Origin: a virus
Length of the DNA stretch: 64,000 nt
Strand: one strand, 5' to 3'
Virus record (IMG/VR): IMGVR_UViG_3300028840_006907
Location: 224,001 to 288,000 of that record
In this document: in pieces, positions 1-64,000 of the stretch
How the letters are laid out: every line of letters begins with the position of its first letter
Position numbering within the stretch: position 1 is the first letter of the stretch
Made by a program: the position numbers and the translations under genes
The notes under the pieces: model-generated
Told to the model about the DNA's origin: nothing
Databases searched by the model: none
The model's input: the letters and a program-made list of their open reading frames with translations, nothing else

Positions 1-49
1 AGCTGTTGTAATTTCCAGTGATATTACCTCAGAGCGTATCGATAAATTA

Positions 50-595
50 GTGGAATCAGAAAAGATCTCTAAAAAAGTTGCTAGTGCATTAAAAGAAATT
101 ATAAAAACTTACCCATTAAAAGTTGAAGCTTATAAAGAAGACAAATCTGAAAAACAGATTGGTGTTCCAGGTCATTTCCATTCTTTAAATAATTTGAGAC
201 AGGATTCACATTTATCGGAATATCATCAGGCTTCAGTAGAATCTCTTCGTAAAGGTAAAAGCCATGAAGATGTTAAGGAAGAACTTCTTAAAAAGTTGTC
301 AAATGACGAAGCTGATAAAGTCCTTTTGGATGCTGTAAAGGCATTTAATGAATCTCCCGCTGGAACCAAAGCGAATGCTCCAGTGATTCCTGAAAAGAAA
401 AAATTGGTTGCCGATATTGAACCTCCAAAAGTATTACCAGACAAAGAAACGATCATTCCACAGACTCAGGAGTTTATGGATTTTTATAAAGGTTCAAATG
501 AGCTTATAGTCGATATCGATGGTAAATCTGCCAACTCAAATTTATTGGAGATAGAGAATCTGGATAGTAAGTCCGGTATTGATAATGCATTCTAG
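50..595 (+). CDS. hypothetical protein; reading frame stays open to the window start, so possibly 5'-truncated
   Basis: ORF track 181 aa; frame has no stop back to position 2; Lys/Glu-rich, no recognisable motif. Confidence 0.45.
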   Translation: MESEKISKKVASALKEIIKTYPLKVEAYKEDKSEKQIGVPGHFHSLNNLRQDSHLSEYHQASVESLRKGKSHEDVKEELLKKLSNDEADKVLLDAVKAFNESPAGTKANAPVIPEKKKLVADIEPPKVLPDKETIIPQTQEFMDFYKGSNELIVDIDGKSANSNLLEIENLDSKSGIDNAF

Positions 596-604
596 GAGCT
601 GTCT

Positions 605-1141
605 ATGGCTGATACTGAGAGGAAATTAGAGAATCTTGATTTGGATTCTGCAATTAAGAATCCTTCTCAACCTATTTCTGCAAATTTAGTGGAAGTAACT
701 GTTGCTCAACCTGAGGAATTAGCTGATGATGAAATTTGTCTTGCGATTAAAGAAGATGAATTGCCTGACACTGTTTTAAAAGCCGTTATTTTAGGTCTTG
801 CTGAAGAGCAGTCTTCATTAAAGACTTTACGTCAAAAGAAACAGAATGAAGGTAAGGATTCTTCTTATATCTCAATGAAACGTGGTATGTTGTTGAAATA
901 CATGTCTGAGACATTAATTCAACGGCAATCTTTAACTGGGTATACAGGAGAATTGGATTTAAGAGGTCCAAGATTCCGTGAAGTATTCAAAATGCTTTTG
1001 AATATTATTTCCGATACTTTTGATGAAATAAAAGTACCTCCAGAATATAAAGAGATGTTTTTTCATGCGTTATCACGAAATTTGGAGGGTTGGGAAGAGA
1101 GAGCTGAGAAGCTAGTAAAGAAGATGACACCTAAGGTATAA
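605..1141 (+). CDS. hypothetical protein, possible terminase small subunit by position
   Basis: 178 aa ORF ending 3 nt before the terminase large subunit start; call is from synteny only. Confidence 0.35.
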   Translation: MADTERKLENLDLDSAIKNPSQPISANLVEVTVAQPEELADDEICLAIKEDELPDTVLKAVILGLAEEQSSLKTLRQKKQNEGKDSSYISMKRGMLLKYMSETLIQRQSLTGYTGELDLRGPRFREVFKMLLNIISDTFDEIKVPPEYKEMFFHALSRNLEGWEERAEKLVKKMTPKV

Positions 1142-1143
1142 GA

Positions 1144-3036
1144 ATGAGTCTTTCTGAACTTTGTACAAATTATATAGGTTCTAATAGGTTAAAAGATGAG
1201 ACTGAGCGAAATATCATAGAATTTGCTGAGGCTCAATGGGGCCTAGGTATGGGTACTATGCCTGGTATCCCGCCTTTATTTCCTGTACAAAAGTTCATTT
1301 TTAAGACTTATTATAATATTCCTCTTGATAACGGTGATGACCGAATAATAATTGTTAAAGACAAGTTTAATGAGAAGGTCAGATACCGATTTAATGAGAA
1401 AGAATATTTAAATTTCTTGTTCAATGAAGGTCGTATAAATATCAAGGAGGTCACTGGAGACCCTAAAGATTCCAGAACTGACCTGGTATTAGTCATAGGA
1501 AGAAGAGGTCTAAAAACAAGTAGTATAGCGGTTTTAGTAAGTTTTGAAACTTACAAACTTCTTAAAAAAGTAAGTCCTCATGAGTATTATGGTATTATGC
1601 CTGATGATGAGATTCGGGTATCATGTGTTGCTACCAATAAAGAACAGGCTGGTGAACTCTTTCGAAGAATCAGTGGCCATCTAGAGCGTTCTGAATATTT
1701 TAAAAAATACCGTGAAAAACCCACATTGAGTTACATGAAATTAAGTACTCAACGTGATATTGAGGAGTACGGTCCTGGTAATAGATCCTCACTTCGTATT
1801 GTTGCCTCTCCCTGTACCGGTAGAGGACTTAGAAGTTATAATAATATCATAGCTGTTTTAGATGAGATGGCTCATTTCTTTGAGTCTGATACATCCACAG
1901 ATAAGTCAGATAAAGTGATTTATGATTCTGTTACTCCTTCTGTTGCAAAATTTGTCACTCCTGAAGGTGATCTTCATGGGAGAGTTATAAGTATATCATC
2001 TCCAAATGATCGATCAGGTAAATTCTATGAACTCTATGAGCGTTCCATGGAAGCTGATTGTGACAATATATTAATGATTCAGGCTCCTACCTGGGAAGTA
2101 GACTATACTCTTTCACCTAAATACCTAAGAGCGAAATATCTAGAAAATGCTGTTTCATATATGAGCGAGTTTGGTGCTGAGTTCTCTGATAGAGTGTCTG
2201 CTTGGATAGATAATGAGCAAATGTTAAGGATTAACATTATTCCAGGTTTGAAGTTAAAAAAGATAAGCTATGAGCGTACGCCTCATTTTATGGGTATTGA
2301 CGTTGGTCTTAAACAGGATGGAACTGCTATTGCAATTTGTCATATAGTAAAAGAAATGATTGGTGATATTGAAAGAAATTTGATTGAATTGGACTGCATA
2401 GATGCACGTTATGCAAAAGATGAGGATAAAGAATATTTCCATCCGGATGAAATAGCGGATTGGATAGCTACTTATAATGAGAAGTTTTACATTGTAAAAG
2501 GTATTATGGACCAATATTATGGTTTAGCTATGATACCTAAACTTCATGAAAAAGGTATAAAACAGATTAATGCAGCCCATTTCAGTCGGGATTTTAATTC
2601 AAAAGTATATCAAAATTTAATGTCGAAAATGCTCGATGTCTCATTAAGAATTCCAGAAGGTGATGAACATTTAGTTGATGGTAAAAAAACAAAGGATCTT
2701 GATTTAGTTACAGAAATGTTAAAGTTACGGGCTGTTACTCATTCAAAATATTTAATTACAGTAAAGGCTCCAGATGTAAAGAATGCTCATGATGATAGAT
2801 CTGATGCTTTTGCTCGTGCAGTCTATTTGGCTACTGAATATATGGCTTCTGGAGGTGGTATAGTAAAAAATAATCGTATTGAGAGTACTGGTAAAAACGC
2901 TTCTTATCGCCAGTATTATATGAAACAAAAAAGAAATGCGATGTATACAATGCGGCCTTCATCTGCCCTTCAAATGGAGATTTCAAGAAACAGACATTTT
3001 AATTCATTAATGAGCCAGCTCGGAACGAGGAGGTAA
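1144..3036 (+). CDS. terL: terminase large subunit (T4 gp17-like ATPase plus RNase H-fold nuclease)
   Basis: Deviant Walker A GRRGLKTS (compare T4 SRQLGKT); Walker B-like IIAVLDEMAHF; nuclease-type acidic motifs GIDVGLKQDGTAIAI and DDRSDAFARAVYLA; 630 aa. Confidence 0.75.
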   Translation: MSLSELCTNYIGSNRLKDETERNIIEFAEAQWGLGMGTMPGIPPLFPVQKFIFKTYYNIPLDNGDDRIIIVKDKFNEKVRYRFNEKEYLNFLFNEGRINIKEVTGDPKDSRTDLVLVIGRRGLKTSSIAVLVSFETYKLLKKVSPHEYYGIMPDDEIRVSCVATNKEQAGELFRRISGHLERSEYFKKYREKPTLSYMKLSTQRDIEEYGPGNRSSLRIVASPCTGRGLRSYNNIIAVLDEMAHFFESDTSTDKSDKVIYDSVTPSVAKFVTPEGDLHGRVISISSPNDRSGKFYELYERSMEADCDNILMIQAPTWEVDYTLSPKYLRAKYLENAVSYMSEFGAEFSDRVSAWIDNEQMLRINIIPGLKLKKISYERTPHFMGIDVGLKQDGTAIAICHIVKEMIGDIERNLIELDCIDARYAKDEDKEYFHPDEIADWIATYNEKFYIVKGIMDQYYGLAMIPKLHEKGIKQINAAHFSRDFNSKVYQNLMSKMLDVSLRIPEGDEHLVDGKKTKDLDLVTEMLKLRAVTHSKYLITVKAPDVKNAHDDRSDAFARAVYLATEYMASGGGIVKNNRIESTGKNASYRQYYMKQKRNAMYTMRPSSALQMEISRNRHFNSLMSQLGTRR

Positions 3037-3039
3037 AAA

Positions 3040-6000
3040 GTGTCGGAAGTTTATCAGGGTGATTATGCCCCTAATTTATATAATGAGGAAAAGCGTTATT
3101 ACTTATTTCAAGCACAACAGTTGACAAATCTAACTGATGCTGAACTTCGTGATTTACATAATATATCGAACACGTATGTCCGTCGTACAGTGCAAGCTCA
3201 AATTGGTGATTGTGCAATACAAGATGGTTATAAAATTGCTGAGAATACTTCGGATAAGTCTAACAATTTTCTTATAACAGGAGGAAGTGGTACTCTTGAT
3301 GATCCAGGGATGTATTATCTTAAAGGATATCGATTATTCCTTTTAGGTGATATAGCCTATAAAGATCAAACAGATACAGGTACTATTACCGATGACGGTT
3401 ATACTAAAACTATATTACCTGCTCTGACAACGCCTACTGGGGTCACCTCCACTTTAAATAGCCTTTCTTTAAGTAATCCCACTCTTATCTGTTGTGGTGA
3501 TACGAGTGCTATTGCTAACTCTTCTGATTGGGGTCGAAATTGGGTTGATAGAAATGCTATGACATCCCAAAATCTAAATGGTTCTTCTTTAGGAGACGCC
3601 TCAGTCGGTTATGCAGTTGGTAATGTGGGAGCTGTTCTTCGTACAACTGATAGTGGAAATAGTTGGATAAATATCCGAACAAGTTTACCAACTCTACCAA
3701 CAAATTATCAAAATGTTAATTTCTTTGATGCTTATTTTGTGAACTCTTCTATCGGATGGATCACGGGTCAAAGTGGTGCCATATTAAAAACAATAAATGA
3801 TGGGACTAGTTGGACTGTACAGGGATCTGGTGTCACTACTTCAGATTTAAGTGGTGTTCATGGGACTGGATTAACTGATGTGTGGGCTGTCGGTAGTAGT
3901 GGTATGGTGGTAAAAACGACTGATGGTACAACCTGGTCTCAACAAGCTAGTGGAACTCTTTTTAATTTATCAAGAGTACATGCTATTAATACATTGGTCG
4001 CTTATGCTGTTGGTAATAGCGGTACTATAATAAAAACAACGAATGGTGGTACATCTTGGTCTGCACTTACTTCTGATACTACAGAAAATCTTCGTGATGT
4101 TCATTTCACGGATTTAAATAATGGTTGGGCTGTTGGTGATAATGGTACGATTACCCGAACAGATGATGCAGGTTCAACCTGGGATTCTTCTACTATTGCC
4201 AGTGTCGATTTAAGAGCTGTTACTTTTTATGATACCACAGGATTTACTGCTGGTGGAAGTGGTGAGATTTACAGAACTCTTGATAATACAAATTGGGTGA
4301 AATATCGTACTGATTATGTTTACATTGATTTCCATCTAGCTGAGGTTTCAGGTGATGCCACCTCAGGTAGTGAATACATAGATACAAGTTTAGTGGATGC
4401 GACTGTAGGTTATCCAAGTGCCAATAGATTGAGGGTGGTCTCTGATGTAAAAGTGTCTGAAGGGTGGCCAGCTCCAGCCGATTACACCAATACTGATGCT
4501 ACCCTTCAGCATTATATCGCTCCTCTTGCGTCAATAGAGCGTTCGGTGGGTACAAGTGATATAACTTCAGCTAACATCACAGATTTAAGAACTGTTGTTC
4601 GTACTATTGGTGAGATTGATGCTGCCCTTAAAGACGGAAGTATTGGTACTTCTGCAATAGCTGATGGAGCTATTACCCCTGATAAACTTGATAGTACTGG
4701 CGATTATACAATGGGATCACTCAGTATCTTGGGAGATTCTTCTATTGCTGGTGATTTAACTATAGGCGGTATATTAGTTGTTAGTGATTATAGAACTAGC
4801 ACTATCATGGATAATCTTGTGGTACGGGGATCTGCTCAATTAGGTGATTCAACAGCTCCATATGAGGATAGTGTTAATATTTATGGTAATATTACTCAAG
4901 TATTAGATTCAACTAAAATCGCTTATGATATACAAACATCTTCAACAACTGATGCTTCTCCAATAATTAAAATTGTTTCTGATAGTACAGGTAGTGTATG
5001 GCATGTAGAAAGTAAATCTCAAACGACATCGAGTCTTTTTGATGCTACTACACAGAATATGGGGTATGATTTCCATTTAAATCATTTAGGATATGAAGGT
5101 GGCTTATTTAAATTAAGGGATGATGCAAGTAACCATACCATTACTATATCTAAGACAGCTCCAGGATTTAGAGGGTCTGTTTTAGATGTTACAAGTAATA
5201 GCAATGACCCAACAATAAATATCGTAAACAGAGCTTTATCTGATTCAACAAGTTTAAGTATTGACCAGACTCATGGGACCATGATTACTTTGAATACGTT
5301 GGGTGATGCTTCTGGTATCGATATTTATTCACAAGGCTCTGGAAGAGACCTACATATAGATCATTCAGGTACTTTAGGAATAGCTGTAGATATTACTAGT
5401 TCCAGTGCACAGGTTGCAATGAATCTTGTAAATCAGATGGGACCTGCTGTAGTAATAACTCAGAATGGTGATGATGAAGCTCTGTTGGTTTTAAATAAAG
5501 ATTCTACAACCTTAGGAAGAGCTTTAGAGATTAACCATAGAGGTAGTGATGTTGGATTAGGTGTTTATAATACTGGTACTGGAATGGGTCAGCTAATTTC
5601 ACATGTAGGTGATTCTACTCATCCTGCATTAGATATTTATGTAGCAGGGAATGAAAAAGGTCCAGCTCTTCGTATAAATAAGGCAAATGATGAAACTGGT
5701 GAAGGTATAAGAGTATGGAATCAAGGTTTTAGCGAATCCTTAAGATTAATTCAGGATAGAACCGATTCCTCAGCTACAGTACTTTTAATTGAAAGCCAGA
5801 GTATTGGTTATGATGTTAGCTCTAGTAATTGGAATATAGATAGCTCAGGTAATATTTATACCGCTGGAAGTATTACTTCTGATTCTACTGCTACTGTAAC
5901 AAGTTCTAAATTTGCTTTTGATAGTACTTATTATATGACTTCTACAGGGATGTATCTTGATAACAGTGGCTATGATTCCTCTAATCCTGCTGTAGCTGGT

Positions 6001-9000
6001 AGGGCGTTTATAGAATCAGGTTTTTTAAGAGTCAGTGACGGTACTACAGCTTCTCCAATACCTTCATGGGGTGCTACTGGTGCCACAGGAAATACTGGGG
6101 CTACAGGATCCACAGGGGCTACAGGATCAGGGACTCAAGGAACAACAGGAGTTCAAGGATCTGCCGGGGCTACTGGAGCTACTGGACCGGCTGGAACTGG
6201 TTCTACAGGAGTCCAAGGTGTCCAGGGTGAAACCGGTATTCAGGGTCTCCAAGGTGATACGGGTGTTAGTTTAGGAGCAACAGGCTTGCAAGGTATCACA
6301 GGTCTCAGGGGATTCACGGGACTGCAGGGTCAAACCGGTGTTGCTGGGGAAACCGGAGTTCAGGGAGTGCAGGGACAAACCGGAGCTTTTGGTGGCCCTC
6401 CAGGAGAAACTGGCGTGCAAGGTGTCCAAGGAAACACTGGAGTACAAGGAACTACTGGAGTTCAAGGATCAACCGGAGTTCAAGGAATTCAAGGTCAGAC
6501 CGGAATTCAGGGAATCCAAGGAAATACTGGAGTACAAGGAATTCAAGGTAATACTGGAGTACAAGGTCAAACCGGAGTAAGTGGAGAAACTGGAGTACAA
6601 GGAACTACTGGAGTTCAGGGTATTCAAGGTCAAACTGGTATAGCAGGTCAGACAGGTATAGCAGGTCAAACCGGAGTTCAAGGAATCCAGGGAATTCAAG
6701 GTCAAACAGGTGCCCAGGGTTTAACAGGAGTAGCAGGTGAGACTGGAGTCCAAGGATCTCAGGGAAATACCGGAGTTCAAGGTATCCAAGGGCATACGGG
6801 AGCTGGGATACAAGGTACTACTGGTGTTCAAGGTTTACAAGGTCAGACTGGCTCTCAAGGTACTACTGGAATTCAGGGAGAAACTGGTGTAGGTATCCAA
6901 GGTCAGACGGGTGTTGCCGGTGTTGATGGCCAAACCGGAATTCAAGGAATCCAAGGAACCACAGGAGTTCAAGGTGAAACAGGAACTCAAGGAATTCAAG
7001 GAAATACCGGAATTCAAGGAACTCAAGGAAGCACAGGAGTTCAAGGAGAAACTGGAGTTGGTGCTCAAGGAACTACTGGAGTGCAAGGAATACAAGGAAA
7101 TACTGGAGTTCAGGGAACAACCGGAGTTCAGGGAATTCAAGGTCAAACCGGTGTTCAGGGAACACAAGGAGAAACAGGTTATATAGATTCTTCCAGTGTT
7201 AATCATAACGCTCTTCTTAATTTAACTGTTGGTGATGACCATACTCAGTATGCTTTTTTAGCTGGTCGTACTGGTGGGCAAACTATAAATGGTGGTGATG
7301 CTGCTTCAGACGTTTTAACTCTTCAAAGTACTACTGATACTACAAAAGGGAACATCATTCTTAATCCTATTAGTGGGGATGTCCCTGGTAAAGTTGGTAT
7401 AGGAGTAACATCTCCGATTTATCAATTACATGTTGGAGAGATTTTAGATGGCGGTACTGTAGGTATATGTATAAATAACCAGTATACTGCAAATGGATCA
7501 GTTGATGAAACTGCTAGTTTAATATATAGATTTGGTAGGCCACTCAGTCCTCAATATAGAGTAGCAGGTCAAGTATTAGTAGGTAAGGAACAGGATTGGT
7601 GGGATTATAATAGTACTGACGCTTATATGGCTTTTCATACTACTCGTGATACAATTTCACGTGAACAGATGAGAATTAATGCTCAAGGTTATGTTGGAAT
7701 AGGTACAACAAATCCCCAAGCTAAGCTTCATGTAACGACATTTGCTCAATTTGATGAAGGCTTTTCAACTAATATCGGTATAGGTGTTACCGCTCCTCAG
7801 GCACAGTTACATGTCGGAGAGAGTGTAACTGATGGAGATGTTTCAATAATTGTGAATAACTGGTCTTGGACTGGAGGGTCTGTAGATGAGACAGCTAGTT
7901 TACAATTCCGTTTTGGGCCTCCTCCAAGTAATTATTCTGCTGGTAAAATTTCTGCTCATAAAACTTTAGATTATATGAGTTTCGATAATAGAGACTCTTA
8001 TATGACTTTTAGTGTTGTAAATAATCAATCTGAAGTTGAGCGTATGAGGATTTTAAATGATGGAAAGGTAGGTATTGGTACAACTGATCCTCAAGAAAGA
8101 CTGCATGTAATTGATAGGGGTCAATTTGATATGGGGCTACAACAACCTATTGGTATAGGTGTAACGGCTCCATTAGCTGAATTACATGTTGGTAATAGTA
8201 CTAATGGTGGTGATGTAGGCATTATTATTAATAACCAATACAATACTACTGGATCAGTTGATGAAACAGCAAGTTTAATTTATAGATTCGGTACAGTAGG
8301 AAGTGCAAATTATCGAGTAGCTGCCAGAATTTGTGCTCATAAAGAATTAGACTGGCAATCTTTTGATAATGTCGATTCAGCTTTAGCTTTTAGGACTACT
8401 CGAAATCAATCTGAAAATGAAAGAATGAGAATAACTAGTGAAGGTGATGTAGGAATTGGTACTGTCACACCTTCAGAAAAATTACATGTAGAAGGTAATA
8501 TTTATACTACTAATGGTTTTCTTGCTGGTGGGAACATCCAAATTGAAGGGGACTTTTTAGGAGGGACTGATGGTAATTCTAATTTAGGCTCTACTTCAAG
8601 AAGATTTAATAACCTTTATATGGCTTCTTCGATAAATTATAATTCTGATCTAACCTTTGATTGTACGGGTACCCATGTAACCCTTACAACTGGTGGTAAC
8701 GTAGGTATAGGAACTACAAATCCCCAAGGATTATTTCATGTTTCTGATGATACCAATGGTGGTGATGTAGGTATTGTTGTTAGTAATCGCTATATTGGTG
8801 GTGGGTCAGTTGATGAAACAGCTAGTATGATTTATCGTTTTGGCCATCCGTTAGGAGTAGCTAATAAAGTTGCAGCCAGAATAAGTGCCCATAAAGAATT
8901 AGATTGGGCAAACTCTAATAATACTGATGCTGCTTTGATTTTCTGGACTACTCGTGATGCTGTTGAACGACAACAGATGAGAATTGATAGCAATGGTTAC

Positions 9001-10053
9001 TTAGGAATCGGTATAACTAATCCTCAGGAAATATTACATGTAGATGGTAATATCGTAGGATCATCTGGTTCTAATTTAGGGTCTGCTGCATTAAGATTTT
9101 CTAATCTTTATTTGGCTTCTTCTATAAACTATAATTCTGATCTTAATTTTGATTCAACAGGAACACATGTCACTTTTACAACAGGTGGTAATGTAGGTAT
9201 AGGTACTACAGATCCGCAAGCATTATTACATGTCTTTGATAGTACTAACGGTGGTGATGTTGAAGTTATAATTACTAATGACTATTATAGTGTTAGTTCG
9301 TTGGATGAAACTACCAGTATAACTTTTCAAAATAGAGGTCACGATGGTAATAGGTATACTGCAAGTAGAATTCTTTGTGGAAAAGAAGGAGATTTTAGTA
9401 TCTCTGATAGAAAAGGTTATCTAGCTTTCCATACAGTTAATCAAAGTTCATTTGAAAGAATGCGAATTACTTATGATGGTAATGTCGGTATAGATACTAC
9501 GGCACCTTTAGATAAGCTTTCTGTCGAAGGTCAAATGTCTGTGACTCTTGCAGGTGATCGAAAATTTAAAGTAGATAGTACAGGACAAATTTATTCCGAT
9601 GCAGGTACATCAATATTTACTCCTGCTGACCTTGCTGAATGGTCAAAGGTAGAGGGGTATCTGGAAGAATATGAGTTAGGTATGGTAGTACAACAATCCT
9701 GTGTAGATTTAACCGTTAAGCTAGCTGATAGCCCTTCTGAGAGAGTATATGGTGTGGTTACAAACCGTGCCACATTTTTGGGAAGTCTTACTGGTATTGA
9801 TAAGAAAATATTAAAAGAATTAACGGATAGTGAGATAGAAGATGAGTTCAATGCCAAAAAAATAGCAATGGTAGGGCATGTTCAAGTTCTGGTAAAGGGT
9901 ACCGTTAATATAGGTCAGTCATTGACTCTTTCTGATAAGAAAGGAATAGCACGGGGAGCTACAACTTTTGAAGAAAAAGCTCTGGCTCTTGGTATTGCAA
10001 GAGAAAGTTATGATTCAACCGATATAGGACTTATTGAGGCGAGATTATTATAA
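3040..10053 (+). CDS. giant fibre/structural protein: N-terminal Asp-box (BNR) repeats, collagen-like G-X-Y tract, five repeats of a ~120-aa module, C-terminal domain
   Basis: Repeated TxDxGxxW motifs (TDSGNSW, NDGTSW, TDGTTW, TNGGTSW, DDAGSTW); about 375 residues of uninterrupted G-X-Y; five modules each carrying GSVDETASLIYRFG and VGIGTTNPQ..LHV. Confidence 0.8.
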   Translation: MSEVYQGDYAPNLYNEEKRYYLFQAQQLTNLTDAELRDLHNISNTYVRRTVQAQIGDCAIQDGYKIAENTSDKSNNFLITGGSGTLDDPGMYYLKGYRLFLLGDIAYKDQTDTGTITDDGYTKTILPALTTPTGVTSTLNSLSLSNPTLICCGDTSAIANSSDWGRNWVDRNAMTSQNLNGSSLGDASVGYAVGNVGAVLRTTDSGNSWINIRTSLPTLPTNYQNVNFFDAYFVNSSIGWITGQSGAILKTINDGTSWTVQGSGVTTSDLSGVHGTGLTDVWAVGSSGMVVKTTDGTTWSQQASGTLFNLSRVHAINTLVAYAVGNSGTIIKTTNGGTSWSALTSDTTENLRDVHFTDLNNGWAVGDNGTITRTDDAGSTWDSSTIASVDLRAVTFYDTTGFTAGGSGEIYRTLDNTNWVKYRTDYVYIDFHLAEVSGDATSGSEYIDTSLVDATVGYPSANRLRVVSDVKVSEGWPAPADYTNTDATLQHYIAPLASIERSVGTSDITSANITDLRTVVRTIGEIDAALKDGSIGTSAIADGAITPDKLDSTGDYTMGSLSILGDSSIAGDLTIGGILVVSDYRTSTIMDNLVVRGSAQLGDSTAPYEDSVNIYGNITQVLDSTKIAYDIQTSSTTDASPIIKIVSDSTGSVWHVESKSQTTSSLFDATTQNMGYDFHLNHLGYEGGLFKLRDDASNHTITISKTAPGFRGSVLDVTSNSNDPTINIVNRALSDSTSLSIDQTHGTMITLNTLGDASGIDIYSQGSGRDLHIDHSGTLGIAVDITSSSAQVAMNLVNQMGPAVVITQNGDDEALLVLNKDSTTLGRALEINHRGSDVGLGVYNTGTGMGQLISHVGDSTHPALDIYVAGNEKGPALRINKANDETGEGIRVWNQGFSESLRLIQDRTDSSATVLLIESQSIGYDVSSSNWNIDSSGNIYTAGSITSDSTATVTSSKFAFDSTYYMTSTGMYLDNSGYDSSNPAVAGRAFIESGFLRVSDGTTASPIPSWGATGATGNTGATGSTGATGSGTQGTTGVQGSAGATGATGPAGTGSTGVQGVQGETGIQGLQGDTGVSLGATGLQGITGLRGFTGLQGQTGVAGETGVQGVQGQTGAFGGPPGETGVQGVQGNTGVQGTTGVQGSTGVQGIQGQTGIQGIQGNTGVQGIQGNTGVQGQTGVSGETGVQGTTGVQGIQGQTGIAGQTGIAGQTGVQGIQGIQGQTGAQGLTGVAGETGVQGSQGNTGVQGIQGHTGAGIQGTTGVQGLQGQTGSQGTTGIQGETGVGIQGQTGVAGVDGQTGIQGIQGTTGVQGETGTQGIQGNTGIQGTQGSTGVQGETGVGAQGTTGVQGIQGNTGVQGTTGVQGIQGQTGVQGTQGETGYIDSSSVNHNALLNLTVGDDHTQYAFLAGRTGGQTINGGDAASDVLTLQSTTDTTKGNIILNPISGDVPGKVGIGVTSPIYQLHVGEILDGGTVGICINNQYTANGSVDETASLIYRFGRPLSPQYRVAGQVLVGKEQDWWDYNSTDAYMAFHTTRDTISREQMRINAQGYVGIGTTNPQAKLHVTTFAQFDEGFSTNIGIGVTAPQAQLHVGESVTDGDVSIIVNNWSWTGGSVDETASLQFRFGPPPSNYSAGKISAHKTLDYMSFDNRDSYMTFSVVNNQSEVERMRILNDGKVGIGTTDPQERLHVIDRGQFDMGLQQPIGIGVTAPLAELHVGNSTNGGDVGIIINNQYNTTGSVDETASLIYRFGTVGSANYRVAARICAHKELDWQSFDNVDSALAFRTTRNQSENERMRITSEGDVGIGTVTPSEKLHVEGNIYTTNGFLAGGNIQIEGDFLGGTDGNSNLGSTSRRFNNLYMASSINYNSDLTFDCTGTHVTLTTGGNVGIGTTNPQGLFHVSDDTNGGDVGIVVSNRYIGGGSVDETASMIYRFGHPLGVANKVAARISAHKELDWANSNNTDAALIFWTTRDAVERQQMRIDSNGYLGIGITNPQEILHVDGNIVGSSGSNLGSAALRFSNLYLASSINYNSDLNFDSTGTHVTFTTGGNVGIGTTDPQALLHVFDSTNGGDVEVIITNDYYSVSSLDETTSITFQNRGHDGNRYTASRILCGKEGDFSISDRKGYLAFHTVNQSSFERMRITYDGNVGIDTTAPLDKLSVEGQMSVTLAGDRKFKVDSTGQIYSDAGTSIFTPADLAEWSKVEGYLEEYELGMVVQQSCVDLTVKLADSPSERVYGVVTNRATFLGSLTGIDKKILKELTDSEIEDEFNAKKIAMVGHVQVLVKGTVNIGQSLTLSDKKGIARGATTFEEKALALGIARESYDSTDIGLIEARLL
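6070..7186 (+). repeat. collagen-like G-X-Y triplet-repeat tract (9/18-nt periodic) inside the 2337-aa fibre gene
   Basis: Direct reading: GxTGxQG codon repeats; produces spurious ORFs in other frames. Confidence 0.9.
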
Positions 10054-10269
10054 TAACTTTTCAATCCTGTTGAGAATGGTGACCAGTTCACTTCGGCATT
10101 TTTCAATTTCATTGAATCTGCCGAAGAATTGGTTACTATGCATTAAATTAGCATCTGTTTTTACTTTTCTTAAATCAGAAGCTTGTTGACCTAATCTTCC
10201 TCTACGTTTTAACCATCTCTTTACAAGTTTTCTCAGATTTTCAACTTCAGTTTTTATCTCATCTTTCAT
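10048..10269 (-). CDS. hypothetical small basic protein
   Basis: 73 aa ORF convergent with fibre gene; no motif. Confidence 0.3.
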   Translation of the reverse strand: MKDEIKTEVENLRKLVKRWLKRRGRLGQQASDLRKVKTDANLMHSNQFFGRFNEIEKCRSELVTILNRIEKLL

Positions 10270-10275
10270 AATATT

Positions 10276-12027
10276 TTATGCCTTGTGAAATCGAAAACTA
10301 TTATTAAATAAATAACTAGGTTTTGACTCAACTGATCTTCCCATGTATGTTCTGGTTTTTGAGTAGCTTATATTTAAACATTTCTGAGCCCTTGTGCATG
10401 CTACGTAAAATAATCTCTCTTCCTCTTTTTTATCTACAGCAAAACTATGAGGCCATACTCCTTCTTCTACACCTACAACTAGGACTGTATTAAATTCAAG
10501 ACCTTTACTGGCATGAGCCGTTAATAACTTAACCCCATGTCCGGTATCTTCTTCCAGAAATGTACTTGCTAAAACCAGGTCCTCTATGGTTCTAAATTCT
10601 CTGATGATTTCTAAAAATGAAGTCAGCATTGTACGGTCACTATCTTTTTTAATAGTAGTTCTATAATCTGTTTTATATAAGATAGTCTCAACAGCCTCTG
10701 AAGGAGTCATGCCCTTTATTTCATTTAAGATATTTATAAGTCCTCTTATACGGGGCATTTCATAAGCCATAGTTTCTAGATAAGACCAGCCTTCTCGAAG
10801 TAAAATTTCTTTTTTCTTTGCTCCGAATCCACGAGGGGGTACATTTACGATTCGGTTTAAACTTTCTAAATCATCTCTATTCGTACTGGCTTTGAGAAAA
10901 CTCATTAAATCTTTGGGAACTCTACGCTTATAATAAGGAAGGGCACCAACAACTTTATATGGTATGTGTTTACTTGCAAAAGCTCTTTCAAAGAATAAGG
11001 ATCTTGCATTTACGCGAAACAGTATTGCGGTATTTTCGTAATCGTTGGCTCTTATAAGGGCATTGGATATTTTCTCTGCCTCGTCTTCCTGACTATTAAA
11101 TCCGGTGAAAGATATTGATCCTTGGAAAGGGTTTTTAGCAACCATCTGATTACCGTATTGAATGTATTGATTGGCATGTTTTATGATCTCTGGAGAACAT
11201 CTGTAGTTGAAACTTAAGTGACATACAGTCGGTTTATGTAATTCTATAAAATGTTTTATGTTCTCAGGATGGGCACCCCTAAATTGGTAAATGGACTGAT
11301 TAAAATCAGCCACTACAAACAATGTCTTTGAATTTTTTGTGTATAGTTTATTTATAATGTCATATTGAATTAAAGATGTATCTTGAAATTCGTCTACTAA
11401 TAGATGAGGCCATTTTTTTGAGTAAAAATCAGCGCAATCTTTATGTCCTAAACAGTCATTGGCATAAATGAGTAGGTCATCGAAATCACATGCATTATTT
11501 TTTAGAAGAATCTCTTGGTAAGTTTTATATACAAGTAAAAAATTTCCTTCATTCAGTTCTGATGTAAACTGCGAAAGTCTGAATGATTTCCTGACATTAT
11601 CGGACCCCATTGATTTGATATGGCTAATAGCCAAGACATATGTTTTGGGTTCTCCGGGCAATTCCCGAGATTTAATGATTGTTTTTACAATTGATAACTG
11701 ATCACCGTCATCATATATACTAAAATTAGGTTTTATTGGTAAATGCCGTGTAAAATTTCTGATTATCCCTACACATAAACTGTGAATTGTGCTGACTTGC
11801 ATTTTTCCAATAGAGTCACAATGTAACTTTAATCGCTCTTTCATTTCATTGGCTGCTTTATTCGTAAAAGTAATAGCACATATATTATCTGGAGAAATAC
11901 CTTGTTCCATAAGCCTTAAAATCTTGGCTATAAGACATCGGGTTTTTCCTGATCCTGCCGAGGCATTAACCATTGTAGGTGATGCAGCTTCAACGGCTCT
12001 GGTTTGTTCTGTATCTAATGATATCAT
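10276..12027 (-). CDS. superfamily 1 DNA helicase, UvrD/Rep/PcrA family
   Basis: Walker A AGSGKTRCL; Walker B LLVDEFQDTS; motif IV FNYRCSPEII; motif VI TAHASKGLEFNTVLVVG; 583 aa. Confidence 0.85.
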   Translation of the reverse strand: MISLDTEQTRAVEAASPTMVNASAGSGKTRCLIAKILRLMEQGISPDNICAITFTNKAANEMKERLKLHCDSIGKMQVSTIHSLCVGIIRNFTRHLPIKPNFSIYDDGDQLSIVKTIIKSRELPGEPKTYVLAISHIKSMGSDNVRKSFRLSQFTSELNEGNFLLVYKTYQEILLKNNACDFDDLLIYANDCLGHKDCADFYSKKWPHLLVDEFQDTSLIQYDIINKLYTKNSKTLFVVADFNQSIYQFRGAHPENIKHFIELHKPTVCHLSFNYRCSPEIIKHANQYIQYGNQMVAKNPFQGSISFTGFNSQEDEAEKISNALIRANDYENTAILFRVNARSLFFERAFASKHIPYKVVGALPYYKRRVPKDLMSFLKASTNRDDLESLNRIVNVPPRGFGAKKKEILLREGWSYLETMAYEMPRIRGLINILNEIKGMTPSEAVETILYKTDYRTTIKKDSDRTMLTSFLEIIREFRTIEDLVLASTFLEEDTGHGVKLLTAHASKGLEFNTVLVVGVEEGVWPHSFAVDKKEEERLFYVACTRAQKCLNISYSKTRTYMGRSVESKPSYLFNNSFRFHKA

Positions 12028-12338
12028 TAATTATAATTCCAAAATCTTGTTTTCATACTTATAACTGAAGCACCCGCTACAATGTTAACGAGTAATCCAT
12101 AATTATAAGTATGGTTAATGTTATGTTTCTTTTTTACATCGTAAAGTTTTTTTAATGTTAATACTATTTCAGCTACTTCTAATAATAATGGAACTTCTTT
12201 TATTTCCTCTGAAGACTTGACTACTGGTTTATATAAATCGCTAAAAATCTTTTTAAAATAAACTTCTACCTCTCCTTTATCCGTCTTGAAAAAAATTCGA
12301 TACCTCCCCTTACCATTCTTTTTTAGTACCTCCATCAT
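12027..12338 (-). CDS. hypothetical protein
   Basis: 103 aa ORF in minus-strand block; start overlaps helicase stop. Confidence 0.4.
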   Translation of the reverse strand: MMEVLKKNGKGRYRIFFKTDKGEVEVYFKKIFSDLYKPVVKSSEEIKEVPLLLEVAEIVLTLKKLYDVKKKHNINHTYNYGLLVNIVAGASVISMKTRFWNYN

Positions 12339-12416
12339 AAGTCACTGCTAGTTTGGCTTTAATTAGCATTTTACCTAAATCTTTTCCGTCAACAAAGAAA
12401 TAAGTCATGAATTTAG

Positions 12417-12638
12417 TCATGTTTTATTCTTATTTTTTGAATTGCTCTTTTCATCGATTATATATTTTTTAATAGTATATACCTTTATTATTCCGAGTTT
12501 TTTAAATATATAATCTTGAAATTCTTTTTCTAATTTATCGAAATCATAACTTACTAATTCTAAAGCCCATTTTACCCTGAAATCTTTTTCAGCTAATTGA
12601 ATCAATTTTATTTGAAATTCTGTTTGTGTTAATTCCAT
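12417..12638 (-). CDS. hypothetical protein
   Basis: 73 aa ORF. Confidence 0.3.
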   Translation of the reverse strand: MELTQTEFQIKLIQLAEKDFRVKWALELVSYDFDKLEKEFQDYIFKKLGIIKVYTIKKYIIDEKSNSKNKNKT

Positions 12639-12658
12639 AAATTTTAAGAAAAGTCCTT

Positions 12659-12934
12659 CTATATTTTAGTTAATGGCTCGTCGTATTTTTCAAGAGTTTC
12701 ATCTCTTTTAACCAATTTGCAGTTTACAAATTCAGGCATTCTCGGGTCTTTATTAAATGTATCCACTAATTCCTGAGCATCATCTTTAAATAGACAACAT
12801 GCTTCGTGTGGGTCTTTCACGAAATGTGTCCATGAGTCATTCTCTGAACTGCGAATTTTTTTCATAGCATAAAAAGTACCATTCGGGTGTTGGATTAAAT
12901 AATCCTGGCTAGTATCTGTGTAAAAATCGTTCAT
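12659..12934 (-). CDS. hypothetical protein
   Basis: 91 aa ORF; contains HPNG but no downstream Cys, so not a confident E2. Confidence 0.4.
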   Translation of the reverse strand: MNDFYTDTSQDYLIQHPNGTFYAMKKIRSSENDSWTHFVKDPHEACCLFKDDAQELVDTFNKDPRMPEFVNCKLVKRDETLEKYDEPLTKI

Positions 12935-13089
12935 AATATACCGCCTTTTGAATGAGTGTGAATAAGTTAATAGTGAGTCCTTTATAAATATTATACCAGT
13001 CTACCCTTGAAACTCTCCCAAAAAAATTTTAATAAAAAATGTGATGGTTTGTAATTCGTTGAGAAGTATAAAATTATAAAACAAAAAAA

Positions 13090-13428
13090 TTAGTCTAAAA
13101 ACTTCTCAATATTTTCTATTGAATTAATGATTTTACCATTTTCTTGTATGAAATAAAATCTTTTTCCACATTTTATACAACTTATTACAGCCATGTTGGG
13201 AACAACTTCTTTAAAATGAAATTGATTATTGATTTGATCTATTACTGATTGCATATTTGAGAAGATGGTATTTCTTTGATATAATGTGAAGACATATTTA
13301 CAGTGAGGGCAGATAATTCGATGAGGATCAACAATTTTTTCCTTATGTTTTTTTATAAGTTCTATGATAAAACTTATAATAATGTAAATACTGAGAAAAG
13401 TCATGGGAAAAATTAATAATTCTTTCAT
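13090..13428 (-). CDS. hypothetical membrane-anchored zinc-ribbon protein
   Basis: N-terminal hydrophobic segment; CPHC...CIKCG paired-Cys motifs. Confidence 0.45.
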   Translation of the reverse strand: MKELLIFPMTFLSIYIIISFIIELIKKHKEKIVDPHRIICPHCKYVFTLYQRNTIFSNMQSVIDQINNQFHFKEVVPNMAVISCIKCGKRFYFIQENGKIINSIENIEKFLD

Positions 13429-13429
13429 T

Positions 13430-13813
13430 CTAAAGATAATCCTCTATTCGTTTAGCCTTTTCATTCAGATATAATAGGACTTTTTCATCATCTTTGATTT
13501 TACCTTTATCATCGATATATGAAGTCATCTCAATAGATTTGATAGGTTTAACAGTCCCATGATTGATTTCAATTTTTCTATGTACTCCTTTTACTAACAA
13601 GTCAATTTCTTCTTTCTCATCTGAGTCCCAGTGGTACTCTGGGAATAAATAATTAATCTGATTCTTACCATAACCTTTAAATCGACTCAGGATGAAACTG
13701 TTATCAAATTTGTTAAATATGCCTAAAGTCGAATTTCTTGCCATTATAAGATACAGGCAATTGTGTATACATTTATTTAATGGGACATATGATTTAAATT
13801 TCTCTATGCTCAT
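13430..13813 (-). CDS. hypothetical protein
   Basis: 127 aa ORF immediately downstream of E1-like gene. Confidence 0.4.
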   Translation of the reverse strand: MSIEKFKSYVPLNKCIHNCLYLIMARNSTLGIFNKFDNSFILSRFKGYGKNQINYLFPEYHWDSDEKEEIDLLVKGVHRKIEINHGTVKPIKSIEMTSYIDDKGKIKDDEKVLLYLNEKAKRIEDYL

Positions 13814-13828
13814 TGAGTAATATATTTT

Positions 13829-14470
13829 TTATCTATCAAATTCTGAAATTTTCATATCTTTTAAAGTGATTATATAATTCTTTTTAACACCACTCTCAAT
13901 GAATTTGATTAATGACTCCGATGCTACTGCCACTGCCAGAAGTATAATATTCCTGGCCAATGGGTACTCGCATACATCAGGAGCTATCGTGTCTTTTGGG
14001 ACGGTATAAGATTCGTTCCATATTATTTCCGCGTAATCCTGAGACAGCCCGACATGTAAACAGCTCAAACCATTATCCTTACAATATTGATAAACTAATT
14101 TTCGGCTAATATTATTATCAAAAGAATCGATGATAATATTTGGTTTTTTCAAATATTTACTCACAGTAGTTTTATTAAGTTCTTTACTATTGGCATTCAA
14201 AACAGTTTTGGTTGAAGCATATGCTCTCATTTTCATAGTCGCTACTTTGTAGGTACCTTTTTCATTTTGGTTCCAGATCTGGGTACCATTATTGTGAGGT
14301 TCAATTCTGTCTTTATCGATAATTGTAATTTCTTTGAATCCCTGTCGAACTAAATTATCACAAAGATTTGACCCTATTGCTCCGACACCACAGAGTGTAA
14401 TTGGGGTTGTTGATAATTTACCAACTACTTCTTCAGATCGATACATTCTTTCATGTATTAATAAATCCAT
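13829..14470 (-). CDS. ThiF/MoeB/E1-like adenylyltransferase (ubiquitin-activating-like)
   Basis: Rossmann glycine loop LCGVGAIGSNL followed by IIDKDRIEPHNNGTQ (E1 DxDxVExSNLNRQ-like); 213 aa; adjacent to JAB protein. Confidence 0.65.
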   Translation of the reverse strand: MDLLIHERMYRSEEVVGKLSTTPITLCGVGAIGSNLCDNLVRQGFKEITIIDKDRIEPHNNGTQIWNQNEKGTYKVATMKMRAYASTKTVLNANSKELNKTTVSKYLKKPNIIIDSFDNNISRKLVYQYCKDNGLSCLHVGLSQDYAEIIWNESYTVPKDTIAPDVCEYPLARNIILLAVAVASESLIKFIESGVKKNYIITLKDMKISEFDR

Positions 14471-14474
14471 AATA

Positions 14475-14999
14475 TCATCCTATCCTAGCTATAATGCGAT
14501 CTTTTAACAAGACAAAGGGAATTTCAATACAACCTACAATCCGGTCTTTGTCTCTTTTATATAAATAAAATCTTTGTACTTCTGATTTGATTCCACATAA
14601 TAACGGTTTACCCAAAGCTTTGACCCAACCAGTCATAGTTTTATCATCTAAGGATGAAGGTTCCATTATATTACTTGGATGAGTATGATTAAAACCTACT
14701 ATTTTATTTCTGTCTCTGATTACTTTTTCCCAGTCAAAATCAACTGAACCAGGACCACCAGTGGATTCATAGATTAGTCTACCATAAATCCATTTGCAGT
14801 ATTTTTTACCATATATGATCCAACAATTTTCGTTAATTGTTTGTACTACTTCAATAGCTTCTATTGTTAATTTATTTTTATTGTAAATACCTTTATATGT
14901 TCGACCACATTCTGGGCATGGCATTCTTTGTGTTTCATTTTCTGTAATCCAGCATATATATTTTCCGCACTTACATGTAAATTCACTGCTTTCGGGCAT
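14475..14999 (-). CDS. JAB/MPN+ (JAMM) metalloprotease with N-terminal zinc ribbon
   Basis: Exact JAMM signature HTHPSNIMEPSSLD (HxHx7Sx2D); N-terminal CKCG...CPECG. Confidence 0.7.
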   Translation of the reverse strand: MPESSEFTCKCGKYICWITENETQRMPCPECGRTYKGIYNKNKLTIEAIEVVQTINENCWIIYGKKYCKWIYGRLIYESTGGPGSVDFDWEKVIRDRNKIVGFNHTHPSNIMEPSSLDDKTMTGWVKALGKPLLCGIKSEVQRFYLYKRDKDRIVGCIEIPFVLLKDRIIARIG

Positions 15000-15025
15000 A
15001 GGGATATATCCTTATTTTAGATTTT

Positions 15026-15925
15026 CTAATACAACGTTCTACTTATTTGATGAGTGCGTTGACCCTCTTTTATTACAGAAATTAATGCTTTTAAATCATA
15101 GTCTTTATCACCAACATGACCTGTTTCATGGTCGGTTAAACAGATGCCTGCAGTAATAACGTGGTGACTTTGATCTTTAGTAACAATAGTATTAAATTTC
15201 TCTCCATCGATTTCATATGTTACATAAATATGATCCGATTTTTCATCACTGCTCAGGTATTTACCTCCGGCAAATTCTATATCACGTTGAATCTTTGTTT
15301 TTTTCTTTTCTTCAAGTGCTCGTTCACGTTCTTCTTTGATTTTTAAATCGATTTTGTATTTTATGTTAAAAGCAATTTTCTCCTCCAATGTCAGACCAGA
15401 GAATTTTAATTTAGATGGGTCTCTGAATTCTTTCAGGGACTCATTAAGATAATCTGTAATCATCGGATCGGCTGACATATCCATTGAATCAAACCAGATA
15501 TTAGCTCCGTCAAATCGGCATAGACATTTAGAAAATGTTGTAACCATATCATCGAAAAGAAGAACTGGGTATAATTCTGATACTTTTAATCCCAGATGAT
15601 TACTCTTTATCGGGATCCCAAGATAAAAATCTTTCTTTTTATGTACTAAAACCATTCTTATCTTTGGTAAATATTTAAGATAAGATTGAATCTCATCTAT
15701 TTCCGCTAAATCTATTGCTTCAGCCCGTTTATTATCAAGTGCTTTGAATTTGTACCATCCCGGTTCTGTTTTCGGGATGTTTAAGTAATGAATAATTCCT
15801 TGAATACGGATAATGATTCGGTCATTATAATACACAGGAGAAATGATAGTCTTTTCAGTCATCATTTCTTCCTGTTTCCCTATTTTATCAATAAGGTTTA
15901 AAATATTATCTTTTCTTACGGTCAA
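15026..15925 (-). CDS. hypothetical protein
   Basis: 299 aa ORF between JAB and Ro60-like genes; start overlaps Ro60-like stop. Confidence 0.5.
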   Translation of the reverse strand: MTVRKDNILNLIDKIGKQEEMMTEKTIISPVYYNDRIIIRIQGIIHYLNIPKTEPGWYKFKALDNKRAEAIDLAEIDEIQSYLKYLPKIRMVLVHKKKDFYLGIPIKSNHLGLKVSELYPVLLFDDMVTTFSKCLCRFDGANIWFDSMDMSADPMITDYLNESLKEFRDPSKLKFSGLTLEEKIAFNIKYKIDLKIKEERERALEEKKKTKIQRDIEFAGGKYLSSDEKSDHIYVTYEIDGEKFNTIVTKDQSHHVITAGICLTDHETGHVGDKDYDLKALISVIKEGQRTHQISRTLY

Positions 15926-17462
15926 AAGATTTCCTCACGGGTAAAGGTGTATCCATGATCTCATATAGAAGATCGAGTTTTGATTTTCTGGATAGCAATG
16001 GAATTAATCCAGGCAATCCATAGTAATCGCTACCTTCAGGTTCATAGTAATCGAAAGGTATTCTAGCTTGTTTTAAATACATGCTGAATTCTTTACGACT
16101 CCATGAACTTGGAATGTAAATAATAGTAATAGTAGGAGTCACATTAAATTTTTTAACATAATTATCCCATATCTCAACGAAAAATGGATTATTATTTTCA
16201 CCTTCATCAGTGACCACTATTATCTGTTCTACATAATAGTTTTTTCTAATAAGGTAATCTAATGCTATACCTATGGAAGTCCCACCATTACTTTTTACAG
16301 GTCTGAAAGCCCTTTCCCAGGCAGACATATTCGGTTCATTAGCTGTGATCTCTCTGGCCATTGTATCAAAAGTAATAGCATAGAGAGGAGCTTCTGTAGC
16401 ACCTGAAATAAGAGCCGCAACATTTTTTCCGACTTCGATGGCTTGAGTCATAGAACCTGATTTATCGATAAAGACTGCAGTAGGTACTTTTATAACACCT
16501 TTCTTTTTAATTTGCTGATCTGCAATTTCATCGAGGATCTTTTGAGATTCCTCATTTTTGATCCGACCTGTTTTCTTTGCTTCTTTGGATTTTAAAGCTG
16601 ATACATTTTTAGCTTTTTTAGCTTTTTCCAATTTAGCCGTAATCAATGTTTTTGTATCCTCATTGTCCATGGCACCACGTTCTTCTAGGGAAGCATAGTT
16701 ATTAATAACTTCCTGTGGAGACATAGCATTGATTAGAGCAATCAGAATTGTAGGAGTGATTTGATCAACCAAACCTACAGCCACCGTATAAGGTACTTTA
16801 TGTTCTATAATCAGCTTTGCCACTTCAGTCGGATTATCAGCTTGTGCTATTTTTTCGAAAACATTTAATTTACTGTCCGTAGGACGTTCATTTCCGAAAA
16901 GAATCTTCTGAGCACGTTCACTAGGTGCTATACGAAGAGTAGCATATAATCCTTTAAGATCTTTTGGACTTTTTAGGGCAATAGCATCAAAAAGATCGTT
17001 GTTGGTTTCAATATATTGAAGAAATTTCTCAACATCCCTTTTAAAGGCAGTAGGAATATTTTTGTAAAGACCTACATTTTTTTCTTCAATTTTTACTTCA
17101 TCGATCATTTTTTTCTTCATTTTTATTTTTTTGCCCGTTTTATTTCTGATCTTTATTTTTTTACCTTTAATAAAACCGACCACACGTCTTTTAAGATATA
17201 CAGGTATTTCCCTGAAGAGGGCTAGCCCAACTTCACGGTTGTCAAGAAATTCATCAACAATAAGTGAACCGATGAATACTTCTTTATGATCCCGAATATC
17301 TCCATTCTTGTAGTACCAGCTTCCAAGGTGGGCATAAAACAGCGGATCTGCTTTTTGTAATTCAAGATGGGTATTTTTTAATTTATCTAGGTCCCGGTGA
17401 GGGCAACTCAGAAATGAGTTAAGCATGTTAACTCTGATATCATTTTCGTTAGCTTGGTTCAT
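15906..17462 (-). CDS. rsr: Ro60/Rsr-like protein (TROVE module plus C-terminal vWA domain with MIDAS motif)
   Basis: MIDAS motif AVFIDKSGSM in C-terminal third; IVVTDEGEN resembles Ro60 IVFTDNETF; N-terminal GSWYY motif resembles Ro60 GGTYY; 518 aa; structured tRNA-like RNAs encoded divergently. Confidence 0.7.
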   Translation of the reverse strand: MNQANENDIRVNMLNSFLSCPHRDLDKLKNTHLELQKADPLFYAHLGSWYYKNGDIRDHKEVFIGSLIVDEFLDNREVGLALFREIPVYLKRRVVGFIKGKKIKIRNKTGKKIKMKKKMIDEVKIEEKNVGLYKNIPTAFKRDVEKFLQYIETNNDLFDAIALKSPKDLKGLYATLRIAPSERAQKILFGNERPTDSKLNVFEKIAQADNPTEVAKLIIEHKVPYTVAVGLVDQITPTILIALINAMSPQEVINNYASLEERGAMDNEDTKTLITAKLEKAKKAKNVSALKSKEAKKTGRIKNEESQKILDEIADQQIKKKGVIKVPTAVFIDKSGSMTQAIEVGKNVAALISGATEAPLYAITFDTMAREITANEPNMSAWERAFRPVKSNGGTSIGIALDYLIRKNYYVEQIIVVTDEGENNNPFFVEIWDNYVKKFNVTPTITIIYIPSSWSRKEFSMYLKQARIPFDYYEPEGSDYYGLPGLIPLLSRKSKLDLLYEIMDTPLPVRKSFDRKKR

Positions 17463-17483
17463 AATATCTCATCCTCCTTATGT

Positions 17484-17813
17484 TCAGGTTTCAATTTTTC
17501 CGAAAGTAGCATTTGGTCTAACTGTAATGTTACCATTTTTATGGTGTTCAACAACTAATTCAGCAAATTCTGATGCTGGTCTATCATAATGATCTACTAA
17601 AGCCAATTTAATTTGTTCACCAGTTATATTATCCGATGTGATCTCGGTTCCTGGTTCAATCCCGAGTTGTTCCCATCTGTCTTCTGGGAAAAGATCTTTG
17701 AGATTAATATCTTCAGTTTGACCATCATACATTATATGGACTTCACTCATATGAGCCTCCTTGTAATAAGTTAAAAAAAGAGTCCCGTATATTATACGAC
17801 ACGAGATTAACAT
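17484..17813 (-). CDS. hypothetical small acidic protein; true start probably at internal Met (MSEVH) preceded by AAGGAGG
   Basis: ORF track 109 aa; strong SD upstream of internal ATG near 17750. Confidence 0.4.
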   Translation of the reverse strand: MLISCRIIYGTLFLTYYKEAHMSEVHIMYDGQTEDINLKDLFPEDRWEQLGIEPGTEITSDNITGEQIKLALVDHYDRPASEFAELVVEHHKNGNITVRPNATFGKIET

Positions 17814-17867
17814 TTCATTAAGTAAAAAATTGGGTAGAATATAAATTCTTGTGTGTCATCATGGTAA

Positions 17868-17896
17868 ATAACTTTTTTAAAAAAATTATTGACACA
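17868..17896 (+). promoter_or_regulatory. sigma70-like promoter (TTGACA, 17 nt spacer, TATATT) upstream of the tRNA and structured-RNA array
   Basis: Direct reading of consensus -35 and near-consensus -10 with 17 nt spacer, about 60 nt upstream of tRNA. Confidence 0.6.
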
Positions 17897-17955
17897 CTTA
17901 AAATTTATGGTTATATTATTGACAGTTCTGCACTCTAACTTTTGATGCTTACATA

Positions 17956-18032
17956 GAGAAAATAGCTCAGTTGGTCAGAGCGCGAGATTTAGGTTCTTGA
18001 AGTCTTCGGTTCAATTCCGAATTTTCTTACCA
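17956..18032 (+). tRNA. canonical tRNA, class I; hand-folded anticodon UAG (decodes CUA) with encoded CCA
   Basis: Hand fold: acceptor GAGAAAA/TTTTCTT, D-arm GCTC-AGTTGGTCA-GAGC, anticodon stem CGAGA/TCTTG with loop TTTAGGT, T-arm TTCGG-TTCAATT-CCGAA, discriminator A then CCA. Confidence 0.7.
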
Positions 18033-18081
18033 TAAAATTAGCACCTTCAACTTGTGCAGAACTACTTAAACCAAGAAATAA

Positions 18082-18199
18082 AAGTCAGACATTCTAATTA
18101 TTAGGGCGTACATGGCGTTAAAACCATGCTTCCTGCAGAAATCAGGAAGCAATCTCTGGGCCAAGGCTCAGGGGCGCACTGATGACTTATGTCTGACTT
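18082..18199 (+). ncRNA. structured RNA element (Y RNA-like, non-tRNA-like) closed by a 9-11 bp terminal helix
   Basis: Terminal inverted repeat AAGTCAGACAT/ATGTCTGACTT; internal hairpins CATGG/CCATG and GCTTCCTG/CAGGAAGC; shares TCTAA..GGGC.TACA motif with downstream tRNA-like units. Confidence 0.4.
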
Positions 18200-18250
18200 A
18201 ATATAGATTGTAAAGTGTTGTAAAATAAATTTGATCTTTGAAAATTATAG

Positions 18251-18436
18251 GATAATGCCTTCTAACCTGTTGGGCTTACAAATTTTACTGGTTCGACTCC
18301 AGGTTCCGCCTCTCGGTCCTTTTGTAAAGATTGTAAAGGATCAGGAGGCGGAACAAGCCGGGTGGTCTGGCGATTGAATGCAAATCAATTTATTTGAAAT
18401 TAACGCTCTTTTAACTTGGGCATTTATCCTTTTTTA
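18251..18436 (+). ncRNA. tRNA-like structured RNA unit 1 (Y RNA/YrlA-like or permuted tRNA): terminal helix, T-arm, closed acceptor-like helix, D-arm, anticodon-like hairpin (loop ATGCAAA), U-tract
   Basis: T-arm CTGG-TTCGACT-CCAG; 10 bp helix GTTCCGCCTC/GAGGCGGAAC; D-arm GCC-GGGTGGTCT-GGC; hairpin ATTGA/TCAAT; flanks GGATAATGCC/GGCATTTATCC pair; TTTTTT follows. Confidence 0.6.
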
Positions 18437-18478
18437 TAGTAATTTATAATTTTATATAAAGTGATCTTTGAAAATATG

Positions 18479-18668
18479 AGGTAAGTGCCTCCTAACATAA
18501 CGGGCTTACAAATTAATAGGGTTCAACTCCCTGTTCCCCCGCCTAAGTCTTTGTCATATAATGATTAAGATTTGGGCGGGGGAACGAGCTGGGTGGTTCA
18601 GCAATCAACGTTTAATTGATGAAAAACATTTTTACGCTCTTTTAACTTAGGCACTTACTCTTTTTATT
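18479..18668 (+). ncRNA. tRNA-like structured RNA unit 2 (Y RNA/YrlA-like or permuted tRNA); anticodon-like loop CGTTTAA
   Basis: T-arm AGGG-TTCAACT-CCCT; helix GTTCCCCCGCC/GGCGGGGGAAC; D-arm GCTG-GGTGGTT-CAGC; hairpin ATCAA/TTGAT; flanks GAGGTAAGTGCC/GGCACTTACTC pair; TTTTT follows. Confidence 0.6.
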
Positions 18669-18684
18669 AAATTGAAATTACAAG

Positions 18685-28200: not shown

Positions 28201-31200
28201 ATTATTTAGATTCAACCGATGTGACTCTTAATATAGGGCAAGAATTTCTTATTCGAGTTGAGAATAAATCGGGTGGAGCAATAGTAGATGGTCAAGCAGT
28301 CTACGTCACTGGTTCTAATGAAGATGTCCCTGAAGTAAATCTAGCAAAAGCAGATTCTTCAAATACTTCTGAGGTTTTAGGTATTGCTACTCAGGTAATT
28401 GAAAATGATACGCAAGGTTATGTTACTTGTGCTGGAAAAATACGTAACTTAAATACTAGTGATTGGACTTCAGGAGATTTACTTTATTTATCTGATAAAA
28501 CTGCTGGTGCATTGACCAATGTTCAACCTTCAGGTAATAGTAATATATTTAGTGTTCATATAGGTCTTGTTATAAGATCACATGCTAGCGATGGTGTTAT
28601 TTTTGCTCACCGTCATATTCCTCATTACCGTCCAGAACAGTTAAGAGATACCACTGCATCTTCTTTAACTGATGGTCAGGTTTTATCTTATGAAAGTAGT
28701 ACAGATAGATGGATAAATAGCACTTTACCTTCAATTACACAATCTATAGATAGAAATGAACCTGGTGGTTTTGTCAACAGAACAGACAGTACAGTAGGTT
28801 TTACTGAATCTACTCGTACTTTGCAAGTTACAACCGCGAGTTCTTATGATATCTATCAGGCTGGTACTAAATATACAATTAATGCAACCGATTCTACTCA
28901 AATTCCTGATACAAATGGTTTGCACTATATTTATTTCGATACCACTAATATGACTGTACAAACGAATCCAGCACTTCAGAATATTCTAGATATCATATAT
29001 GAAAAATCTCTTATTGCTGCGATATATTGGAACTCTTCCGATGATAGAGCTATTATAACCAATGATGAACGTCATGGTATTGTGATGGATGGTAGGACCC
29101 ATTCTTATCTTCATACTACTAGAGGAACTCAATATACATCACCAGGCTTAACTCCTGGAGATTTTGATATTGATGGAGCTGGAAGTAATGACAGTGCCAG
29201 TCAAATGAGTATTTCTGATGGGCAAATACAAGATGAAGATATTTGGTTTGAAATTCAAGATGGTAATCCTCAAATATTAGATCCTATAGCTGAAATTCCT
29301 GTTATTTATAAAGATGGTGCAGGAGCTGAATGGAAAATAAAATATTGGACAGCTTCATGGGCATCTGCAACCTCTTATCCTACTGGTACTATAATAAGAG
29401 AGAGTAATTCTTATTTTAGATCTAGTGGAGGAACTTCAGGTGGTGCTCTTCCTGCTTTTTCTGCAAATCGTGAACCAGGTGATACTATTGTTGATAATAC
29501 AATTACGTGGACAAATGTTGGTTCTCCATTGTCTCCTGTGATTAATTTTGTGGGAGGTAATTATAGATTAGCATATAATCAGTTTACTGGTGGGGCATGG
29601 CAACAAACCGAAGTAACAAATGGTAATTATGTTCTTACTCATATATTTGCTACGACTGATATTTTTCATCCTATTATGGCTATTCAAGGTGAGAATGAGT
29701 ATGGTAATGTTGCTGCAGCTAGAGCAGGAGCTTTAACAGAACTAGATAGTATTGTATTGTCTGGATTGGATTTTCCTGAATCAATATTTCTTGCTACAGT
29801 TATTTTTCAGACTAATAATACTTATACTAATCAAGTAAAAGCTCGAACTATCTCAACTGATACAGGTGATGATTTTATAGATTGGAGATTTTCTCAAATC
29901 AATGCAGCCTCAACAGGTGATCAAGGTCCTCAAGGAGAAACTGGTGTTCAAGGGGTACAGGGTGAAACCGGAGTACAGGGTGAAACCGGAGTAGCAGGAG
30001 CAACTGGTGTTCAAGGAATACAAGGCCAGACTGGAATCCAGGGAGAAACTGGAATTCAAGGAGCCACAGGTGTTGCCGGAGCAACTGGTGTTCAAGGGAT
30101 CCAAGGTCAGACTGGAATCCAAGGAGAAACTGGAATTCAAGGAACTACGGGAGTAGCAGGAGCAACTGGTGTCCAAGGAATCCAAGGAGAAACCGGAATT
30201 CAAGGAGAAACCGGAATTCAAGGAGCAACTGGTGTTCAAGGTATTCAAGGAACAACCGGAGTTCAAGGAATTCAGGGAACCACAGGAGTTCAGGGTGAAA
30301 CCGGAGTCCAAGGAATTCAAGGAACCACAGGAATTCAAGGAATTCAAGGAACCACAGGAGTTCAGGGTGAAACCGGAGTCCAAGGAATTCAAGGAACCAC
30401 AGGAATTCAGGGTGAAACCGGAATTCAAGGAATTCAAGGAACCACAGGAGTTCAGGGAACCACAGGAGTTCAAGGAATACAAGGAACCACAGGAGTTCAG
30501 GGTGAAACCGGAGTCCAAGGAATTCAAGGAACCACAGGAGTTCAGGGAGAAACTGGAGTTCAGGGGATCCAGGGTCAGACTGGAATTCAGGGAGAAACTG
30601 GAGTAGCCGGAGCAACTGGAGTACAGGGCCAAACAGGAGTTCAAGGAATCCAAGGTCAAACTGGTATACAGGGAGAAACCGGAGTAGCCGGAGCAACCGG
30701 AGTACAGGGTCAAACAGGAGTTCAAGGAATCCAAGGACAAACTGGTGTTCAAGGAGCAACCGGAGTAGCCGGAGCTACTGGAGTTCAGGGAGAAACAGGA
30801 ATTCAAGGAATCCAAGGACAAACTGGTATACAGGGAGAAACCGGGGTAGCCGGAGCAACCGGAGTACAGGGCCAAACAGGAGTTCAAGGAATTCAAGGAA
30901 ATACTGGTGTTCAAGGAGCAACCGGAGTTCAAGGAACTCAAGGAGATACTGGAGTTCAAGGAACAACTGGTGTTCAAGGTGAAACCGGTTTAGAAGCAGC
31001 TTATCATTTCTTTGCGGATCAGTTGGATAGTCCTAATAATGCTGATTGGGCTGTTAATGCTCTTGCTCCAGCTTCTGCTGATACTACAAATAATGCTCTT
31101 GTTGTACGTCGGTTTGATGATACGGATGAAGAAGGTGTAGGATTTATGGTAAATATTCCAACAGGAAGGACAAATATAGTATTTGGATTTAAGAGTAGGG

Positions 31201-31487
31201 CTGAAACAGCTCCTGGATCGGCGCATAATGTAAAACCAAAGGTATATGTCAGGGAAATACCTGATAATACTACTGTGGAAAGTTGGTCTTCTGGTTATGA
31301 TTTAAATGCTTTAAGTATGCCAACAAATACCTATTTTCAATATGATTCTCAATCTGTAGCTTTTACCGCTCTTGATATTACAGGTGGGAGATTGGCTCAA
31401 TTTGAAGTAACAAGAGATCATACGGGTGTAACTCCTGATTTAACTGGTGACTGGGACTTGCTAGAGCTTAATGTTTCATTTACCTAG
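22251..31487 (+). CDS. giant collagen-like repeat protein (3078 aa) with interspersed duplicated globular domains and a C-terminal non-collagenous domain; probable virion fibre
   Basis: RBS AAGGAG upstream; five long G-X-Y tracts; duplicated domain A (FAGFNYKAKTD... and WAGFSYNAKTD...) and domain B (PNWIDFVPQASAPSH... and VNYIDYEPQDTVPSH...). Confidence 0.8.
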   Translation: MAKTKRKWIELDWYNPNALRAQDIPYDQTESVKDAIDRAASGVLGPTGTTGSTGSTGSTGPTGPTGATGATGAGIQGETGVAGVQGATGTGGGGDTGVQGETGLPGATGIQGTTGIQGTTGIQGETGIQGHTGTVGTTGVQGETGSQGTTGIQGETGVKGETGIQGQTGIAGGAGFPGATGVQGETGVQGTTGVQGETGVQGTTGVAGATGVQGTTGVQGTTGIQGETGVQGDTGVGATGIQGTTGIQGQTGVQGITGAYGGPPGETGVKGETGVQGATGIQGLQGLQGTKGETGTQGIQGQTGVQGETGVQGQTGTGAPGATGVQGQTGIQGTTGIGLGSTGVAGATGIQGTTGVQGRTGVQGFTGAAGLGETGIQGATGVQGATGIQGTTGAGIQGATGISGDTGVQGATGIRGTTGAGIQGATGVQGIQGQTGAQGETGVQGETGIEGSQFAGFNYKAKTDNQSDTDPGIGNLKWSAVAQVTSSELYVDDADVNSTDLSNFYLTLKAADSLRIVRMEDPSQYQIFNITNVTDRTGWFRLSVTPVVSGGSTFSLNDNIILIFSISGPRGQTGVKGETGIQGTTGVAGATGVQGQTGIQGQTGIQGIQGQTGIQGQTGIQGQTGIQGQTGVGAQGATGVAGQTGVQGETGIQGQTGAGIQGTTGVQGVQGLTGVQGQTGAGIQGETGVQGTQGLTGIQGQTGAGIQGETGVQGNTGAFGGPPGETGVQGETGAQGLTGVQGQTGAGIQGATGIQGVTGVQGQTGAGIQGVTGIQGQTGIQGQTGVAGQTGVQGIQGQTGVAGQTGVQGIQGQTGIAGQTGVQGIQGQTGIQGQTGAGIQGTTGVAGATGVQGIQGQTGAGIQGTTGVQGTTGVQGETGTGIQGETGTQGIQGQTGIQGQTGIQGNTGVKGETGVQGFPGPQGTKGDTGAQGIQGETGTQGIQGQTGVAGETGVQGQTGTQGIQGQTGVAGATGAGIQGQTGVQGIQGQTGIQGQTGVQGETGIEGSLWAGFSYNAKTDDQSDTDPGTGNLKWSTVAQVNAGELYVDDTDQYSIDLSNFYLTLKAGDSLRIIRQEDPSQYQIYNITNVTDRTGWFRLSVTYVTSGGSTFSLNDNIILVFVKAGIQGQTGAQGIQGQTGVQGIQGQTGVQGATGTQGIQGPQGQIGLQGTTGVQGETGVQGTQGQTGIQGTTGAGIQGQTGVQGIQGQTGIQGQTGAGIQGATGIAGIDGQTGIQGETGIQGQTGAGIQGATGIAGIDGQTGIQGETGIQGQTGAGIQGETGIQGIQGLTGIQGTTGAGIQGETGVQGTQGQTGVQGQTGAGIQGETGVQGTQGQTGIQGQTGAGIQGVTGIQGIQGQTGIQGQTGAGIQGETGVQGETGIQGQTGAGIQGTTGVQGVQGLTGVQGQTGAGIQGETGVQGTQGLTGIQGQTGAGIQGETGVQGETGIQGQTGAGIQGVTGIQGQTGVQGTTGIQGQTGVGIQGVTGVQGIQGQTGIQGQTGIQGETGVSGATGIQGIQGQTGIQGQTGVQGETGVQGSTGVLGDPNWIDFVPQASAPSHQEARLFYDSTDHSLSYYNEESDVTLNLGRELYIRVYNATVSTITNGQVVYVTGVAAGYPTIDLADGSDLTKTNNIGVATHNIEASTFGYITLFGLVRDINTNAFSAGDEVWLSESTPGGYQSFAGTYAVKIGYVVVSDTLNGSIMVAMGDTEATIAGLNDVNLTSISDGQYLQWDSDSTKWVNVSESPQGDTGIQGATGVQGIQGTTGVQGATGVQGIQGTTGIQGQTGVQGETGIQGTTGVQGETGTAGIDGQTGVQGETGIAGIDGQTGVQGTTGVQGIQGTTGIQGETGTAGIDGQTGVQGETGTAGIDGQTGVQGTTGVQGTTGIQGTTGIQGTTGIQGETGTAGIDGQTGVQGTTGIQGETGVQGTTGIQGETGVQGTTGIQGETGVFGIVNYIDYEPQDTVPSHLEGRTFYDSTDHSLSYYLDSTDVTLNIGQEFLIRVENKSGGAIVDGQAVYVTGSNEDVPEVNLAKADSSNTSEVLGIATQVIENDTQGYVTCAGKIRNLNTSDWTSGDLLYLSDKTAGALTNVQPSGNSNIFSVHIGLVIRSHASDGVIFAHRHIPHYRPEQLRDTTASSLTDGQVLSYESSTDRWINSTLPSITQSIDRNEPGGFVNRTDSTVGFTESTRTLQVTTASSYDIYQAGTKYTINATDSTQIPDTNGLHYIYFDTTNMTVQTNPALQNILDIIYEKSLIAAIYWNSSDDRAIITNDERHGIVMDGRTHSYLHTTRGTQYTSPGLTPGDFDIDGAGSNDSASQMSISDGQIQDEDIWFEIQDGNPQILDPIAEIPVIYKDGAGAEWKIKYWTASWASATSYPTGTIIRESNSYFRSSGGTSGGALPAFSANREPGDTIVDNTITWTNVGSPLSPVINFVGGNYRLAYNQFTGGAWQQTEVTNGNYVLTHIFATTDIFHPIMAIQGENEYGNVAAARAGALTELDSIVLSGLDFPESIFLATVIFQTNNTYTNQVKARTISTDTGDDFIDWRFSQINAASTGDQGPQGETGVQGVQGETGVQGETGVAGATGVQGIQGQTGIQGETGIQGATGVAGATGVQGIQGQTGIQGETGIQGTTGVAGATGVQGIQGETGIQGETGIQGATGVQGIQGTTGVQGIQGTTGVQGETGVQGIQGTTGIQGIQGTTGVQGETGVQGIQGTTGIQGETGIQGIQGTTGVQGTTGVQGIQGTTGVQGETGVQGIQGTTGVQGETGVQGIQGQTGIQGETGVAGATGVQGQTGVQGIQGQTGIQGETGVAGATGVQGQTGVQGIQGQTGVQGATGVAGATGVQGETGIQGIQGQTGIQGETGVAGATGVQGQTGVQGIQGNTGVQGATGVQGTQGDTGVQGTTGVQGETGLEAAYHFFADQLDSPNNADWAVNALAPASADTTNNALVVRRFDDTDEEGVGFMVNIPTGRTNIVFGFKSRAETAPGSAHNVKPKVYVREIPDNTTVESWSSGYDLNALSMPTNTYFQYDSQSVAFTALDITGGRLAQFEVTRDHTGVTPDLTGDWDLLELNVSFT
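22380..23590 (+). repeat. collagen-like G-X-Y triplet-repeat tract 1 of the 3078-aa gene
   Basis: Direct reading of GxTGxQG codon periodicity. Confidence 0.9.
23950..25260 (+). repeat. collagen-like G-X-Y triplet-repeat tract 2
   Basis: Direct reading. Confidence 0.9.
25610..26870 (+). repeat. collagen-like G-X-Y triplet-repeat tract 3
   Basis: Direct reading; near-identical 60-nt blocks repeated. Confidence 0.9.
27490..28100 (+). repeat. collagen-like G-X-Y triplet-repeat tract 4 (GTAGIDGQTG subtype)
   Basis: Direct reading. Confidence 0.9.
29920..30980 (+). repeat. collagen-like G-X-Y triplet-repeat tract 5
   Basis: Direct reading. Confidence 0.9.
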
Positions 31488-31498
31488 AAGGAGTATTA

Positions 31499-32656
31499 AT
31501 GCCCGAATGGGGAATAGATACCGCAGGTACTACAACAACGACGCCGAATTGGTGTCGTGCTATGGGTGGAACCTCTCCCAATATAGACAATATGCTTTTA
31601 AAAAGTGTGTCTATATATGTAGGTTCTACTCATACTCAACAAATCCGATTAGCAGTTTATTCTGGTGGTAATTTAACGACAGGTCCTGATGGTGCAACTC
31701 TCGTTTATGATGCTGGGGTGACTTCTGGCACGGCTTTAAACACATGGTTAACTATAAATATTCCTACTGAAGTAATTCTTCCTAAAAATGCTGTGACATG
31801 GGTAGCATTTAGAAATAATGGTGGTTATATAATCCATTATTATGGTACCAGTCCAGCCGGAAATGATTTTCAAACTGCTCGTGGTAGATATAGCTCTACT
31901 GTTCTTGATGGAGATGAAACTTCAGCTTTTCCTTCTACATGGCCTTCTGATGGTGGAGCTTTTGCTGCTTTTTGGTATTCTACATATATTATTTATCAAA
32001 TAAGATATTATGGAGGATTATTTTTCGAATCATCGAGTAGTATGTATTTATCTTCCGTATCATCATTTACTCCTCCTGCAAATTGTTCTGTCTCTTTTTG
32101 GCTCTTTCATAGTAATGATGGTGGCACTCCTAGAATAGTTAGCCATAGTGATAATTGGGAAATATGGATAAATGCAAGTAATCAAATATCTAATGATATG
32201 AATTGGGGTACTTCTTTGGTATCTAGTGCTACTATTAATACTAATACACGATATTATATAGTATGTACAAGAGCTTCTGACAATACTTTACAAATATATG
32301 TAAATGGCCAATTTGATAATTCTAGTAGTGGTGGAACAGGTTCACCAGGATCGGCCACGTTTTATGTAGGTGTTAAACAAACATTATTACAATATTTTGA
32401 TGGTTATATAGAAGATTTAAGAATTTATAATAGAGTCCTTTCAGCAAATGAAATAGCCACTATTTATGGCTGTAAAGGAACAGATTCCATTACTTATGGC
32501 TTAATTCATAAATGGCCTATGCAAGAAAAGGCAATAGATGTGGTTGCTAGTGGAACCGGGTCTATAATAGATTTAGGTCCAAGTAGACTAGATTTGACTC
32601 CTAATAATAATCCTACTTATTCTGGAACACAATTGAAATTTAAAAGGTTTGGATAA
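31499..32656 (+). CDS. LamG/concanavalin A-like lectin domain protein, probable fibre-associated or receptor-binding
   Basis: C-terminal FYVG...FDGYIEDLRIYNRVLSANEIATIY, typical LamG-like jelly-roll ending; paralogous C-terminus shared with next three genes. Confidence 0.6.
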   Translation: MPEWGIDTAGTTTTTPNWCRAMGGTSPNIDNMLLKSVSIYVGSTHTQQIRLAVYSGGNLTTGPDGATLVYDAGVTSGTALNTWLTINIPTEVILPKNAVTWVAFRNNGGYIIHYYGTSPAGNDFQTARGRYSSTVLDGDETSAFPSTWPSDGGAFAAFWYSTYIIYQIRYYGGLFFESSSSMYLSSVSSFTPPANCSVSFWLFHSNDGGTPRIVSHSDNWEIWINASNQISNDMNWGTSLVSSATINTNTRYYIVCTRASDNTLQIYVNGQFDNSSSGGTGSPGSATFYVGVKQTLLQYFDGYIEDLRIYNRVLSANEIATIYGCKGTDSITYGLIHKWPMQEKAIDVVASGTGSIIDLGPSRLDLTPNNNPTYSGTQLKFKRFG

Positions 32657-34878
32657 TGGGTAAACAAATTTTTAGTTCAGAGGGTTCCGATACTTTCACT
32701 GTACCAAAAGGAGTGACTTCCATTACTGTCAAGGCATGGGGTGCAGGAGCTGGTGGTGGAGGGGGTGGAACGGCTAGTGTTGGTGGAGCCGGAGGTGGTG
32801 GAGGTTATGTTCAGGGTGATATATCTGTAACACCTGAAGAAACCCTTAATATTCATGTAGGTGGAAATGGAGGTTTAGGAACTTTTACAGGTACCGCAGC
32901 TTCTGGTGGTGGGGGAGGAGGTAAATCTTCAGTTTACAGAAGTACAACTCCTTTATTTGTAGCTGGCTCTGGAGGAGGCGGAGGTGGTGGTGATAATTCA
33001 TCAGGGACTCCGGCGGGAGCCGGAGGTGCTGGTGGAGGAAGTACTGGTGGGTCTGGTGGTTCTTCCGGAGGAGCTAGTGGCGGTAGTGGTGGCACTCAGT
33101 CAATTGGTGGAACACAGGGTTCTGGAGGTCAAAATGCAGGAGTTTTTGGAAAAGCTCGTGCAGAAACCACTTTAAATAATGCCTTAAATTTTGATGGTGA
33201 TCCTGAATATGTTACAATAGGAACAGATTCTGTTTTTAATTTTACTAATTCTTTTACCCTTGAATGTTGGATTAAACCCGATAATGTAACAGGATCTAAA
33301 AGGGTAATAAGTTCAAGATCATCTGATACCAATAATGGAGTTGGATTTGGTATTAACGGTAACAATCCTGCTTTTACAACATATGGTAAACAAGATTTTA
33401 CTTCTACTGGAACCGTTTCAGCAGGAGTTTGGGCTCATATAGCAGTAGTCTTTACTTCAGGTAATAATGCAAGATTTTATATAAATGGAGAGTTTATAAA
33501 TCAGGTAGACGGTACCCAAGCAGCTACAACTTCTGGTATATATATGGTTCTTGGTATGCTTGGTTTTTATGATGATGAACAATATTGGGTAGGTGAACTT
33601 GATGAAATAAGAATGTGGAATGATGAGCGTACTGATAAAGAGATATCTGATTATTATGCTCAAACTCTTACAGGTAGTGAAGCAAACTTAGTCGCTTACT
33701 ATAAATGTAATGAATCATCAGGTACAAATCTTCCCGACGAAACCACAAATAGTAATGATGGCACACTCCAAAATATGGAAGATGCTGATTGGGTTACATC
33801 AAGTTGGTCTCCATTGACAGACGCTGCTGATGCTGGGGCTGGTGGTGACGGTGGAATGGGTACTGGCACTGGGGGTGGTGGCTCTGGTGGCACAACATAT
33901 GGCGGTGATGGTGGAATTGGTGATAGTGGTGGCACCCCTGGATTTTCTGGCGGTGGCGGAGGCGGTGCAGGCTATGGTGGAGGTGGCGGGGGATCATGTT
34001 CGGTTTCTGGCGGAGACGCTGGTGGTGGTGGGGGCGCTGGCTCTAGCTATATTATAGGTACCGCTACGTCAACTACCAATACGCAAGCATCAGGCCAGAA
34101 TCCACCTAATACGGGCGACCCAGACTATACTGGTTCTGTAGGAGTTGGAGGAAATGGGGGTAGTACAAGTACAAATGGGAATAATGGTAATGATGGTTTA
34201 ATAGTTATCAGTTGGGTTGACCCTCCAGCATATATAGGTATGAAATTTGAATCAGATAGTTCACAATTTTTGTCTTCTGTAGCAAATTTTACCGCTCCTT
34301 CTAGTACAACTGTTACATTTTGGTTATCTTCTACTAATCTCACAGGATTAAAAAGAATTATTGGTTGGTCCGATTTTTGGGAAATAAAGACGATTGATAA
34401 TGATATATCTAATGATTTAAATGGAGAGTTAACCACTTATTCTACAACTCCATTAGATCTTAATACTCTTTATCATGTTGCTTGTACATATAATTCCTCT
34501 GATGATGCTGCGAAAGTATATATAGATGGGTCTCTTGATGGTACGGGTTCAAATACTGAAACTCCTTCTGGAACAACACTACAAATAGGTTTTAGACCTG
34601 GTGCACCTGACGGTTATTTTGACGGTTATTTAGGTGATATAAGAATTTATGATAGGGTTTTATCTGATTTTGAAATAGCCACAATTCATGCATGTCGAGG
34701 AACTGATGGAATAGTCCATGGTTTACGTAATAGGTATTTATTAAATGAAAGAGCAATGAATGTTGCTGCTGATGGGACAGGTTCGGTTAAAGATATGGCT
34801 CAGGATCAATTAAACATGACTCCAAATAATAGTCCTGTTTATGAAGGAACAACATTAAAATATAGAAGGATGGGTTGA
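32656..34878 (+). CDS. glycine-rich protein with two LamG-like domains (paralog family)
   Basis: N-terminal TFTVPKGVTSITVKAWGAGAGGGGGG glycine-rich domain; LamG-like FYINGEF...WVGELDEIRMWN and FDGYLGDIRIYDRVLSDFEIATIH. Confidence 0.65.
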   Translation: MGKQIFSSEGSDTFTVPKGVTSITVKAWGAGAGGGGGGTASVGGAGGGGGYVQGDISVTPEETLNIHVGGNGGLGTFTGTAASGGGGGGKSSVYRSTTPLFVAGSGGGGGGGDNSSGTPAGAGGAGGGSTGGSGGSSGGASGGSGGTQSIGGTQGSGGQNAGVFGKARAETTLNNALNFDGDPEYVTIGTDSVFNFTNSFTLECWIKPDNVTGSKRVISSRSSDTNNGVGFGINGNNPAFTTYGKQDFTSTGTVSAGVWAHIAVVFTSGNNARFYINGEFINQVDGTQAATTSGIYMVLGMLGFYDDEQYWVGELDEIRMWNDERTDKEISDYYAQTLTGSEANLVAYYKCNESSGTNLPDETTNSNDGTLQNMEDADWVTSSWSPLTDAADAGAGGDGGMGTGTGGGGSGGTTYGGDGGIGDSGGTPGFSGGGGGGAGYGGGGGGSCSVSGGDAGGGGGAGSSYIIGTATSTTNTQASGQNPPNTGDPDYTGSVGVGGNGGSTSTNGNNGNDGLIVISWVDPPAYIGMKFESDSSQFLSSVANFTAPSSTTVTFWLSSTNLTGLKRIIGWSDFWEIKTIDNDISNDLNGELTTYSTTPLDLNTLYHVACTYNSSDDAAKVYIDGSLDGTGSNTETPSGTTLQIGFRPGAPDGYFDGYLGDIRIYDRVLSDFEIATIHACRGTDGIVHGLRNRYLLNERAMNVAADGTGSVKDMAQDQLNMTPNNSPVYEGTTLKYRRMG

Positions 34879-34881
34879 TAA

Positions 34882-37173
34882 ATGGGACAGCAATCTTTCA
34901 GTACAGCCGGTTTAACTTCATTTCAAGTTCCTGTTGATATTACATCTATAACGGTAAAGTGTTGGGCTGGTGGAGCTGGTGGAGGAGCCGGGGGGACTTC
35001 TGGTGTTGGAGGAGTGGGTGGCGGTGGTGGCTATGTTCAGGGAGATATAACCGTCACTCCTTCGGAAATACTTAGTATTCATCTTGGGGGTGCTGGGAAT
35101 TCAGGAAGTTTTGGAGGAACTTCTGGTTCTGGAGGTGGTGGTGCTGGTCTATCTAGTGTCTCGCGTGGCTCAACACCTTTATTTGTAGCCGGAGCAGGTG
35201 GGGGAGGCGGTGGTGGAGACAATAGTAATCCGGCTGCTGGTGGAGCTGGTGGGGCAGGAGGTTCCTCTACCGGAGGAACTGGAGGCAGTTCTCTAAATGC
35301 CAATGGAGGAACTGGTGGAAGTCAAGTATCTGGTGGTACTGGTGGTACTGGTGGTATAGTTTCAGGTGCTGCTGGAGGTGCCCCTATTTCTGCAGCAGCT
35401 AATTTTGGTAATTGCCTTGACTTTGATGGAACAGATGAATGGGTCTCTTCAGCTAATTCTTATTCTAATCCTCAGACTTTTACAACTGAGTTATGGTTTA
35501 AAACTACCACTACTTCAGGAGGATTATTAATTGGTTTCGGAAACAGTCAAACAGGAACTTCTACCAGTTATGACAGAAGGATCTGGTTAAGTAATTCCGG
35601 AAATGTCTATTGTGGAGTTTATGCTGGATTAATTTTAGGAGTTCAGACGGTAAATTCTTCTGGTACATATAATGATGGAGAATGGCATCATGTTGCAATG
35701 GTCCATGACTCTGGAGGGTTTGAATTATTTGTTGATGGTATATCACAAGGAACAAATGCAAATCCTTCACAAGATACTTTTACAGGTTACTGGCGACTCG
35801 CAGGAACTACGGTTTGGTCGGGATGGTCTCCTGCTCCTACTAATAATTATTATGTAGGTCAAATTGATGAAGTCAGATTTTGGCAAGAAGCTCGAACAAC
35901 TTGTCAATTAATAAATAATGCAAATAAATATTTAGCTGGAACTGAGACTAATTTAGCTTTTTATTGGAAATTAAATGAATCTTCCGGTTCTACCGCAAAT
36001 GATGAAACTACCAATAATAATGATGGCACACTCCAAAATATGGAAGATGCAGACTGGGTTACTTCTAGTTGGAGTGGTAAGTGGATAGGTATTGGTACTG
36101 GAGGTGATGGTGGAGACGGTAATGATGGAGGGACTACTAGAGGATCAGAGGCTAATGGAGGTATCACTTGTGCTGGATCAGGTGGTACAGCCGATGTCGG
36201 TGCTGCTGGTTATGGTGGCGGTGGTGGCGGTGGCGCTGGTTACGGTGGAGGTGGAGGAGGCTCGGCTTCTCAAGCTTCAAATGCTGGTGGAGGTGGTGGA
36301 GGAGGTGGCTCCAGTTATATAATTGGTTCTGCTACGTCAACTACCAATACGCAAGCTTCGGGACAGAATCCTCCCAACACAAGCGACCCGGACTATACTG
36401 GTTCTGCAGGAGTTGGTGGAAATGGGGGTGCTACAAGTACTGCAGGATCAAATGGTAATAATGGTTTGATTGTTATTAGTTGGACAGAACCTCCGACATA
36501 TGTTGGGATAACATTTGTAGCGAGTAGTTCTCAAAGATTGGCATCAGTAGCAAATTTTACTCCTCCTCAAAATTGCTCCGTATCATGGTGGTTAAAACTA
36601 TCTTCGTTGAATCAGTTTGGGAGGACAGCAAGTCTAAGTGTTAATTGGGAAATAGGTCTATCTGATAATGCAGGTACTCCTACTGCTAATGGTATTATTA
36701 ATGCTATGAATAGTGGTGCTCTTTTGTATTCTTCAACAAGTCTTCAAGCTGATCTTCGTTATCATGTTGTATGTACAGCAACTTCTAGTGCCCGTCAAAT
36801 ATTTTTAAATGGTGTTCTTGATAATAGTGCTGCTTCTGGAGGGACTGCTCCTGCAGCAGGGACTCTTTATGTTGGATGTCAATATGGTGGAACTCTATAT
36901 TTTCTTGATGGGGCTATAGAGGATTTAAGGGTATATAATCGGATAATTACTGCAGAAGAAGTGGCTACAATTTATGCTTGTGAAGGAAGAGACGGTATAA
37001 CATATGGCTTAATACATCGATGGCCTATGAATGAAGGTGCAGCAGGTGTTGTAGCGAGTGGTACTGGTTCTGTAAAAGATGAGGCTACAAATCAATTGAA
37101 TTTAACTGCAACTAATAGTCCAGTTTATTCTGGATCACAATTGAATTATAGACGAAAATATAGGACTCATTAA
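34882..37173 (+). CDS. glycine-rich protein with two LamG-like domains (paralog of 32656-34878)
   Basis: Colinear with previous gene: FQVPVDITSITVKCWAGGAGGG..., LamG-like motifs, shared SSYIIG.ATSTTNTQASGQNPPNT block. Confidence 0.65.
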   Translation: MGQQSFSTAGLTSFQVPVDITSITVKCWAGGAGGGAGGTSGVGGVGGGGGYVQGDITVTPSEILSIHLGGAGNSGSFGGTSGSGGGGAGLSSVSRGSTPLFVAGAGGGGGGGDNSNPAAGGAGGAGGSSTGGTGGSSLNANGGTGGSQVSGGTGGTGGIVSGAAGGAPISAAANFGNCLDFDGTDEWVSSANSYSNPQTFTTELWFKTTTTSGGLLIGFGNSQTGTSTSYDRRIWLSNSGNVYCGVYAGLILGVQTVNSSGTYNDGEWHHVAMVHDSGGFELFVDGISQGTNANPSQDTFTGYWRLAGTTVWSGWSPAPTNNYYVGQIDEVRFWQEARTTCQLINNANKYLAGTETNLAFYWKLNESSGSTANDETTNNNDGTLQNMEDADWVTSSWSGKWIGIGTGGDGGDGNDGGTTRGSEANGGITCAGSGGTADVGAAGYGGGGGGGAGYGGGGGGSASQASNAGGGGGGGGSSYIIGSATSTTNTQASGQNPPNTSDPDYTGSAGVGGNGGATSTAGSNGNNGLIVISWTEPPTYVGITFVASSSQRLASVANFTPPQNCSVSWWLKLSSLNQFGRTASLSVNWEIGLSDNAGTPTANGIINAMNSGALLYSSTSLQADLRYHVVCTATSSARQIFLNGVLDNSAASGGTAPAAGTLYVGCQYGGTLYFLDGAIEDLRVYNRIITAEEVATIYACEGRDGITYGLIHRWPMNEGAAGVVASGTGSVKDEATNQLNLTATNSPVYSGSQLNYRRKYRTH

Positions 37174-37220
37174 TTATAAAATTTACATATAAGATCTATA
37201 TAACATATAAGGAGGTTCAA

Positions 37221-37736
37221 ATGTATAAAACAGCATTAGTATGTGGAGTCTGGGACAAATTGCATGAAGGGCATAAAAATATAATTAAATATTCTATAGA
37301 AAATTCTGAATTACTGAAAATTTTTGTATTAGAAATTAATATACATGATAGACATGAAGAGCCTTTTATACCTTATGAAGAAAGAAAAAAAACAGTCGAA
37401 AATTATGTCCTTTCTTTAGGGGCAAGAGATAAGGTACAAATAATAGGAAAAAAAGATGCTACGGAAGTTATGGTATTGGATGAATTGAGAACTGTAGATT
37501 GCGCCTTTGCTTGTGCTAAAGATAAAAATCAGCAAATTTTAGAAATGATAAAAATAACTCAAGATAGAGTTGCTAAATTAGAAGGCCCTGATGGACGTAA
37601 GCCATTTGTTATGGAATGGGTAGATCCTGTGAAAAATGATGAAGGAAAAATAATCTCTTCAAGTAAATACAGGAAAAAAAGCCGTTTAGAAAAAGAAAAG
37701 AGAGTAAATTCTTCAGGTGGATATGGTCGATTTTAA
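37221..37736 (+). CDS. putative nucleotidyltransferase (cytidylyltransferase-like HxGH family)
   Basis: N-terminal CGVWDKLHEGHKNII matches G.FD..H.GH signature; 171 aa. Confidence 0.45.
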   Translation: MYKTALVCGVWDKLHEGHKNIIKYSIENSELLKIFVLEINIHDRHEEPFIPYEERKKTVENYVLSLGARDKVQIIGKKDATEVMVLDELRTVDCAFACAKDKNQQILEMIKITQDRVAKLEGPDGRKPFVMEWVDPVKNDEGKIISSSKYRKKSRLEKEKRVNSSGGYGRF

Positions 37737-38959
37737 TGGCACAATATAAAGTTCGTACATCTAATGCTAACCAAGGCCAGTATATGAAAAATGCTGGCTC
37801 TCGAACTACTACTGGTCCATTACAATTTGGGAGATCTGGTAAAGGAACAGCAAATGATGTTCGAATAGCTTTAAGATGGCAACCAAATATAGATATGACT
37901 GGTAAATATATGATAGTTACTTCTGCCTATATTCGTGTTACAAGAGAGACTGAAGATACTGGCGCATTTACAGCTACAGTTAGAGTGCATAATGGTTCTG
38001 CTCCTGATTTATCTACAACTGATTTAGCTTGGGGTTATTCTGATATAGGTTATTCTCAATCATGGTCGATAGCAGATTCATGGAGTGCTGATACTGAATT
38101 TACTTCACCTGATATGAAAAGCGCAGTACAAGCTTGGTTTAATAGGAGTGCTCATTCAAGTACGGATTGGATTGGTTTCATTATTGATGATGGTGATTCT
38201 GCTGATGATGAATATAAAGGAGTCTATGATGCTGATCATTCTACTTCAAGTTATCGTCCTGAATTAGAAATAAATTATAAAATATATTCAGGAGGAGATA
38301 ATGGTGGATTATCTTTTACAGCATCGAGTTCTCAGTATTTGGAATCAGTTAGTAATATTACACCTCCTGCAACATCTTCAGTATCTTTTTGGATTTATTT
38401 AACTGAATTGAATCAATTTGGTCGAACTATTAGTCGATTTGCTTATGAAATTGGTCTATCAGATAATGCCGGATCTCCTCCTAATGGGATAGTTAATGCT
38501 ATGACTAGTGGAACTATACTTGTATCAAGTTCTCTTACAGTGAATACCCTTTATCATTGTGTTTGTACGGCCTCATCTACTGCTCGACAGATATATCTTA
38601 ATGGAGTATTGAATACTTCAGGAGGTGGTGGTACGGTATCAACAGCAGGGACTATGTGGATCGGGTCACAAGATGGTGTTGATTTTTTCCTATCTGGTCA
38701 TTTAGAAGATATACGAATTTATAATCGTATCCTTACATTAGCTGAAGTTCAAACTATTTATGCTTGCCAAGGCTCAGATAGTATTACTTATGGATTAATT
38801 CATAGATGGCTTATGAATGAGGGTCCGATAAGTTCGGTAGCAAGTGGTACTGGACTAGTAAAAGATTATGGGATAAATCAAGTAAATATGACTCCATTTA
38901 ATAGTCCAGTTTTTTTAGGAACTCAAATGAAAAATAGGAATAAGTATAGGACCCATTAG
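37736..38959 (+). CDS. LamG-like domain protein (paralog family)
   Basis: C-terminal FWIYLTELNQFGRT...IYLNGVL...LEDIRIYNRILTLAEVQTIYAC homologous to neighbours. Confidence 0.6.
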   Translation: MAQYKVRTSNANQGQYMKNAGSRTTTGPLQFGRSGKGTANDVRIALRWQPNIDMTGKYMIVTSAYIRVTRETEDTGAFTATVRVHNGSAPDLSTTDLAWGYSDIGYSQSWSIADSWSADTEFTSPDMKSAVQAWFNRSAHSSTDWIGFIIDDGDSADDEYKGVYDADHSTSSYRPELEINYKIYSGGDNGGLSFTASSSQYLESVSNITPPATSSVSFWIYLTELNQFGRTISRFAYEIGLSDNAGSPPNGIVNAMTSGTILVSSSLTVNTLYHCVCTASSTARQIYLNGVLNTSGGGGTVSTAGTMWIGSQDGVDFFLSGHLEDIRIYNRILTLAEVQTIYACQGSDSITYGLIHRWLMNEGPISSVASGTGLVKDYGINQVNMTPFNSPVFLGTQMKNRNKYRTH

Positions 38960-39048
38960 GTTGTAATAATGTATAAATATTTCATTAATAATATTACAGG
39001 AATATGTCGATTTTAAAAAGATTTGGATAAAAATAAGGAGATTTTAAA

Positions 39049-40779
39049 ATGGCAGATGTATTAAATAGAACAACGAAAGAACAGAGGTTCAGTGTTCATA
39101 CTCCCGATTATTCAGTAGTAGACTGGATAATAAATCCAGATCTATCCGGAGTGATTGGAGTCCCAGTAAAATATTGGAAAATAGATGGTGATGTTGTTTC
39201 AGAGATGAATCAATCTGAAAAAGATGCGGTTGATAGTGCTCTATTGCCTGGTATAAAAACAGCTAAAAAAGCTTCTTTAAGAACAGAGGGTGACCAATTA
39301 ATAGAAAATCAAGGCTATTCAGCAGGTAAACAAAGATCATTAATTTCTCAGCATTCTAAAAGTACTAAAATGAAACCCAAAAGAGAAAAGTATGTTAGAG
39401 ATTTTATGGATTGGATTGAGCAAGTAGATGAAGAAGTCGTATTAAAACAAGATTTGGTAGATGATCAGACTTCAGAAGCAGGAGTAAATTCTGTTATTTT
39501 AGATTCTGCAGGTCTTATTGCTGCTGATCCTGGTGTTACCATTTCAGGTACTCTTGATACTACAGATAGTTCTAGCTTAGATAATTATCTTGATACAAAT
39601 GCTGAAGTGACTGATCCATTAACCGGTATTGTAGGTCCGTGGGATCAAATGCAGATATTAAATCATCGACGTGAAATATATAATGACTCATCAAATCCAA
39701 TTTATTGGCCTGATAATACTGCCATTTTAGGTTCGGGAGGTTATTTAGAAGATCATGCCAATCGGATTAATAATCTTGAAGTGATTCATGGAAAGTTAGG
39801 TTGGCATAATCAATTAATAACTCAAGCGACTTATACTCGACCTAAAGATCTGCTCATTTATTATGGGTGGTTAAACTCTTATAATTCAGGAATTCTTTCT
39901 TGGAACAATGAGAGCGTGGCTCAGCATATGGCGAGATATAGTCTTCTTGTTTTTGGAGACGGTATTCAGGATCCTGGCCATGGAGATTATGCCAATACTC
40001 AAGTTATTGTTCCACGTGTAAAGGCTTTAAGTTGTTATTCTGAAATTTATGGCTATGTAACTGTTGATCAAACTTTTAGTGATTTTACTTCAAAAGTTGA
40101 TCAATGGGATACCTTACAAGTAGATGGAATATTTTTAGATGAAGCGGGTTATGATCATGGTCGGACTCGGGATGAATTTAATCAGAGAGTAGATTATGTC
40201 CATGGCAAAACTTATGCTAATAAATGTTTTGCTAATGCTTGGAATACAGATCATATTTTAGGAATAACCAATGATCCTAGTTATCCTGATTCTACATATA
40301 ATGACTCTTGTGCTGAATCTAATTTAACTTTAAACGATTGGATTCTTCTTGAAAGTTTTCCTGTCAATACTACAGCATATGCAGCAAATGATGGGTATGA
40401 ATCTATCAGTGATTGGGCCACAAGAGGAGTAAAAGCGAAAGATTTAAGAGCTACATATGGTGTAAATTTTGCCAGTGTTAGTATGATTTCCAATGACCAT
40501 ACAGATAATACTGCTTTATCTAACTTTGCCTTTACTTCTTCGATGATGTTTTCATTAGAAGGTCATGGAACCTCAGATACCAATTATGCTGCTAGTTCTG
40601 CTAGGGTTAATTATTTTCCTCGTCCAGATATCACACAAATGGGAGTTGTTTATAGCTTAAATTGTTCTGTCCAAATTGATGCGAATGATTCGTCAGTCTA
40701 TCATAGATATACACCGAATGCTAAAATGTCGTTAGATTTTTCTGATGGTGCTCATACAAGTACTATAGCAAAATTTTAA
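39049..40779 (+). CDS. hypothetical protein, paralog of 41276-42208 over its C-terminal ~300 aa
   Basis: Shared blocks LLIYYGWLN.YNS, VLVFGDGIQDP.HGD.ANTQ, DGIF.DEAGYD, NAWN.DHILGI. Confidence 0.55.
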   Translation: MADVLNRTTKEQRFSVHTPDYSVVDWIINPDLSGVIGVPVKYWKIDGDVVSEMNQSEKDAVDSALLPGIKTAKKASLRTEGDQLIENQGYSAGKQRSLISQHSKSTKMKPKREKYVRDFMDWIEQVDEEVVLKQDLVDDQTSEAGVNSVILDSAGLIAADPGVTISGTLDTTDSSSLDNYLDTNAEVTDPLTGIVGPWDQMQILNHRREIYNDSSNPIYWPDNTAILGSGGYLEDHANRINNLEVIHGKLGWHNQLITQATYTRPKDLLIYYGWLNSYNSGILSWNNESVAQHMARYSLLVFGDGIQDPGHGDYANTQVIVPRVKALSCYSEIYGYVTVDQTFSDFTSKVDQWDTLQVDGIFLDEAGYDHGRTRDEFNQRVDYVHGKTYANKCFANAWNTDHILGITNDPSYPDSTYNDSCAESNLTLNDWILLESFPVNTTAYAANDGYESISDWATRGVKAKDLRATYGVNFASVSMISNDHTDNTALSNFAFTSSMMFSLEGHGTSDTNYAASSARVNYFPRPDITQMGVVYSLNCSVQIDANDSSVYHRYTPNAKMSLDFSDGAHTSTIAKF

Positions 40780-40788
40780 GAGGATTTT

Positions 40789-41262
40789 ATGGATGTTTTA
40801 TTTGATGTTTATGATTCTGTTGGGGGTGTAGATGTTGATAGTGCTGTAACAGTATTATTTGATACTTCGAGATATATATGTAATAATGTGTCTTTATTAT
40901 CAGGAGAAATTAATATCTTACCTAATTCTCATAGTATAATTCCTCCAGACAATGATATCTTATTACTTATGGCAAAAGTTACAATAGATGCTGTTAGTGG
41001 GAATAATCAAACTCAAGCAAAGATATGGCTCGAAGTTGACACAGGTTCAGGTTATGTAGTGGTACCTGGAACTGATAGTTATTCTTATAGTATTTCAAAT
41101 AGTGTGGGTCATGGTACTGCTATTATAAATACCACATATCAAATTAGTAAATTAAATAAGATTATTTGTAAATTTAGAGTTAGAGCAGAAAAATCAGTGG
41201 GGAATAATTCTTTAAGTACACTAGCTCAAGCTAGTAATTTCATAGGTTTAATTAACGAATGA
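40789..41262 (+). CDS. hypothetical protein
   Basis: 157 aa ORF with RBS-like GAGG upstream. Confidence 0.45.
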   Translation: MDVLFDVYDSVGGVDVDSAVTVLFDTSRYICNNVSLLSGEINILPNSHSIIPPDNDILLLMAKVTIDAVSGNNQTQAKIWLEVDTGSGYVVVPGTDSYSYSISNSVGHGTAIINTTYQISKLNKIICKFRVRAEKSVGNNSLSTLAQASNFIGLINE

Positions 41263-41275
41263 GGGAGGATTATTT

Positions 41276-42208
41276 ATGAGACCAAAGAACCTGTTAATTT
41301 ATTATGGGTGGCTTAACGCTTATAATAGCGCAGAAAATCAATGGCAAAATGAGAACGTGGCGATTGACCTTTGTAAATATAATGTACTCGTTTTTGGAGA
41401 TGGGATTCAGGATCCAAGTCACGGGGATTTTGCAAATACTCAAGCAATACTCGCTCGAATCAGGGAATTAAACCCAGCTTCATTGATTTTCGGTTATGTG
41501 ACTGTAAACCAATCTATAACAGATTTTACTACAAAAGTAGTATTATGGAATGATCTTGAAGTTGACGGCATCTTTATGGATGAAGCAGGCTATGATTATG
41601 GGAAAAATCGTGCTGAGTTAAATAGTCGTATTGATGTTGTCCATAGTCAAGAGACAGCAAATACATGCTTTTTAAATGCTTGGAATATTGATCATATTCT
41701 TGGTATAGAAGAAGATTCAAATTTTCCTAATGCCACTTTTAATCCAGGTTTAGTAGATTCTAATGCTTATGAAGATGATTGGTATTTATTAGAAAGTTTT
41801 GCCGTTAATACTTCAGCTTATGGTACAAATGATGGGTATGCTAATGGAAGTGAATGGGTTGTTCGTGGAAATAAAGCTATAGAAAAACGAAAAGAATATG
41901 GTATAAAGTTAGCCTCAACTGGAATTATTAATGATGATAATCCTGAAGGTCAGAGTTTATTTGATTTTTGTTATAGGTCTGCATTGGCTTTTAGTTTAAA
42001 TGCCAATGGTACTTCGGATGCTTTTTATGGAGCTAGTTCTGCAGCTACTAAATATTGGGATCGTCCTAAACCTTATCATTTCACCAAAGAGGAAGAATTT
42101 TCTGTAGTGGAAGATCAGAAGACAGCTAATGCTTATATTAGATTTTTTCCATTCATGAAAGTAACTCTTAATTTCGGAACCAATAGTTCATCTATATTAA
42201 GATGGTAA
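41276..42208 (+). CDS. hypothetical protein, paralog of 39049-40779
   Basis: Same conserved blocks as 39049 gene; GAGGGAGG upstream. Confidence 0.55.
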   Translation: MRPKNLLIYYGWLNAYNSAENQWQNENVAIDLCKYNVLVFGDGIQDPSHGDFANTQAILARIRELNPASLIFGYVTVNQSITDFTTKVVLWNDLEVDGIFMDEAGYDYGKNRAELNSRIDVVHSQETANTCFLNAWNIDHILGIEEDSNFPNATFNPGLVDSNAYEDDWYLLESFAVNTSAYGTNDGYANGSEWVVRGNKAIEKRKEYGIKLASTGIINDDNPEGQSLFDFCYRSALAFSLNANGTSDAFYGASSAATKYWDRPKPYHFTKEEEFSVVEDQKTANAYIRFFPFMKVTLNFGTNSSSILRW

Positions 42209-42470
42209 GTTAATAATCTTTTGATACGAAAGCTATATATAGATAGTAATAAAATCCAAATAACAAATACAGATAGGAGATAGTATGAATCAGGTTGATA
42301 TTGAAAGAGAACGTCTTGCTTTTGATGAAAAAGTAGCACTTGCTGAATTAGAGGAAGCGAAAGCAAATCAGAGAGTGAAAGAAATTAAATATCAAAAAGC
42401 TCGTTTTTGTTTAGAAATTTTCGTAGCGAATGCTCGGGAAGAAACTCAAAAAACACAAGGATAGAATTTT

Positions 42471-42782
42471 ATGCCAGGAGAATTAAAAGATCCTGAACAA
42501 TCTATACCTTTTCACTATGACCCTAAATATGATCAAGTCCCTGGTGCTAATCAGCCAGGGGCTAGAAATACTGATGGGTATATAGAATCTATTATTATGG
42601 AGAATTTAGGGATAAGAGTCAGTCCTGAGAAGATGGAAATGATCATAGAAAAATTGGACGACAAAGGATTCTTTCATAGAAATCCGGGTAGTCAGGAGTT
42701 CAGGGATGAAGTGGTCAAACTAACTAAACGCTTTGTAATGGCGGGAAGGGTCGCTAGAAAATGCCTGATTTTAATAAATTGA
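42471..42782 (+). CDS. hypothetical protein
   Basis: 103 aa ORF. Confidence 0.4.
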   Translation: MPGELKDPEQSIPFHYDPKYDQVPGANQPGARNTDGYIESIIMENLGIRVSPEKMEMIIEKLDDKGFFHRNPGSQEFRDEVVKLTKRFVMAGRVARKCLILIN

Positions 42783-43141
42783 TAACTGAAATTGATGATG
42801 ATAGTAAAGACATAAAGATAAAATTAGGAAATTTATTTGAAAAATATGAAAATCTTTATCGGGAAGGGAATAGACAGTTTAGAACAGAGAGAATAGCTTC
42901 TGCTGGGTCAATGGATGGTCTGGAAGAATTTCGTCGTTTGATGCTTATTGTAAAAAGAAATAAGGATGTAGTGGCCTCGCTAATGCGGGGTATAGCTAAT
43001 TTTAGGTCTATTTCAAATTTTAAGTTTGTAGAAGAGGAAGTAGAAATTTCAAAACCGAAACCAAAGAAAACAAAGAAAGCTACTCCTGAAAAAGTGATCA
43101 TACCTATACCAATAGTAGCGGAGGAATTTAATGGCGAATAA
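42761..43141 (+). CDS. hypothetical protein
   Basis: 126 aa ORF overlapping neighbours by a few codons. Confidence 0.4.
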   Translation: MPDFNKLITEIDDDSKDIKIKLGNLFEKYENLYREGNRQFRTERIASAGSMDGLEEFRRLMLIVKRNKDVVASLMRGIANFRSISNFKFVEEEVEISKPKPKKTKKATPEKVIIPIPIVAEEFNGE

Positions 43142-46100
43142 ACGAATAAGAGTTGTAACAGCGCAAGATAATGTACCGAAACGGGCAACTCGAAGAAAAG
43201 TAGTCAGCAGGGATACTAATCCTAAGGTGACAAATCTTACAGATAATGAAAAAAGAGCCAGACGGATTGCTACAACAACATCTATGGGATTCGGTCTTCG
43301 TTCTGCAAGTGATATTGTAAATAGCAGTGAAGCAAACTTTTACTCCCCCCAATTAAGTACTGATTTTCTTGAGAAGCCACAGAATCTACGTGAACGTAGA
43401 GCCTTTTATAGATTCTTTTATAATACGAATGAAATTATCGGACAATCTATTGATATTCATTCCACATTACCTCTTTCGAAATTGCGTCTCGTTCCTCCAA
43501 AAGGGAGAAATAAACATCAGAACAATTACGTTTTTAAGTTTTTCCAAAAGATGTGTGATGAAATGAAGCTCTTTAAAACACTTATTGAGATAACTCATGA
43601 ATACTTTCTTTTTGGTAATTGCTTGGCTAAGTATGCCGAGGTAAAGACTCCCTTTGGGTATAAGGAAGCGAAAGAGATAGAAGTAGGTGACTTCTTATTG
43701 ACAGATAAAGGGCGCTATAGGAAAGTCTTGAAGAAATGTGTAAGACCTTCTGAAAATGTTCTCAAAGTTAAATGTTGGAAAGATTTTAGGGAATTACCTG
43801 TTTCTGAAGAACATCCTATAGAAATATTAAAAGATGATGGCTTTGTTTTTGCCCAAGCTGAGGAATTGTCCTTAAACGACTATATCCGAGTTACTTGGCC
43901 TACTGAAATATCTGATAAAGAATATGTTCCTTTTGAATTTACAGATAAATATACAAAAGTGGAAAATGGCTATGAGTTAAAATTTGAAGTACTGCGTACC
44001 AGAAATCCTCATGCTTTCCGTGCTCGAAAAGAATTATTATCATGGCTAAGTTCTTTATCTAAACCAGTAATAAGGACAAGAAAACAGTTGTCCGAAGATT
44101 TTGATGTTCCTCTTTCCACATTGAATAATGTGATTTATAAACTTGGGAAAGAACTTGATGTAAAATTTCATGAAAGAATAGGTGCTTCAGGTTTTCAAAA
44201 AGGTTCTCAAGTAAAATGGTTTCCTATTGAGGACATAGAAGTCACGGATTCCTATAGTATTCATAAAACCCTATTTTTAGATGCTATTGATGGAATTGAT
44301 ATCAATAATGATTTTGCGTATCTTGCAGGATATTGGTTGGGAGATGGCACTTTGGCTCGTGATTCGCAAAGAGGGACATGGGGTCGTGGTTTGTGGCAAA
44401 TTTCAGTAGACCAGGAATTTGAAGGTTTAAATCGGATACGAAGTATTTTACATAATTTTTTTGGTTCTGGTAATGTGATAGAATGGAATTCGGGTAATCT
44501 ACTTTATTTAAAAGTTATCTCAAATCCTGCTTTTTTAGAATGGTGGGCTGAAAATTTTGGTGAAACTTCTTTCGGTAGAAATTATAAAAGAATTCCTGAA
44601 TGGTTTATAAAACTTCCTATGGAAAAACTTCAAAATTTTCTGGCAGGTTTGATAGATTCAGATGGTTGTATTAGTGTGAGTGGTGAAAATCAGAAATGTA
44701 TAACGAATATCTCAATGGCGTCTCGAAATATAATGGATTCTGTAAGAGACATAACTTTAAAATGTGGTGTTGTAGTGAATTACAACGAAGGAACTGAAAG
44801 AGAAGTTACTTTACCACAGGGAGACAAATGTTTCTCAAAAAAAATGTATACTGTAACAGCCTCAGATGAAGAATCCTGTAAAATTTTAACTCAATATGCC
44901 ACAAAAAGTATACCTGTAGATGCCCAATTCTCAGAAATGGGAAGATATTGGATAAGAACTGATTCAGGTTTAGCCTTCAAAATTAAGTCTATAAAAACAG
45001 AAGAATATAATGATTTAGTATACAATTTTGAAGTAGAAGAAGACCATACCTATCAAGTAGCTGGTTTTAGTACTCATAATTGCTTTATTTTTGCTGAAGA
45101 AGATGATTGGAAGGAAGGTATAACTACCGAAAACATAGGACAGAAAAAAGAAGAGGCCAAACAACGTTCCCAGCTCCTTAAAGATAAATTTGATATTAAG
45201 GATAAGAATCCTCTTTATAAAGGATGGAAAAAGCTTCTTATACTTCCTCCTGACCAGGTTAGGGTTCGTAAACTTCCTCTTACTGATGAGGTAGCAATTG
45301 AATATATGCCTGATCCGGAAACTCGAAAATTTCTGACTTCTGATATACCAATTGATCCTACAGATCCTACAAGAAGGTTAGACTATTCTATTTCTAATGA
45401 ATTGCGGGAAAAAGTACGTCAAAGTGGGGTTATACCTTTGGATACCGATCCTTATACAGGTTCACATGTTTTTCATCTGGCAAGAAAGAAATCACAATAT
45501 GAGCCTCTTGGTGTATCTATCGTTGAGCGTTGCATAAATACTCTTGTTTTAATGGATAAATTGAGACAGGCTCAGACATCGATTGCATCGCGTCACATGA
45601 CTCCTATGCGTGTTGTATGGGCTGAGGACTTAAATTCGGATGATGTCGATAATTTACGTGAGCAGGTTGATCTTGCTTTAGTAGATCCTGATTTCAGTAT
45701 TATTGCCAATTATGAAATTCACTGGGAAGAAATGGGATCGAATGGCCGTTTATTAGATGTAGAAGCGGAAATGGAAAGCTCATTAAATAGATTATTTGCC
45801 GGATTAGGTGTGACTCGGGAAATGTTAACTGGTGAAGGTACTTATACAGGGAGTAGAGTTTCATTAGAAATAATGAATACTATGTATCTTCTTTTCCGTG
45901 AAGTGCTCCAGGATTATATAGAAAATACATTGTTTAAGCCTATAGCTAAAAAGAAGGGTTTTATAGAATATGATGAATATGGTAATGAGACACTTCTTTA
46001 TCCGAAAATCAGTTTTACCCGATTGGCTATTAGAGATAATGAGCAATATTTTGACGCAGCCTTTCAGTTATATCAGAAGGGTTCAATTTCCATCGATCTT

Positions 46101-46484
46101 ATTTTGGATATTCTTAATATTGATCCTGATGCGACCAGGGAAAAGATTGAACAAGATCTGTTTACTGTTAATGATAGTCTTTTCAATGAAATGATGAGAA
46201 ACCTTTATACAAATGTGGCTGCCCCACTTGTAGAGGAAACTAATGTTACTGAGAAATTGGCTAAATATCTTCATTTAGAAAAGACTGAAAAACCTGAGGC
46301 CACAGAAGGTGAATCTCGATTTAGTTCTGTTAATGGAAAGGATTACAGGAAAAAGCTTTCAAAAGTCATGAAATACTTTATTGATAATCCTGAAAAATTA
46401 AATTCCATTTTTGCAAAGAATGGACAGTTAAAACCTAAACAAGCGAGAAATAATCAATGCGTTGTCGCTCAATCCCGGAATTAA
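43131..46484 (+). CDS. putative portal protein interrupted by an intein (extein about 630 aa)
   Basis: AGGAAT/GGAGG upstream; host protein ~630 aa leads a head-gene cluster; intein motifs inside (see mobile_element). Confidence 0.5.
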   Translation: MANKRIRVVTAQDNVPKRATRRKVVSRDTNPKVTNLTDNEKRARRIATTTSMGFGLRSASDIVNSSEANFYSPQLSTDFLEKPQNLRERRAFYRFFYNTNEIIGQSIDIHSTLPLSKLRLVPPKGRNKHQNNYVFKFFQKMCDEMKLFKTLIEITHEYFLFGNCLAKYAEVKTPFGYKEAKEIEVGDFLLTDKGRYRKVLKKCVRPSENVLKVKCWKDFRELPVSEEHPIEILKDDGFVFAQAEELSLNDYIRVTWPTEISDKEYVPFEFTDKYTKVENGYELKFEVLRTRNPHAFRARKELLSWLSSLSKPVIRTRKQLSEDFDVPLSTLNNVIYKLGKELDVKFHERIGASGFQKGSQVKWFPIEDIEVTDSYSIHKTLFLDAIDGIDINNDFAYLAGYWLGDGTLARDSQRGTWGRGLWQISVDQEFEGLNRIRSILHNFFGSGNVIEWNSGNLLYLKVISNPAFLEWWAENFGETSFGRNYKRIPEWFIKLPMEKLQNFLAGLIDSDGCISVSGENQKCITNISMASRNIMDSVRDITLKCGVVVNYNEGTEREVTLPQGDKCFSKKMYTVTASDEESCKILTQYATKSIPVDAQFSEMGRYWIRTDSGLAFKIKSIKTEEYNDLVYNFEVEEDHTYQVAGFSTHNCFIFAEEDDWKEGITTENIGQKKEEAKQRSQLLKDKFDIKDKNPLYKGWKKLLILPPDQVRVRKLPLTDEVAIEYMPDPETRKFLTSDIPIDPTDPTRRLDYSISNELREKVRQSGVIPLDTDPYTGSHVFHLARKKSQYEPLGVSIVERCINTLVLMDKLRQAQTSIASRHMTPMRVVWAEDLNSDDVDNLREQVDLALVDPDFSIIANYEIHWEEMGSNGRLLDVEAEMESSLNRLFAGLGVTREMLTGEGTYTGSRVSLEIMNTMYLLFREVLQDYIENTLFKPIAKKKGFIEYDEYGNETLLYPKISFTRLAIRDNEQYFDAAFQLYQKGSISIDLILDILNIDPDATREKIEQDLFTVNDSLFNEMMRNLYTNVAAPLVEETNVTEKLAKYLHLEKTEKPEATEGESRFSSVNGKDYRKKLSKVMKYFIDNPEKLNSIFAKNGQLKPKQARNNQCVVAQSRN
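43620..45080 (+). mobile_element. intein (487 aa) with LAGLIDADG homing endonuclease domain, in frame within the putative portal gene
   Basis: N-terminal splice Cys (FGN/CLAKYAEV); block B SEEHP; two LAGLIDADG motifs (FAYLAGYWLGDGT and LQNFLAGLIDSDGCI); C-terminal block VYNFEVEEDHTYQVAGFSTHN followed by +1 Cys. Confidence 0.85.
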
Positions 46485-46816
46485 TCCGTTTAATTGCTAA
46501 AGAGATGGATAATGAGGGTGAGGTTGTTAAGAAGTTTAAGGCCAAACCAAAAAATAAACCTCCTCGTCGAAAGCCTTCTATTCAGAATGAAAGTAGTAAA
46601 TCTGATTATATGAAGAATTATATGGAAGAGTATCGGGGAGATGGTAAGGATTATCAAAAGAAGCCTGAATTGATAAAAGAACTTCGAAAGAAGCAAAGAG
46701 AACGTTTAAAGGGTAAAAAATTGCTAAAAGCTTCTGGTAATGTTGGCATAGGATCTAATACTCCTGTACGTGAATTATATATAACAGAGTCTTCTGATAT
46801 TCTATTTATAGATTAA
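46457..46816 (+). CDS. hypothetical basic protein
   Basis: 119 aa ORF. Confidence 0.4.
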   Translation: MRCRSIPELIRLIAKEMDNEGEVVKKFKAKPKNKPPRRKPSIQNESSKSDYMKNYMEEYRGDGKDYQKKPELIKELRKKQRERLKGKKLLKASGNVGIGSNTPVRELYITESSDILFID

Positions 46817-46834
46817 TAATCTTTTGATATTTAT

Positions 46835-47257
46835 TTGATTCTTCCAAGTTTAGAGAGAAGGAATAAAGGTATGTCGAAGAAAAAAGGTTTAGGACAACAT
46901 GTTGAGAAATCTCTTACTGTGATGGATGATCTAGCAAAGGGTTTAAAAGATTTTGCTCATATGCCTTTGAAAAAAGGTTTAGTTTCAAACGATACCTATG
47001 ACGATGATATAGGGAAATTAATTAATAGTGCTAAGGAAGAGGCTTTTGCCCTTATTAATAAAATCGATGATTTAAAGCATAAAGTAAAGGGTATGAAGAA
47101 AAAGCACAATAGCCGTTTTGCTAGAAATGTTGTAGCTCGTTTTCTTGAGTCTAAGACTGAGATGGAAGAGTGGGTAAAAACGGTTAAAGAAGAAAAAGTT
47201 AGTGAAGATCCTGAAAAATGGGTAAAAACAGTCAAAGAGAAAAAGGTTCAGAAATAA
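46835..47257 (+). CDS. hypothetical protein
   Basis: 140 aa ORF; GAGAGAAGGAATAAAGG upstream. Confidence 0.45.
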   Translation: MILPSLERRNKGMSKKKGLGQHVEKSLTVMDDLAKGLKDFAHMPLKKGLVSNDTYDDDIGKLINSAKEEAFALINKIDDLKHKVKGMKKKHNSRFARNVVARFLESKTEMEEWVKTVKEEKVSEDPEKWVKTVKEKKVQK

Positions 47258-47317
47258 GATTAATAATCTTCTAATAATGCTTTAAAAGGCAACAATAATA
47301 AATAAAGGTATTTAGCG

Positions 47318-47887
47318 ATGAATATTATTTTATTAGTCCCCAAAGTGGTACAAAATTATATAGGTCAATTTCCAGAAGTTAGACATAATGCATATAATTA
47401 TTTCAATTATGATAACAGAATCATAGATGAAAGAGTTAATCGTCATGATCAAAAGCCCCCTTATAAAGGGCCAGATGATTTTTCTAATCCGGATTATGAC
47501 GCTTTGATTACATATGCTAAAACTATAATAAATCCTATTCTAGCTAAATATAGTATGAAAGTGGCTCATGAGGATGCTCTTCATACAGCAATTCGTGATT
47601 TCAATAACGGTTTATTCGATGGTAAAGTTAATGCCTCTAAATTTGAAGTATTGTTGAAAGGGATGGCTTTACCTGCAGTGCCAATGCAACCTCCTTGTCC
47701 GTGTGGGGTTATGGCCAAGAAAGAAGATAAAAAAGAAAAACCTACTGAAATTAAACCTCATGTTTTAAAACAGTTAGGTTTAAGTCCTAAAGATATTCCA
47801 ATGAGACAAGTTGTTAAAAAAGTGGTGCAAAGAGGTAAGGCACCCCTTGTTGTTCGTGAAAAAGGTAAGCATATAATTAAGAAATAA
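47318..47887 (+). CDS. hypothetical protein
   Basis: 189 aa ORF. Confidence 0.45.
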   Translation: MNIILLVPKVVQNYIGQFPEVRHNAYNYFNYDNRIIDERVNRHDQKPPYKGPDDFSNPDYDALITYAKTIINPILAKYSMKVAHEDALHTAIRDFNNGLFDGKVNASKFEVLLKGMALPAVPMQPPCPCGVMAKKEDKKEKPTEIKPHVLKQLGLSPKDIPMRQVVKKVVQRGKAPLVVREKGKHIIKK

Positions 47888-47917
47888 ATTTACAAAAAAA
47901 TACTAAGGAGGATTGTA

Positions 47918-48250
47918 ATGGCTCTTAAGAATGCGAAAGAATATACTGAAAGATTAGACAAAATCGCTGATAAAATTGAAAAGATTTCTCCAGAACTTGC
48001 TCTCTGCATAGATAAAATCTCAGATGTTATTGAGGGCAAAAAAGATGCTTCTACTCTTAAGTTTGATCCAGATGAAGCAAAATACATGGCTAATCGTTTT
48101 AACTTTGATGTACGTCAACGTGAAGCTGATGAACCTTACATGGATAATTTCAACAAGAGTGATTTCGAACAAGTAATGGATGAAAAGAAAAATCCAGAGC
48201 CAATCCGTACTGCAAGCGTTCCTTATCAAAAAGTACAAGAAGAAAAATAA
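47918..48250 (+). CDS. hypothetical protein
   Basis: 110 aa ORF with strong SD TAAGGAGG. Confidence 0.5.
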   Translation: MALKNAKEYTERLDKIADKIEKISPELALCIDKISDVIEGKKDASTLKFDPDEAKYMANRFNFDVRQREADEPYMDNFNKSDFEQVMDEKKNPEPIRTASVPYQKVQEEK

Positions 48251-48283
48251 TTTTTGTTCTCTTTTGATTTAAGGAGGTAATTA

Positions 48284-48820
48284 ATGCCTGCATTATATCC
48301 ATCAGCGGTGGCACCTGAGGCTTTTAAACCAGGTGAATGCGTTAGAAGGTTTGTAACGGAATGGAATGTTACTCCCTATTTGGGTGTTGTGTCACATATT
48401 GTTCCGGCAACTAGTAAAGTATGGGTTCAATGGCCTTTTGGGTCTCAACCTGAAGATCCTGAATTTCTTGTTAAAGTAAATCCTGATGTTGCAGGAATGC
48501 CTACAGCTTTTATTGATCGAGGTTATAACTCTTATGAGAAGACTTTGTCGGAAAAGGCTTATGGAGCTATTCCTAAAAGAATAATACCTAGTCGTGACTG
48601 TGTTAAACCTATAGTTGTTACTGCTCGGGATAAAATGGCCATACGTATTGCTCATACATTTGCTACTCGGACGATAGGGAGTCTTGTTGATGACATTGAA
48701 GGTTGTTTAAAAGATGGTATGACAGATGTACAGACCTATAATAAAATCTTTAATAAATATGGGACTATATGTTCTGATTATATCATAAAATCTTCAATTA
48801 AAAAGATTTATCAATCGTAA
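48284..48820 (+). CDS. hypothetical protein
   Basis: 178 aa ORF with strong SD TAAGGAGG. Confidence 0.5.
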   Translation: MPALYPSAVAPEAFKPGECVRRFVTEWNVTPYLGVVSHIVPATSKVWVQWPFGSQPEDPEFLVKVNPDVAGMPTAFIDRGYNSYEKTLSEKAYGAIPKRIIPSRDCVKPIVVTARDKMAIRIAHTFATRTIGSLVDDIEGCLKDGMTDVQTYNKIFNKYGTICSDYIIKSSIKKIYQS

Positions 48821-48830
48821 GGAGATATCA

Positions 48831-49127
48831 ATGATACATAAATGGACTACTAAGTTCGGGCCAGTAGTTTTAATTACTCCCGAATCAGAAGGTAGAAGGA
48901 GACCTACAGTAGGAATTTTTTCAAAAGGTTATGAGGGTTACGCTGTAGGTAATAAAGCAAATGTGCTTAAGACTCTTATAGAGACTAAAGCTCATTTTAC
49001 TCAGGAGAAAGATGAAAAACCCGATGTTTCAGATAAAGTAAAAAGCCCTATTAAAAAGTTTTCATTTGCAAATGTGATTCGTGTTTATGCGAAAAAATTA
49101 GAGGAGAAGAATAATGTTTCTTCATAA
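48831..49127 (+). CDS. hypothetical protein
   Basis: 98 aa ORF; AAGGAG upstream. Confidence 0.45.
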   Translation: MIHKWTTKFGPVVLITPESEGRRRPTVGIFSKGYEGYAVGNKANVLKTLIETKAHFTQEKDEKPDVSDKVKSPIKKFSFANVIRVYAKKLEEKNNVSS

Positions 49128-49416
49128 ATATAAGGATGAATCAGGGACTTTTTATGGTTTGACGGGTTCGAGTAATTCTAATAATGTGAAGCTATTAGCA
49201 GATTCTGTAGGAAAGAATGTTATCCCGGCTGACCGGGTTAAGAATGCTCTTGCCCTTATAGAAGCTGCCTTTAGGGAGAAGCCTGAGGAAAAGAAACCAG
49301 AACCTGAGAAAAAGAAACCCGAGAAAGAAGAGAAGTCTGAAAAAAAGGAAAAAACAGCTATTTCGGATGTAATCCGTAAATACGGGCTGACGCTAAATTC
49401 ACTAGATAAGGAATAA
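49114..49416 (+). CDS. hypothetical protein with Lys/Glu-rich tail
   Basis: 100 aa ORF. Confidence 0.4.
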   Translation: MFLHKYKDESGTFYGLTGSSNSNNVKLLADSVGKNVIPADRVKNALALIEAAFREKPEEKKPEPEKKKPEKEEKSEKKEKTAISDVIRKYGLTLNSLDKE

Positions 49417-49420
49417 TTAT

Positions 49421-50989
49421 ATGGCAATGCTAAAATACGGCTCGGCTGTTATAATCGATTCTGAAGTAAGCACTGATCAGTGGTCTAAGAGTGTTTGTTG
49501 CGGTAATAAAGGTAAACATTCTTGTGGTGAAGGTAAATGCCGGGTCAAGATTGCTAAAAATGTATTTGCTAAATATACTCCTGAGAAATACTTATTGAGC
49601 CATTGTACGATTATAGCTGCAGTTGATACTGAATTAGCTAATCCTTCTGATCCTAAAAGTGATTATTATATCCATCCTAATTTTTCCAAATATGTAAATA
49701 ATAATGGTGATGCATGGTCAAAGCAGATGCTTGCTTCATGTTACCGTTCTTTTATAGGTTCCCATAATTACTTGGAACATGTACAAATACCCGAACTCAG
49801 TAAGGGGAGGGTAATTGATGCTATTCTGAGAGAAGTCCCTATAGGACGAGATAAACAGGGTAAAGAGTTAACAACCTATTATGTTGATATTCTTGTTGCT
49901 ACTGAGAGAAAGCATAAACAGTTAATAGCTGATATTCAATCAAAGAAGCTTAATTCTCTTAGTATGGGATGTAAAATAGCTTATAGCATATGTACTAAAT
50001 GTGGTAAAAAGGCAGTAGATGAAACAGAGGCTTGTCAGCATATTCGTTTTGAAAAGAACAATATGTTTTATGATAATAATGGTGTTCAACGTAAGGTAGC
50101 TGAATTGTGTGGCCATTATTCTGAGCCTGAGAGTGTTACTTTCATCGATGCTTCATGGGTAAAAAATCCTGCATTTACTGGTGCTGTAATTCGAAATATC
50201 GTTAATCCACCAGAAAACATCTTGGCTAAAATTGAGGAAGCTAGTAAAAAAGAAAGTTATCTGATTCAAGAAGATGATTTTCTTAAGGCTGCTCATAAAA
50301 TAGCCCAGGATCCTCCAGCAGAAGAAGAACCTCCTGCAGAGGAAGAGACTGCTCCTGATACTGAGGCACCAGAAGCTCCTCCTGAAGAAGCTACTCCAGC
50401 CGATGAAGGTGGTGCTGTTGAAGAGCCTCCTGCCGAGTTACCTGAGGTAGATCAGAATAATGTCAAGACTTGGAAAAATGAGGTAAAGAAAAAGGTCCTT
50501 CAAGAATTGGGTGATGAATTAGTTGAAGAGATGACAAAAGAAGATGATATGGGACCTCGTGAATTAGAAACTTTGGATGATAGTTTAATTCAACCAACCG
50601 CATCTCAAGCATTAAAGCGTATGTGGGTATTAAAGGAAGGTTGGAATAAATTCCTGAAGGAAACGACAAATGGTTTAAGTAAAGATAATCATGATCGGTT
50701 AAAATTCGGTGCTTTCATAATGTTGAATAGCAATGATCCTAAAGTTTTATCTCATTATGGTTATAACCGTAGGGATTTTTTAGCAGTGATGTCTTACATA
50801 GATCAATTTTTTAAGAATCGTTTACCAGTAAGAGTGAAGAAAGCAGTAGCTAAGCTCAATGGTACGAAGGATTTATCATTAAAAGATACTGTACATTCTT
50901 TACAAAAGCTTTCGGGAAAAAGGCTTGCTGAAAAAGAAATTAAGAAGTCTTTAGTGTGGTTAAAATTAATGGATTTGTACAAAGAATAA
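49421..50989 (+). CDS. hypothetical head-module protein with Cys clusters and acidic Pro/Glu-rich linker
   Basis: 522 aa; CCGNKGKHSCGEGKC and CTKCGKK...CQH motifs; PAEEEPPAEEE region; position between portal and capsid genes. Confidence 0.5.
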   Translation: MAMLKYGSAVIIDSEVSTDQWSKSVCCGNKGKHSCGEGKCRVKIAKNVFAKYTPEKYLLSHCTIIAAVDTELANPSDPKSDYYIHPNFSKYVNNNGDAWSKQMLASCYRSFIGSHNYLEHVQIPELSKGRVIDAILREVPIGRDKQGKELTTYYVDILVATERKHKQLIADIQSKKLNSLSMGCKIAYSICTKCGKKAVDETEACQHIRFEKNNMFYDNNGVQRKVAELCGHYSEPESVTFIDASWVKNPAFTGAVIRNIVNPPENILAKIEEASKKESYLIQEDDFLKAAHKIAQDPPAEEEPPAEEETAPDTEAPEAPPEEATPADEGGAVEEPPAELPEVDQNNVKTWKNEVKKKVLQELGDELVEEMTKEDDMGPRELETLDDSLIQPTASQALKRMWVLKEGWNKFLKETTNGLSKDNHDRLKFGAFIMLNSNDPKVLSHYGYNRRDFLAVMSYIDQFFKNRLPVRVKKAVAKLNGTKDLSLKDTVHSLQKLSGKRLAEKEIKKSLVWLKLMDLYKE

Positions 50990-51101
50990 GTGAAAAAAAG
51001 TTAAGTACAATAGTTTCAATTATTAATAATCTTTTAATATTGGTATGATGGACAACAAAAAAGATTAAAAATAAAAGATAAATATTCATAGGAGGTTAAA
51101 C

Positions 51102-51935
51102 ATGGCGAGAGAAAGATTGAGCTGGGATAAGAAGAAGGAAGCCGAACAAAAGAAACAGGCTGATCCTTACACAATGAATCAAGATCATACTAATCCACCA
51201 GCTTCGAAATACGATATTGGTGGTCCTTCTGAATTTGCAGAAGATCCAGATATGAAAACTCCATGGAAAAATGAGGGTCGTGTTGAGACTGGTCATCCTG
51301 CTCCAGCTCGTGAAGCAGTTAAAGCTGCTCGTCAGTTGGAAGACAAAGCTCTCAAATGCATTACCATTGCTCAGAGAATACTTCCAGGAGCCTCTGATAA
51401 CATTATCGAAGATCAAGCGACTGATTTTATGCATTTACCTGACAAATGCATCCTCGCTACTCTTCAACGTCAAGCTGAATTAGCAGAAAAGCTTGCTAAA
51501 GATGATGAGAAGGACGAGGAAAAAATGGAAGAAGAAAAGGAAGCTAAAGAAGAAAAAGTAGTTGAAGAAAAGCCTGCTGAAAAAGAAGCAGCTAAAGAAA
51601 AAGAAGAACCGGAAGAAGAGGAAGAAAAGGAAGCTAAAGAAGAAAAAGTAGCTGAAGAAAAGCCTGCTGAAAAAGAAGCAGCTAAAGAAAAAGAAGAGCC
51701 GGAAGAAGAAGAGGAAGAAAAGGAAGCTAAAGAAGAGCCAAAAAAAGAAGCTACCGCAGAAATGGATATTGAATTAGGTGGTGATAATAGTGTGGATCTT
51801 CTCGATTCAGTATTTGCTGCTGAAGAAAAACAAGGTGCAAAAAAACTTAGTGGGATAGTGAAACAGGCTTCATCAGAAGGTGAATTGGGTAGTCTCTGGA
51901 CTTCTCCACCTGATGTGTCTGAAGCTTTCAAATAA
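51102..51935 (+). CDS. acidic Glu/Lys-rich repeat protein, possible scaffolding protein
   Basis: SD AGGAGG; tandem ~30-aa EKEAKEEKVxEEKPAEKEAAKEKEEPEEEE repeats; sits just upstream of putative capsid genes. Confidence 0.55.
   Translation: MARERLSWDKKKEAEQKKQADPYTMNQDHTNPPASKYDIGGPSEFAEDPDMKTPWKNEGRVETGHPAPAREAVKAARQLEDKALKCITIAQRILPGASDNIIEDQATDFMHLPDKCILATLQRQAELAEKLAKDDEKDEEKMEEEKEAKEEKVVEEKPAEKEAAKEKEEPEEEEEKEAKEEKVAEEKPAEKEAAKEKEEPEEEEEEKEAKEEPKKEATAEMDIELGGDNSVDLLDSVFAAEEKQGAKKLSGIVKQASSEGELGSLWTSPPDVSEAFK
51532..51740 (+). repeat. tandem ~90-nt repeat (two copies plus partial) encoding acidic EKEAKEEK... units
   Basis: Direct reading of near-identical 90-nt blocks. Confidence 0.8.
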
Positions 51936-51985
51936 AGAAGATATTCGCAATTAACAGAATTTACTAACTTAGGAGGTTAAGATTT

Positions 51986-52549
51986 ATGGCTAGTTCAAAT
52001 CTCCCGCTCCCTAATGCGCATTGTAATGTTCTGTATCGTCAGACTTTCAATACTTACGGTACAATCGTTGCTGCTGGATTAACTCAGAATAACCGCGTAG
52101 GGAACGCACAGAAAGCGAACAATACTCGCCTGAATGCAAATACCAATTTAGGTATTCTCGCAGGTAGTGTTGTTGCTGTAGCTGGAAGTGGTACAATTGG
52201 GCCGTGCGCCGGTGACGCTTCTGCAAATGACCTTGCAGTAGGTATTGCAGTAAATGATGCTGTCGGTAACGCCTATGAGTCAAGTTCCGCTGTAGCATCG
52301 AACAGAGTAGTTTATGCCCATGGAACCGGTACAGTCTTTAATACCGATATCTATGAGACAAAAGCAACGGACGGCACCGCTGCTGTTACCTATACTGCAG
52401 GTGACAGATTGTATTCATCCCAGAATGGGTTGCTTACAAATTCAAGTGGTATGGCCTTAGTTCCTAGTGCCTATCATACTATGATTGGCATTGTTTTAGA
52501 AGTTCCAACTGCTTCTAATCCATATATGACCGTTCAAATGAGAATATAA
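51986..52549 (+). CDS. hypothetical virion protein (Ala/Gly/Thr-rich), possible capsid decoration protein
   Basis: SD AGGAGG; GC content visibly higher than background; adjacent to putative major capsid gene. Confidence 0.5.
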   Translation: MASSNLPLPNAHCNVLYRQTFNTYGTIVAAGLTQNNRVGNAQKANNTRLNANTNLGILAGSVVAVAGSGTIGPCAGDASANDLAVGIAVNDAVGNAYESSSAVASNRVVYAHGTGTVFNTDIYETKATDGTAAVTYTAGDRLYSSQNGLLTNSSGMALVPSAYHTMIGIVLEVPTASNPYMTVQMRI

Positions 52550-52564
52550 GGGAGGTGAGTCTCA

Positions 52565-53437
52565 ATGGCTGAAATTAGCAATCAAGTAAAACAAGAAATT
52601 ATTGCTGAGTATATTAAAACTGCCGGTGGACGTGCGAAACTCGCTGCGTCAATGACTCAGCCTTTACGTCTTAGGAGAGACTACACCAGTGTAGGTCGTA
52701 AGACTTTCTTGGTAGAACAGCTCCCTGACGGTGCATTACCAATTTATGACAAAGATCCTAATGTCACAGCATATGTGATTGGTGAAGAAGGTGCCAACAT
52801 TTTGGCTATCACCAAACCTCGCCGTGTCATTTTTCCTTTGTTTGAAATTGCATCCAATCCGGAAATTCCGTTAACTCAAATCAAAGAACGTCGTTTCGAT
52901 CTCATCGAACGTGCTCAAGACCTTGCTAAATCAGAAATTCAGGCTGAAGAAGACACACGTGTTTTTGAAGTTCTGGATGCTGTAGCAACAAATGGTTTTG
53001 ATAACATCGGTGCAACGAATGCAGATATCCCTGCAACTGCTCCTCTTACACCTTCAGACCTCGCTGATGCTTTTGCACTAGTAGAGCGCCATGATCTGCG
53101 TGTAGCAAGAGTATTTGCCAATGCACTGGATTACAGTGACATTCGTAAGTGGGGACGTGATGTTCTTGATATCGAGAGTCAGGCAACATTACTTAAAACT
53201 GGTCTTATGGCAACCGTTTGGGGAGCCCAGATCATAGTTTCAAGAAAAGTTCCTGTAGGATACATCTATGTATGTGCAGAACCTGAATTCTTTGGCCGGA
53301 TACCTGTCCGTACAGAGCTTACAGTTCTCTCTGCTGATGATCCACGTAACCGTACAATCGGATTTTCATGTTTTGAAAATCTTGGTATTGGTTGCCACAA
53401 TCCTCTCGGCTTGGATCGTGTCGTACTTTCTCGATAA
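52565..53437 (+). CDS. putative major capsid protein
   Basis: SD GGGAGGTG; 290 aa; locally high GC suggesting strong expression; followed by strong intrinsic terminator; downstream of portal and scaffold-like genes. Confidence 0.45.
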   Translation: MAEISNQVKQEIIAEYIKTAGGRAKLAASMTQPLRLRRDYTSVGRKTFLVEQLPDGALPIYDKDPNVTAYVIGEEGANILAITKPRRVIFPLFEIASNPEIPLTQIKERRFDLIERAQDLAKSEIQAEEDTRVFEVLDAVATNGFDNIGATNADIPATAPLTPSDLADAFALVERHDLRVARVFANALDYSDIRKWGRDVLDIESQATLLKTGLMATVWGAQIIVSRKVPVGYIYVCAEPEFFGRIPVRTELTVLSADDPRNRTIGFSCFENLGIGCHNPLGLDRVVLSR

Positions 53438-53460
53438 GAATTGATACTTATTGATAAAAA

Positions 53461-53506
53461 GGGCTATTAGAGGGACAGTCCCCACTAATGGCCCTTTCTT
53501 TTTTTA
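53461..53506 (+). terminator. intrinsic terminator after the putative capsid gene
   Basis: GC-rich imperfect hairpin GGGCTATTAGAGGG...CCCCACTAATGGCCC followed by TTTCTTTTTTT. Confidence 0.65.
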
Positions 53507-53526
53507 TGAATTAAAGGGAGTAAAAA

Positions 53527-53892
53527 ATGAAAAGTCTATCATCGTTTTTAAAAAAGATAGCTTATCGTATAGCTACTGAATTCCCTGATACTTCAGAATT
53601 ACGCGAGAATGAACCTGATTGGTCTGAGCTAAATAAAGAGTCTCTTCCATGGCAGGCATTTGCTAATTATAAGTCCATGGATAAAGAGAAAAAATCTACC
53701 TGGAAATATCCTCATCATTTTATAGCTGGAGGTAAAAAAGAGGATGGGATTTTTACATCAGGTACGATGTATCTTCATAAAGGTGGTTTAAACGCTGCCT
53801 GGGCTGCTGCTCAAGGTGCTCGGTCAGGAAAAAAAGCTACTCCAGAAATTATCACTCATTTAGAAAGACATCGTAAAGCTATAAAAGAATAA
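53527..53892 (+). CDS. hypothetical protein
   Basis: 121 aa ORF; GGGAG upstream. Confidence 0.45.
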   Translation: MKSLSSFLKKIAYRIATEFPDTSELRENEPDWSELNKESLPWQAFANYKSMDKEKKSTWKYPHHFIAGGKKEDGIFTSGTMYLHKGGLNAAWAAAQGARSGKKATPEIITHLERHRKAIKE

Positions 53893-53989
53893 GCTAAAAA
53901 AATTTGTAATTATTCTTCATTTAAAACGTTTTGATTTAAAAGAAGTTATCATATTTTATGGTAACTTTTTTTCATTTGTTTAAAAAATT

Positions 53990-55063
53990 TTGCTGTTCGT
54001 TTCCCTTCTAAACCTTGTATTAATATGTATGGGAAAGAAATGCAAAGATAAGCACTGTTTTAATGATGCTGAAATAAAAGGTTATTGTGTAAGGCATTAT
54101 TTTAGCCTACCTAGATGTGAGTATCCTGGGTGTCCGAATATTACTCTTGTTAAAAACGGCCTCTGTAAAAAACACTCTGAATTAGATCCAAAAGACATAC
54201 CTAATTATAAACCGAAAAGAAGACAGGAATCGGTTAAAAGGGAAATTAAGTTTCCTAAAAATTGGAATCATTTTTCTTTGGAACAGAAAAAAATCCTTCT
54301 TAATAAGGAAACGAAGTCTAAATTAATAATATATATCTTAAAAAAGGATCAAAGTTTTGATGTAAAGAATGCTTGTAAAAGGAGGCTTCTGGAATTAGGG
54401 TGTGAAATACCAAAAGATTTAACGTATAAATGTAAAGTCCCTGGTTGTGATAATGGTCCAAGTTCGTTAAATCATTATACTAGTGGATTTTGCCAAACTC
54501 ATTATCAGCAATATCTAAAAGGAATAATAGATAAAGACGGTAAATCAATCAGGGATTTGGTAGATGTAGGGAAACACAATGCTAATATATCTCCTGAAAG
54601 GGCTATATTATCTAAATATAATACTTTAATTAAAGGCATACACCATATCAGGAAAGAATTGCGAAATCTGAGAGATATGTCCTTTGACATGGATTATAAA
54701 TTTAATTTCTTTCCGCAATTAGGGTTTGTTGAAGACAGTTTAAAATTTATTTATAGTCCCCATTTTATTCTGAAGAATACATCGTTTTTGAAAAACACTA
54801 CATTAAAGGAGATCTTGGGAGAGAAAGAAGAACACGCACAGGTGATGTTGAAATTAGATGGCAATGAATATAAGGGGGAATTGATTCAGGGAGATGAATC
54901 AAAAATATTCATTACTGATAAAATAGATAAGAAAGGTTCAGTAGTTCTTTTTTTGAGAGGTATAGAAGATTTTACAGAATATCCTTTTGAATGCAAAGCT
55001 TATGATAAGGAAACTAACATAGTACAGAATATACGAATAGAGGAAATTCGTGAAGATAAGTAG
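53990..55063 (+). CDS. hypothetical Cys/His-rich protein (repeated CxxxC...GxCxxH units)
   Basis: Three units such as CKDKHCF..GYCVRHY, CEYPGCP..GLCKKH, CKVPGCD..GFCQTHY. Confidence 0.45.
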   Translation: MLFVSLLNLVLICMGKKCKDKHCFNDAEIKGYCVRHYFSLPRCEYPGCPNITLVKNGLCKKHSELDPKDIPNYKPKRRQESVKREIKFPKNWNHFSLEQKKILLNKETKSKLIIYILKKDQSFDVKNACKRRLLELGCEIPKDLTYKCKVPGCDNGPSSLNHYTSGFCQTHYQQYLKGIIDKDGKSIRDLVDVGKHNANISPERAILSKYNTLIKGIHHIRKELRNLRDMSFDMDYKFNFFPQLGFVEDSLKFIYSPHFILKNTSFLKNTTLKEILGEKEEHAQVMLKLDGNEYKGELIQGDESKIFITDKIDKKGSVVLFLRGIEDFTEYPFECKAYDKETNIVQNIRIEEIREDK

Positions 55064-55249
55064 GTTTTATGATTATAACGACTCTTTCTTGTGCCATTAT
55101 TTTAATCGCAATATTTTTATTGATATTGTCTTTATTATCTGATTGTGAGCCTTTTGGGATAAGTCGAGATCTAATAGTCACTCTTTTTCAGATATTAAAT
55201 GCTATTTTAGCTGGAGCTATAATCATTTATCATAATTGGGGTTAATTTA

Positions 55250-55459
55250 TTACCACTTATTGTAATTTCTGCCATATGAATTATTTCTATGGTTTTGATT
55301 GCTTCCATTCCTATCATCTTTTTCGGCTTTTCTTTTTTTCCTACAATCTGGACATCTTACTGGATCGCTGAAACCTTTTTGATTAAAGAAATCCTGTTCA
55401 CCGGCTGTGAAAGTAAAATTATTACCACAATCTCTGCAAGCTATCTGTCTGTCAGACAT
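55250..55459 (-). CDS. small zinc-ribbon protein
   Basis: CRDCG...CPDCRKKRK; 69 aa. Confidence 0.45.
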   Translation of the reverse strand: MSDRQIACRDCGNNFTFTAGEQDFFNQKGFSDPVRCPDCRKKRKAEKDDRNGSNQNHRNNSYGRNYNKW

Positions 55460-55473
55460 ATTTTCTCCTTTGG

Positions 55474-56361
55474 TTATTCCTCTAATTTTTCTACAATCGA
55501 TTTCAATTTATTAATATGTTCTTGTTCTTCTTGTATTTTTTCTTCCCATAGATCAGAATCTTTAAGTGAGGTAATAGTCCGGTCTATAAGATTTACGAGA
55601 ACACTCGGTTCTAATGCATCCAGTTCCCAGCTTTCTTCTCCAAATTTTATAATATATGATTGATATCGGGAATCAGTAGTTTTGGCAGGATTGGGAGGAG
55701 GGCTAAATTCCTCTATTTGATTAAAGTTCAGAGCGATACGTTTTACTTCCATTCCACCCATAAATAATTCTAATCGATCAGTTATGTCCCTAGTCATATC
55801 GATCCCAGATGGATCATGATCGCCTAGATGGATGACAATAGGTATCTGTGATTTACCTTTAAATTTCATTGCATGTCTTCTGAATCTGCGACCTGCTGAC
55901 CACATTTCACTTTGAGAAGTATAACCTCTACATGAAAAATATGGCACATCATGTTGATTACATATCCTGTCTATAACTCCGACAAGAGCATCTTTTTCTA
56001 TCCAGACTTCGGGACGATATATTTGGTTTTCCCATTTATCGATTTCATATTGTTCAATACAAGTTTCGATAATTTGAGCTGGGCTGTCCCAATGAGATAA
56101 CTGTTGTAATTCTCTTGTTCTATCTTCAAGTCTATCCCAATCTACTAATCCAGCAAGTCGAGCATCATTGATAATAGATCCCAATCTTTTATACTCTGAT
56201 TGTTTATTAGCAATAAGATCTCGGGAGACAAACTGGTAGTATAATTGACGAAGAGTAAGTTTAAATCCTTGCCCTCTATATTCTTCGATGATATTATTAG
56301 CTTGATCTATTATAGTTAAGCTAGAACTTGCGAAATTTTTCTTGATATATGCTATTTTCAT
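55474..56361 (-). CDS. hypothetical protein
   Basis: 295 aa ORF. Confidence 0.5.
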   Translation of the reverse strand: MKIAYIKKNFASSSLTIIDQANNIIEEYRGQGFKLTLRQLYYQFVSRDLIANKQSEYKRLGSIINDARLAGLVDWDRLEDRTRELQQLSHWDSPAQIIETCIEQYEIDKWENQIYRPEVWIEKDALVGVIDRICNQHDVPYFSCRGYTSQSEMWSAGRRFRRHAMKFKGKSQIPIVIHLGDHDPSGIDMTRDITDRLELFMGGMEVKRIALNFNQIEEFSPPPNPAKTTDSRYQSYIIKFGEESWELDALEPSVLVNLIDRTITSLKDSDLWEEKIQEEQEHINKLKSIVEKLEE

Positions 56362-57086
56362 TGGGAGATAATATTTATTGTAGTTGGGTATTGGTTTTTT
56401 ACTATGAATTCTGCTTCTGCTTCATTTAAAGCTTCTACTGAAACAGTTTTATTATGAATGATACTTTTTTTATTATAATAAAATTCAATATTCATTTGAA
56501 ATTTTCGTTTCTTTGGTGGGGTAAAATCCTGTTGTATATCTATAAAAAAATTTTGTGGGCCTAAAATAGAAGGACCTATAAGTTTTTCAGTAGTTTCCTT
56601 TTTTATACTAATTATTTCTTTTGGAGAAAATTGGTCTTTTATTTTTTTAATAGCGTCTTCGATATCTTCAGCAAAAATATTAATTGTTGTTGGGGTTTCG
56701 AATTCTTTTGTTTCTCCTAATATTTTATTCTGATAAAAGAGTATCATTTGAACTTCAAATCGTTGATGAGTTTTATACGGCTTATTAAAGTTTTCGATTA
56801 TTCTTTTTTCAAGTGAAGCATAATCAAATTCAAATGTATTAGGACCATAATCCATTCGGCAATGGTTAGGCCATAGAGGTTGTGATTCTGGAGAATGGTG
56901 TTCAGTATATGGATTGGAGCTTTTTGGTTCACCTTTAAGTTCTGGTCTATAAAAATCTGTCCAGTCTGTCAATTGCCCAGTTTTAATAAGAAGTTTTAAA
57001 TATGCTGGATCTATTCTTTTGTATTTATGATCTTCCATAATTTTCCTTAAAAAAGATGTTTGAATTATAACTAAAATATAATTCAA
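56358..57086 (-). CDS. hypothetical protein
   Basis: 242 aa ORF overlapping downstream gene by 4 nt (operon-like). Confidence 0.5.
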   Translation of the reverse strand: MNYILVIIQTSFLRKIMEDHKYKRIDPAYLKLLIKTGQLTDWTDFYRPELKGEPKSSNPYTEHHSPESQPLWPNHCRMDYGPNTFEFDYASLEKRIIENFNKPYKTHQRFEVQMILFYQNKILGETKEFETPTTINIFAEDIEDAIKKIKDQFSPKEIISIKKETTEKLIGPSILGPQNFFIDIQQDFTPPKKRKFQMNIEFYYNKKSIIHNKTVSVEALNEAEAEFIVKNQYPTTINIISQ

Positions 57087-57215
57087 ACATCAACAAATTT
57101 TATGTAGAAATAAATTGTATGGGGAGAATCCCACAATATCTAAGTATACTAAAAAGTTTAGACAAAGACAAAGAAAAAAACTAATTTGAAGAAATAAAAT
57201 ACTATATTAAGTAAG

Positions 57216-57248
57216 AAATATACCAAAATAGCCCAAAATATACCAAAA
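57216..57248. repeat. direct repeat AAATATACCAAAA (two copies, 20-nt register) in divergent intergenic region
   Basis: Direct reading at 57216-57228 and 57236-57248. Confidence 0.6.
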
Positions 57249-57367
57249 GTTTTTGCTTATTTCATCTAAGTCTAATTTTTTGAAGTATTTGGAATAAAAA
57301 TAATATAATTTATGATTTATTATGGTTTTTCTTATTAAGTAGATCGTGTATCTAATTTTGAAAGGAG

Positions 57368-58087
57368 TTGCCTATGGCAGAAGAACAAAAGAGCTATAAA
57401 GATGTTTATCCTGAGATTGACCCTCTCATTAAAGCAGATCCTCTCCTTAATTGGGGAAGATTTAAAAAAGAGCATCCTGATTTATCTAATAAAATTACAA
57501 GATGGTCTTATCTTCGTCGAAGAAGCATAATTTTAGGTTACGGGGGTTATGGGAGTAAGATGAAAAATAAGAAAAAGAGTAAGAAAGGTGCCCGTAGAAT
57601 GAAAAAGAAAGAAACTCCAAAGAAAGTTAAAGTAGTAAAGACTATCCAGAATTTAAAAGGTGTTACTGATGAGCAGATTGTCAAGTATGTTAGTGATACT
57701 CTTCCAACCTCGAAAAATAAAAGGGAATATGTCAAATTGGGTAAAATATTAGTAAAAAACCCAGGTATATCATATCCAGATTTAAAGAAAAAGAAGTTTG
57801 TAACAATGAGCAATCCGACTTATTACATATTCAGAAAAAACTTTATTAATCATTTCAGTGCTAATGGTAAAGTAGAGCCGGAAGTAGTTGAGACGAAACC
57901 TAAGAAAAAGAATGGCTATAAAAGAAAAGGGACTATTTATAGATCTATACTTATCGATAAAGAAGCTAGTGATGTTGAGGTAGCTCAAGCGAAAAAAATT
58001 ATTGGAGCAATGAGAGAAGAAGAAAAAATGAATTATGAAGTAGAAGAATTAAAAACTGGTTATGAAATCAGAAAGTTTACTAAATAA
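57368..58087 (+). CDS. hypothetical basic (Lys-rich) protein
   Basis: 239 aa; GAAAGGAG upstream. Confidence 0.5.
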   Translation: MPMAEEQKSYKDVYPEIDPLIKADPLLNWGRFKKEHPDLSNKITRWSYLRRRSIILGYGGYGSKMKNKKKSKKGARRMKKKETPKKVKVVKTIQNLKGVTDEQIVKYVSDTLPTSKNKREYVKLGKILVKNPGISYPDLKKKKFVTMSNPTYYIFRKNFINHFSANGKVEPEVVETKPKKKNGYKRKGTIYRSILIDKEASDVEVAQAKKIIGAMREEEKMNYEVEELKTGYEIRKFTK

Positions 58088-58103
58088 TTAAGGAGGTTAA
58101 TGT

Positions 58104-58490
58104 ATGACTAGAGGCTCACTTAAGAAAAAGTTGTCGGGAGAAAAATCTTGGCTTATTATTAATGATGGCTCAGATGGGGTGAAGGTGGTAAAGGAGTTTG
58201 GTATACAGAAACGGAAAGTAATTGAGTTTTCTTTAGTTTGTGTTTCAGAGGGTATTTATATCAAACATCCTCACTATGAGTTCCGATCTACTGTATCTCA
58301 TTATTGCTCTACTCAGAAGGACATAAGATTGAGTCTAAATAAGACATTTCTTTCGTCAATTATAAAAACCCTAAGAAAGATAGGTTTGTGGGAAGCCATT
58401 GTAAACAAGGACTTTTTACAAGTCAATCGAGATAACTCAAAATCAAATAAAGGTGTCGTGAAAAGGGAATTAAGACGATTATTGGGGTAG
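58104..58490 (+). CDS. hypothetical protein
   Basis: 128 aa; SD TAAGGAGG. Confidence 0.5.
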   Translation: MTRGSLKKKLSGEKSWLIINDGSDGVKVVKEFGIQKRKVIEFSLVCVSEGIYIKHPHYEFRSTVSHYCSTQKDIRLSLNKTFLSSIIKTLRKIGLWEAIVNKDFLQVNRDNSKSNKGVVKRELRRLLG

Positions 58491-58494
58491 TTTA

Positions 58495-59253
58495 GTGAAG
58501 AGGAAAGAATCAACAAAGACTTCAGAGTTTCTAGAAAATCTTTTGAAAAAGATGGCTTCTAGGAGACTCATTCGAATTCGTACAGAAAATAATAAATCCT
58601 TGAAGATTTCCTATAAAGGGTGCAGTGATCTTTTTAGTTCAAAATGGAATATAAAAATATACAATTCAGGGACAGTTGTATGTACTGATTTAGTACCTTT
58701 AAGAAAGTATGCTGTTGGGAAATTTAAGCTTCCTGATCCGTCTTTAAAATTGATAAAATGCGACGACAGCGGCTGGGGGTTTCCCTTATGCGGAATTTTG
58801 ATAGGTCTTGAATTTAATAGAAAAATATATGTGGGTGAAATAGGTGTTGAGTATTTTAAGTCACCTTCATTTGAAAAGAAAGAGTATTTGAAAAAATATT
58901 CTGATGAGGGTATTAAAATACTTAATAAAAAAATAGGTGCTAATCCTAAAACCCATAGAATTGAAATATGTACTGGATATGTAAATGGAACTCTTCGAGA
59001 TGATTTAAGAGAATTAGGATATGATGTACGAACAGTCGAAATAACGGGTCTACTCCAGAATAAGCTAGAGATATATTATAAAATGTACATAAAGAAGAAG
59101 ACTGGAGTAGATCTCGCCTATGACCCTAAAGAAGTAACAAAAAAACAGCTAGTTTTTGAATACCACAAGGCCCTGGAATGGGGTCAGAAGTATGCACCTC
59201 ATTTATTGAAATCTGGATGGCAGTCCATGAAAGATAAAGGTATTACTGGATAA
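58495..59253 (+). CDS. hypothetical protein
   Basis: 252 aa ORF. Confidence 0.45.
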   Translation: MKRKESTKTSEFLENLLKKMASRRLIRIRTENNKSLKISYKGCSDLFSSKWNIKIYNSGTVVCTDLVPLRKYAVGKFKLPDPSLKLIKCDDSGWGFPLCGILIGLEFNRKIYVGEIGVEYFKSPSFEKKEYLKKYSDEGIKILNKKIGANPKTHRIEICTGYVNGTLRDDLRELGYDVRTVEITGLLQNKLEIYYKMYIKKKTGVDLAYDPKEVTKKQLVFEYHKALEWGQKYAPHLLKSGWQSMKDKGITG

Positions 59254-59332
59254 TACCACCCACCTAAAATATTTCCAAAAATTAATAATTTATTGATATT
59301 TTCTTTTCTGGAAAAAGCAGAAAGGAAAATAT

Positions 59333-59764
59333 ATGCGTGTATTAATATCTGATGTAATTCGAAAGACTGCTATAGATTTTAGTGTGTTACGAAAAATTCC
59401 CGGTTTTCTTAAAAATCCTATAGAAGCTGCTAAAAAATATATTGTAGATCTTATTTTAGAAGATCCTGAAAAGAATTTAATGCCTGTTTTAAATTTTAAA
59501 CCTGGTGCAAGTGCCAAAACTGCTCTTGTACCTTATCCAAAAGGAACACCCAGACCTAAAAAGAAAAAGAAGATTATGGATACAAAGACAATCCTAGGTC
59601 TTACTGCAGTAGTAGCTTTGACGTTTTTGCTTCAAATATTTGGTCCAGGATTTGTAAAGGATATTGAAAAAGATGTCCAATCTAAAATAAATGATAAAAA
59701 AATTATCCAAACTATAAAGACTAATTATGCTGAGACACAAAAAGCAATAGAAGGAGAATTCTAA
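59333..59764 (+). CDS. hypothetical membrane protein
   Basis: 143 aa; one hydrophobic segment LGLTAVVALTFLLQIFGPGF. Confidence 0.45.
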   Translation: MRVLISDVIRKTAIDFSVLRKIPGFLKNPIEAAKKYIVDLILEDPEKNLMPVLNFKPGASAKTALVPYPKGTPRPKKKKKIMDTKTILGLTAVVALTFLLQIFGPGFVKDIEKDVQSKINDKKIIQTIKTNYAETQKAIEGEF

Positions 59765-59808
59765 TTCCCGCCTTTCTTATGGTTAAGTGTTTTCTAGTAA
59801 GGGAGTGA

Positions 59809-60537
59809 GTGTATGCACTCCCTTCGAAATGGATCTCAAAAATTATGAAAATTACGATAGCTTCCTGTATAAGAAAAACTGCACTGCAATCAAAAGCTGA
59901 TCACTGGGCTTCTAAGATCAGAGACAATTATGATATGACCTGTGAGTTTGGTCCAAAAGTCTATGATGGTCATTTAATCCTTAGAGAAGTATACAATATA
60001 TTAAAACCGGTTCCACCAGCCCTTATAAAAGATTGTGGTATTAAGAAGCTCCTGATTCGGGGAGACATGGGTCCGAATAAACCGTATTATCCGAATCACG
60101 GATATTTTGTAGGTGATCAAGTAGCATTAAATGCTGATATTTTCCACCATCCTGATTTACCCGATGATTTTTTTGATCATCGTGGGTATTTTCTAACTCG
60201 TCCTCAACAGACACTTTTACATGAAGTTTCTCATGCATTCGATTTTCATAACGGTGAATTATCTAGAAAAGAAAATTGGTTAAAATTGTCTGGATGGAGT
60301 GATAGTTTTAGACCCGGTCTTAAACGTCTCATTATTAGTGAGCCTGGTACTCCTCAAATAGTTGGAGATATGTATTATGATCCTAAAGCTGAAGGATTTA
60401 CAAGATTTTATGCTCGTAGAAATAGTGAAGAAGATTGGGCTGATTCTAGTGCCTTTTATATAGGTGGGCTTAAGAATAAAGTGCCTATAAAAAAACATAC
60501 CTATTTTGATAATATTTATAAAAAATATTATCCCTAA
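59809..60537 (+). CDS. putative zinc metallopeptidase (HExxH)
   Basis: LLHEVSHAFDFH contains HExxH; 242 aa; AGGGAGTGAG upstream. Confidence 0.45.
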   Translation: MYALPSKWISKIMKITIASCIRKTALQSKADHWASKIRDNYDMTCEFGPKVYDGHLILREVYNILKPVPPALIKDCGIKKLLIRGDMGPNKPYYPNHGYFVGDQVALNADIFHHPDLPDDFFDHRGYFLTRPQQTLLHEVSHAFDFHNGELSRKENWLKLSGWSDSFRPGLKRLIISEPGTPQIVGDMYYDPKAEGFTRFYARRNSEEDWADSSAFYIGGLKNKVPIKKHTYFDNIYKKYYP

Positions 60538-60607
60538 CTTTTTAAACTATTATTTTAAATCAGAGATTATAGTATATTTCTAAGATTATACCATAAGATA
60601 TTAAGTA

Positions 60608-61783
60608 ATGATTCCAGAAAATAATTCTCTATTAGATTTGACAGGTGAAAAATTTGGAGACTGGAAAGTTATTTCTCGTGCTTCAAATATTAAAGGCCAT
60701 ACCAGATGGCTTTGTGTCTGTAATTGTGGTAAAAAAGTTCCTGTTTATACCTCAAGTTTAAGGTCAGGAAAATCAACTAGTTGTGGGCATAAGAAAAGAA
60801 ATTTCATAGATTTATCAGGTAAAAGATTTGGTAAGTTATATGTAATTGGTGAGACAACAAAAAACCCTTATACCTATGCCTTAAGATATCGTTCCAAAAA
60901 TAAAGGAAAATGTTGGGAATGTTTATGTGATTGTGGAAATAAATGTATTGTAACTTCTAGGAATTTGTTATCGGGTAATACTAAAAGTTGTGGTTGTTTA
61001 GGGATTTTTTCTGATCCCACTAAAGGTTCTAAAAAGGCTCTTTTTAGAAAATATAAAAGAAGTGCAAAAATAAGAGACCATTCTTTTAATATATCTTTTG
61101 ATCAATTTTTAGTTATGATAGATCAAGAGTGCTTTTATTGTGGAAAAAGTCCTTCTCAAACTTTTAAAGGTAATAGAGAAGATTTTCTTTATAATGGTAT
61201 TGATAGATTAGAGAGTAATAGAGGTTATGAAATAGGTAACATAGTTACTTGTTGTAAAGAATGTAATTATTTAAAATGGACAAAAAGTATTAACGATTTT
61301 TTAATATGGCTAAAAATGTGTTATAATCATTTAAATCTTGAGTTCACTGACTCCCTTTTAACTATCCAAATAAATTCAAATGAAGTGGATATTCAAAATA
61401 ATGAAAAATATAATCTAAGAAAAGATGATCCTTGTTATTACTCTAAGAATACGTTTTATAATGTTTATAAAAATGTTTGTGGTAAGAAAAGAGGGTTAAT
61501 TTTTGAATTGAGTTTTGAGGAATTCTTTTCTATTAGTCAAAGGAAATGTTTTTATTGTGGTATAGAACCTAATAAGCTCTTTAAAAAGGGTTCAAGTAAA
61601 GGATTCTTTTATAATGGTCTTGATAGGATAAATAATGACATGGGTTATATCAAAGATAATATTGTTACTTGTTGTTCAATTTGCAATGAATCTAAGATGA
61701 ATTTAGATCAAAAAATTTTTATTAATAGAATCAAAAAATGCTATGGATATTTAAAGAAATATTATTTAAAAAAATTTTTTTGA
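60608..61783 (+). CDS. Cys-rich protein with two tandem HNH-like zinc-binding units lacking the catalytic His
   Basis: Duplicated CFYCG...YNGIDR(L/I)..N.GY...NIVTCC..CN..K units; CxCxCG motifs upstream of each. Confidence 0.4.
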   Translation: MIPENNSLLDLTGEKFGDWKVISRASNIKGHTRWLCVCNCGKKVPVYTSSLRSGKSTSCGHKKRNFIDLSGKRFGKLYVIGETTKNPYTYALRYRSKNKGKCWECLCDCGNKCIVTSRNLLSGNTKSCGCLGIFSDPTKGSKKALFRKYKRSAKIRDHSFNISFDQFLVMIDQECFYCGKSPSQTFKGNREDFLYNGIDRLESNRGYEIGNIVTCCKECNYLKWTKSINDFLIWLKMCYNHLNLEFTDSLLTIQINSNEVDIQNNEKYNLRKDDPCYYSKNTFYNVYKNVCGKKRGLIFELSFEEFFSISQRKCFYCGIEPNKLFKKGSSKGFFYNGLDRINNDMGYIKDNIVTCCSICNESKMNLDQKIFINRIKKCYGYLKKYYLKKFF

Positions 61784-61800
61784 ATTTTTTGCTTAATACT

Positions 61801-61823
61801 TACCCTCCTTCGTGTCGTATAAT
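61801..61823 (+). promoter_or_regulatory. conserved promoter-like motif TACCCTCCTTCGTGTCGTATAAT about 45 nt upstream of the second glycosyltransferase gene
   Basis: Second copy of the motif at 18951-18972; contains TATAAT. Confidence 0.5.
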
Positions 61824-61865
61824 AGATAGGGTTGATCCAATTTCAACATTTAGTTTAGGAATTTT

Positions 61866-63947
61866 ATGAAACCAACAATTTCTCTTGTAATGGTAGTCTA
61901 TAATGTCAGTAAGACACTTGATAGATGTCTTAAAGGTTTTAGTCAGTGTTCGGATGAAATAGTAGTTGTTATAGATAATAAAACAACGGATAATAGTGAA
62001 GAAATTGCTCGAAAATATACCGATAAAATTTATCATTTCGATTGGATAGATGACTTTTCTGCCGCGAGAAATTTCTCTTTTGATAAGTGCACATGTGATT
62101 TTATCCACTGGTGCGATGGTGATGATTACATTCTTCCTGAAGATATAAAAATGATAAATGATCTAGATCTTACTGATTGGGATATGGTTGTTATGGATTA
62201 TGTCTATGCTCAGGATGAGTTTGGAAATGATAAATCGGTTGTCCCCAGAGAGAGAATTATAAGAAGATCTCTGGGATTGAAATGGGAGGGTGAAATACAT
62301 GAGTGTATTTTACTTCAAGGAAGAGTAAAACATACCCATATCCGAACTTATCATGATAAACAGCATGGGACTTCTGAACGTAATCTTGCCATATTAGAAA
62401 GAATTACTGAGAAAAATCCTAGTTCAAGAAATCTCTATTATCTCGGTAAAGAATATTATGATATGGGTAGAATTGATGAGGCAATTAATTATCTTTTGAA
62501 ATTTCTTGATTGTCCTGATGCCTTTTGGGAAAATGCTTATCAGGCTCATTGTAAATTGGCTATGGCTTATTTACAGAAAAAAGATGAGACTAGATTTAAA
62601 AAGCATATTTTTGAATCGATTAAGATGGAAGACCGTCAGGCAGAACCTATATATTTTCTCGCTTTATATTATATGAATAAAGGTCAATGGGATAGAGCTA
62701 TTCAGTGGTTTGAAGTATGTGCTCATATGGAGCATCCTGCAGATCTTCTAGGTGCTCATTTACCAGAATATTATACATGGTTACCTAATTTAAATCTTTG
62801 TGTTTGTTATAATGCTATTGGTGAAATTGAGAAAGCATACGAATGTAATGAAAAAGTTTTGAAATACCGTTCAAAAGATCCTCGTGCTGTCAGTAATAGA
62901 GAAATTCTTAAAAATGCTTTAAACTCAAAAAAGAAGAAAGAAGATGGTCAAGGTAAAAAACTGAATCTCGGTTGTGGTGGTAAACCTGTAGAGGGTTTTG
63001 TCAGTGTTGATATATTTAAAAGTCCCAAAATTGATGAAGTTTTTGATATGGGTGATATTCCGTATAAAGATAATACTATAGGAGCTATTTATAGTGAGCA
63101 TGCTTTAGAACATGTTTCTTTTGAACGAGTAGAAGAAGTTCTTAAAGAATGGTTTCGAGTTTTACAACCAGGGGGAGAACTTTTCCTTTATATGCCTGAT
63201 TTTGAAAATTGTTGTAAAAGTTATATAAATGCTCCGATTGACCATCCTCATTTTATGAATACTAAAGCTTGGTTTAAATATACTGTCTATGGAATTCAAA
63301 AGAGTCAGGGCGGGGAACCAGATGAAGCCCAGTTCCATCTTAGTGGCTTTTCAAAAGAGGAGATAAAAATAGTATTAGAACGGAATGGTTTTGTTATTGA
63401 TAAAGTAGAAAATTATGGTGGGGAAGGTCAGAAGCCTGATTATGGAACTCCTTCTATGGAAATCCATGCCCGAAAGCCTGAAGTAAAAAAGGAAATAATA
63501 CCTGTCAAGAAAGAGTCTGTGAAAGTGGTAGAGAAACCGAAACCTGTGAAAAAGGATTCGGGTATAAAGGTAGCCTGGATCGGGACTGAGAATTGGGTAG
63601 CTGCTCAGACAAGAATCAGAATATTAAATGTGCATCAATGGTTAAATGACCATGGTATAGAATCGGTGGTAACAAATAACTGCAAGGATGTAATCACGCA
63701 AGATTTTGATGTAGCCATTGTCGGAAAGAGATTTGATGAAGAAATTTATAATGGTGTCAAGGAATTGAAGAAGTCCAATAAAATAGTCTATTGCGATTTA
63801 TGTGAGGATGTTGTTAATTGGGCCTGGGTAAATGAGATAATGGTTGAATGTGATAAAGTTATCTGTTGTTCTAATACTCTTGCTGAGAGGGTGAAGCCAG
63901 TGAATCCTAATGTTGTAGTTATTGAAGATGCCTACGAGATGGTATAA
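61866..63947 (+). CDS. multi-domain enzyme: GT2 glycosyltransferase, TPR repeats, class I SAM methyltransferase, C-terminal domain
   Basis: GT2 region DEIVVVIDNKTTDNS...WIDDFSAARN...WCDGDD paralogous to 19016 gene; MTase motif I LNLGCGGKP and post-I LQPGGELFL; 693 aa. Confidence 0.7.
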   Translation: MKPTISLVMVVYNVSKTLDRCLKGFSQCSDEIVVVIDNKTTDNSEEIARKYTDKIYHFDWIDDFSAARNFSFDKCTCDFIHWCDGDDYILPEDIKMINDLDLTDWDMVVMDYVYAQDEFGNDKSVVPRERIIRRSLGLKWEGEIHECILLQGRVKHTHIRTYHDKQHGTSERNLAILERITEKNPSSRNLYYLGKEYYDMGRIDEAINYLLKFLDCPDAFWENAYQAHCKLAMAYLQKKDETRFKKHIFESIKMEDRQAEPIYFLALYYMNKGQWDRAIQWFEVCAHMEHPADLLGAHLPEYYTWLPNLNLCVCYNAIGEIEKAYECNEKVLKYRSKDPRAVSNREILKNALNSKKKKEDGQGKKLNLGCGGKPVEGFVSVDIFKSPKIDEVFDMGDIPYKDNTIGAIYSEHALEHVSFERVEEVLKEWFRVLQPGGELFLYMPDFENCCKSYINAPIDHPHFMNTKAWFKYTVYGIQKSQGGEPDEAQFHLSGFSKEEIKIVLERNGFVIDKVENYGGEGQKPDYGTPSMEIHARKPEVKKEIIPVKKESVKVVEKPKPVKKDSGIKVAWIGTENWVAAQTRIRILNVHQWLNDHGIESVVTNNCKDVITQDFDVAIVGKRFDEEIYNGVKELKKSNKIVYCDLCEDVVNWAWVNEIMVECDKVICCSNTLAERVKPVNPNVVVIEDAYEMV

Positions 63948-64000
63948 GGAGTACAAATGGAAGTTAGGAAATTTGAAAATGTCCGAGAACTAATAGATAG

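Follow-up and report, generated by a model that had tools for sequence, protein, structure and literature searches.

A 2337-residue phage fibre protein that joins a propeller–collagen fibre to capping-loop modules and a divergent Peptidase_G2-like domain

Introduction

Among the described systems closest to the protein reported here are the mosaic adhesive trimer (MAT) fibres of Bdellovibrio bacteriovorus, namely Bd2133 (8OND), 8OML, 8OL4/8ONF, 8OJN/8ONB/8ONC and 8ON4 (Caulton et al. 2024, PMC10769870). Their crystal structures revealed intertwined trimeric β-helices with capping loops, an arrangement common to K1F, T5 and MyRF; the capping-loop motif was printed as V-G-G/N-pi-x-x-P-x-x-x-L (PMC10769870). 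In MAT and S74-type phage fibres, the cleft between capping loops has been proposed as a ligand-binding site. In the K1F endosialidase (3GW6) and T5 pb1 (4UW8), an N-terminal anchor is followed by a functional or propeller domain, a trimeric β-helix stalk with capping loops and a self-cleaving S74 chaperone at the C-terminus, and the proximal part of pb1, the L-shaped fibre of T5, is possibly collagen-like (PMC4690869). In the pre-neck appendage protein gp12 of phi29 (PF11962; 3GQ7–3GQK, 3SUC), a ~140–160-aa β-rich domain at the extreme C-terminus, an auto-chaperone, follows a trimeric β-helical part; this domain is required for trimerisation and is cleaved off (PMC3357383; PMC6542822), and mature gp12* stops at residue 691 (PMC6542822). 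Seven-bladed BNR propellers are found in the PSII assembly factor Ycf48/HCF136 (2XBG, 5OJP, 5OJR), and the Ycf48-type propeller domain is also common in bacterial T9SS surface proteins.

Here we describe a fibre gene within a 64,000-nt stretch of viral DNA (the window). The encoded protein consists almost wholly of known fibre parts; it offers an unusually clear example of a domain swap in nature and does not amount to a novel type of machine. In a phage of ~470 kb it probably forms a very long host-recognition fibre of three identical chains, with an anchor, a shaft, repeated modules, a G2-like chaperone and a chimeric origin. It shares with the MAT fibres repeated ~115–135-aa β-helix domains between capping loops (GIGTxxPxxxL), a mosaic design and an exchangeable C-terminal end, whereas the MAT fibres, which belong to the bacterial surface, start with a signal peptide and a ~130-aa domain that is conserved among them, lack collagen, propeller and G2-like domain, and end in S74 or adhesive tips. 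The domain order of K1F and T5 pb1 is likewise kept, with cleavage predicted for the window protein, but its chaperone is of the G2 type and not S74.

Results

The fibre gene and its upstream neighbour are arranged as follows.

1144..3036, + strand: large terminase subunit, conserved upstream neighbour (PHROG and tblastn)
3028..3033, + strand: AGGAGG ribosome-binding site, separated by 6 nt from the GTG, read from the sequence
3040..10053, + strand: whole fibre ORF, 2337 aa, GTG start

An earlier note, made from the sequence alone, had proposed this ORF as a modular phage fibre lying directly after the terminase, and both the ORF and its position were confirmed. The GTG start, preceded by AGGAGG, is supported because the N-terminal residues are invariant in 24 homologues, and exactly the same protein is present on a 469,617-bp NCBI contig. 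The upstream ORF matched PHROG terminase large subunit families (E 1e-12) and, by tblastn, LR745208 from an uncultured 485-kb phage (35% identity, 91% coverage) and the annotated terminase of Tunturiibacter phage Tunturi_5 (27% and 87%, respectively); a PDB sequence search with the same ORF gave noise only. The fibre starts 4 nt past the terminase end. In seven of seven IMG/VR loci, and likewise in L001, L002/L003 and L018, the gene immediately preceding the fibre is a terminase homologue, such that the adjacency is kept in 10 of the 10 distinct related loci examined; it is absent in the more distant Tunturi_5 and LR745208. A megablast search of positions 1144–6000 against 50,697 phage genomes returned no match, and the phage therefore has no cultured close relative.

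Besides the terminase, the window encodes a portal and a prohead protease, and the terminases nearest to its own are those of 300–485-kb phages. Together with relatives on IMG/VR viral contigs that have the same terminase neighbour, these genes make it scarcely credible that the fibre gene belongs to a bacterial chromosome or a prophage remnant and encodes a cellular adhesin, not a component of a phage virion, even though modules of this family abound in bacterial proteins, the surface fibres of Bdellovibrio among them, and the record was deposited as a genome assembly. The reading as a phage fibre is further supported by matches to tail-fibre PHROGs through both the collagen and the modules.

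The part of the protein up to the repeated modules divides into six regions.

3040..3444, + strand: aa 1–135, conserved N-terminal region, proposed virion attachment (family conservation)
3445..4314, + strand: aa 136–425, seven-bladed Ycf48/BNR (Asp-box) β-propeller (PF14870, PDB profile, AF2, Foldseek)
4315..4599, + strand: aa 426–520, second conserved β-rich segment flanking the propeller (conservation, AF2)
4600..6069, + strand: aa 521–1010, family-specific shaft region (autocorrelation, AF2)
6070..7185, + strand: aa 1011–1382, collagen-like triple-helix tract (PF01391)
7186..7383, + strand: aa 1383–1448, post-collagen linker beginning HNALLNLTVGDDHTQY (sequence only)

Over its first ~1190 aa the protein is a member of a terminase-adjacent fibre family specific to megaphages. 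This propeller–collagen family, defined by collinear homology over aa 1–1010 and by location immediately after the large terminase gene, both of which were found here, comprises, besides the window protein, 24 proteins with 45–78% identity and 78–100% coverage (at least 94% in 23 of the 24). With a mean identity of 64% and many residues that never vary, the N-terminal aa 1–135 are one of the family's two best-conserved parts; they matched nothing in Pfam, PHROG or PDB, with AF2 pLDDT values of 72–89 over aa 50–110. On the other side of the propeller, aa 426–520 (mean identity 65%) were modelled as strands (pLDDT 67–89) and gave no database match. These two segments would form a conserved core that anchors the fibre to the virion.

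The propeller between them is the most variable part of the family (41% identity). At least five Asp-box repeats had been noticed earlier; these are five strict [ST]x[DN]xGxx[WFY] motifs (aa 161, 202, 251, 333 and 374), joined by two degenerate ones (KTTDGTTW at ~292 and TLDNTNW at ~413) that fit the 39–49-aa spacing and thus bring the number of blades to seven. Pfam PSII_BNR (PF14870), for which the cut-off is 27 bits, scored 77.6 bits on the isolated segment and 65.7 bits on the whole protein, PDB profile matches were to Ycf48 (5OJP/2XBG, E 1e-25), and the AF2 model (pLDDT ~90) had Ycf48 as its top Foldseek match (E 9e-18, TM 0.75). Score, modelled fold and Asp boxes together identify a seven-bladed PSII_BNR propeller, the closest relatives of which are non-enzymatic propellers of the Ycf48 type. 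Identity to Ycf48 is 19–20% and the window propeller is embedded in a fibre, with no PSII role implied; it is a domain relative and not a Ycf48 orthologue, because it scored 81.5 bits against the NCBIfam NF010237 equivalog cut-off of 326. Ycf48-like propellers also occur in other phage virion proteins, namely the cyanophage 'baseplate wedge initiator' (S-SSM7, S-CAM9), the S-CBWM1 BNR protein and a 'PSII stability/assembly factor' of an uncultured marine phage, but these share the propeller only (29–36% identity over ~140 aa), and their flanking domains are unrelated.

The propeller may bind carbohydrate. An enzymatic propeller (a sialidase or GH74-like depolymerase), which would turn the protein into a tailspike-like depolymerase akin to K1F endosialidase, is very improbable. 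Sialidases of GH33 and xyloglucanases of GH74 do have Asp-box propellers, the fold matches contain GH74 structures (E ~1e-10), and the order of propeller, stalk and cleavable chaperone parallels that of endosialidase. The best sequence and fold matches are nevertheless the non-enzymatic Ycf48 proteins, and sialidases are absent among the 50 fold matches listed for the propeller. No FRIP/RIP motif ([FYW]R[IVL]P or R[IV]P) was found, and the residues invariant in 25 sequences are Gly, Trp, Leu, one Arg and one Thr, chiefly blade or Asp-box Gly/Trp, with no conserved acidic pair. The single propeller also contrasts with the tandem pair of GH74, and with seven Ycf48-like blades, one invariant Arg and no FRIP it does not conform to the GH33 sialidases and endosialidases, which are marked by six blades, an FRIP motif and an arginine triad, K1F-type sialidase propellers being six-bladed.

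Within the shaft region, for which no Pfam or PHROG match was obtained, aa ~700–915 consist of ~11-residue strand repeats, seen as a hydrophobic autocorrelation peak at lag 11 (r 0.31). The AF2 model has pLDDT values of 62–87 over aa 611–910 and nearly no DSSP secondary structure in aa 582–930, which suggests that the modelled chain would need partner chains. Scanning the N-terminal 1010 aa as four segments against PHROG gave no match, and Pfam, PHROG and NCBIfam searches with the isolated N-terminus, mid-region and C-terminal domain returned the propeller only.

The collagen tract had been described as about 375 residues of uninterrupted G-X-Y. The tract itself is real (372 residues; PF01391, E 2e-47, 159 bits against a cut-off of 27.2), but it is not uninterrupted, as its 120 G-X-Y triplets fall into eight runs separated by seven register breaks of 1–2 residues each (TQ, ST, L, P, IQ, IQ and AQ). 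The Y position is 42% Thr and 42% Gln, with 3 Pro only, and the coding DNA has 9/18/27-nt tandem repeats. Long proline-poor G-X-Y tracts are also found in the collagen-like tail fibres of PHROG 6320, 5073, 1806 and 30509, although the likeness to the window protein is restricted to the collagen repeat. The post-collagen linker (aa 1383–1448) gave no family match. A second collagen protein, of 3078 aa, is encoded in the window, and none of the fibre's modules and no such chaperone were found in its ORF.

The fibre gene sits between the terminase and a replication block, with no identifiable tail-gene cluster around it. This conserved position outside a recognisable tail module, the N-terminus that matches no known tail-fibre anchor and the presence of the 3078-aa collagen protein would suit a capsid (head) fibre or other non-tail appendage, serving reversible long-range adhesion and not acting as the primary tail receptor-binding protein. 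We consider this unlikely: nothing positive ties the N-terminus to a capsid protein, the identifiable relatives of the distal part are all annotated as tail fibres, neck appendages or adhesins, and cyanophage baseplate proteins carry BNR propellers.

Downstream of the linker, five modules are interrupted by two spacers.

7384..7734, + strand: module 1, aa 1449–1565, capping-loop β-helix domain
7765..8109, + strand: module 2, aa 1576–1690
8140..8490, + strand: module 3, aa 1701–1817
8491..8691, + strand: spacer 1, aa 1818–1884, with NLYMASSINYNSDLTFD, an element shared with P0002
8692..9042, + strand: module 4, aa 1885–2001
9043..9183, + strand: spacer 2, aa 2002–2048, with NLYLASSINYNSDLNFD
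9184..9525, + strand: module 5, aa 2049–2162, the most divergent copy

The five repeats, put at ~120 aa in the earlier note, proved to be copies of ~115 aa that align almost without gaps at 41–59% pairwise identity. Each contains S[VL]DET[AT]S and has GIGxTxPxxxLHV at its end, and there are 10 capping loops in total because each module also starts with one. A profile of the five copies matched the PDB entries 8OND (Bd2133; E 2.6e-18) and 8OML (3.6e-10), and also 8OL4, 8OJN and 8ON4. Judged by these 10 loops and by homology to the solved MAT structures, the modules are a known and extremely common structural unit that had escaped the earlier note, the trimeric β-helix domain bounded by capping loops, which S74-type phage fibres typically have as well. 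The trimeric β-helix fold of the modules is predicted from this homology, which lies mainly over the second half of each module. All three repeat types, Asp boxes, collagen and modules, thus pass profile searches. Homologues of the modules often end in Peptidase_S74 (PF13884). A representative-library search put the family at 78,641 cluster representatives; the profile used (640 positions) included the P0001 and P0002 modules and is a good measure of module abundance, whereas for the C-terminal domain, of which it recovered 13 further proteins, it is not a clean census.

The remainder of the protein also proved to contain a domain that the earlier note had missed.

9526..10050, + strand: aa 2163–2337, divergent Peptidase_G2-like intramolecular chaperone (hhalign, Foldseek)
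9622..9642, + strand: predicted autoproteolytic site P-A-D-L-A-E-W, aa 2195–2201 (A2196|D2197; E2200)

Profile comparison identified these 175 C-terminal residues as a divergent relative, hidden from Pfam, of the Peptidase_G2 chaperone in phi29 gp12. PF11962 (Peptidase_G2) gave nothing at E≤10 on the domain, against 310 bits for the phi29 gp12 control; no PHROG hit was obtained, and a PDB search with the family profile gave noise only. Peptidase_S74 (PF13884) was likewise not found at E≤10 on C-terminal segments, and SDxxxK is absent from the whole protein. With hhalign, the gp12 sequence by itself gave no significant match to a C-terminal alignment of six sequences, and significance was reached only after both sides had been enlarged: the 19-sequence family against nine Peptidase_G2 domains gave a probability of 92% (P 5.4e-7, 158 columns), with a score of 50.9 compared with 12–24 for reversed and shuffled controls. 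Foldseek matches of the AF2 model (pLDDT 63) include the C-terminal fragment of phi29 gp12, 3GQH (E 7e-3, TM 0.43–0.46) and 3SUC, although the best matches are capsid decoration proteins and not gp12.

The P, A, D, A, E and W of the site motif are invariant in the 6-sequence alignment (A3), and the motif is conserved across the 19-sequence alignment, bar P0307 with G for P. It aligns with W-S691|D692-F-A-E695-Y of phi29 gp12, D2197 corresponding to D692 and E2200 to E695. The two domains share the collinear motifs (S/A)|D-x-A-E-aromatic, hGVhS/T..A and hVGhhGQh.V+h..oV..G at about 18–20% identity; the window domain differs in lacking the ~27–55-residue insert found in G2 domains and in following capping-loop modules, whereas that of gp12 follows a single-chain pectin-lyase-like β-helix. 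Its distance to the C-terminus is 141–148 aa in the window protein and in 14 relatives; in seven viral-contig ORFs, measured from the Asp of the motif, it is 140–149 aa. Whole-domain homology, the scissile-motif Asp and Glu and the extreme C-terminal position were thus all found, and self-cleavage is predicted at A2196|D2197.

A retained C-terminus is the other way to read these 175 aa, which would then be a distal adhesive tip, like the 'NS74' tips of MAT fibres or the C-terminal domain of the P22 tailspike, and not a released chaperone. MAT fibres without S74 end in diverse retained β-sandwich tips (PMC10769870), the P22 auto-chaperone domain stays uncleaved (PMC3357383), and the fold matches are trimer-forming decoration proteins. 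We nevertheless hold a retained tip to be rather doubtful, as the D-x-A-E that occupies the place of the scissile bond in gp12 is conserved family-wide and the length after the motif is fixed at 141–148 aa while the part preceding it varies between 33 and 752 aa. A conserved unit for processing or chaperoning should show such a pattern, and a tip that evolves fast and binds receptors should not; the domain is moreover 46–78% identical across fibres with different upstream parts.

Comparison of the relatives of either half showed that the window protein combines two otherwise separate fibre families, a fusion not recognised in the earlier note. No capping loops occur in the 24 N-terminal homologues or in the fibres of the seven IMG/VR loci, whereas seven IMG/VR ORFs that end in the G2-like domain have 2–10 capping loops and no collagen. 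P0121, which is closest to the window protein, shares 76% identity with it up to aa ~1192 and diverges thereafter, collinearity ending inside the collagen. The window protein is a chimera, because its N-terminal relatives are without modules and the other fibres with a G2-like end are without collagen; the junction lies within or just after the collagen, that is, in the collagen or the post-collagen linker.

Discussion

The protein most likely forms a trimeric host-recognition fibre more than 150 nm long. Each chain would display a variable seven-bladed Ycf48-type propeller, so that three of them surround the trimer close to the virion. The β-strand shaft (aa ~520–1010) and a ~106-nm collagen triple helix would project the modules away from the particle, and these would form five successive trimeric β-helix domains, each between two capping loops. 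The G2-like domain is envisaged to act from the C-terminus, where it nucleates the trimer and sets the register of its chains, and then to cut itself off at A2196|D2197. A ~15.5-kDa fragment would be released, and the mature tip would consist of module 5 and ~34 further residues.

As to origin, a propeller–collagen fibre would have acquired the distal part of a 'capping-loop β-helix plus G2-like chaperone' fibre. We tentatively suggest, at somewhat less than even confidence, that the C-terminal domain is a previously unrecognised marine/environmental branch of the G2 type that has taken the place of S74 as folding nucleus in capping-loop β-helix fibres, with the collagen as the recombination splice site. 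If so, G2-type and S74 chaperones would be interchangeable cassettes, and collagen would let huge phages graft entire distal cassettes (stalk and chaperone) onto a lineage-specific anchor. The cassette swap documented here between two fibre families bears on host-range evolution in huge phages and on the engineering of chimeric fibres. Nearly all of a 2337-aa 'hypothetical' protein is now assigned to domains, providing a template for similar giant fibres from metagenomes.

The divergent G2-type chaperone family exposed in this way comprises the window protein and 18 relatives, with seven IMG/VR loci on contigs of up to 424 kb, and its predicted cleavage site is precise and testable. Stand-alone C-terminal homologues of 172–184 aa were also encountered and could be taken for separate chaperone genes; they were treated as truncated gene calls, because P0242 and P0244 lie within 72 nt of a contig end and P0243 is chimeric.

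The fibre gene and its source

One open frame, 2337 codons long and starting at GTG, encoded the fibre; it lies directly after the terminase gene, where the earlier note had placed it.

1144–3036: large terminase
3040–10053 (+): fibre, 2337 aa

An AGGAGG at 3028–3033 precedes the GTG and overlaps the end of the upstream gene, and the start was backed by N-terminal residues (G7, Y9, A10, P11 and others) invariant in 24 homologues. The identical protein was found on the 469,617-bp NCBI contig JAEORW010000001.1 (GCA_016840655.1). The window also codes for a portal, a prohead protease and a second collagen protein of 3078 aa. The nearest terminases belonged to phages of 300–485 kb, namely an uncultured phage of 485 kb and the 309-kb Tunturiibacter phage Tunturi_5; the source therefore appears to be a huge phage to which no cultured phage is closely related, apparently an uncultured megaphage.

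The propeller and N-terminal half

Profile searches, which the earlier note had proposed as a check, bore out all three repeat classes: PSII_BNR and Collagen in Pfam, and the profile of the repeated module against the PDB. Five strict Asp boxes (aa 161, 202, 251, 333 and 374) and two degenerate ones (aa ~292 and ~413), spaced by 39–49 aa, agreed with the at least five BNR-type repeats reported earlier, and the isolated propeller segment scored 77.6 bits with PSII_BNR (cut-off 27). Modelled by AlphaFold2 from the family alignment, the propeller was confident (pLDDT ~90), and its top structural matches were Ycf48 (E 9e-18, TM 0.75), with GH74 enzymes and WD40 proteins ranking next. An enzymatic role is unlikely, since the invariant residues (Gly, Trp, Leu, one Arg and one Thr) are chiefly the Gly and Trp of Asp boxes and blades and no FRIP motif was found in the fibre; binding is plausible. 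Phage virion proteins with such propellers, e.g. cyanophage baseplate wedge initiators, are already known, so a propeller in a fibre is not in itself new.

Among 5.8 billion protein clusters searched, 24 proteins shared aa 1–1010 at 45–78% identity, with 94–100% coverage in 23 and 78% in P0144, the shortest homologue; no PHROG matched this half. The most conserved parts of this propeller–collagen family were aa 1–135 and 426–520 (mean identity 64–65%), and the most variable was the propeller between them (41%), which suggests a conserved attachment core carrying an exposed, fast-evolving insert. Residues ~700–915 showed an 11-residue hydrophobic periodicity and were modelled at pLDDT 68–87 without intrachain secondary structure, which would suit a strand dependent on partner chains. 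Where upstream sequence sufficed, a pair of genes for proteins of 178 aa and ~630 aa (the terminase) always preceded the fibre gene, as in the related loci L001 (143-kb contig), L002/L003 (260-kb contig) and L018. Each of the seven IMG/VR loci has a terminase homologue (49–69% identity) ending just upstream of the fibre; this arrangement was absent from the more distant huge phages examined.

Collagen tract and repeated modules

The collagen tract (aa 1011–1382, Pfam E 2e-47) comprises 120 G-X-Y triplets. Its 372 residues match the length of ~375 given in the earlier note, which had called it uninterrupted; seven insertions of 1–2 residues in fact break it. It is poor in proline, with Thr and Gln each at 42% of Y positions and mostly Val or Ile at X, and its coding DNA consists of tandem repeats of 9, 18 and 27 nt.

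The five repeated modules seen earlier were recovered as nearly gap-free copies at 41–59% identity.

aa 1449–1565: module 1
aa 1576–1690: module 2
aa 1701–1817: module 3
aa 1885–2001: module 4
aa 2049–2162: module 5

Each is bounded at both ends by a GIGxTxPxxxLHV loop (10 loops in total) and carries S[VL]DET[AT]S and E/QxMRI, and two spacers share a further duplicated element, NLYxASSINYNSDLxFD. The five-copy profile matched crystal structures of Bdellovibrio mosaic adhesive trimer (MAT) fibres: 8OND/Bd2133 (E 2.6e-18), 8OML (3.6e-10), 8OL4, 8OJN and 8ON4. MAT domains are intertwined trimeric beta-helices with edges shut by 'capping loops' (Caulton et al. 2024, PMC10769870), which have the same consensus as the GIGTTxPxxxL motif of the window and are common to MAT fibres, Peptidase_S74 (S74) fibres (K1F, T5) and MyRF; for Bd3182, ligands are proposed to bind in the cleft between two capping loops (PMC10769870). 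The module family is very common: at E ≤ 1e-3 it counted 78,641 cluster representatives, some proteins had up to 35 matching stretches, and its cultured relatives include tail fibres of cyanophages and pelagiphages as well as PHROG tail-fibre families 9942 and 18345. The SVDETAS motif was peculiar to the window copies, and the best outside match, the homologue P0001, reached 35% identity, below the 41–59% among the copies themselves, which indicates that they arose by internal duplication.

A divergent G2-like C-terminal domain

The C-terminal 175 aa (aa 2163–2337) matched nothing in Pfam or PHROG, nor any PDB sequence, and the fibre carries no S74 signature. Few homologues of this domain were found, always at the far C-terminal end of proteins with capping loops. 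Its P-A-D-L-A-E-W (aa 2195–2201) resembles the processing site W-S691|D692-F-A-E695-Y of the phi29 pre-neck appendage gp12, whose mature form, gp12*, has 691 as its last residue (PMC6542822). With hhalign, 19 aligned sequences of the window family were tested against nine Peptidase_G2 domains (phi29, Goe1, SPbeta-like, phi105, three staphylococcal phages, Cobetia phage Carin-5 and Prochlorococcus phage P-SSP10). The match spanned the whole domain (158 columns, probability 92%, P 5.4e-7) and scored 50.9, against 12–24 for reversed and ten column-shuffled controls. D2197 and E2200, kept throughout the window family, aligned with gp12 D692 and E695. The motif was 141–148 aa from the C-terminus in 14 relatives as well as the window protein, and its Asp lay 140–149 aa from the end in seven viral-contig ORFs; the stretch between the motif and the last capping loop before it varied from 33 to 752 aa. 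The AlphaFold2 model was weak (pLDDT 63), and its weak Foldseek matches included 3GQH, a C-terminal fragment of gp12 (E 7e-3, TM ~0.45), and 3SUC, outranked by trimer-forming capsid decoration proteins. Xiang et al. 2009 (Mol Cell 34:375) are said to have described ATP-dependent release of the gp12 C-terminal domain. That domain is needed for trimerization and is cleaved off afterwards (PMC3357383). We conclude that the window fibre ends in a divergent intramolecular chaperone of G2 type, predicted to cleave at A2196|D2197.

Fusion of two fibre families

Capping loops were never found in the propeller–collagen family (24 homologues, seven IMG/VR loci). In most of the 24 homologues the shared region leads into collagen, the length of which varies, and the C-termini after it are unrelated. 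Conversely, IMG/VR ORFs ending in the G2-like domain, on contigs of up to 424 kb, lacked collagen and had 2–10 capping loops. Up to ~aa 1192 the window fibre is collinear with its closest relative, P0121, at 76% identity, and the two share the same collagen irregularities; beyond that point P0121 has a short tail and ends. By these sequence comparisons the window fibre is a fusion of two fibre families, and the junction lies within the collagen or the post-collagen linker. Fibres of 1312–1501 aa with 5–10 capping loops and the same G2-like end, on other large phage contigs of IMG/VR (71–424 kb; L026, L029–L032), are candidate donors of the distal cassette.

Every part of the fibre belongs to a known class, and the modular phage fibre proposed earlier was the right reading. 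Three elements are new: a cryptic branch of G2-like chaperones that is coupled to stalk modules of S74 type, an N-terminal fibre family specific to megaphages, and a clearly documented cassette swap within or just after collagen.

By analogy with gp12, the G2-like domains of three chains would associate and set the chain register, after which the five beta-helix domains and the collagen would fold towards the N-terminus and the chaperone would cut itself off. The mature trimer would attach through aa 1–135 and 426–520, showing three propellers near the particle. Collagen rises 0.286 nm per residue, and its 372 residues would span ~106 nm. With the 6 nm of the Bd3182 domain (PMC10769870) as a guide, the five modules would add ~30 nm, so the fibre would exceed 150 nm.

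Other observations in the window and its relatives

17956–18032 (+): tRNA-Leu (anticodon TAG), between a leftward replication block and a rightward structural block
19016–21643 (+): 875-aa protein, PHROG beta-1,4-glycosyltransferase family (E 2.5e-44), between both collagen-rich genes
22251–31487 (+): second giant ORF, 3078 aa
31499–38959 (+): four ORFs (385, 740, 763 and 407 aa) after the giant collagen gene
43131–46484 (+): portal-like protein, 1117 aa

The 3078-aa protein is divided by globular inserts into five collagen blocks (1779 aa in G-X-Y runs), and two of the inserts are present as duplicated pairs (aa 454–567 with 1009–1122, aa 1545–1747 with 1955–2150). Collagen is all that it shares with the fibre; neither the capping-loop module nor the G2-like domain was found in it. 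Speculatively, the 875-aa protein might glycosylate Thr-rich collagen tracts. The four ORFs share weak, overlapping matches to PHROGs 8510 and 21223, both labelled 'virion structural protein', which suggests a paralogous structural or fibre-like set. On L001, the 143-kb phage contig, a 595-aa TROVE/Ro60 and vWA protein (16389–18176, −) adjoins a UvrD-type helicase a few genes downstream of the fibre. The portal-like protein is unusually long, with portal homology only at aa ~700–1000 and an N-terminal extension of ~700 aa.

Follow-up and report, generated by a model that had tools for sequence, protein, structure and literature searches.

A conserved phage cassette joins a Ro60-fold protein and a candidate ubiquitin-like module to an array of handle RNAs

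The window, a stretch of 64,000 nucleotides from a huge phage (IMG/VR virus record IMGVR_UViG_3300028840_006907, positions 224,001 to 288,000), contains a conserved, previously undescribed joining of a Ro60-like ring, a ubiquitin-like (Ubl) module, an OB-fold protein and an RNA array. Five minus-strand genes (13829-17750) encode a Ubl candidate, a Ro60-fold protein, an OB-fold protein with an invariant cysteine (OB-Cys), a JAMM peptidase and an E1-like enzyme; together with the RNA array at 17924-18866, they form the conserved core of the region. We lean towards the view that this core produces a Ro60/Y-RNA-type particle coupled to Ubl conjugation.

The cassette belongs to a block (10048-17813) in which all 12 tiling ORFs of at least 70 aa (73, 583, 103, 73, 91, 112, 127, 213, 174, 299, 518 and 109 aa) are on the minus strand, as a preliminary description of the sequence had stated. 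Plus-strand ORFs within the block are only 51-91 aa long and overlap the minus-strand ORFs. The flanks are on the plus strand, also as described, with terminase and fibre genes on one side (a terminase-like ORF at 1144-3036, matching the PHROG terminase large subunit at 1.2e-12, and a 2337-aa collagen/BNR fibre protein at 3040-10053) and glycosyltransferase and fibre genes on the other (an 875-aa methyltransferase/GT2/GT9 protein at 19016-21643). GC skew in 1-kb bins was negative in 7 of the 8 bins of 10001-18000 and positive in all flanking bins, the sign change expected of an inverted transcription unit. The block is a composite of three parts and not a loose accessory set: the cassette, a variable islet of four small ORFs (12417-13813) and a UvrD/PcrA-type helicase gene placed between the small ORFs o103 and o73a (10048-12338), all on the minus strand.

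AF2 modelled the 518-aa cassette protein (15906..17462, minus strand; pLDDT 80.5) as a HEAT-repeat ring followed by a C-terminal vWA domain. Foldseek returned full-length matches, with a TM of about 0.6, to Ro60 of the Thermus phage phiLo (9kop, 5.5e-11), Xenopus Ro60 (1yvp) and D. radiodurans Rsr (2nvo). The vWA domain has a complete MIDAS site (invariant D333-x-S335-x-S337, T395 and D419). The protein has more than 1000 homologues, and 271 were counted in cellular genomes. Pfam TROVE did not match it, the sole Pfam match being VWA_CoxE (0.043); the earlier label 'Ro60-like' was confirmed at the level of the fold, though Pfam does not see it.

The last ORF of the block had been given as 109 aa (17484-17813). 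Public gene callers place its true start at 17750, yielding an 88-aa protein (17484..17750, minus strand) that ends in ...RPNATFG-KIET. Gly84 is invariant in this family; among 120 representatives, 34 end at the Gly, 49 have a tail of one residue and 24 a tail of two, and the sequence of the tails beyond the Gly is not conserved. The gene always occupies the first position in the cassette. On sequence features, we regard the protein as a candidate Ubl; its sequence resembles neither ubiquitin nor MoaD nor any of the Pfam Ubl families. Short Ubl tails were found only in loci with a JAB gene (7 of 18, versus 0 of the 49 single-copy Ubls in bacterial loci devoid of JAB), which argues that the JAB peptidase serves the cassette's own Ubl.

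The E1/JAB pair named in the preliminary description was recovered. The E1-like adenylating enzyme (213 aa, 13829..14470, minus strand) is minimal, made of a single ThiF/MoeB-type domain (Pfam ThiF 1.9e-23, 83.3 bits against a cut-off of 28); its top NCBIfam match was the ThiS adenylyltransferase PRK08644 (2e-19, under cut-off). Invariant residues are G28/G30/G33, R42, D52, K75, D115/D118/N119/R123 and Cys167 in 'DVCEYPLARN', and the gene is syntenic with the cassette in phages and bacteria. The 174-aa JAMM/JAB metallopeptidase (14475..14999, minus strand) has an N-terminal zinc ribbon (CxC...CxxC). It matched Prok-JAB weakly (1.6e-4, 21.9 bits, under the cut-off of 25) and PADLOC JAB at 4e-4, and it contains the full catalytic motif E...HxHx7SxxD (invariant E57, H105, H107, S115 and D118). 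The OB-Cys protein (299 aa, 15026..15925, minus strand) combines an N-terminal half containing one or more OB folds, with weak matches to tandem-OB proteins, a helical linker and a small beta+alpha C-terminal domain carrying a single, 100% invariant cysteine, C262. A test of this protein for the UBC (E2) fold was negative, and no canonical UBC-fold E2 or E3 was recognised near the cassette. The 88-aa and 299-aa proteins, previously left as unknowns, both belong with the E1/JAB/Ro60 set.

The order of the cassette is retained in about 20 huge-phage contigs. Among untruncated phage loci, 10 of 12 have the five genes in this order, as do four further loci (L021-L024) and at least 44 of 80 bacterial loci, mainly from cyanobacteria and Planctomycetota, where the cassette is found in the chromosomes of filamentous cyanobacteria and of Planctomycetota. 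JAB is present in 10/12 phage loci and 8/80 bacterial loci, and the OB-Cys and E1 genes are direct neighbours in 49 of 51 bacterial loci. Parts of the cassette can exist apart, as indicated by a locus in which the Ro60-like gene and the RNAs have no other cassette gene within 10 kb (L015), and by a cassette devoid of JAB (L017). An RNA ligase and a PNK-like AAA_33 kinase flank the cassette in one relative, and Band_7 genes are close to it in others.

The preliminary description had missed the RNA array. Five tandem plus-strand RNAs (17924-18866) adjoin the cassette and share a covarying 'handle', made of a 10-11-bp stem formed by both ends, a 4-bp P2 stem and the loop motifs YCUAAC/GCUUACA/AACUUG. 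A sigma-70-like promoter candidate (17889..17917, plus strand; TTGACA-17-TATATT, a consensus match of 11/12 only) lies 6 nt upstream of the first handle, and the array is closed by an intrinsic-terminator-like hairpin (18899..18940, plus strand; a pattern match only, with a 14-bp stem followed by TTTATTTTTT). Unit 0 (17924..18063; CM R1 23.9 bits) contains as its cargo a canonical tRNA-Leu(TAG) at 17956-18032 (65.9 bits), enclosed by the P1 stem AGTTCTGCAC/GTGCAGAACT with the motifs UCUAAC-N7-GCUUACA ... CAACUUG. Unit 0b (18082..18199; CM R1 20.2 bits) carries a hairpin as cargo, with P1 formed by AAGTCAGACAT/ATGTCTGACTT and the motif UCUAAU-N7-GCGUACA. Units 1-3 (18240-18436, 18470-18667 and 18673-18866), delineated by repeats, folds, RNAalifold and CM R1, contain a permuted tRNA-like domain composed of a T arm, a long closed acceptor hairpin, a D arm and an anticodon-like arm (5-bp/7-nt).

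Covariation analysis of the handle RNA family gave 92% of cells paired (34-46% in slid controls; 0/500 shuffles), with double changes at 41 of 47 pairs in 15 sequences and at 46 of 47 in 40 sequences. The family adjoins the cassette in phages and in cyanobacteria, with the handle motifs retained. The strict 5' handle motif gave 23 matches against 4.6 expected; 21 were on the array strand, in arrays of 2-5 located up to about 3 kb upstream of a Ubl or Ro60-like gene. The window and L021 have the RNAs and the cassette on opposite strands. No Rfam Y-RNA match was found in the window, and the GNCGAA motif of YrlA is absent from the handle RNAs; one cyanobacterial copy had a weak Rfam YrlA match (23.5 bits, E 0.06). 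In cyanobacterial copies, a handle RNA beside an L7/L12 paralogue has as its cargo a sarcin-ricin-loop (SRL) sequence joined to the L11-binding region of 23S, which suggests that the cargos are generally mimics of translation RNAs; across loci, they resemble tRNA, the tmRNA end and SRL+GAC.

The biochemistry that we infer for the proposed Ro60/Ubl particle is as follows. The five RNAs would be transcribed from their own promoter, each presenting the common handle with a cargo of its own, a genuine tRNA or a mimic. By analogy with Ro60, which binds Y RNAs at their terminal stem, the Ro60-fold ring would bind the handle, and the OB-Cys protein may bind single-stranded or tRNA-like parts. Removal of the KIET tail by the JAMM peptidase would expose Gly84 of the 88-aa protein, which the minimal E1 would adenylate before transferring the Ubl onto its own Cys167. 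From there the Ubl could move to Cys262 of OB-Cys, acting as an E2 analogue, and then to a protein on the particle, which could be a particle subunit or one that has docked on the tRNA-like bait. For the phage, the likely benefit is a tRNA pool that is protected or repaired while infection proceeds, for instance by trapping or tagging host defence nucleases that cleave tRNA. Alternatively, the handle could serve tRNA processing and not the binding of a protein.

Among known systems, Ro60/Rsr with Y RNAs (phiLo phiRo60-Yrl1/Yrl2, Salmonella Rsr-YrlA/YrlB, D. radiodurans Rsr-Yrn1) likewise combine a HEAT-ring and vWA protein of about 500 aa with several small RNAs whose genes lie no more than about 1 kb away and whose ends pair into a stem. 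YrlA is defined by the order T / closed-acceptor / D (PMC4201824), an order common to units 1-3, and YrlB has no tRNA-like module, as in some copies of the handle RNA. The solved phiLo Ro60 has two upstream Y-like RNAs and binds the host PNPase (PMC12135203). Unlike these systems, the window has a protein unmatched by Pfam TROVE, RNAs on the opposite strand with another conserved handle in place of the GNCGAA/CGAA motif, and a type of cargo that can be a complete canonical tRNA or have an anticodon arm. No RtcB or PNPase link was seen in the window cassette, and the obligatory synteny of the Ro60-like gene with Ubl, E1, OB-Cys and often JAB is not described in the Ro60-locus literature surveyed.

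The conjugation arm has other counterparts. Archaeal SAMP/UbaA/HvJAMM1 and Thermus TtuB/TtuC/JAMM similarly comprise a small C-terminal-Gly protein, a single-domain MoeB/ThiF-type E1 with a Cys and a JAMM peptidase, function with no canonical E2/E3 and are linked to tRNA biology. However, NCBIfam equivalog scores were far below cut-off (UbaA 28.5 versus 450, desampylase 16.9 versus 130), the C-terminus in the window is F/W/Y-Gly rather than Gly-Gly, there is no rhodanese domain, and an extra invariant-Cys protein is coupled to the E1, all inside an RNP cassette. Bil, Bub (6E/DUF6527) and type II CBASS Cap2/Cap3 also combine an E1 adenylation domain with a Ubl, or a C-terminus resembling one, and with a JAB peptidase that can mature the Ubl (PMC11601596), and the PADLOC E1-E2 and JAB models match the window proteins. 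In contrast to those systems, no UBC-fold E2 was detected here, the 213-aa E1 has no IAD-AAD-CYS arrangement or fused E2, DUF6527 is absent from the window (Pfam), and the cassette occurs in phages and cells, tied to Ro60 and RNAs. In the phage tail-assembly pair TAPI/TAPK of lambda/T1 (PMC1779556), a JAB peptidase adjoins a small Ubl that has a C-terminal Gly, likewise close to tail-fibre genes. The window differs in having an E1 and in lacking NlpC/P60, and neither the more distant relatives nor the bacteria show a linkage of the cassette to fibre genes.

Alternative explanations were weighed against the particle model. The preliminary description saw a generic early or accessory region, in which unrelated host-takeover or anti-defence genes share a strand and the E1/JAB pair acts on host defences of the CBASS, Bil or Bub type. 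We consider this very unlikely, in spite of the strand opposite to the structural genes, the turnover of family-less small ORFs between close relatives, the resemblance of the JAB and E1 domains to those of Cap3 and Cap2 (PADLOC) and the different neighbourhoods of the cassette in more distant phages. Unrelated genes would not be expected to keep a fixed order of five, together with an RNA family, in both phages and bacterial chromosomes; the Calothrix copy adjoins leuCD and no defence island, and the tail link ties JAB to the cassette's own Ubl. Conservation in relatives was found, whereas no housekeeping role is annotated for any of the genes. It is similarly improbable that the array is a plain tRNA operon with unconnected neighbouring proteins, the handles being leader-trailer processing stems like the RNase III stems of rRNAs. 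Canonical tRNAs do lie inside the handle in unit 0 and in two units of another locus (L007), and tRNA arrays are common in huge phages. Against this, many units carry a hairpin or a permuted closed-acceptor tRNA mimic instead of a tRNA, phages and cyanobacteria share the conserved loop motifs as well as the pairing, the strict 5' motif is enriched on the array strand, and ordinary tRNA arrays of the same loci (e.g. L001 21-25 kb, L009 1.7-6.5 kb) gave no full-length match to the handle model at E <= 1.

A sulfur relay would make the 88-aa protein a ThiS/MoaD/TtuB-type carrier, thiocarboxylated by the ThiF-like E1 and thiolating the adjacent tRNAs and tRNA-like RNAs, with OB-Cys as an RNA-binding persulfide carrier and JAB only maturing the carrier. 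Ubl/E1/JAMM sets of Thermus (TtuB/TtuC) and archaea (SAMP/UbaA) serve both tRNA thiolation and conjugation, the closest matches of the single-domain E1 are ThiS/ThiF-type adenylyltransferases, no E2/E3 is recognisable close by, tRNA and tRNA-like genes always adjoin the cassette, and a rhodanese gene lies 5 kb upstream in one relative. We nevertheless find this quite unlikely: in about 100 loci, the cassette contained no PP-loop ATPase (TtuA/Ncs6/MnmA/ThiI type), cysteine desulfurase or conserved rhodanese, the carrier would end in F/W/Y-Gly and not Gly-Gly, and the Ro60 ring with its MIDAS site is left without explanation. A captured bacterial immune or toxin-surveillance system, whose cargos are decoys sensing RNA-cleaving toxins and whose Ubl arm signals or neutralises, could be used by the phage for superinfection exclusion or for countering a host copy. 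This proposal, which overlaps the particle model and differs mainly in the beneficiary, is also unlikely in our view. Chromosomal copies, cargos that mimic translation RNAs, a WYL-domain gene inside the Calothrix locus and the DUF6527/BubE and PARP genes near one phage copy (L020) are consistent with it, but PADLOC matches are limited to generic E1, JAB and helicase domains and the cassette has no conserved effector (nuclease, pore or protease).

The remaining parts of the block, the variable small ORFs and the o103-UvrD pair, are probably separate passengers sharing the direction of transcription. The preliminary description counted five small ORFs of 73-127 aa with no recognisable motif; there are six, and one of them, of 112 aa, combines a hydrophobic helix at its N-terminus with a zinc ribbon (CxxC...CxxC). 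No detectable family was assigned to the islet ORFs (73, 91, 112 and 127 aa; 12417..13813), which gave only weak zinc-ribbon and PHROG-unknown matches, or to o73a (10048..10269 in the ORF list), a coiled-coil-like ORF and the block's last gene, which had no Pfam, PHROG or PADLOC family and no tblastn match in L021, the relative with a 68% identical Ro60-like protein. None of the islet ORFs was found in any relative; at this position L021 has nine different small ORFs in an otherwise identical layout, a pattern to be expected if accessory or anti-defence genes turn over fast. The accessory or anti-defence proposal is retained for the islet and o73a, and not for the conserved five-gene cassette. 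The UvrD-like helicase was correctly recognised: the 583-aa SF1 protein of UvrD/PcrA/Rep type (10276..12027, minus strand) matched Pfam UvrD-helicase (4.5e-71), UvrD_C (1.4e-48) and NCBIfam PcrA (3e-115, under equivalog cut-offs), and is about 34% identical to PcrA-like genes of Firmicutes phage records. The stop of o103 (12027..12338, minus strand; no Pfam, PHROG, PADLOC or NCBIfam match) overlaps the helicase start at 12027. A helicase at the same position was found in L021 only (64% identity), with a 36% identical o103 counterpart directly upstream.

All twelve ORFs tiling positions 10048-17813 were found on the minus strand, as the preliminary description had stated, and the flanking genes lie on the plus strand. 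GC skew was negative in 7 of the 8 one-kilobase bins within this block and positive in every bin on either side. The flanks encode a terminase-like protein (1144-3036, +; PHROG 1.2e-12), a collagen/BNR fibre protein of 2337 aa (3040-10053, +) and a methyltransferase-GT2-TPR-GT9 protein of 875 aa (19016-21643, +). An RNA array lies in the 1.2 kb between 17813 and 19016. The window belongs to a huge-phage contig, and identical copies of it were present in ENA (469-kb contig) and JGI (388-kb contig). A distant blastn search with the whole block revealed no DNA similarity to 50,697 deposited phage records. The giant fibre-like proteins encoded at 3040-10053 (2337 aa) and 22251-31487 (3078 aa) contain long collagen-like G-x-y tracts, and GC content reached about 0.5 in parts of both genes (6-7 kb, 22-28 kb and 30-31 kb) as compared with about 0.35 elsewhere. 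The many long antisense ORFs in the fibre genes are probably repeat artefacts.

The UvrD-like helicase named in the same description was recovered as a UvrD/PcrA-type enzyme encoded at 10276-12027 (-; Pfam UvrD N-terminal 4.5e-71, C-terminal 1.4e-48), which reached none of the NCBIfam equivalog cut-offs for PcrA, Rep and UvrD. The ORF list gives six small ORFs (73-127 aa) rather than the five originally counted. Pfam, PHROG, PADLOC and NCBIfam searches with these ORFs returned nothing usable, the 112-aa ORF alone giving weak zinc-ribbon matches. A weak PADLOC match to Cas6 in the block (0.0045) was treated as noise. For the last ORF of the block, a start at 17750 gives a protein of 88 aa, in agreement with public gene calls.

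Searches by tblastn and HMM showed that five genes of the block, spanning 13829-17750 (-), form a cassette with a conserved order: candidate ubiquitin-like protein (Ubl), Ro60-like protein, OB-Cys protein, JAB peptidase and E1. The same five genes were found in LR756511.1, an uncultured phage of 595 kb, and in IMG/VR contigs of 40-467 kb. All five were present in 10 of the 12 untruncated phage loci; L017 lacks the JAB gene and L015 has only the Ro60-like gene. Extra genes are often inserted between the cassette genes in phages. A closer relative, L021 (512 kb; Ro60-like protein 68% identical), showed the full layout of the window, with fibre, GT, RNA gap, cassette, small ORFs, the o103-UvrD pair and fibre, and carries between E1 and o103 nine small ORFs unrelated to the four found here. 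The o103-UvrD pair is common to the window sub-clade only, and neither the helicase nor the small ORFs were found near the cassette in distant phage loci. Presence and absence among related phages thus gave a divided answer as to whether the block is accessory: the cassette is kept, and the small ORFs and helicase are missing near the cassette of more distant phages. Since the cassette is kept across phages while the small ORFs differ even in L021, the block consists of three layers, namely the deeply conserved cassette, a fast-changing islet of four small ORFs (12417-13813) and the o103-UvrD-o73 segment (10048-12338). A search for the fibre, GT and terminase genes of the window near the cassette of more distant relatives found none, indicating that cassette and fibre module are not linked.

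The cassette is not limited to phages, in which the Ro60-like protein has more than 1000 homologues. Cellular genomes, scanned at one per species, yielded 271 relatives of this protein with 42-47% identity; most belong to filamentous cyanobacteria and Planctomycetota, and others to Acidobacteriota and Armatimonadota. Complete chromosomes encoding one include Calothrix sp. NIES-2100, where the cassette locus (L058) adjoins leuCD, and Nostoc linckia NIES-25. In a sample of 80 fetched bacterial loci, at least 44 contained Ubl, Ro60-like, OB-Cys and E1 genes in the phage order, and most loci without the full order are short contigs. The JAB gene was present as well in 8 of these 44, all Planctomycetota. 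An 8-kb contig from a MAG labelled candidate division KSB1 (L025) contains all five genes with 67% identity to the window and has its RNAs on the strand opposite to the cassette, as in the window; probably this is huge-phage DNA that was placed in a bacterial MAG during binning. Some NCBI homologue names ('Candidatus Nanoarchaeia archaeon') look like the same mis-binning problem.

The name Ro60-like holds at fold level. An AlphaFold2 model of this 518-aa protein built from 15 homologues (pLDDT 80.5) gave full-length Foldseek matches to Ro60 structures (9kop, 1yvp, 2nvo and 9l5y; E 5.5e-11 to 4e-8, TM 0.52-0.64), including Ro60 of Thermus phage phiLo (5.5e-11), Xenopus Ro60 and D. radiodurans Rsr. 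In the predicted fold, HEAT-like helical repeats form a ring that the C-terminal vWA domain closes, which places the model within the Ro60/TROVE fold. The Pfam TROVE model did not match the window protein, for which VWA_CoxE was detected at 0.043 only, and homologues are labelled only VWA_2 or VWA_CoxE. The MIDAS motif DxSxS...T...D is complete, with D333, S335, S337, T395 and D419 invariant in 15 sequences. A lysine-rich long beta-hairpin (KKIKIRNKTGKKIKMKKKMIDEVKIEEK; residues 101-130, window region 16050-16160) is conserved in the family and is predicted to be inserted in the HEAT ring, where it could be an extra RNA-binding arm.

The 88-aa protein ends in ...RPNATFG-KIET, and the Gly of this C-terminus is invariant in the family alignment. 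Among a wider set of representatives, Gly was kept in 119 of 120, being terminal in 34 and followed by a one-residue tail in 49 and a two-residue tail in 24; the sequence of these tails is not conserved. A terminal Gly with short tails is characteristic of precursors of ubiquitin-like or ThiS-like proteins. In sequence tests for a beta-grasp protein, no similarity of this candidate Ubl to ubiquitin or MoaD was detected with a PDB profile, Pfam on 13 members or hhalign. It is co-encoded with an E1-like adenylating enzyme in phage and bacterial loci. In bacterial loci without JAB, the Ubl ended exactly at Gly in 49 of 50 cases, the exception, a tandem di-Ubl, likewise having a terminal Gly. Tails, 1-4 residues long, were confined to loci with JAB, and were found in 7 of 18 such loci. 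The restriction of tails to loci with JAB ties this peptidase to the maturation of the cassette's own Ubl. A tandem di-Ubl resembling a polyubiquitin-type precursor is encoded in the Tepidisphaeraceae MAG locus L060 (ORF 889-1209), with each copy ending in ...FG and no JAB detected in the locus.

The pairing of E1 and JAB in the preliminary description was also supported. The E1 is a single-domain ThiF-type protein of 213 aa (13829-14470, -; Pfam ThiF 83.3 bits, cut-off 28.1). Across 12 sequences there is no variation in the residues of its adenylation motifs (GxGxxG, Arg, Lys and DxxDN...R) or in Cys167, the candidate for the catalytic Cys of the crossover loop. A match to PRTRC_ThiF reached 32.7 bits (cut-off 144.75), and membership of a PRTRC system was rejected because no other PRTRC gene is present. 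The JAB peptidase (14475-14999, -) scored weakly in Pfam (21.9 bits, just below the cut-off of 25) and has an invariant metal site, E...HxHx7SxxD, formed by E57, H105, H107, S115 and D118 in 11 sequences. The window JAB carries a 54-residue N-terminal zinc ribbon (CKCG...CPECG; window 14475-14640), which the shorter JABs of relatives (118-151 aa) do not have. The OB-Cys family comprises 891 representatives at 50% clustering, all of about 280 aa. In 132 representatives G260 and C262 were 100% conserved and D277 99% conserved; C262 is the single invariant Cys of the 299-aa window protein. The gene is coupled to E1, which directly follows it in 49 of 51 bacterial loci. A test for a UBC fold around C262 of the 299-aa protein was negative.

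Three direct repeats of about 200 nt were identified in the apparently intergenic kilobase (units 1-3), and these fold alike. From P1, the terminal stem, each continues through P2 (4 bp), a T arm (GGUUCRANUCC), a long hairpin opening as a perfect 7-bp acceptor stem, two unpaired nucleotides and a D arm (GCCgaGuGGUaaGGC) to a 5-bp stem capped by a 7-nt loop. The loop shows the anticodon-loop pattern (U33, purine 37) in units 1 and 3, and unit 2 has G at position 33; the 'anticodons' of units 1-3 are GCA, UUU and UGA. According to the predicted fold, each unit is a tRNA with a closed acceptor end and a variable region opened into the RNA termini. Upstream lie a unit (17924-18063, +) that shares the conserved handle described below and carries a tRNA-Leu (17956-18032) as its cargo, and a fifth unit whose cargo is a hairpin only (18082-18199, +). 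Pattern matches alone pointed to a near-consensus promoter candidate at 17889-17917 (+) and a terminator-like hairpin at 18899-18940 (+). Rfam detected only tRNA in the window, with no Y-RNA match at E <= 5 in 17400-19100.

Because nhmmer searches with the three units found marginal matches only, a covariance model built on these units was needed. Using this model, full-length copies were detected in nearly all related phage loci, immediately upstream of Ubl and sharing the strand of the cassette. The model also detected handle RNAs in bacterial chromosomes, located between Ubl and the Ro60-like gene and with loop motifs matching those of the phage copies. The RNAs lie 0.1-1.1 kb from the Ro60-like gene, on the opposite strand in the window, L021 and L025 and on the same strand in the remaining phage and bacterial loci. 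In an alignment of 15 sequences 92% of cells pair and double changes occur in 41 of 47 pairs, and with 40 sequences double changes occur in 46 of 47 pairs and all helices covary, figures that are somewhat inflated by alignments fitted to the model, with a margin that is nonetheless large (in both sets none of 500 shuffles reached the observed value, and structures slid by 1-3 columns paired in 34-46%). The conserved part, termed the handle, is P1 together with 5' YCUAAC-N7-GCUUACA and 3' GCNY-N4-5-RACUY. The strict 5' motif occurred 23 times in 433 kb, as against 4.6 times in shuffles; 21 of the 23 occurrences were on the array strand, in arrays at most about 3 kb upstream of a Ubl or Ro60-like gene. 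The cargo varies: L007 contains four units, with a tRNA, hairpins, a tRNA and a permuted tRNA. A BHB-type splicing motif and an RNase III stem do not fit as the handle, and both were rejected because P1 is just 10-11 bp and the loops are 9-12 nt.

Other RNA elements were observed in and beside these arrays. In Calothrix (L058 10230-10420), the cargo combines a sarcin-ricin-loop sequence (AGUACGAGAGGAA) with a copy of the L11-binding region of 23S rRNA, which scored above the Rfam LSU gathering threshold (positions 1093-1148). About 24 cyanobacterial loci have this SRL+GAC element, placed between the Ro60-like and OB-Cys genes (e.g. L071 10287-10406, L063, L076 and L090); it is confined to cyanobacterial loci, and a search of the window and the phage loci found none. 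Upstream of the Calothrix cassette (5300-5354) a tmRNA-3'-end-like piece is followed by the handle 3' motif. Between the Ubl and Ro60-like genes, 17 cyanobacterial loci encode an L7/L12 paralogue (Pfam 8e-23; L058 7340-7732) and 29 a conserved, family-less 242-aa protein (L058 6439-7167), neither of which has a counterpart in phage loci. tRNA calls in or beside the arrays often have unusual anticodons (ATT, AAT, CTA ('Pyl'), TCA ('SeC') and ATC), as at L007 8993-9068, L008 8164-8238, L011 7423-7498, L023 8533-8792, L043 6057-6131, L058 5475-5550 and L087 6431-6503; this suggests suppressor-like or non-decoding look-alikes and not ordinary tRNAs.

With its conserved anatomy, invariant catalytic motifs, link between terminal Gly and JAB, and structured RNAs associated with it, the cassette is on balance probably best described as a Ro60/Y-RNA-type particle coupled to Ubl conjugation, the biochemistry of which we infer. 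The Ro60-like gene adjoins and is co-conserved with the structured RNA family, and by analogy with Ro60-Y RNAs and with phiRo60-Yrl of phiLo, the Ro60-fold ring would bind the handle. JAB would trim KIET and E1 would then adenylate Gly84, with the Ubl carried by Cys167 and next by Cys262. This last step, taken on its own, casts the OB-Cys protein as an E2 analogue, an assignment that we make tentatively and with some doubt. The target would be a protein on, or attracted to, the particle.

Among the main rival explanations, a sulfur relay for RNA thiolation lacks any PP-loop enzyme. A plain tRNA operon with processing stems is contradicted by the units without tRNA and by the conservation of the motifs. 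The generic accessory region proposed in the preliminary description, with possible host-takeover or anti-defence genes, is apt for the islet, to which this part of the claim now applies, and is contradicted by synteny for the cassette. A captured bacterial surveillance system is compatible with a Ro60-type particle coupled to Ubl conjugation.

Ro60-Y RNA particles, including phage ones, are the nearest known systems to such a particle, together with the E2-less Ubl systems SAMP/UbaA/JAMM and TtuB/TtuC. YrlA RNAs are defined by the order of T arm, closed acceptor stem-loop and D arm and by paired RNA ends (PMC4201824). Units 1-3 share this order and the paired ends with YrlA (RF02553) but contain an extra anticodon arm. 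YrlA and the Ro60 gene share a strand and are at most about 4 kb apart; the window RNAs fit the distance but lie on the opposite strand. The YrlA 5' motif GNCGAAN0-1G is absent from the handle alignments, which have YCUAAC, GCUUACA and AACUUG instead. The Rfam YrlA gathering score of 69 was reached neither by the window units nor by the Calothrix copy, whose 23.5 bits are sub-threshold. Bil, Bub and type II CBASS are mechanistic cousins of the cassette and are characterised by a multi-domain E1 (IAD-AAD-CYS or fused E2/JAB) and a UBC-type E2 (PMC11601596). In contrast, the cassette E1 is a single domain of 213 aa and no E2 was found, so the cassette falls outside these systems; PADLOC E1-E2 models aligned to the E1 by its adenylation part only. 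Full-text literature searches (also covering Y RNA, ThiF and huge or jumbo phages) found no paper linking Ro60/TROVE with E1, JAB or Ubl genes, and a prior description may exist in Burroughs & Aravind 2016 (NAR, RNA repair systems), the likeliest place for one. An Asgard-virus preprint lists Ro60 and E1-like genes from one genome but draws no connection between them, and in a jumbo-phage survey TROVE is named solely as a cofactor of RNA repair.

Besides huge phages, cyanobacteria that are amenable to genetics (Nostoc and Calothrix relatives) carry the cassette. Ro60 and Y RNAs are conserved from bacteria to humans, and a role of prokaryotic ubiquitin-like systems in phage-host conflict has been shown only recently. 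Ro60 and Ubl hard-wired in one cassette would connect RNA surveillance with protein tagging in a concrete and testable way. Handle-plus-cargo RNAs would be modular RNA mimics of a new class; their observed cargos are tRNA and permuted tRNA and, in bacteria, composite ribosomal GTPase-centre RNAs beside the L7/L12 paralogue. A bold proposal, which we regard as rather improbable, is RNA-bait-guided protein tagging: the Ro60-like ring would hold RNAs mimicking the targets of translation-directed toxins, and a protein docking on or cutting the bait would receive the Ubl from particle-borne E1 and OB-Cys. The baits would be tRNA anticodon arms here, and SRL and L11-binding rRNA, tmRNA ends and tRNAs in cyanobacteria. 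If true, the substrate of a ubiquitin-like ligase would be chosen by RNA mimicry, which would be categorically new. In an even bolder variant, the adenylated Gly would be transferred onto the RNA itself in an aminoacylation-like reaction, yielding a protein-RNA conjugate. For phage biology, the cassette would point to protection of tRNAs against host anticodon nucleases beyond the encoding of spare tRNAs.

The recurring theme in the neighbourhood of the cassette is RNA, specifically translation RNA. In L020 (2692-4082 and 13762-15643; same contig as L007), the cassette is preceded by genes for an RNA ligase (PF09414) and for a DUF6527/BubE homologue whose 29.5 bits exceed the cut-off, and E1 is immediately followed by genes for an AAA_33 (PNK-like) kinase and a WGR-PARP protein. 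The cassette has Band_7 genes close by in L022 and L024, and L024 also carries a rhodanese gene there. In L010 (20509-20909) and L011 (18861-19209), tmRNA genes directly follow E1.

Follow-up and report, generated by a model that had tools for sequence, protein, structure and literature searches.

The adjacent E1-like and JAB genes at 13829–14999 probably belong to a ubiquitin-like (Ubl) activation and deconjugation system that works without E2 and is coupled to a Ro60-like ribonucleoprotein (RNP), with five proteins, an array of framed, Y-RNA-like RNAs, and a target other than phage tails. The window, i.e., the whole stretch of 64,000 nucleotides analyzed here (IMG/VR record IMGVR_UViG_3300028840_006907), contains a conserved co-directional operon in the order Ubl, Ro60-like TROVE/vWA protein, OB-fold protein, JAB, and E1. 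An initial annotation had identified the last two open reading frames, at exactly the right coordinates, and had suggested that they might form a minimal module lacking a Ubl; the pair is instead one end of this syntenic five-gene operon. The features, with the evidence for each, are the following.

13829–14470 (−): E1-like (ThiF-family) adenylating enzyme, 213 aa (Pfam ThiF, PDB profile matches, conserved residues)
14475–14999 (−): JAB/MPN+ (JAMM) metallopeptidase, 174 aa, with a lineage-specific N-terminal zinc ribbon (motif and family conservation)
15026–15925 (−): tandem OB-fold protein, 299 aa, of an unannotated family (structure model)
15906–17462 (−): divergent Ro60-like protein, 518 aa, with a TROVE-like helical N-terminal part and a C-terminal vWA domain (profile search)
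17484–17750 (−): candidate ubiquitin-like (predicted β-grasp) protein, 88 aa, ending ...VRPNATFG-KIET (predicted fold and C-terminal Gly)
17889–17917 (+): σ70-like promoter, TTGACA-17-TATATT, 11 of 12 matches (consensus match only)
17921–18069 (+): framed RNA 1, with tRNALeu(UAG) at 17956–18032 (tRNA 65.9 bits; R1 frame 36.8 bits)
18080–18204 (+): framed RNA 2, with a three-way-junction cargo (MFE z-score −4.77; R1 frame 31.6 bits)
18248–18433 (+): framed RNA 3, circularly permuted tRNA-like, tRNACys(GCA) once re-permuted (R1 136.4 bits; covariation; re-permutation test)
18478–18664 (+): framed RNA 4, circularly permuted, tRNALys(UUU) once re-permuted (R1 144.8 bits; generic permuted-tRNA scan)
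18680–18863 (+): framed RNA 5, circularly permuted, tRNASer(UGA) once re-permuted (R1 141.1 bits; re-permutation test and permuted-tRNA scan)
18899–18930 (+): terminator-like hairpin and T-run ending the RNA array (consensus match only)

The 213-aa protein scores 83.3 bits against Pfam ThiF PF00899 (E = 1.9e-23; cut-off 28.1), and a profile of 27 sequences of its family retrieves from PDB the enzymes TcdA, UBA6, SAE2, UBA1, MccB, Uba4, MoeB, ThiF, and Cap2 (E = 3e-16 to 1e-5). A GxGAxGS motif starts at residue 28 and the block DKDRIEPHNNGTQ at residue 52; G30, A31, D52, D54, N60, Q64, K75, D118, R123, and C167 are invariant among 83 distinct viral and metagenomic homologs, and the invariant cysteines are C137 and C167 ("CEYP" motif). 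Fold, adenylation residues, and Pfam gathering score all place the protein within the E1/ThiF/MoeB superfamily, as had been proposed. The enzyme is minimal, with neither rhodanese, E2, or UFD domains nor a CxxC zinc motif, and its 433 homologs measure 210–229 aa; relatives occur in 313 stretches from species genomes, and RefSeq labels the family only as "ThiF family adenylyltransferase." The score stays below every named NCBIfam equivalog cut-off (ThiF, 69.9 vs. 159; MoeB, 35.9 vs. 449; UbaA, 28.5 vs. 450; PRTRC ThiF, 32.7 vs. 145; TcdA, 27.9 vs. 304). In the PDB profile search, the nearest solved relative is TcdA (tRNA t6A dehydratase, E = 2.9e-16), which acts on tRNA and not on protein, a point that counts against the main reading.

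In the JAB protein, the catalytic motif H105-T-H107-x7-S115-x2-D118, with E57 further upstream, is exact, and all five residues, including the two histidines on which its identification had been made to depend, are kept in 79–80 of 80 distinct homologs. By sequence, the JAMM active site is intact. The Pfam Prok-JAB score is under the cut-off (21.9 vs. 25 bits), so that the assignment rests on motif and family conservation; matches to Prok-JAB, desampylase, and Cap3 HMMs are weak. The N-terminal zinc ribbon noted initially is present (CxC...CPxC; C9, C11, C28, C31) but peculiar to this lineage, since the homologs are ∼120–140 aa long and lack it. The pair, an E1-like adenylating enzyme and a JAMM peptidase, supplies the core enzymes of a ubiquitin-like system.

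No Ubl had been recognized between 12027 and 15925. A candidate occurs beyond that range, at 17484–17750, as the third gene upstream of the E1/JAB pair in the same operon; the protein in fact begins with MSEVH, and AAGGAGG stands ahead of this start. The 88-aa product is predicted to adopt a β-grasp fold. Its sequence profile gives nothing significant against known families (best uL23, E = 0.12) and a word-index search returned five relatives only; the family was collected via synteny instead. In 66 of 66 distinct members, the C terminus reads RPxAx(F/Y/W)G followed by a tail of 0–5 aa, with the Gly before the tail invariant and single, not Gly–Gly; in the window, the tail beyond Gly84 is the tetrapeptide KIET. 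The aromatic–Gly ending, in place of Gly–Gly, also counts against the main reading. The JAB gene is present in 23/23 loci with a tailed Ubl vs. 21/55 loci with an untailed one (Fisher p = 8e-8, phylogeny uncorrected). An invariant Gly at most five residues from the end, tails found only with JAB, and a JAMM peptidase together point to a C-terminally activated protein. The small neighbors of 127, 112, 91, 73, and 103 aa were dropped as Ubl candidates because they are unconserved except within this phage or in a few near relatives; the first three, which had been put forward initially, are conserved nowhere outside the phage of the window.

The 518-aa protein appears to be a remote member of the Ro60/TROVE–vWA family. 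With a 37-sequence profile, PDB matches are limited to Ro60/TROVE proteins (human RO60, 1.6e-5; phage phiRo60, 4.8e-4; Xenopus Ro, 0.03; Rsr, 0.25) and extend from the helical region into the vWA domain, where the MIDAS site is complete (D333, S335, S337, T395, D419; invariant in 79/79). Pfam vWA_Ro60 is matched in 5/37 members of the family and Pfam TROVE in none. The remoteness of the relationship is a further point against the main reading. Directly upstream of JAB/E1 in every case is the 299-aa protein, which was considered as an E2 and excluded; its modeled structure is a tandem OB fold and not a UBC fold. Its Cys262, in an A/S-G-I-C-L motif, is kept in 106/107 members. Scans with Pfam, PADLOC, NCBIfam, and PHROG models found no UBC, E2, or E3 among the ten minus-strand open reading frames, in agreement with the earlier observation that no E2 could be recognized.

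Beside the operon, at 17921–18863(+), five structured RNAs have in common a stem–loop that we call the frame. The promoter at 17889–17917 heads this array and is divergent from the Ubl operon. In framed RNA 1, the tRNALeu is enclosed by the outer stem and the conserved internal loop; in framed RNA 3, the order is T-arm, capped acceptor stem, D-arm, and anticodon arm. The frame consensus is CCUAAYC...GRGCxUACAU / GCYCUUUUAACUU, with the internal loop CCUAAYC / UUUUAACUU common to the framed RNAs. In the structure of the RNA unit, 93% of cells are paired and the covariation score is 0.68, vs. 0.25 for shuffles (0/500 reach 0.68) and ≤0.19 for slid controls. After re-permutation, ARAGORN finds tRNAs in 13 of the 15 units. 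The permuted RNAs retain the entire anticodon arm and are therefore complete tRNAs in permuted form. Across loci, permuted-tRNA sites number 66 vs. 0 in shuffled sequence, and all of them fall within the RNA region of the module; almost all loci have a canonical or permuted tRNA immediately ahead of the Ubl gene. In the majority of phage loci and bacterial loci, searching with the covariance model R1 reveals framed RNAs of full length within the module or next to it. With Rfam, tRNA alone is found in the window, at the gathering threshold and at E ≤ 1, and the frame is unmatched. Cyanobacterial frames enclose mimics of the sarcin–ricin loop (SRL) and of the GTPase-associated center (GAC) of rRNA; both motifs are confined to cyanobacterial loci and absent from the window.

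The operon order is maintained down to ∼40% E1 identity. Gene content was counted for loci in which 6.5 kb or more lies upstream of E1: the five genes are complete in 36, and four occur without JAB in 30. The operon is found in dozens of IMG/VR huge-phage contigs, in metagenomes, in the 595-kb phage LR756511.1, and in genomes of several phyla (cyanobacteria, Planctomycetes, Chloroflexi, and others). No deposited phage has nucleotide similarity to the window, and LR756511.1 gives the only match at the protein level. JAB is kept even with a tail-less Ubl at 21 loci of phages, Planctomycetes, and Chloroflexi. In the cyanobacterial modules, JAB is undetected, the Ubl stops exactly at the Gly, and an extra L7/L12 paralog is included.

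How the system works can be proposed as follows. JAB would trim the short tail (KIET here), leaving the invariant Gly84 of the Ubl as the exposed C terminus. The synteny of the minimal E1 with a Gly-terminated, predicted β-grasp protein suggests that E1 would then adenylate this Gly, and the Ubl would probably be held as a thioester on the invariant C167. Without a UBC-type E2, the Ubl would pass to its target either directly, as in systems of the SAMP/TtuB type, or via Cys262 of the OB protein. The most plausible target would be a lysine that belongs to the Ro60-like RNP or is brought to it, and JAB may be able to reverse the attachment. The structured, covarying RNAs that adjoin the Ro60-like gene suggest that its product binds them; the framed RNAs would be bound by the Ro60-like ring and the OB protein, with a cargo imitating substrates of the translation apparatus, and for that reason the whole system would be one for surveillance, protection, or repair of translation RNAs. 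Its probable role in a huge phage would be to counter host defenses directed against tRNA or rRNA. The absence of a detectable JAB in the cyanobacterial modules implies that reversible conjugation is not universal, and a role as a sulfur carrier or in another acyl transfer suits those modules equally well.

A rival reading makes the system as a whole a sulfur carrier. The small protein would then be of the ThiS/MoaD/TtuB/Urm1 type, with its Gly adenylated by E1 for thiocarboxylate formation and the sulfur destined for the tRNAs or tRNA-like RNAs of the module (s2U/s4U type) or for a small molecule; JAB would only trim the precursor or free adducts, as do QbsD and Mec+. We hold this to be rather unlikely. 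The E1 is minimal and of MoeB/ThiF size, its best NCBIfam domain matches are ThiF models (far under cut-off), E2 is absent, tRNAs constantly adjoin the module, and the Ubl and E1 of cyanobacteria do without JAB. There are also precedents: TtuB/TtuC and Urm1/Uba4 function in tRNA thiolation, and QbsE requires JAMM trimming. As in QbsE/QbsC/QbsD and CysO/MoeZ/Mec+, the Ubl precursor here has residues beyond the Gly that a JAMM would cut before adenylation by E1. Unlike those pathways, the module contains no sulfurtransferase or biosynthetic enzyme and its context is RNA, not metabolite synthesis; genes for a rhodanese, a cysteine desulfurase, or a PP-loop thiouridylase are missing from the conserved set, the E1 itself has neither a rhodanese domain nor the CxxC zinc site, the Ubl does not end in Gly–Gly, and JAB is kept at the 21 loci where there is no tail to remove. 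It is quite improbable that E1 acts on RNA directly, by a TcdA-like adenylation of a modified-nucleoside carboxyl or another activation of the framed tRNAs, with the small protein as an RNA-binding β-grasp accessory (TGS-like) and not a modifier. TcdA is the best solved relative, two homologs are named TcdA by JGI, and the module is saturated with tRNA-like RNAs; yet TcdA is only ∼5 bits ahead of other E1 enzymes, and the C-terminal Gly, the JAB-limited tails, and the JAMM are hallmarks of activation at a protein's C terminus.

Membership in, or opposition to, the Ubl antiphage systems (type II CBASS Cap2/Cap3, Bil, or Bub), for example a phage JAB stripping host Ubl/cGAS conjugates, seems very improbable. 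These systems do combine an E1 adenylation domain and a JAB peptidase in bacteria and in phage conflicts, and there are domain-level PADLOC matches (E1–E2 model, 3e-16; JAB model, 4e-4) and an NCBIfam match to 6A-MBL cap2_3 with a trace of Cap3. All scores, however, are far under the family cut-offs (for NCBIfam, 55 vs. 320 bits and 13 vs. 200 bits), and the matches, including those of PADLOC, are limited to the common adenylation or JAMM core. No operon protein matches UBC, as canonical E1–E2(–E3), Bil, or Bub systems would have it, and there is neither a CD-NTase nor a Bil/Bub Ubl; the module has RNA-binding partners and a Ubl of its own and is equally at home in bacteria. The initial suggestion that such pairs may act on tail proteins becomes, for a minimal Ubl-less pair putting a host or cryptic Ubl on or off phage structural proteins, hardly credible. 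The window and the related phage L001 do both have the two genes between giant collagen-like and lectin-like fiber genes, and JAB weakly matches the PHROG "tail protein" (E = 0.0026). The idea is rejected because of synteny: the operon has its own Ubl gene, its conserved partners are the Ro60-like protein, the OB protein, and RNAs (tRNAs, permuted tRNAs, and rRNA mimics as constant companions), the small neighbors at 12027–13813 are unconserved, and the operon is present in bacterial chromosomes and on a cyanobacterial plasmid where tail genes are absent.

Among characterized systems, the archaeal SAMP/UbaA/HvJAMM1 and the Thermus TtuB/TtuC with JAMM likewise have only one MoeB/ThiF-like E1, a JAMM/JAB, no E2 or E3, and a small protein that ends in Gly; the β-grasp fold of the latter is predicted for the Ubl here. 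The E1 of the window differs from UbaA in its shorter length and the missing CxxC zinc site (and in its score with the UbaA model, given above), and the Ubl differs from SAMPs, to which it has no sequence similarity, in ending with F/Y/W–Gly. Obligate operonic linkage to structured RNAs and to genes for the OB and Ro60-like proteins sets the present system apart from SAMP and TtuB.

The RNP side resembles the Ro60/Rsr–YrlA particles: a HEAT/TROVE-like region with a vWA–MIDAS domain, phages among the carriers, and several noncoding RNAs adjoining the gene, each with a 5′/3′ terminal stem and a tRNA-like module running from T-arm to capped acceptor stem to D-arm. That YrlA architecture (terminal stem, T-arm, acceptor-like hairpin, D-arm) is found in the framed RNAs by consensus structure, covariation, and re-permutation. 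A phage precedent is phiRo60 with Yrl1/2 of the Thermus phage phiLo (PMC4201824, PMC12135203). Unlike Ro60/Rsr, the present protein is very divergent (no Pfam TROVE match, profile E of 1.6e-5) and linked to Ubl/E1/JAB and not to RtcB/RtcA or PNPase. Canonical YrlA has an Rsr-binding motif GNCGAA(N)G near the 5′ end (PMC4201824); GNCGAA is absent from the frame consensus, which also counts against the main reading, the conserved internal loop differs, a full anticodon arm is retained, and the cargo also comprises ordinary tRNAs and rRNA mimics. A combination of TROVE/Ro60 with ThiF/JAB/Ubl is not described in the full-text literature searched or in PMC8421152, PMC7159879, PMC7824862, PMC10910872, PMC4201824, and PMC12135203; an earlier mention in Burroughs and Aravind (2016; NAR, RNA repair systems) is possible.

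Circularly permuted tRNA genes are known in Cyanidioschyzon merolae and some archaea. As there, the tRNA 3′ half (T-arm and 3′ acceptor strand) is encoded ahead of the 5′ half; here, by contrast, the genes are bacterial or phage-borne and sit in a conserved stem–loop frame at the variable-loop position. The cyanobacterial L-array tRNA operons are supernumerary, horizontally mobile tRNA clusters with neighboring RNA-processing genes (PMC8421152), and the present arrays are similarly clustered, but, unlike the L-arrays and the known permuted tRNAs, they are tied to a Ro60-like/Ubl operon; ThiF, vWA, and ubiquitin-like genes are not mentioned in PMC8421152.

A bolder reading, which we offer only tentatively, is that of a new class of RNP in which the minimal E1 activates a Ubl, possibly relayed by the OB-protein cysteine as a non-UBC carrier, and is wired to a Ro60-like ring holding bait RNAs. 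The baits would mimic RNAs at which translation is vulnerable, namely tRNAs, permuted tRNAs, and, in cyanobacteria, the sarcin–ricin loop and the GTPase-associated center beside the L7/L12 paralog; attachment or removal of the Ubl would report that a bait had been damaged or engaged, serving as a translation guard in multicellular-type bacteria and as a counter-defense in huge phages. In a more radical variant, the Ubl would be attached directly to RNA, such as to the 3′ end of a tRNA, through an aminoacylation-like chemistry.

The Ro60 of animals shares an autoantigen complex with the ubiquitin ligase Ro52/TRIM21. The E2-less Ubl system proposed here would, if true, constitute the first link of ubiquitin-like protein chemistry to a Ro60/Y-RNA particle in prokaryotes and viruses. 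A way of protecting or monitoring translation RNAs in conflict is suggested for huge phages as well as for filamentous cyanobacteria, Planctomycetes, and Chloroflexi. The ∼900 clusters of the unannotated OB-fold family and the widespread family of minimal E1 enzymes gain a function-rich context. Genes for complete, circularly permuted tRNAs are revealed in bacteria and phages, as are small RNAs copying the factor-binding site of the ribosome. The module is directly testable because cultured hosts carry it, namely Calothrix NIES-2100, Nostoc carneum NIES-2107, Tolypothrix tenuis PCC 7101, and Dolichospermum (plasmid pAfl69).

The findings support one system that couples a triad of ubiquitin-like (Ubl), E1-like, and JAB proteins to a Ro60-like RNP, whose RNAs imitate translation substrates. 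In most related loci, searched with profiles from the window's proteins, the genes are co-directional in the order ∼70–90-aa protein (Ubl), ∼520-aa protein (Ro60-like), ∼285-aa protein (OB), JAB, and E1. For this comparison, 15 loci were taken from IMG/VR, 80 from metagenomes, and 80 (out of 313 stretches that matched) from species genomes. Of the loci that extend 6.5 kb or more upstream of E1, 36 contain all five genes and 30 contain four (JAB absent; mostly cyanobacteria). The small ORFs that follow E1 (127, 112, 91, 73, and 103 aa) are not conserved. The triad genes of the window are:

13829-14470, minus strand: E1-like (ThiF) protein, 213 aa
14475-14999, minus strand: JAB/MPN+ protein, 174 aa, with E57 and H105-x-H107-x7-S115-x2-D118
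17484-17750, minus strand: candidate Ubl, 88 aa, start MSEVH after an AAGGAGG Shine–Dalgarno sequence

The initial annotation had placed the first two ORFs exactly, and its assignment of the 213-aa protein to the E1/ThiF superfamily holds in profile searches (Pfam ThiF, E = 1.9e-23, 83.3 bits vs. a cut-off of 28.1). The family profile A1 (27 sequences) matches TcdA, UBA6, SAE2, UBA1, MccB, Uba4, NAE, MoeB, UBA5, Cap2, and ThiF in the PDB. Residue 28 is the first of the motif GxGAxGS, and residue 52 the first of DKDRIEPHNNGTQ; G30, A31, D52, D54, N60, Q64, K75, D118, R123, C167, and P170 are invariant in 83 distinct viral and metagenome homologs. All 433 word-index matches are 210–229 aa long, without fusions, and contigs carrying the identical protein reach 469 kb. 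The JAMM histidines of the JAB protein are conserved as well, E57, H105, H107, S115, and D118 being kept in 79–80 of 80 homologs, with a Pfam Prok-JAB score slightly below threshold (21.9 vs. 25). The N-terminal zinc ribbon reported earlier is present (CxC...CPxC) but restricted to the window's lineage, the homologs being ∼120–140 aa long.

No Ubl had been recognized in the initial annotation; the 88-aa candidate lies in the same operon. The C terminus (V/I)RPxAx(F/Y/W)G occurs in 66 distinct family members, with the Gly last in 49 and followed by one to five residues in 17 (KIET in the window). A JAB gene is present in 23/23 loci with a tailed Ubl vs. 21/55 with an untailed one (Fisher p = 8e-8, without correction for shared ancestry). 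In the AlphaFold model (pLDDT 82.8), the order of elements is beta-beta-alpha-beta-beta, and the tail is disordered. Sequence profiles of the Ubl match no known Ubl family, and the protein is probably a very divergent Ubl activated at its Gly. The only PDB sequences near the family profile (A10) are those of ribosomal protein uL23 (E = 0.12–0.86, not significant), mentioned only in view of the ribosome-mimic theme.

For the 518-aa protein, a 37-sequence profile matches solely Ro60-family structures: human RO60 (1.6e-5), Thermus phage phiRo60 (9KOP/9L5Y; 4.8e-4), Xenopus Ro (0.03), and Deinococcus Rsr (0.25). The aligned segment starts in the helical region and extends into the vWA domain, Pfam vWA_Ro60 matches five family members, and the MIDAS site (D333, S335, S337, T395, D419) is invariant (79/79).

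Upstream of the Ubl gene, and divergently transcribed, a 1.2-kb ORF-free stretch contains five structured RNAs:

17889-17917, plus strand: sigma-70-like promoter (consensus match 11/12)
17921-18069, plus strand: ordinary tRNA-Leu(UAG) in a frame
18080-18204, plus strand: three-way-junction RNA in a frame (folding z-score −4.77)
18248-18433, 18478-18664, and 18680-18863, plus strand: three paralogous ∼185-nt units, aligning with units of related phages
18899-18930, plus strand: terminator-like hairpin

Of the 32 pairs in the consensus structure of the ∼185-nt units, 24 show compensatory changes. Paired cells amount to 93.2% vs. 70.3% in shuffles, and the covariation score is 0.677 vs. 0.254 in shuffles (0/500 as high) and ≤0.19 with slid partners. 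The units consist, in this order, of an outer stem, a conserved internal loop, a 4-bp stem, a T-arm (GGUUCRAnUCC), a capped acceptor-like stem, a D-arm-like GCC-AAUUGGUA-GGC, and a 5-bp hairpin with a 7-nt loop. The arrangement is that of YrlA (PMC4201824), but with an additional anticodon arm. When the halves are re-joined in silico (5′ acceptor, D, anticodon, T, 3′ acceptor), 13/15 units are recognized as tRNAs by ARAGORN, which calls none in the native sequences; those of the window become Cys(GCA), Lys(UUU), and Ser(UGA). A generic scan of 181 sequences yields 66 permuted tRNAs, all in the module's RNA region (shuffled controls, 0). Homologous units differ in anticodon. Anticodons reading stop codons occur in several tRNAs and permuted tRNAs of the module (L001:3849, L023:3580, L152:2024, L155:305, L160:1125, and others), with UCA and UUA in permuted units and, in nine or more cyanobacterial loci, CUA (ARAGORN "Pyl") in the tRNA that lies upstream of the Ubl gene.

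The covariance model of the framed RNAs (R1) matches 17921-18069 and 18080-18204 solely through its outer positions; thus, the outer stem and internal loop (consensus CCUAAYC..GRGCxUACAU / GCYCUUUUAACUU) form a common frame around differing cargo. In the majority of phage and bacterial loci, R1 locates framed RNAs within the module or next to it; those of bacterial loci are invariably on the operon strand. In cyanobacteria, a frame between the Ro60-like and OB genes holds near-exact copies of two 23S rRNA elements: the sarcin–ricin loop (AGUACGAGAGGAAC / CUAGUACGAGAGGAACGG) and the GTPase-associated center (H43/H44; 56 nt, Rfam LSU 1093-1148, 51.7 bits vs. a gathering score of 50). As a pair, they make up a miniature version of the ribosomal factor-binding site. 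This RNA is present at:

L152:6790-6925: rRNA-mimic framed RNA (Calothrix sp. NIES-2100)
L132, L136, L138, L147, L149, L151, L154, L160-L162, L167, L169, L173-L175: further loci

Within the module, an L7/L12 paralog (Pfam 8e-23) directly precedes the Ro60-like gene at L152:3889-4281 and in 14 other cyanobacterial loci, and a conserved 241-aa protein directly follows the Ubl gene in 19 loci. At L152:1820-1903, just upstream of the module's first tRNA, there is a sub-threshold tmRNA match (39.6 bits vs. a gathering score of 47).

By analogy with QbsD/Mec+ trimming, E2-less SAMP/TtuB conjugation, and Y RNA binding by Ro60, we infer the following steps. JAB would cut off the Ubl tail, and E1 would adenylate Gly84, possibly with a thioester on C167. 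The Ubl would be handed on without E2, possibly via Cys262 of the OB protein, and its attachment could be undone by JAB. The Ro60-like and OB proteins would hold the framed RNAs.

The strongest rival is a sulfur-carrier system, because JAB is missing from the cyanobacterial modules and tRNAs are constant neighbors (in almost every locus, one lies no more than a few hundred bases ahead of the Ubl gene); the conserved module, however, has neither sulfurtransferase nor thiolase. Direct action of E1 on RNA, as by TcdA, and a CBASS- or Bil-type role are less consistent with the data. The same applies to modification of tail proteins, raised initially. The Ubl/E1/JAB half of the system resembles E2-less Ubl systems, and the other half resembles Ro60–Y RNA particles, including a phage example (PMC12135203). 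The Y-RNA motif is not the same, and all NCBIfam equivalog models fail. An obligate union of the two halves with framed or permuted tRNAs and a new OB family did not come up in the searchable literature. The probability is substantial that the whole represents a new kind of RNA-surveillance system.

Genomic copies occur, among others, in cyanobacteria (Nostoc, Calothrix, Tolypothrix, Leptolyngbya, Spirulina), Planctomycetes, Chloroflexi/Anaerolineae, Desulfobacterales, Armatimonadota, and Thiomargarita, and the 595-kb uncultured phage LR756511.1 has the complete gene set. In a Dolichospermum plasmid (L181), the copy is annotated merely as "ThiF family adenylyltransferase" and "hypothetical protein"; it is flanked by a HEPN protein and an IS1634 transposase. 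Two Nostocales genomes have CRISPR arrays (Rfam CRISPR-DR5) ∼3 kb downstream of the module (L155:11708-11885, L157:11581-12190). Such surroundings may reflect a defense island or mobile element. Long tRNA arrays (9–24 genes) adjoin the module in several bacteria (L112, L125, L129, L130, L133, L146, L162) and in LR756511.1 (L182:12225-18355). They may link it to the "L-array" tRNA operons, which are horizontally mobile and, in Anabaena, respond to translation inhibitors by induction (PMC8421152). In one phage subclade (L004:9253-10131 and nine other phage or metagenome loci), E1 is followed by genes for a radical-SAM-like protein and a methyltransferase, and the JAB and OB genes are shifted several kilobases upstream.

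The window has no nucleotide match among deposited phages; its source looks like a huge phage. Around the minus-strand island are giant collagen-like and BNR proteins, ConA-lectin proteins, an intein-bearing ORF, and glycosyl- and methyltransferases. Two giant ORFs (2337 and 3078 aa; 3040-10053 and 22251-31487, plus strand) contain long collagen-like G-x-x repeats, which lift the local GC to 45%–48%, and are followed by four ConA-lectin (Laminin_G_3) proteins at 31499-38959; these are presumably fibers or adhesins. The 1117-aa ORF at 43131-46484 (plus strand) carries an intein with a LAGLIDADG homing endonuclease (Pfam LAGLIDADG_3, Intein_splicing, Hom_end). A 583-aa UvrD-family helicase (10276-12027, minus strand) closes the island, as in the related phage (L001/L002), and strongly matches the PADLOC models for GajB and the DRT-associated helicase.

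Follow-up and report, generated by a model that had tools for sequence, protein, structure and literature searches.

Phages that encode a Ro60 protein with adjoining Y RNAs have been described (PMC4201824, PMC12135203), among them Thermus phage phiLo with Yrl1 and Yrl2 (PMC12135203). In Escherichia phage Bas63, the Ro60-like gene gp130 lies directly beside annotated tRNA genes and counters the host defence system ppl (PhageMaP preprint, PMC11482910). The same preprint speculates, in one sentence and without RNA analysis, that some tRNAs located by a phage Ro60-like gene may be Y RNAs; it reports no scaffold, covariation or anticodon-arm turnover for Bas63. [quoted passage not shown] Phage tRNAs, for example the T5 tRNA-Lys against PARIS, are reported to evade anticodon nucleases or to stand in for the host tRNAs that these enzymes cleave (van den Berg et al. 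2023, cited in PMC11482910).

Here we describe a tRNA element in a 64-kb stretch of viral DNA, all of which was analysed and which we call the window. ARAGORN makes a single tRNA call in the window, a tRNA-Leu(tag) at 17956-18032 on the plus strand. The 77 nt of this element form a true class-I tRNA fold that is canonical throughout. Positions 17956-18029 match Rfam RF00005 with 65.9 bits (gathering score 29, E = 4e-12), and across relatives 94-100% pairing and numerous compensatory changes are seen in the cloverleaf helices. Both the score and this extensive covariation place the element far beyond a chance fold. All generic tRNA features are present, namely the cloverleaf, U8 (with A9 and G26 also in place), A14, G18G19, G53-T54-Psi55-C56, A58, C61 and a 7-nt anticodon loop with U33. 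The acceptor stem (GAGAAAA/UUUUCUU) is AU-rich and contains G1.U72, the D arm is GCUC-AGUUGGUCA-GAGC, the anticodon arm is CGAGA-UUUAGGU-UCUUG (U33, then U34 A35 G36, then G37), the variable loop is AAGUC (5 nt), the T arm is UUCGG-UUCAAUU-CCGAA, and the 3′ end consists of discriminator A73 and an encoded CCA. The initial annotation had read a UAG anticodon, a 5-nt variable loop, a G1.U72 pair and an encoded CCA by eye, all of which are correct by ARAGORN and by position-by-position reading; the check by a tRNA finder that it had proposed returns the same anticodon, and Rfam agrees.

The 5′-UAG-3′ anticodon reads CUA (Leu) and no stop codon, and the element carries none of the suppressor anticodons CUA, UUA or UCA. 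Like bacterial tRNA-Leu, it has an anticodon of the NAG/NAA type (UAG at positions 34-36) and A73, but with a 5-nt variable loop and 77 nt it lacks the long variable arm of class II tRNAs (about 85-90 nt). The premise of the initial annotation that bacterial tRNA-Leu is class II holds for the ordinary ones; the single ordinary tRNA-Leu (GAG) found, in the distant relative L082, is 86 nt long. A73 is also found in the Arg(ACG) orthologue L011, so that it shows no specific coupling to a Leu anticodon. Megablast of the region against GenBank phages gave no match, and IMG/VR contained no match to an exact pattern of the tRNA in which the anticodon was left free. Distant blastn against annotated phage tRNAs produced weak matches, the best of which are Pro, Lys, Val and Met and never Leu. 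Two assemblies that contain the window (L001 and L002) have identical tRNAs, and the pair is thus uninformative.

CUA is a minor codon in the window (4.7 per 1000 codons), and 43% of Leu codons are CUN. Read with the standard code (code 11), every ORF is intact. At the positions of CTA codons in the window, homologues carry Leu, Ile, Met and Val as they do at other Leu codons (L 0.57-0.70, no Arg; for example, L259 in 40 of 40 and L490 in 39 of 40). Since CUA codons align with Leu in homologues, there is no recoding, and reassignment of CUA as a sense codon was rejected by these aligned residues. A codon-supply role for the tRNA is not supported.

The tRNA is embedded in a scaffold, and together they form the first unit (U1) of a noncoding array. 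The outer scaffold stem of U1 is 10 bp long and pairs 17924-17933 (AGUUCUGCAC) with 18054-18063 (GUGCAGAACU), both on the plus strand, in the MFE and the centroid fold. Between its 5′ strand and the tRNA lie an internal loop and a linker (17934-17955, plus strand) with UCUAAC at 17934-17939, the inner strand UGCU at 17946-17949 and a UACAUA linker whose UACA is invariant. On the other side, the 3′ linker and internal loop (18033-18053, plus strand) contain UAAAAUU, AGCA at 18040-18043 and CAACUU at 18048-18053, for which the family consensus is RACUYG with an invariant ACU. Compensatory (double) changes occur at 8 of 8 aligned pairs of the outer stem in 27 units, and the best flanking helix has on average 11.2 Watson-Crick pairs, against 6.2 +/- 1.2 with shuffled flanks. 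In alignment A3, 90.2% of cells are paired, compared with 35-43% when the partners are slid, and the covariation score of 0.72 (0.12-0.19 when slid) was reached by none of 500 shuffles. The inner UGCU/AGCA helix is 92.6% paired in the covariation alignment; a second inner helix, UUGA/UCAA, was dropped at only 54%. The scaffold motifs, YCYAAY...GC-UACA on the 5′ side and GCA...RACUYG on the 3′ side, enclose the tRNA and the permuted mimics downstream alike, and YCYAAY and GC.UACA are kept in about 65 distinct units of the same architecture. The ordinary clustered tRNAs of these phages have no scaffold; their acceptor stems are richer in GC, and their anticodons are standard ones.

The 5′ and 3′ ends of U1 are thus held in a long stem with a conserved internal loop, as in Y RNAs. 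Two observations count against a Y-RNA reading. The published Ro60-binding motif GNCGAA(N)G / CGAA is absent from U1, which has YCYAAY / RACUYG, and tRNA is the sole Rfam family that matches the region, even at E values up to 10.

A scan for the scaffold motifs finds exactly five units in the noncoding array of the window. These tandem Y-RNA-like units span 17924-18857, from a candidate promoter starting at 17889 to a candidate terminator ending at 18940. The putative promoter (17889-17917, plus strand) is sigma-70-like, TTGACA-17 nt-TATATT, with 11 of 12 consensus matches, and similar boxes are found at the same relative position in six relatives (L003, L004, L011, L024, L017 and L022). Unit U2 (18084-18197, plus strand), found by direct reading and by the motif scan, has a 63-nt module that is not tRNA-like, within scaffold strands GUCAGACAU / AUGUCUGAC and the elements UCUAAU, GGGCGUACAU ... 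GCGCAC-UGAUGACUU. Units U3 (18250-18429; fold z = -4.3), U4 (18478-18660; direct reading) and U5 (18682-18857; fold z = -6.2), all on the plus strand, were each found by the motif scan, have homologous units in relatives, and combine the scaffold with a YrlA-like permuted tRNA mimic. In the folds of U3-U5, a T arm, a capped acceptor, a D arm and an anticodon-like arm are set within the common scaffold. In U3 the order is V-loop entry, T arm, long capped acceptor hairpin, D arm and a 5-bp stem with the 7-nt loop AUGCAAA; the anticodon-like loop of U5 is AUUGAAC. The tRNA-like effector domain expected of a Y RNA is therefore present, as a complete tRNA in U1 and as permuted mimics in U3-U5. A hairpin followed by a T run (18899-18940, plus strand), a putative intrinsic terminator, marks the array end. 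Arrays of 2-7 units are found in nearly all related loci. Some units in relatives have no acceptor stem of their own or are permuted at the D loop, and the capped permuted modules, which as encoded have no free 3′ end, also have variable anticodon-like arms.

The tRNA lies 494 nt from the start codon of a divergently oriented gene (15906-17462, minus strand), which encodes a 518-aa protein; the distance is well inside the roughly 4 kb expected between a Y RNA and its Ro60 gene. Its AlphaFold2 model (pLDDT 79.8, pTM 0.65) has an all-alpha repeat ring of the TROVE (HEAT-repeat) type followed by a C-terminal VWA domain. In Foldseek against the PDB, the top 12 matches are all Ro60/Rsr, including the Ro60 of Thermus phage phiLo (9nfa, 9kop, 1yvp, 9l5y, 2i91 and 2nvo; E 1.5e-11 to 1.5e-8, TM 0.52-0.63), and they cover the full length with about 530-577 aligned columns; the next matches are VWA-only proteins with E of at least 1e-4. 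Sequence searches do not reveal this kinship. Pfam gave no TROVE match and only a weak VWA_CoxE match (E = 0.043), a profile search of PDB sequences gave nothing, and a PHROG search did not reveal Ro60. The protein is thus predicted to have the Ro60 fold, and its kinship is visible only at the fold level. It has more than 1000 homologues, and we propose, by analogy with known Y RNAs, that it is the protein partner of the five units.

A single-protein scan of IMG/VR with the neighbouring gene found no relative; the related loci came from an alignment-based IMG/VR scan. About 100 loci, and also the public genome LR756511, keep the linkage to Ro60, and the tRNA element stays beside Ro60 even where Ro60 is only about 40% identical to that of the window. 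The window array runs divergently from Ro60. Relatives with a Ro60 at least 63% identical to that of the window have this orientation too, and in more distant relatives the array is on the same strand as Ro60. The window array does not share the same-strand arrangement of nearly all published YrlA genes, which also counts against a Y-RNA reading. Between Ro60 and the array lies a small conserved ORF (17484-17813, minus strand) of 109 aa, whose counterparts in relatives have 85-88 aa; it recurs at this position in L001-L010 and matches neither Pfam nor PHROG. No genes for tRNA metabolism or RNA repair were found elsewhere in the window.

In the roughly 100 related huge-phage loci, the same scaffold surrounds 75-nt class-I tRNA bodies with almost any anticodon. 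The nearest orthologues of the window tRNA body (L003, L004 and L011) have NCG (Arg-type) anticodons, and the syntenic orthologues have UAG, UCG, ACG, UCU, UAC or a 6-nt loop. Class-I bodies in relatives carry Leu anticodons (9-10 times), the Ser anticodon UGA, the stop-reading UCA and many anticodons with A34. Across 24 close pairs, 58% of anticodon positions differ, against 15.6% for the loop neighbours and 8.9% for the body. Synonymous sites are saturated in most of these pairs, and a general claim that the anticodon changes faster than neutral was dropped for this reason; such evidence comes mainly from L016 and L017 and, weakly, from L067 and L068. L016 and L017, on contigs Ga0307379_10015910 and Ga0307380_10016331, differ at 7 positions over 5,891 bp, every one of them inside the 19-nt anticodon arm and including a compensatory change of the 29-41 pair, whereas 0 of 225 fourfold sites differ in their Ro60 genes. 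The arm seen in this comparison recurs on a different body in L046.

The exchanged arms follow the rules of genuine anticodon loops. The loops keep Y32 (46 of 50), U33 (40 of 50), R37 (47 of 50) and A38 (44 of 50), G37 follows G36 in 12 of 13 cases against 6 of 37 for other nucleotides at 36 (p = 1.7e-6), and the anticodon stem is 98.5% paired, with double changes at 5 of 5 pairs. Loops of 6 or 8 nt occur in about 13% of units; U33 is missing from about 20% and CCA from about 35%, in a collection that is ARAGORN-based and hence biased towards tRNA-like loops. Set beside the arms of its body-orthologues, the whole arm of the window tRNA shows about 7 differences in 17 positions; it is closer to the UAG arm of L052, whose body is unrelated. 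Arm replacement thus fits better than a point mutation of an Arg(UCG) tRNA (C35 to A), which was downgraded. The arm also resembles those of other UAG units and of authentic tRNA-Leu(UAG). It does not appear to be a verbatim copy of a cellular tRNA-Leu arm, since the exact 17-mer has 28 matches in species-representative genomes, none of them within a tRNA. No reverse transcriptase was seen among the called genes of the loci, and the difference between L016 and L017 is not adenine-specific and includes a stem pair with compensation, unlike the pattern of diversity-generating retroelements. Sequence comparison thus indicates that the chassis (acceptor, D and T arms together with the scaffold) is conserved across a large huge-phage clade, and that the anticodon arm is exchanged in a cassette-like manner.

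We consider it quite probable that the 77-nt element is the tRNA module of the first of five Ro60-associated Y-RNA-like units and carries an exchangeable anticodon arm; it is probably not an ordinary stand-alone tRNA-Leu gene. Since related phages keep the tRNA body and swap the anticodon arm, the label “Leu” is probably only nominal, and turnover of arms on a universal class-I chassis probably accounts for UAG on a body with a short variable loop. The adjacency of the gene and the architecture of the unit suggest that Ro60 would bind the scaffold stem, as it does with Y RNAs. The tRNA module would then be the effector domain that engages a tRNA-recognising partner, and the anticodon arm its specificity element under diversifying pressure. 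Most likely the tethered module would imitate, or compete with, one particular host tRNA rather than decode CUA routinely, and an anticodon nuclease or another tRNA-targeting defence is a candidate target; the link to anticodon nucleases is suggested by analogy. The initial annotation had offered two options, a tRNA mimic and the supply of a codon rare in the host. The former gains from the scaffold, Ro60, the permuted mimics and the swapped arms, while the latter is left unsupported by the low use of CUA and by the Ser, stop-reading and A34 anticodons and 6-nt loops found on this chassis in relatives.

It should be considered that U1 is more tRNA-like than any described Y RNA, which counts against the tethered-module reading. 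It has a 7-bp acceptor with single-stranded linkers on both sides, A73, an encoded CCA (as in about 65% of the family), U33 and G37, and given these features, cutting by RNase P and trimming of the 3′ end could yield a free tRNA fit for charging. The element could then be a working class-I tRNA-Leu(UAG) decoder, with the scaffold as a precursor or processing structure that is possibly chaperoned by Ro60. After release, host LeuRS would charge the tRNA through A73 and the tertiary core, and it would read CUA, or all CUN codons through U34; the arm swaps would re-target a universal chassis to the codon or host-tRNA deficit of each lineage. E. coli LeuRS reportedly reads neither the anticodon nor the long arm (Asahara 1993/1998, Larkin 2002). 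The full canonical features and the 65.9-bit score, A73, CCA and G37 beside G36 agree with a decoder, as does the likeness of the arm to an authentic tRNA-Leu(UAG) arm. CUA and other CUN positions are Leu in homologues and CUN is well represented among Leu codons, so that a Leu-charged tRNA would be harmless and useful. The loops keep decoding rules, including G36 with G37, and anticodons rich in U34 and A34 fit the A/U-ending codon bias of these AT-rich phages; the preserved loop rules and the abundance of U34 would be equally expected of a decoder. A precedent for processing exists in Mycobacterium smegmatis YrlA, which is cut by RNase P and gets CCA (PMC4201824).

Nevertheless, we regard a decoder as unlikely. 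The same chassis and discriminator occur with incompatible identities, for example G73 with Asn, Gly and Leu anticodons. Class-I bodies also carry the Ser UGA anticodon, and bacterial SerRS needs the long arm. The fractions of units with 6- or 8-nt loops, without U33 or without CCA are also difficult to reconcile with decoding, and acceptor-less and capped permuted modules share the scaffold and have variable arms as well. The ordinary tRNAs of these phages look quite different, and CUA is little used.

A decaying or neutral relic, in which an Arg-type phage tRNA has acquired an anticodon mutation and the anticodon diversity reflects drift, is very improbable. The 6-nt loops or the missing U33 in some relatives would fit such decay, and with saturated synonymous sites in most relatives the 58% anticodon difference could be neutral. 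Against this stand the abundant compensatory changes in the cloverleaf and the scaffold, including the well-paired anticodon stem; the retention of Y32, U33, R37 and A38 and of the coupling between G36 and G37; the clean 19-nt arm replacement, with its compensatory pair, in an otherwise identical 5.9 kb of L016 and L017; and the persistence of the element beside strongly diverged Ro60 genes. It is scarcely credible, and largely refuted, that a body of Arg type by descent (orthologues UCG or ACG) inserts Arg or another non-Leu residue at CUA by reassignment or deliberate mistranslation, for although the nearest orthologous bodies have Arg anticodons and the best BLAST matches to annotated phage tRNAs are never Leu, CTA codons align like other Leu codons without Arg, position 35 is A where ArgRS needs C35, and every ORF is intact in the standard code.

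If the tethered-module reading is extended to the relatives, a huge-phage clade may possess a programmable tRNA-mimic system, consisting of Ro60 and arrays of Y-type RNAs with a class-I chassis, native or permuted, and swappable arms. We put this forward tentatively, as possible but doubtful. In such a system, the arm would set which host tRNA is imitated, and the RNP could serve as a decoy for host anticodon nucleases or other defences directed at tRNAs, or inhibit them competitively; alternatively, it could steer repair or decay linked to Ro60 towards one selected tRNA. The “tRNA-Leu(UAG)” of the window would then be the version tuned to host tRNA-Leu(UAG).

tRNA finders label these elements as tRNA-Leu, -Ser, -Arg, -SeC and others. 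tRNA calls beside Ro60 in this huge-phage clade and in LR756511 are probably Y-RNA modules, and such calls would mislead when used to count tRNAs, to argue for codon supply or to identify suppressor tRNAs or tRNAs of odd isotype. What the tRNA-like domain of bacterial Y RNAs does has long been a question, and here the mimicry reaches a complete tRNA. That the anticodon arm is the fast-changing yet rule-obeying part points to a partner that recognises the anticodon arm, and the turnover of the arm makes the function of the tRNA domain directly testable. For an RNA gene, it is unusual that 19 nt are replaced like a cassette while the rest of a 5.9-kb stretch stays identical.

Among known systems, the array resembles YrlA-type Y RNAs (Chen et al. 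2014, PMC4201824), which likewise lie within about 0.5-2.5 kb of Ro60, often in tandem and in one precursor, have a long end-pairing stem with a conserved internal loop and a tRNA-mimicking effector, and include phage examples. U3-U5 follow the YrlA order, with a V loop starting with YUAY, then T arm, capped acceptor and D arm (PMC4201824). U1 differs in being a tRNA of native topology with its own 7-bp acceptor, discriminator, CCA and 7-nt anticodon loop, scoring 66 bits, whereas in YrlA the Ro60 stem stands where an anticodon arm would be, and such an arm is lacking. The internal-loop motif is also different (YCYAAY/RACUYG in U1, GNCGAA in YrlA), U1 has no Y-RNA Rfam match, and the window array is divergent from Ro60, whereas published YrlA genes are mostly on the same strand. 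In the accessible literature, we found no description of a hypervariable, cassette-like anticodon arm for Y RNAs. In Yrn1 of Deinococcus radiodurans, the scaffold stem leads into a D-like, “anticodon”-like and T-like series in tRNA order (PMC4201824), and the units of L029, L092 and L046 that lack an acceptor stem show just this layout. The “anticodon” loop of Yrn1 has 6 nt and its D arm is incomplete; a V region, a separate acceptor stem and CCA are missing. The window module has all of these parts in full. Bas63 resembles the window in having a Ro60-like gene beside annotated tRNAs, although tblastn detects no similarity between its Ro60 and that of the window.

Among cellular tRNAs, E. coli leuW, a tRNA-Leu(UAG), shares the UUUAGGU loop, 4 of 5 anticodon-stem pairs, A73 and CCA with the window element. 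However, leuW belongs to class II: it has 85 nt, its variable arm is long, its D arm differs and its acceptor stem is GC-rich, whereas the window element is class I, 77 nt long and embedded in a scaffold, with a 5-nt V loop and an AU-rich acceptor containing G1.U72. Phage tRNAs that evade anticodon nucleases are similar in being tRNA-shaped RNAs whose anticodon loops evolve under host-defence pressure. They are free and chargeable and have isotype-appropriate bodies, whereas at the locus described here one chassis appears to accept any arm, within Ro60-type scaffolds and alongside permuted mimics.

The tRNA-like element at 17956-18032 on the plus strand (GAGAAAAUAGCUCAGUUGGUCAGAGCGCGAGAUUUAGGUUCUUGAAGUCUUCGGUUCAAUUCCGAAUUUUCUUACCA) is the sole tRNA called by ARAGORN in the 64-kb window, as tRNA-Leu(tag), and it also matches the generic Rfam tRNA model (65.9 bits against a threshold of 29). 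It folds into a class I cloverleaf (stems of 7, 4, 5 and 5 bp) whose anticodon loop is U-U-UAG-G-U, with AAGUC as the 5-nt variable loop and A at position 73; the UAG anticodon, the short variable loop, the G1.U72 pair and the encoded CCA that the initial annotation had described are all present. Its 5'-UAG-3' reads the Leu codon CUA and not a stop codon. The element lies in a gene-free gap of 1.2 kb (17814-19015) separating two divergent gene blocks, downstream of a strong predicted sigma-70-like promoter (TTGACA-17-TATATT, 17889-17917), and the gap is closed by a terminator-like hairpin (18899-18940).

The tRNA sits within a Y-RNA-type scaffold. It is flanked by a 10-bp outer stem, in which AGUUCUGCAC (17924-33) pairs with GUGCAGAACU (18054-63). 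From stem to tRNA the 5' side reads UCUAAC, a short helix strand UGCU and UACAUA, and from tRNA to stem the 3' side reads UAAAAUU, AGCA and CAACUU. This architecture (unit U1) is repeated around four more tandem units, U2-U5. U2 (18084-18197, +) has the scaffold GUCAGACAU/AUGUCUGAC, UCUAAU, GGGCGUACAU ... GCGCAC-UGAUGACUU around a 63-nt module of two hairpins that is not tRNA-like, and may be a YrlB-like partner. U3 (18250-18429, +), U4 (18478-18660, +) and U5 (18682-18857, +), each of about 180 nt, consist of a closing stem and a permuted tRNA mimic, which is missed by both ARAGORN and Rfam. The mimic runs from a T arm (GGUUCRAnUCC) through a long, GC-rich, capped 'acceptor' hairpin and a D arm (GCC...UGGU...GGC) to a 5-bp stem with a 7-nt loop; the fold z value was -4.3 for U3 and -6.2 for U5. 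A third topology is found in units of loci L078, L040, L058, L095 and L094. Their modules, 100-114 nt long, each consist of a complete cloverleaf whose acceptor is capped and which joins the common scaffold at a break in the D loop, in the layout ...UACAUGG-AUAGAGC-[AC arm]-[T arm]-[capped acceptor]-UAGCUCAGU...

We compared about 100 loci gathered around homologues of the window's Ro60-type gene (the L loci). Nearly all have one to three ARAGORN 'tRNAs' upstream of Ro60, and in nearly all the scaffold units form arrays of 2-7. The common layout is shared by about 65 distinct units that bear a tRNA, and their best flanking helix has a mean of 11.2 Watson-Crick pairs, against 6.2 +/- 1.2 in shuffled flanks. 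When the proposed structure of outer stem, UGCU/AGCA helix and cloverleaf was tested on an alignment of 27 units, it was 90.2% paired, against 35-43% with the partners slid; the covariation score was 0.72, against 0.12-0.19, and was reached by none of 500 shuffles. Double compensatory changes occur at each of the eight pairs of the outer stem. Another inner helix proposed for the scaffold was only 54% paired and failed. Ordinary tRNAs that these phages carry in clusters (Gly, Asn, Asp, Glu, Thr, Gln, Cys) served as a control; they are without the scaffold, their acceptor stems are richer in GC and their anticodons are standard. The arrangement is shared by a public 595-kb phage, LR756511, in which a scaffold encloses a 75-nt class I 'tRNA-Ser(CGA)'; there (L130, LR756511.1 281735-291240), scaffolded class I 'tRNA-Ser(CGA)' and 'tRNA-Thr(UGU)' units lie upstream of a Ro60 of the window's type (45% identity). 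The deposited genome thus opens the system to study from public sequence.

The neighbouring gene (15906-17462, -), whose start is 494 nt from the tRNA, encodes a 518-aa protein. Over 1000 homologues share 55-79% identity with this protein, on contigs as long as 512 kb, and it has no informative sequence match in Pfam, PHROG or PDB. An AlphaFold2 model built from 41 homologues (pLDDT 79.8) consists of all-alpha repeats and, after them, an alpha/beta domain. In a Foldseek search of the PDB, the top 12 matches are all Ro60/Rsr over the full length (E 1e-11 to 1e-8, TM about 0.6), including Xenopus Ro60, human Ro60, Thermus phage phiLo Ro60 and D. radiodurans Rsr; VWA-only proteins rank next, with E of at least 1e-4. 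The predicted structure thus identifies this neighbour as a Ro60. Y RNAs are ligands of Ro60 proteins, and YrlA genes, with a tRNA-like domain inside, adjoin Ro60 in bacteria and phages (PMC4201824; PMC12135203). Downstream of Ro60 is a conserved cluster (12027-15925, -), syntenic in L003-L010, with a JAB-domain protein (14475-14999, -), a ThiF/E1-like protein (13829-14470, -) and a 299-aa protein without matches; a UvrD-type helicase (10276-12027) follows small ORFs of the same cluster. In L003 and L004 the cluster also has an RtcB RNA ligase, as beside Ro60 in bacterial rsr-yrl-rtcBA operons; the L004 RtcB (779 aa) and helicase (821 aa, intein Pfam match) appear to bear inteins.

The tRNA bodies of L003, L004 and L011 are orthologous to the window's, with an identical T arm, a near-identical D arm and conserved flanks; L003 has a 6-nt loop, L004 the anticodon UCG and L011 ACG, and syntenic units further off have UCU and UAC. 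The L003 loop (UUCGGU; tRNA 4924-4998, the closest relative's orthologue, otherwise intact in cloverleaf and scaffold) reflects either a variant that does not decode or an assembly difference of one base in a T run. Across the clade, nearly any triplet is found on class I bodies of about 75 nt: Leu anticodons (UAG, CAA, UAA, AAG) 9-10 times, Ser UGA, stop-reading UCA, and many A34 anticodons (AUU, AAU, AUC, AAC, ACA) that, to our knowledge, bacteria scarcely use. Several sets have acceptor, D and T arms in common and not the anticodon arm (e.g., L094 AUU, L054 UCC, L047 UAA, L031 UCU). Among 24 close pairs with bodies at most 15% different, 8.9% of body positions differ, 15.6% of loop positions 32, 33, 37 and 38, and 58% of anticodon positions, a figure that alone indicates only a lack of constraint on the triplet, since Ro60 synonymous sites are saturated in most of these pairs. 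Two contigs, Ga0307379_10015910 (L016) and Ga0307380_10016331 (L017), are identical over 5,891 bp save seven changes, all within 19 nt at tRNA positions 26-44 (L016 3456-3474), which set a UCU arm against an AUC arm and include a compensatory 29-41 pair. The L017 arm recurs verbatim in L046 on a different body. The L016/L017 pair goes further than the 24 close pairs and implies population-level polymorphism or cassette exchange at the arm site alone. The window arm (CGAGA-UUUAGGU-UCUUG) is nearer to a UAG arm on the unrelated body of L052 than to the arms of its body-orthologues.

These arms nevertheless obey rules. Among 50 distinct loops, 46 have a pyrimidine at position 32 and 47 a purine at position 37, while U33 is present in 40 and A38 in 44; G37 follows G36 in 12 of 13 loops, against 6 of 37 after non-G36 (P = 1.7e-6). 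A34 anticodons (AUU, AAU, AUC, AAC, ACA, AAG, ACG) make up 12 loops and G34 five, G35 is nearly absent (three loops), and none of the 50 has an Ala, Pro, His, Tyr, Phe, Trp or Met anticodon. E. coli tRNA-Leu(UAG) has exactly the loop seen in the window arm, and four of five stem pairs are alike; no verbatim copy of the window arm was found as an arm in species-representative genomes. The arms thus resemble, or function as, genuine anticodon stem-loops.

From the Ro60 neighbour, the common co-varying scaffold, the tandem permuted mimics, the conserved chassis (acceptor, D and T arms with the scaffold) and the rule-obeying, cassette-like arm, we conclude that the element is probably the tRNA module of a Y-type, putatively Ro60-associated RNA, whose Leu anticodon on a class I body is the outcome of arm turnover on a universal chassis. 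The scaffold would be bound by Ro60, the tRNA module would act as effector with the anticodon arm as its specificity element, and the module would most likely mimic a particular host tRNA, or compete with it, at a factor that recognises tRNAs. The initial annotation had offered rare-codon supply or tRNA mimicry, and we favour the mimic. A processed, leucylated CUN decoder is unlikely and still a live rival, because the window module has all that a chargeable tRNA needs (7-bp acceptor stem, A73, CCA, G37) and E. coli LeuRS requires neither a long arm nor the anticodon. CUA is little used in the window, where it makes up 93 of 1316 Leu codons (4.7 per 1000). Routine decoding as the family's common function is opposed by capped permuted modules, which as encoded have no free 3' end and carry variable arms too, and by the occurrence of units without an acceptor, 6-nt loops and Ser anticodons on class I bodies. 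Reassignment of CUA shows no sign: residues aligned to window CTA codons in homologues are Leu, else Ile, Met or Val, as for the other five Leu codons (pooled Leu frequencies 0.57-0.70), and never Arg; at CTA-encoded L259, for example, 40 of 40 sequences have Leu, and at L490 39 of 40 do. A tRNA inserting any non-Leu residue at CUA would be harmful.

The window is a segment of a huge phage, with terminase, portal, prohead protease, helicase and giant ORFs of 2337 and 3078 aa. Its sequence is also present on two contigs, one of 389 kb from JGI and one of 469 kb from ENA (L002), and its closest deposited relatives are 'uncultured phage' genomes of 485 and 595 kb without annotation. A large glycosyltransferase/methyltransferase fusion protein (19016-21643, +), in relatives invariably the gene that lies beyond the RNA array, has a second large counterpart at 61866-63947 (+). 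Four paralogous genes in a row (31499-38959, +), each with a Laminin_G_3 (concanavalin-like lectin) domain, probably encode receptor-binding or fibre proteins. L002 diverges from the window only inside the 3078-aa ORF (22251-31487), at about 25990-27350, where mismatches are numerous and the lengths differ by about 87 nt, which suggests a variable or repetitive segment.

Scaffolded tRNA modules call for caution in tRNA annotation of huge phages, and the finding should interest RNA and phage-defence specialists. The Rfam Y-RNA models do not match the region, and the scaffold motifs differ from the published Ro60-binding CGAA motif of Y RNAs. U3-U5 have the same arm order as YrlA; the YrlA V loop opens with 'YUAY', here GGGCUUACAA. 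Unlike YrlA, U3-U5 have an extra anticodon-like arm. Y RNAs with tRNA-like domains next to phage Ro60 genes are already known (PMC4201824; PMC12135203), and the ideas that YrlA's tRNA-like domain might inhibit an anticodon nuclease (PMC7790460) and that Y RNAs may be what is encoded by tRNA genes beside a phage's Ro60-like counter-defence gene (PMC11482910) have been raised before. Relative to the literature searched, a complete native tRNA as a Y-RNA module, the combination of native, V-loop-permuted and D-loop-permuted modules in one scaffold, and an anticodon arm that is hypervariable in a cassette-like way but otherwise keeps to the rules appear to be new.
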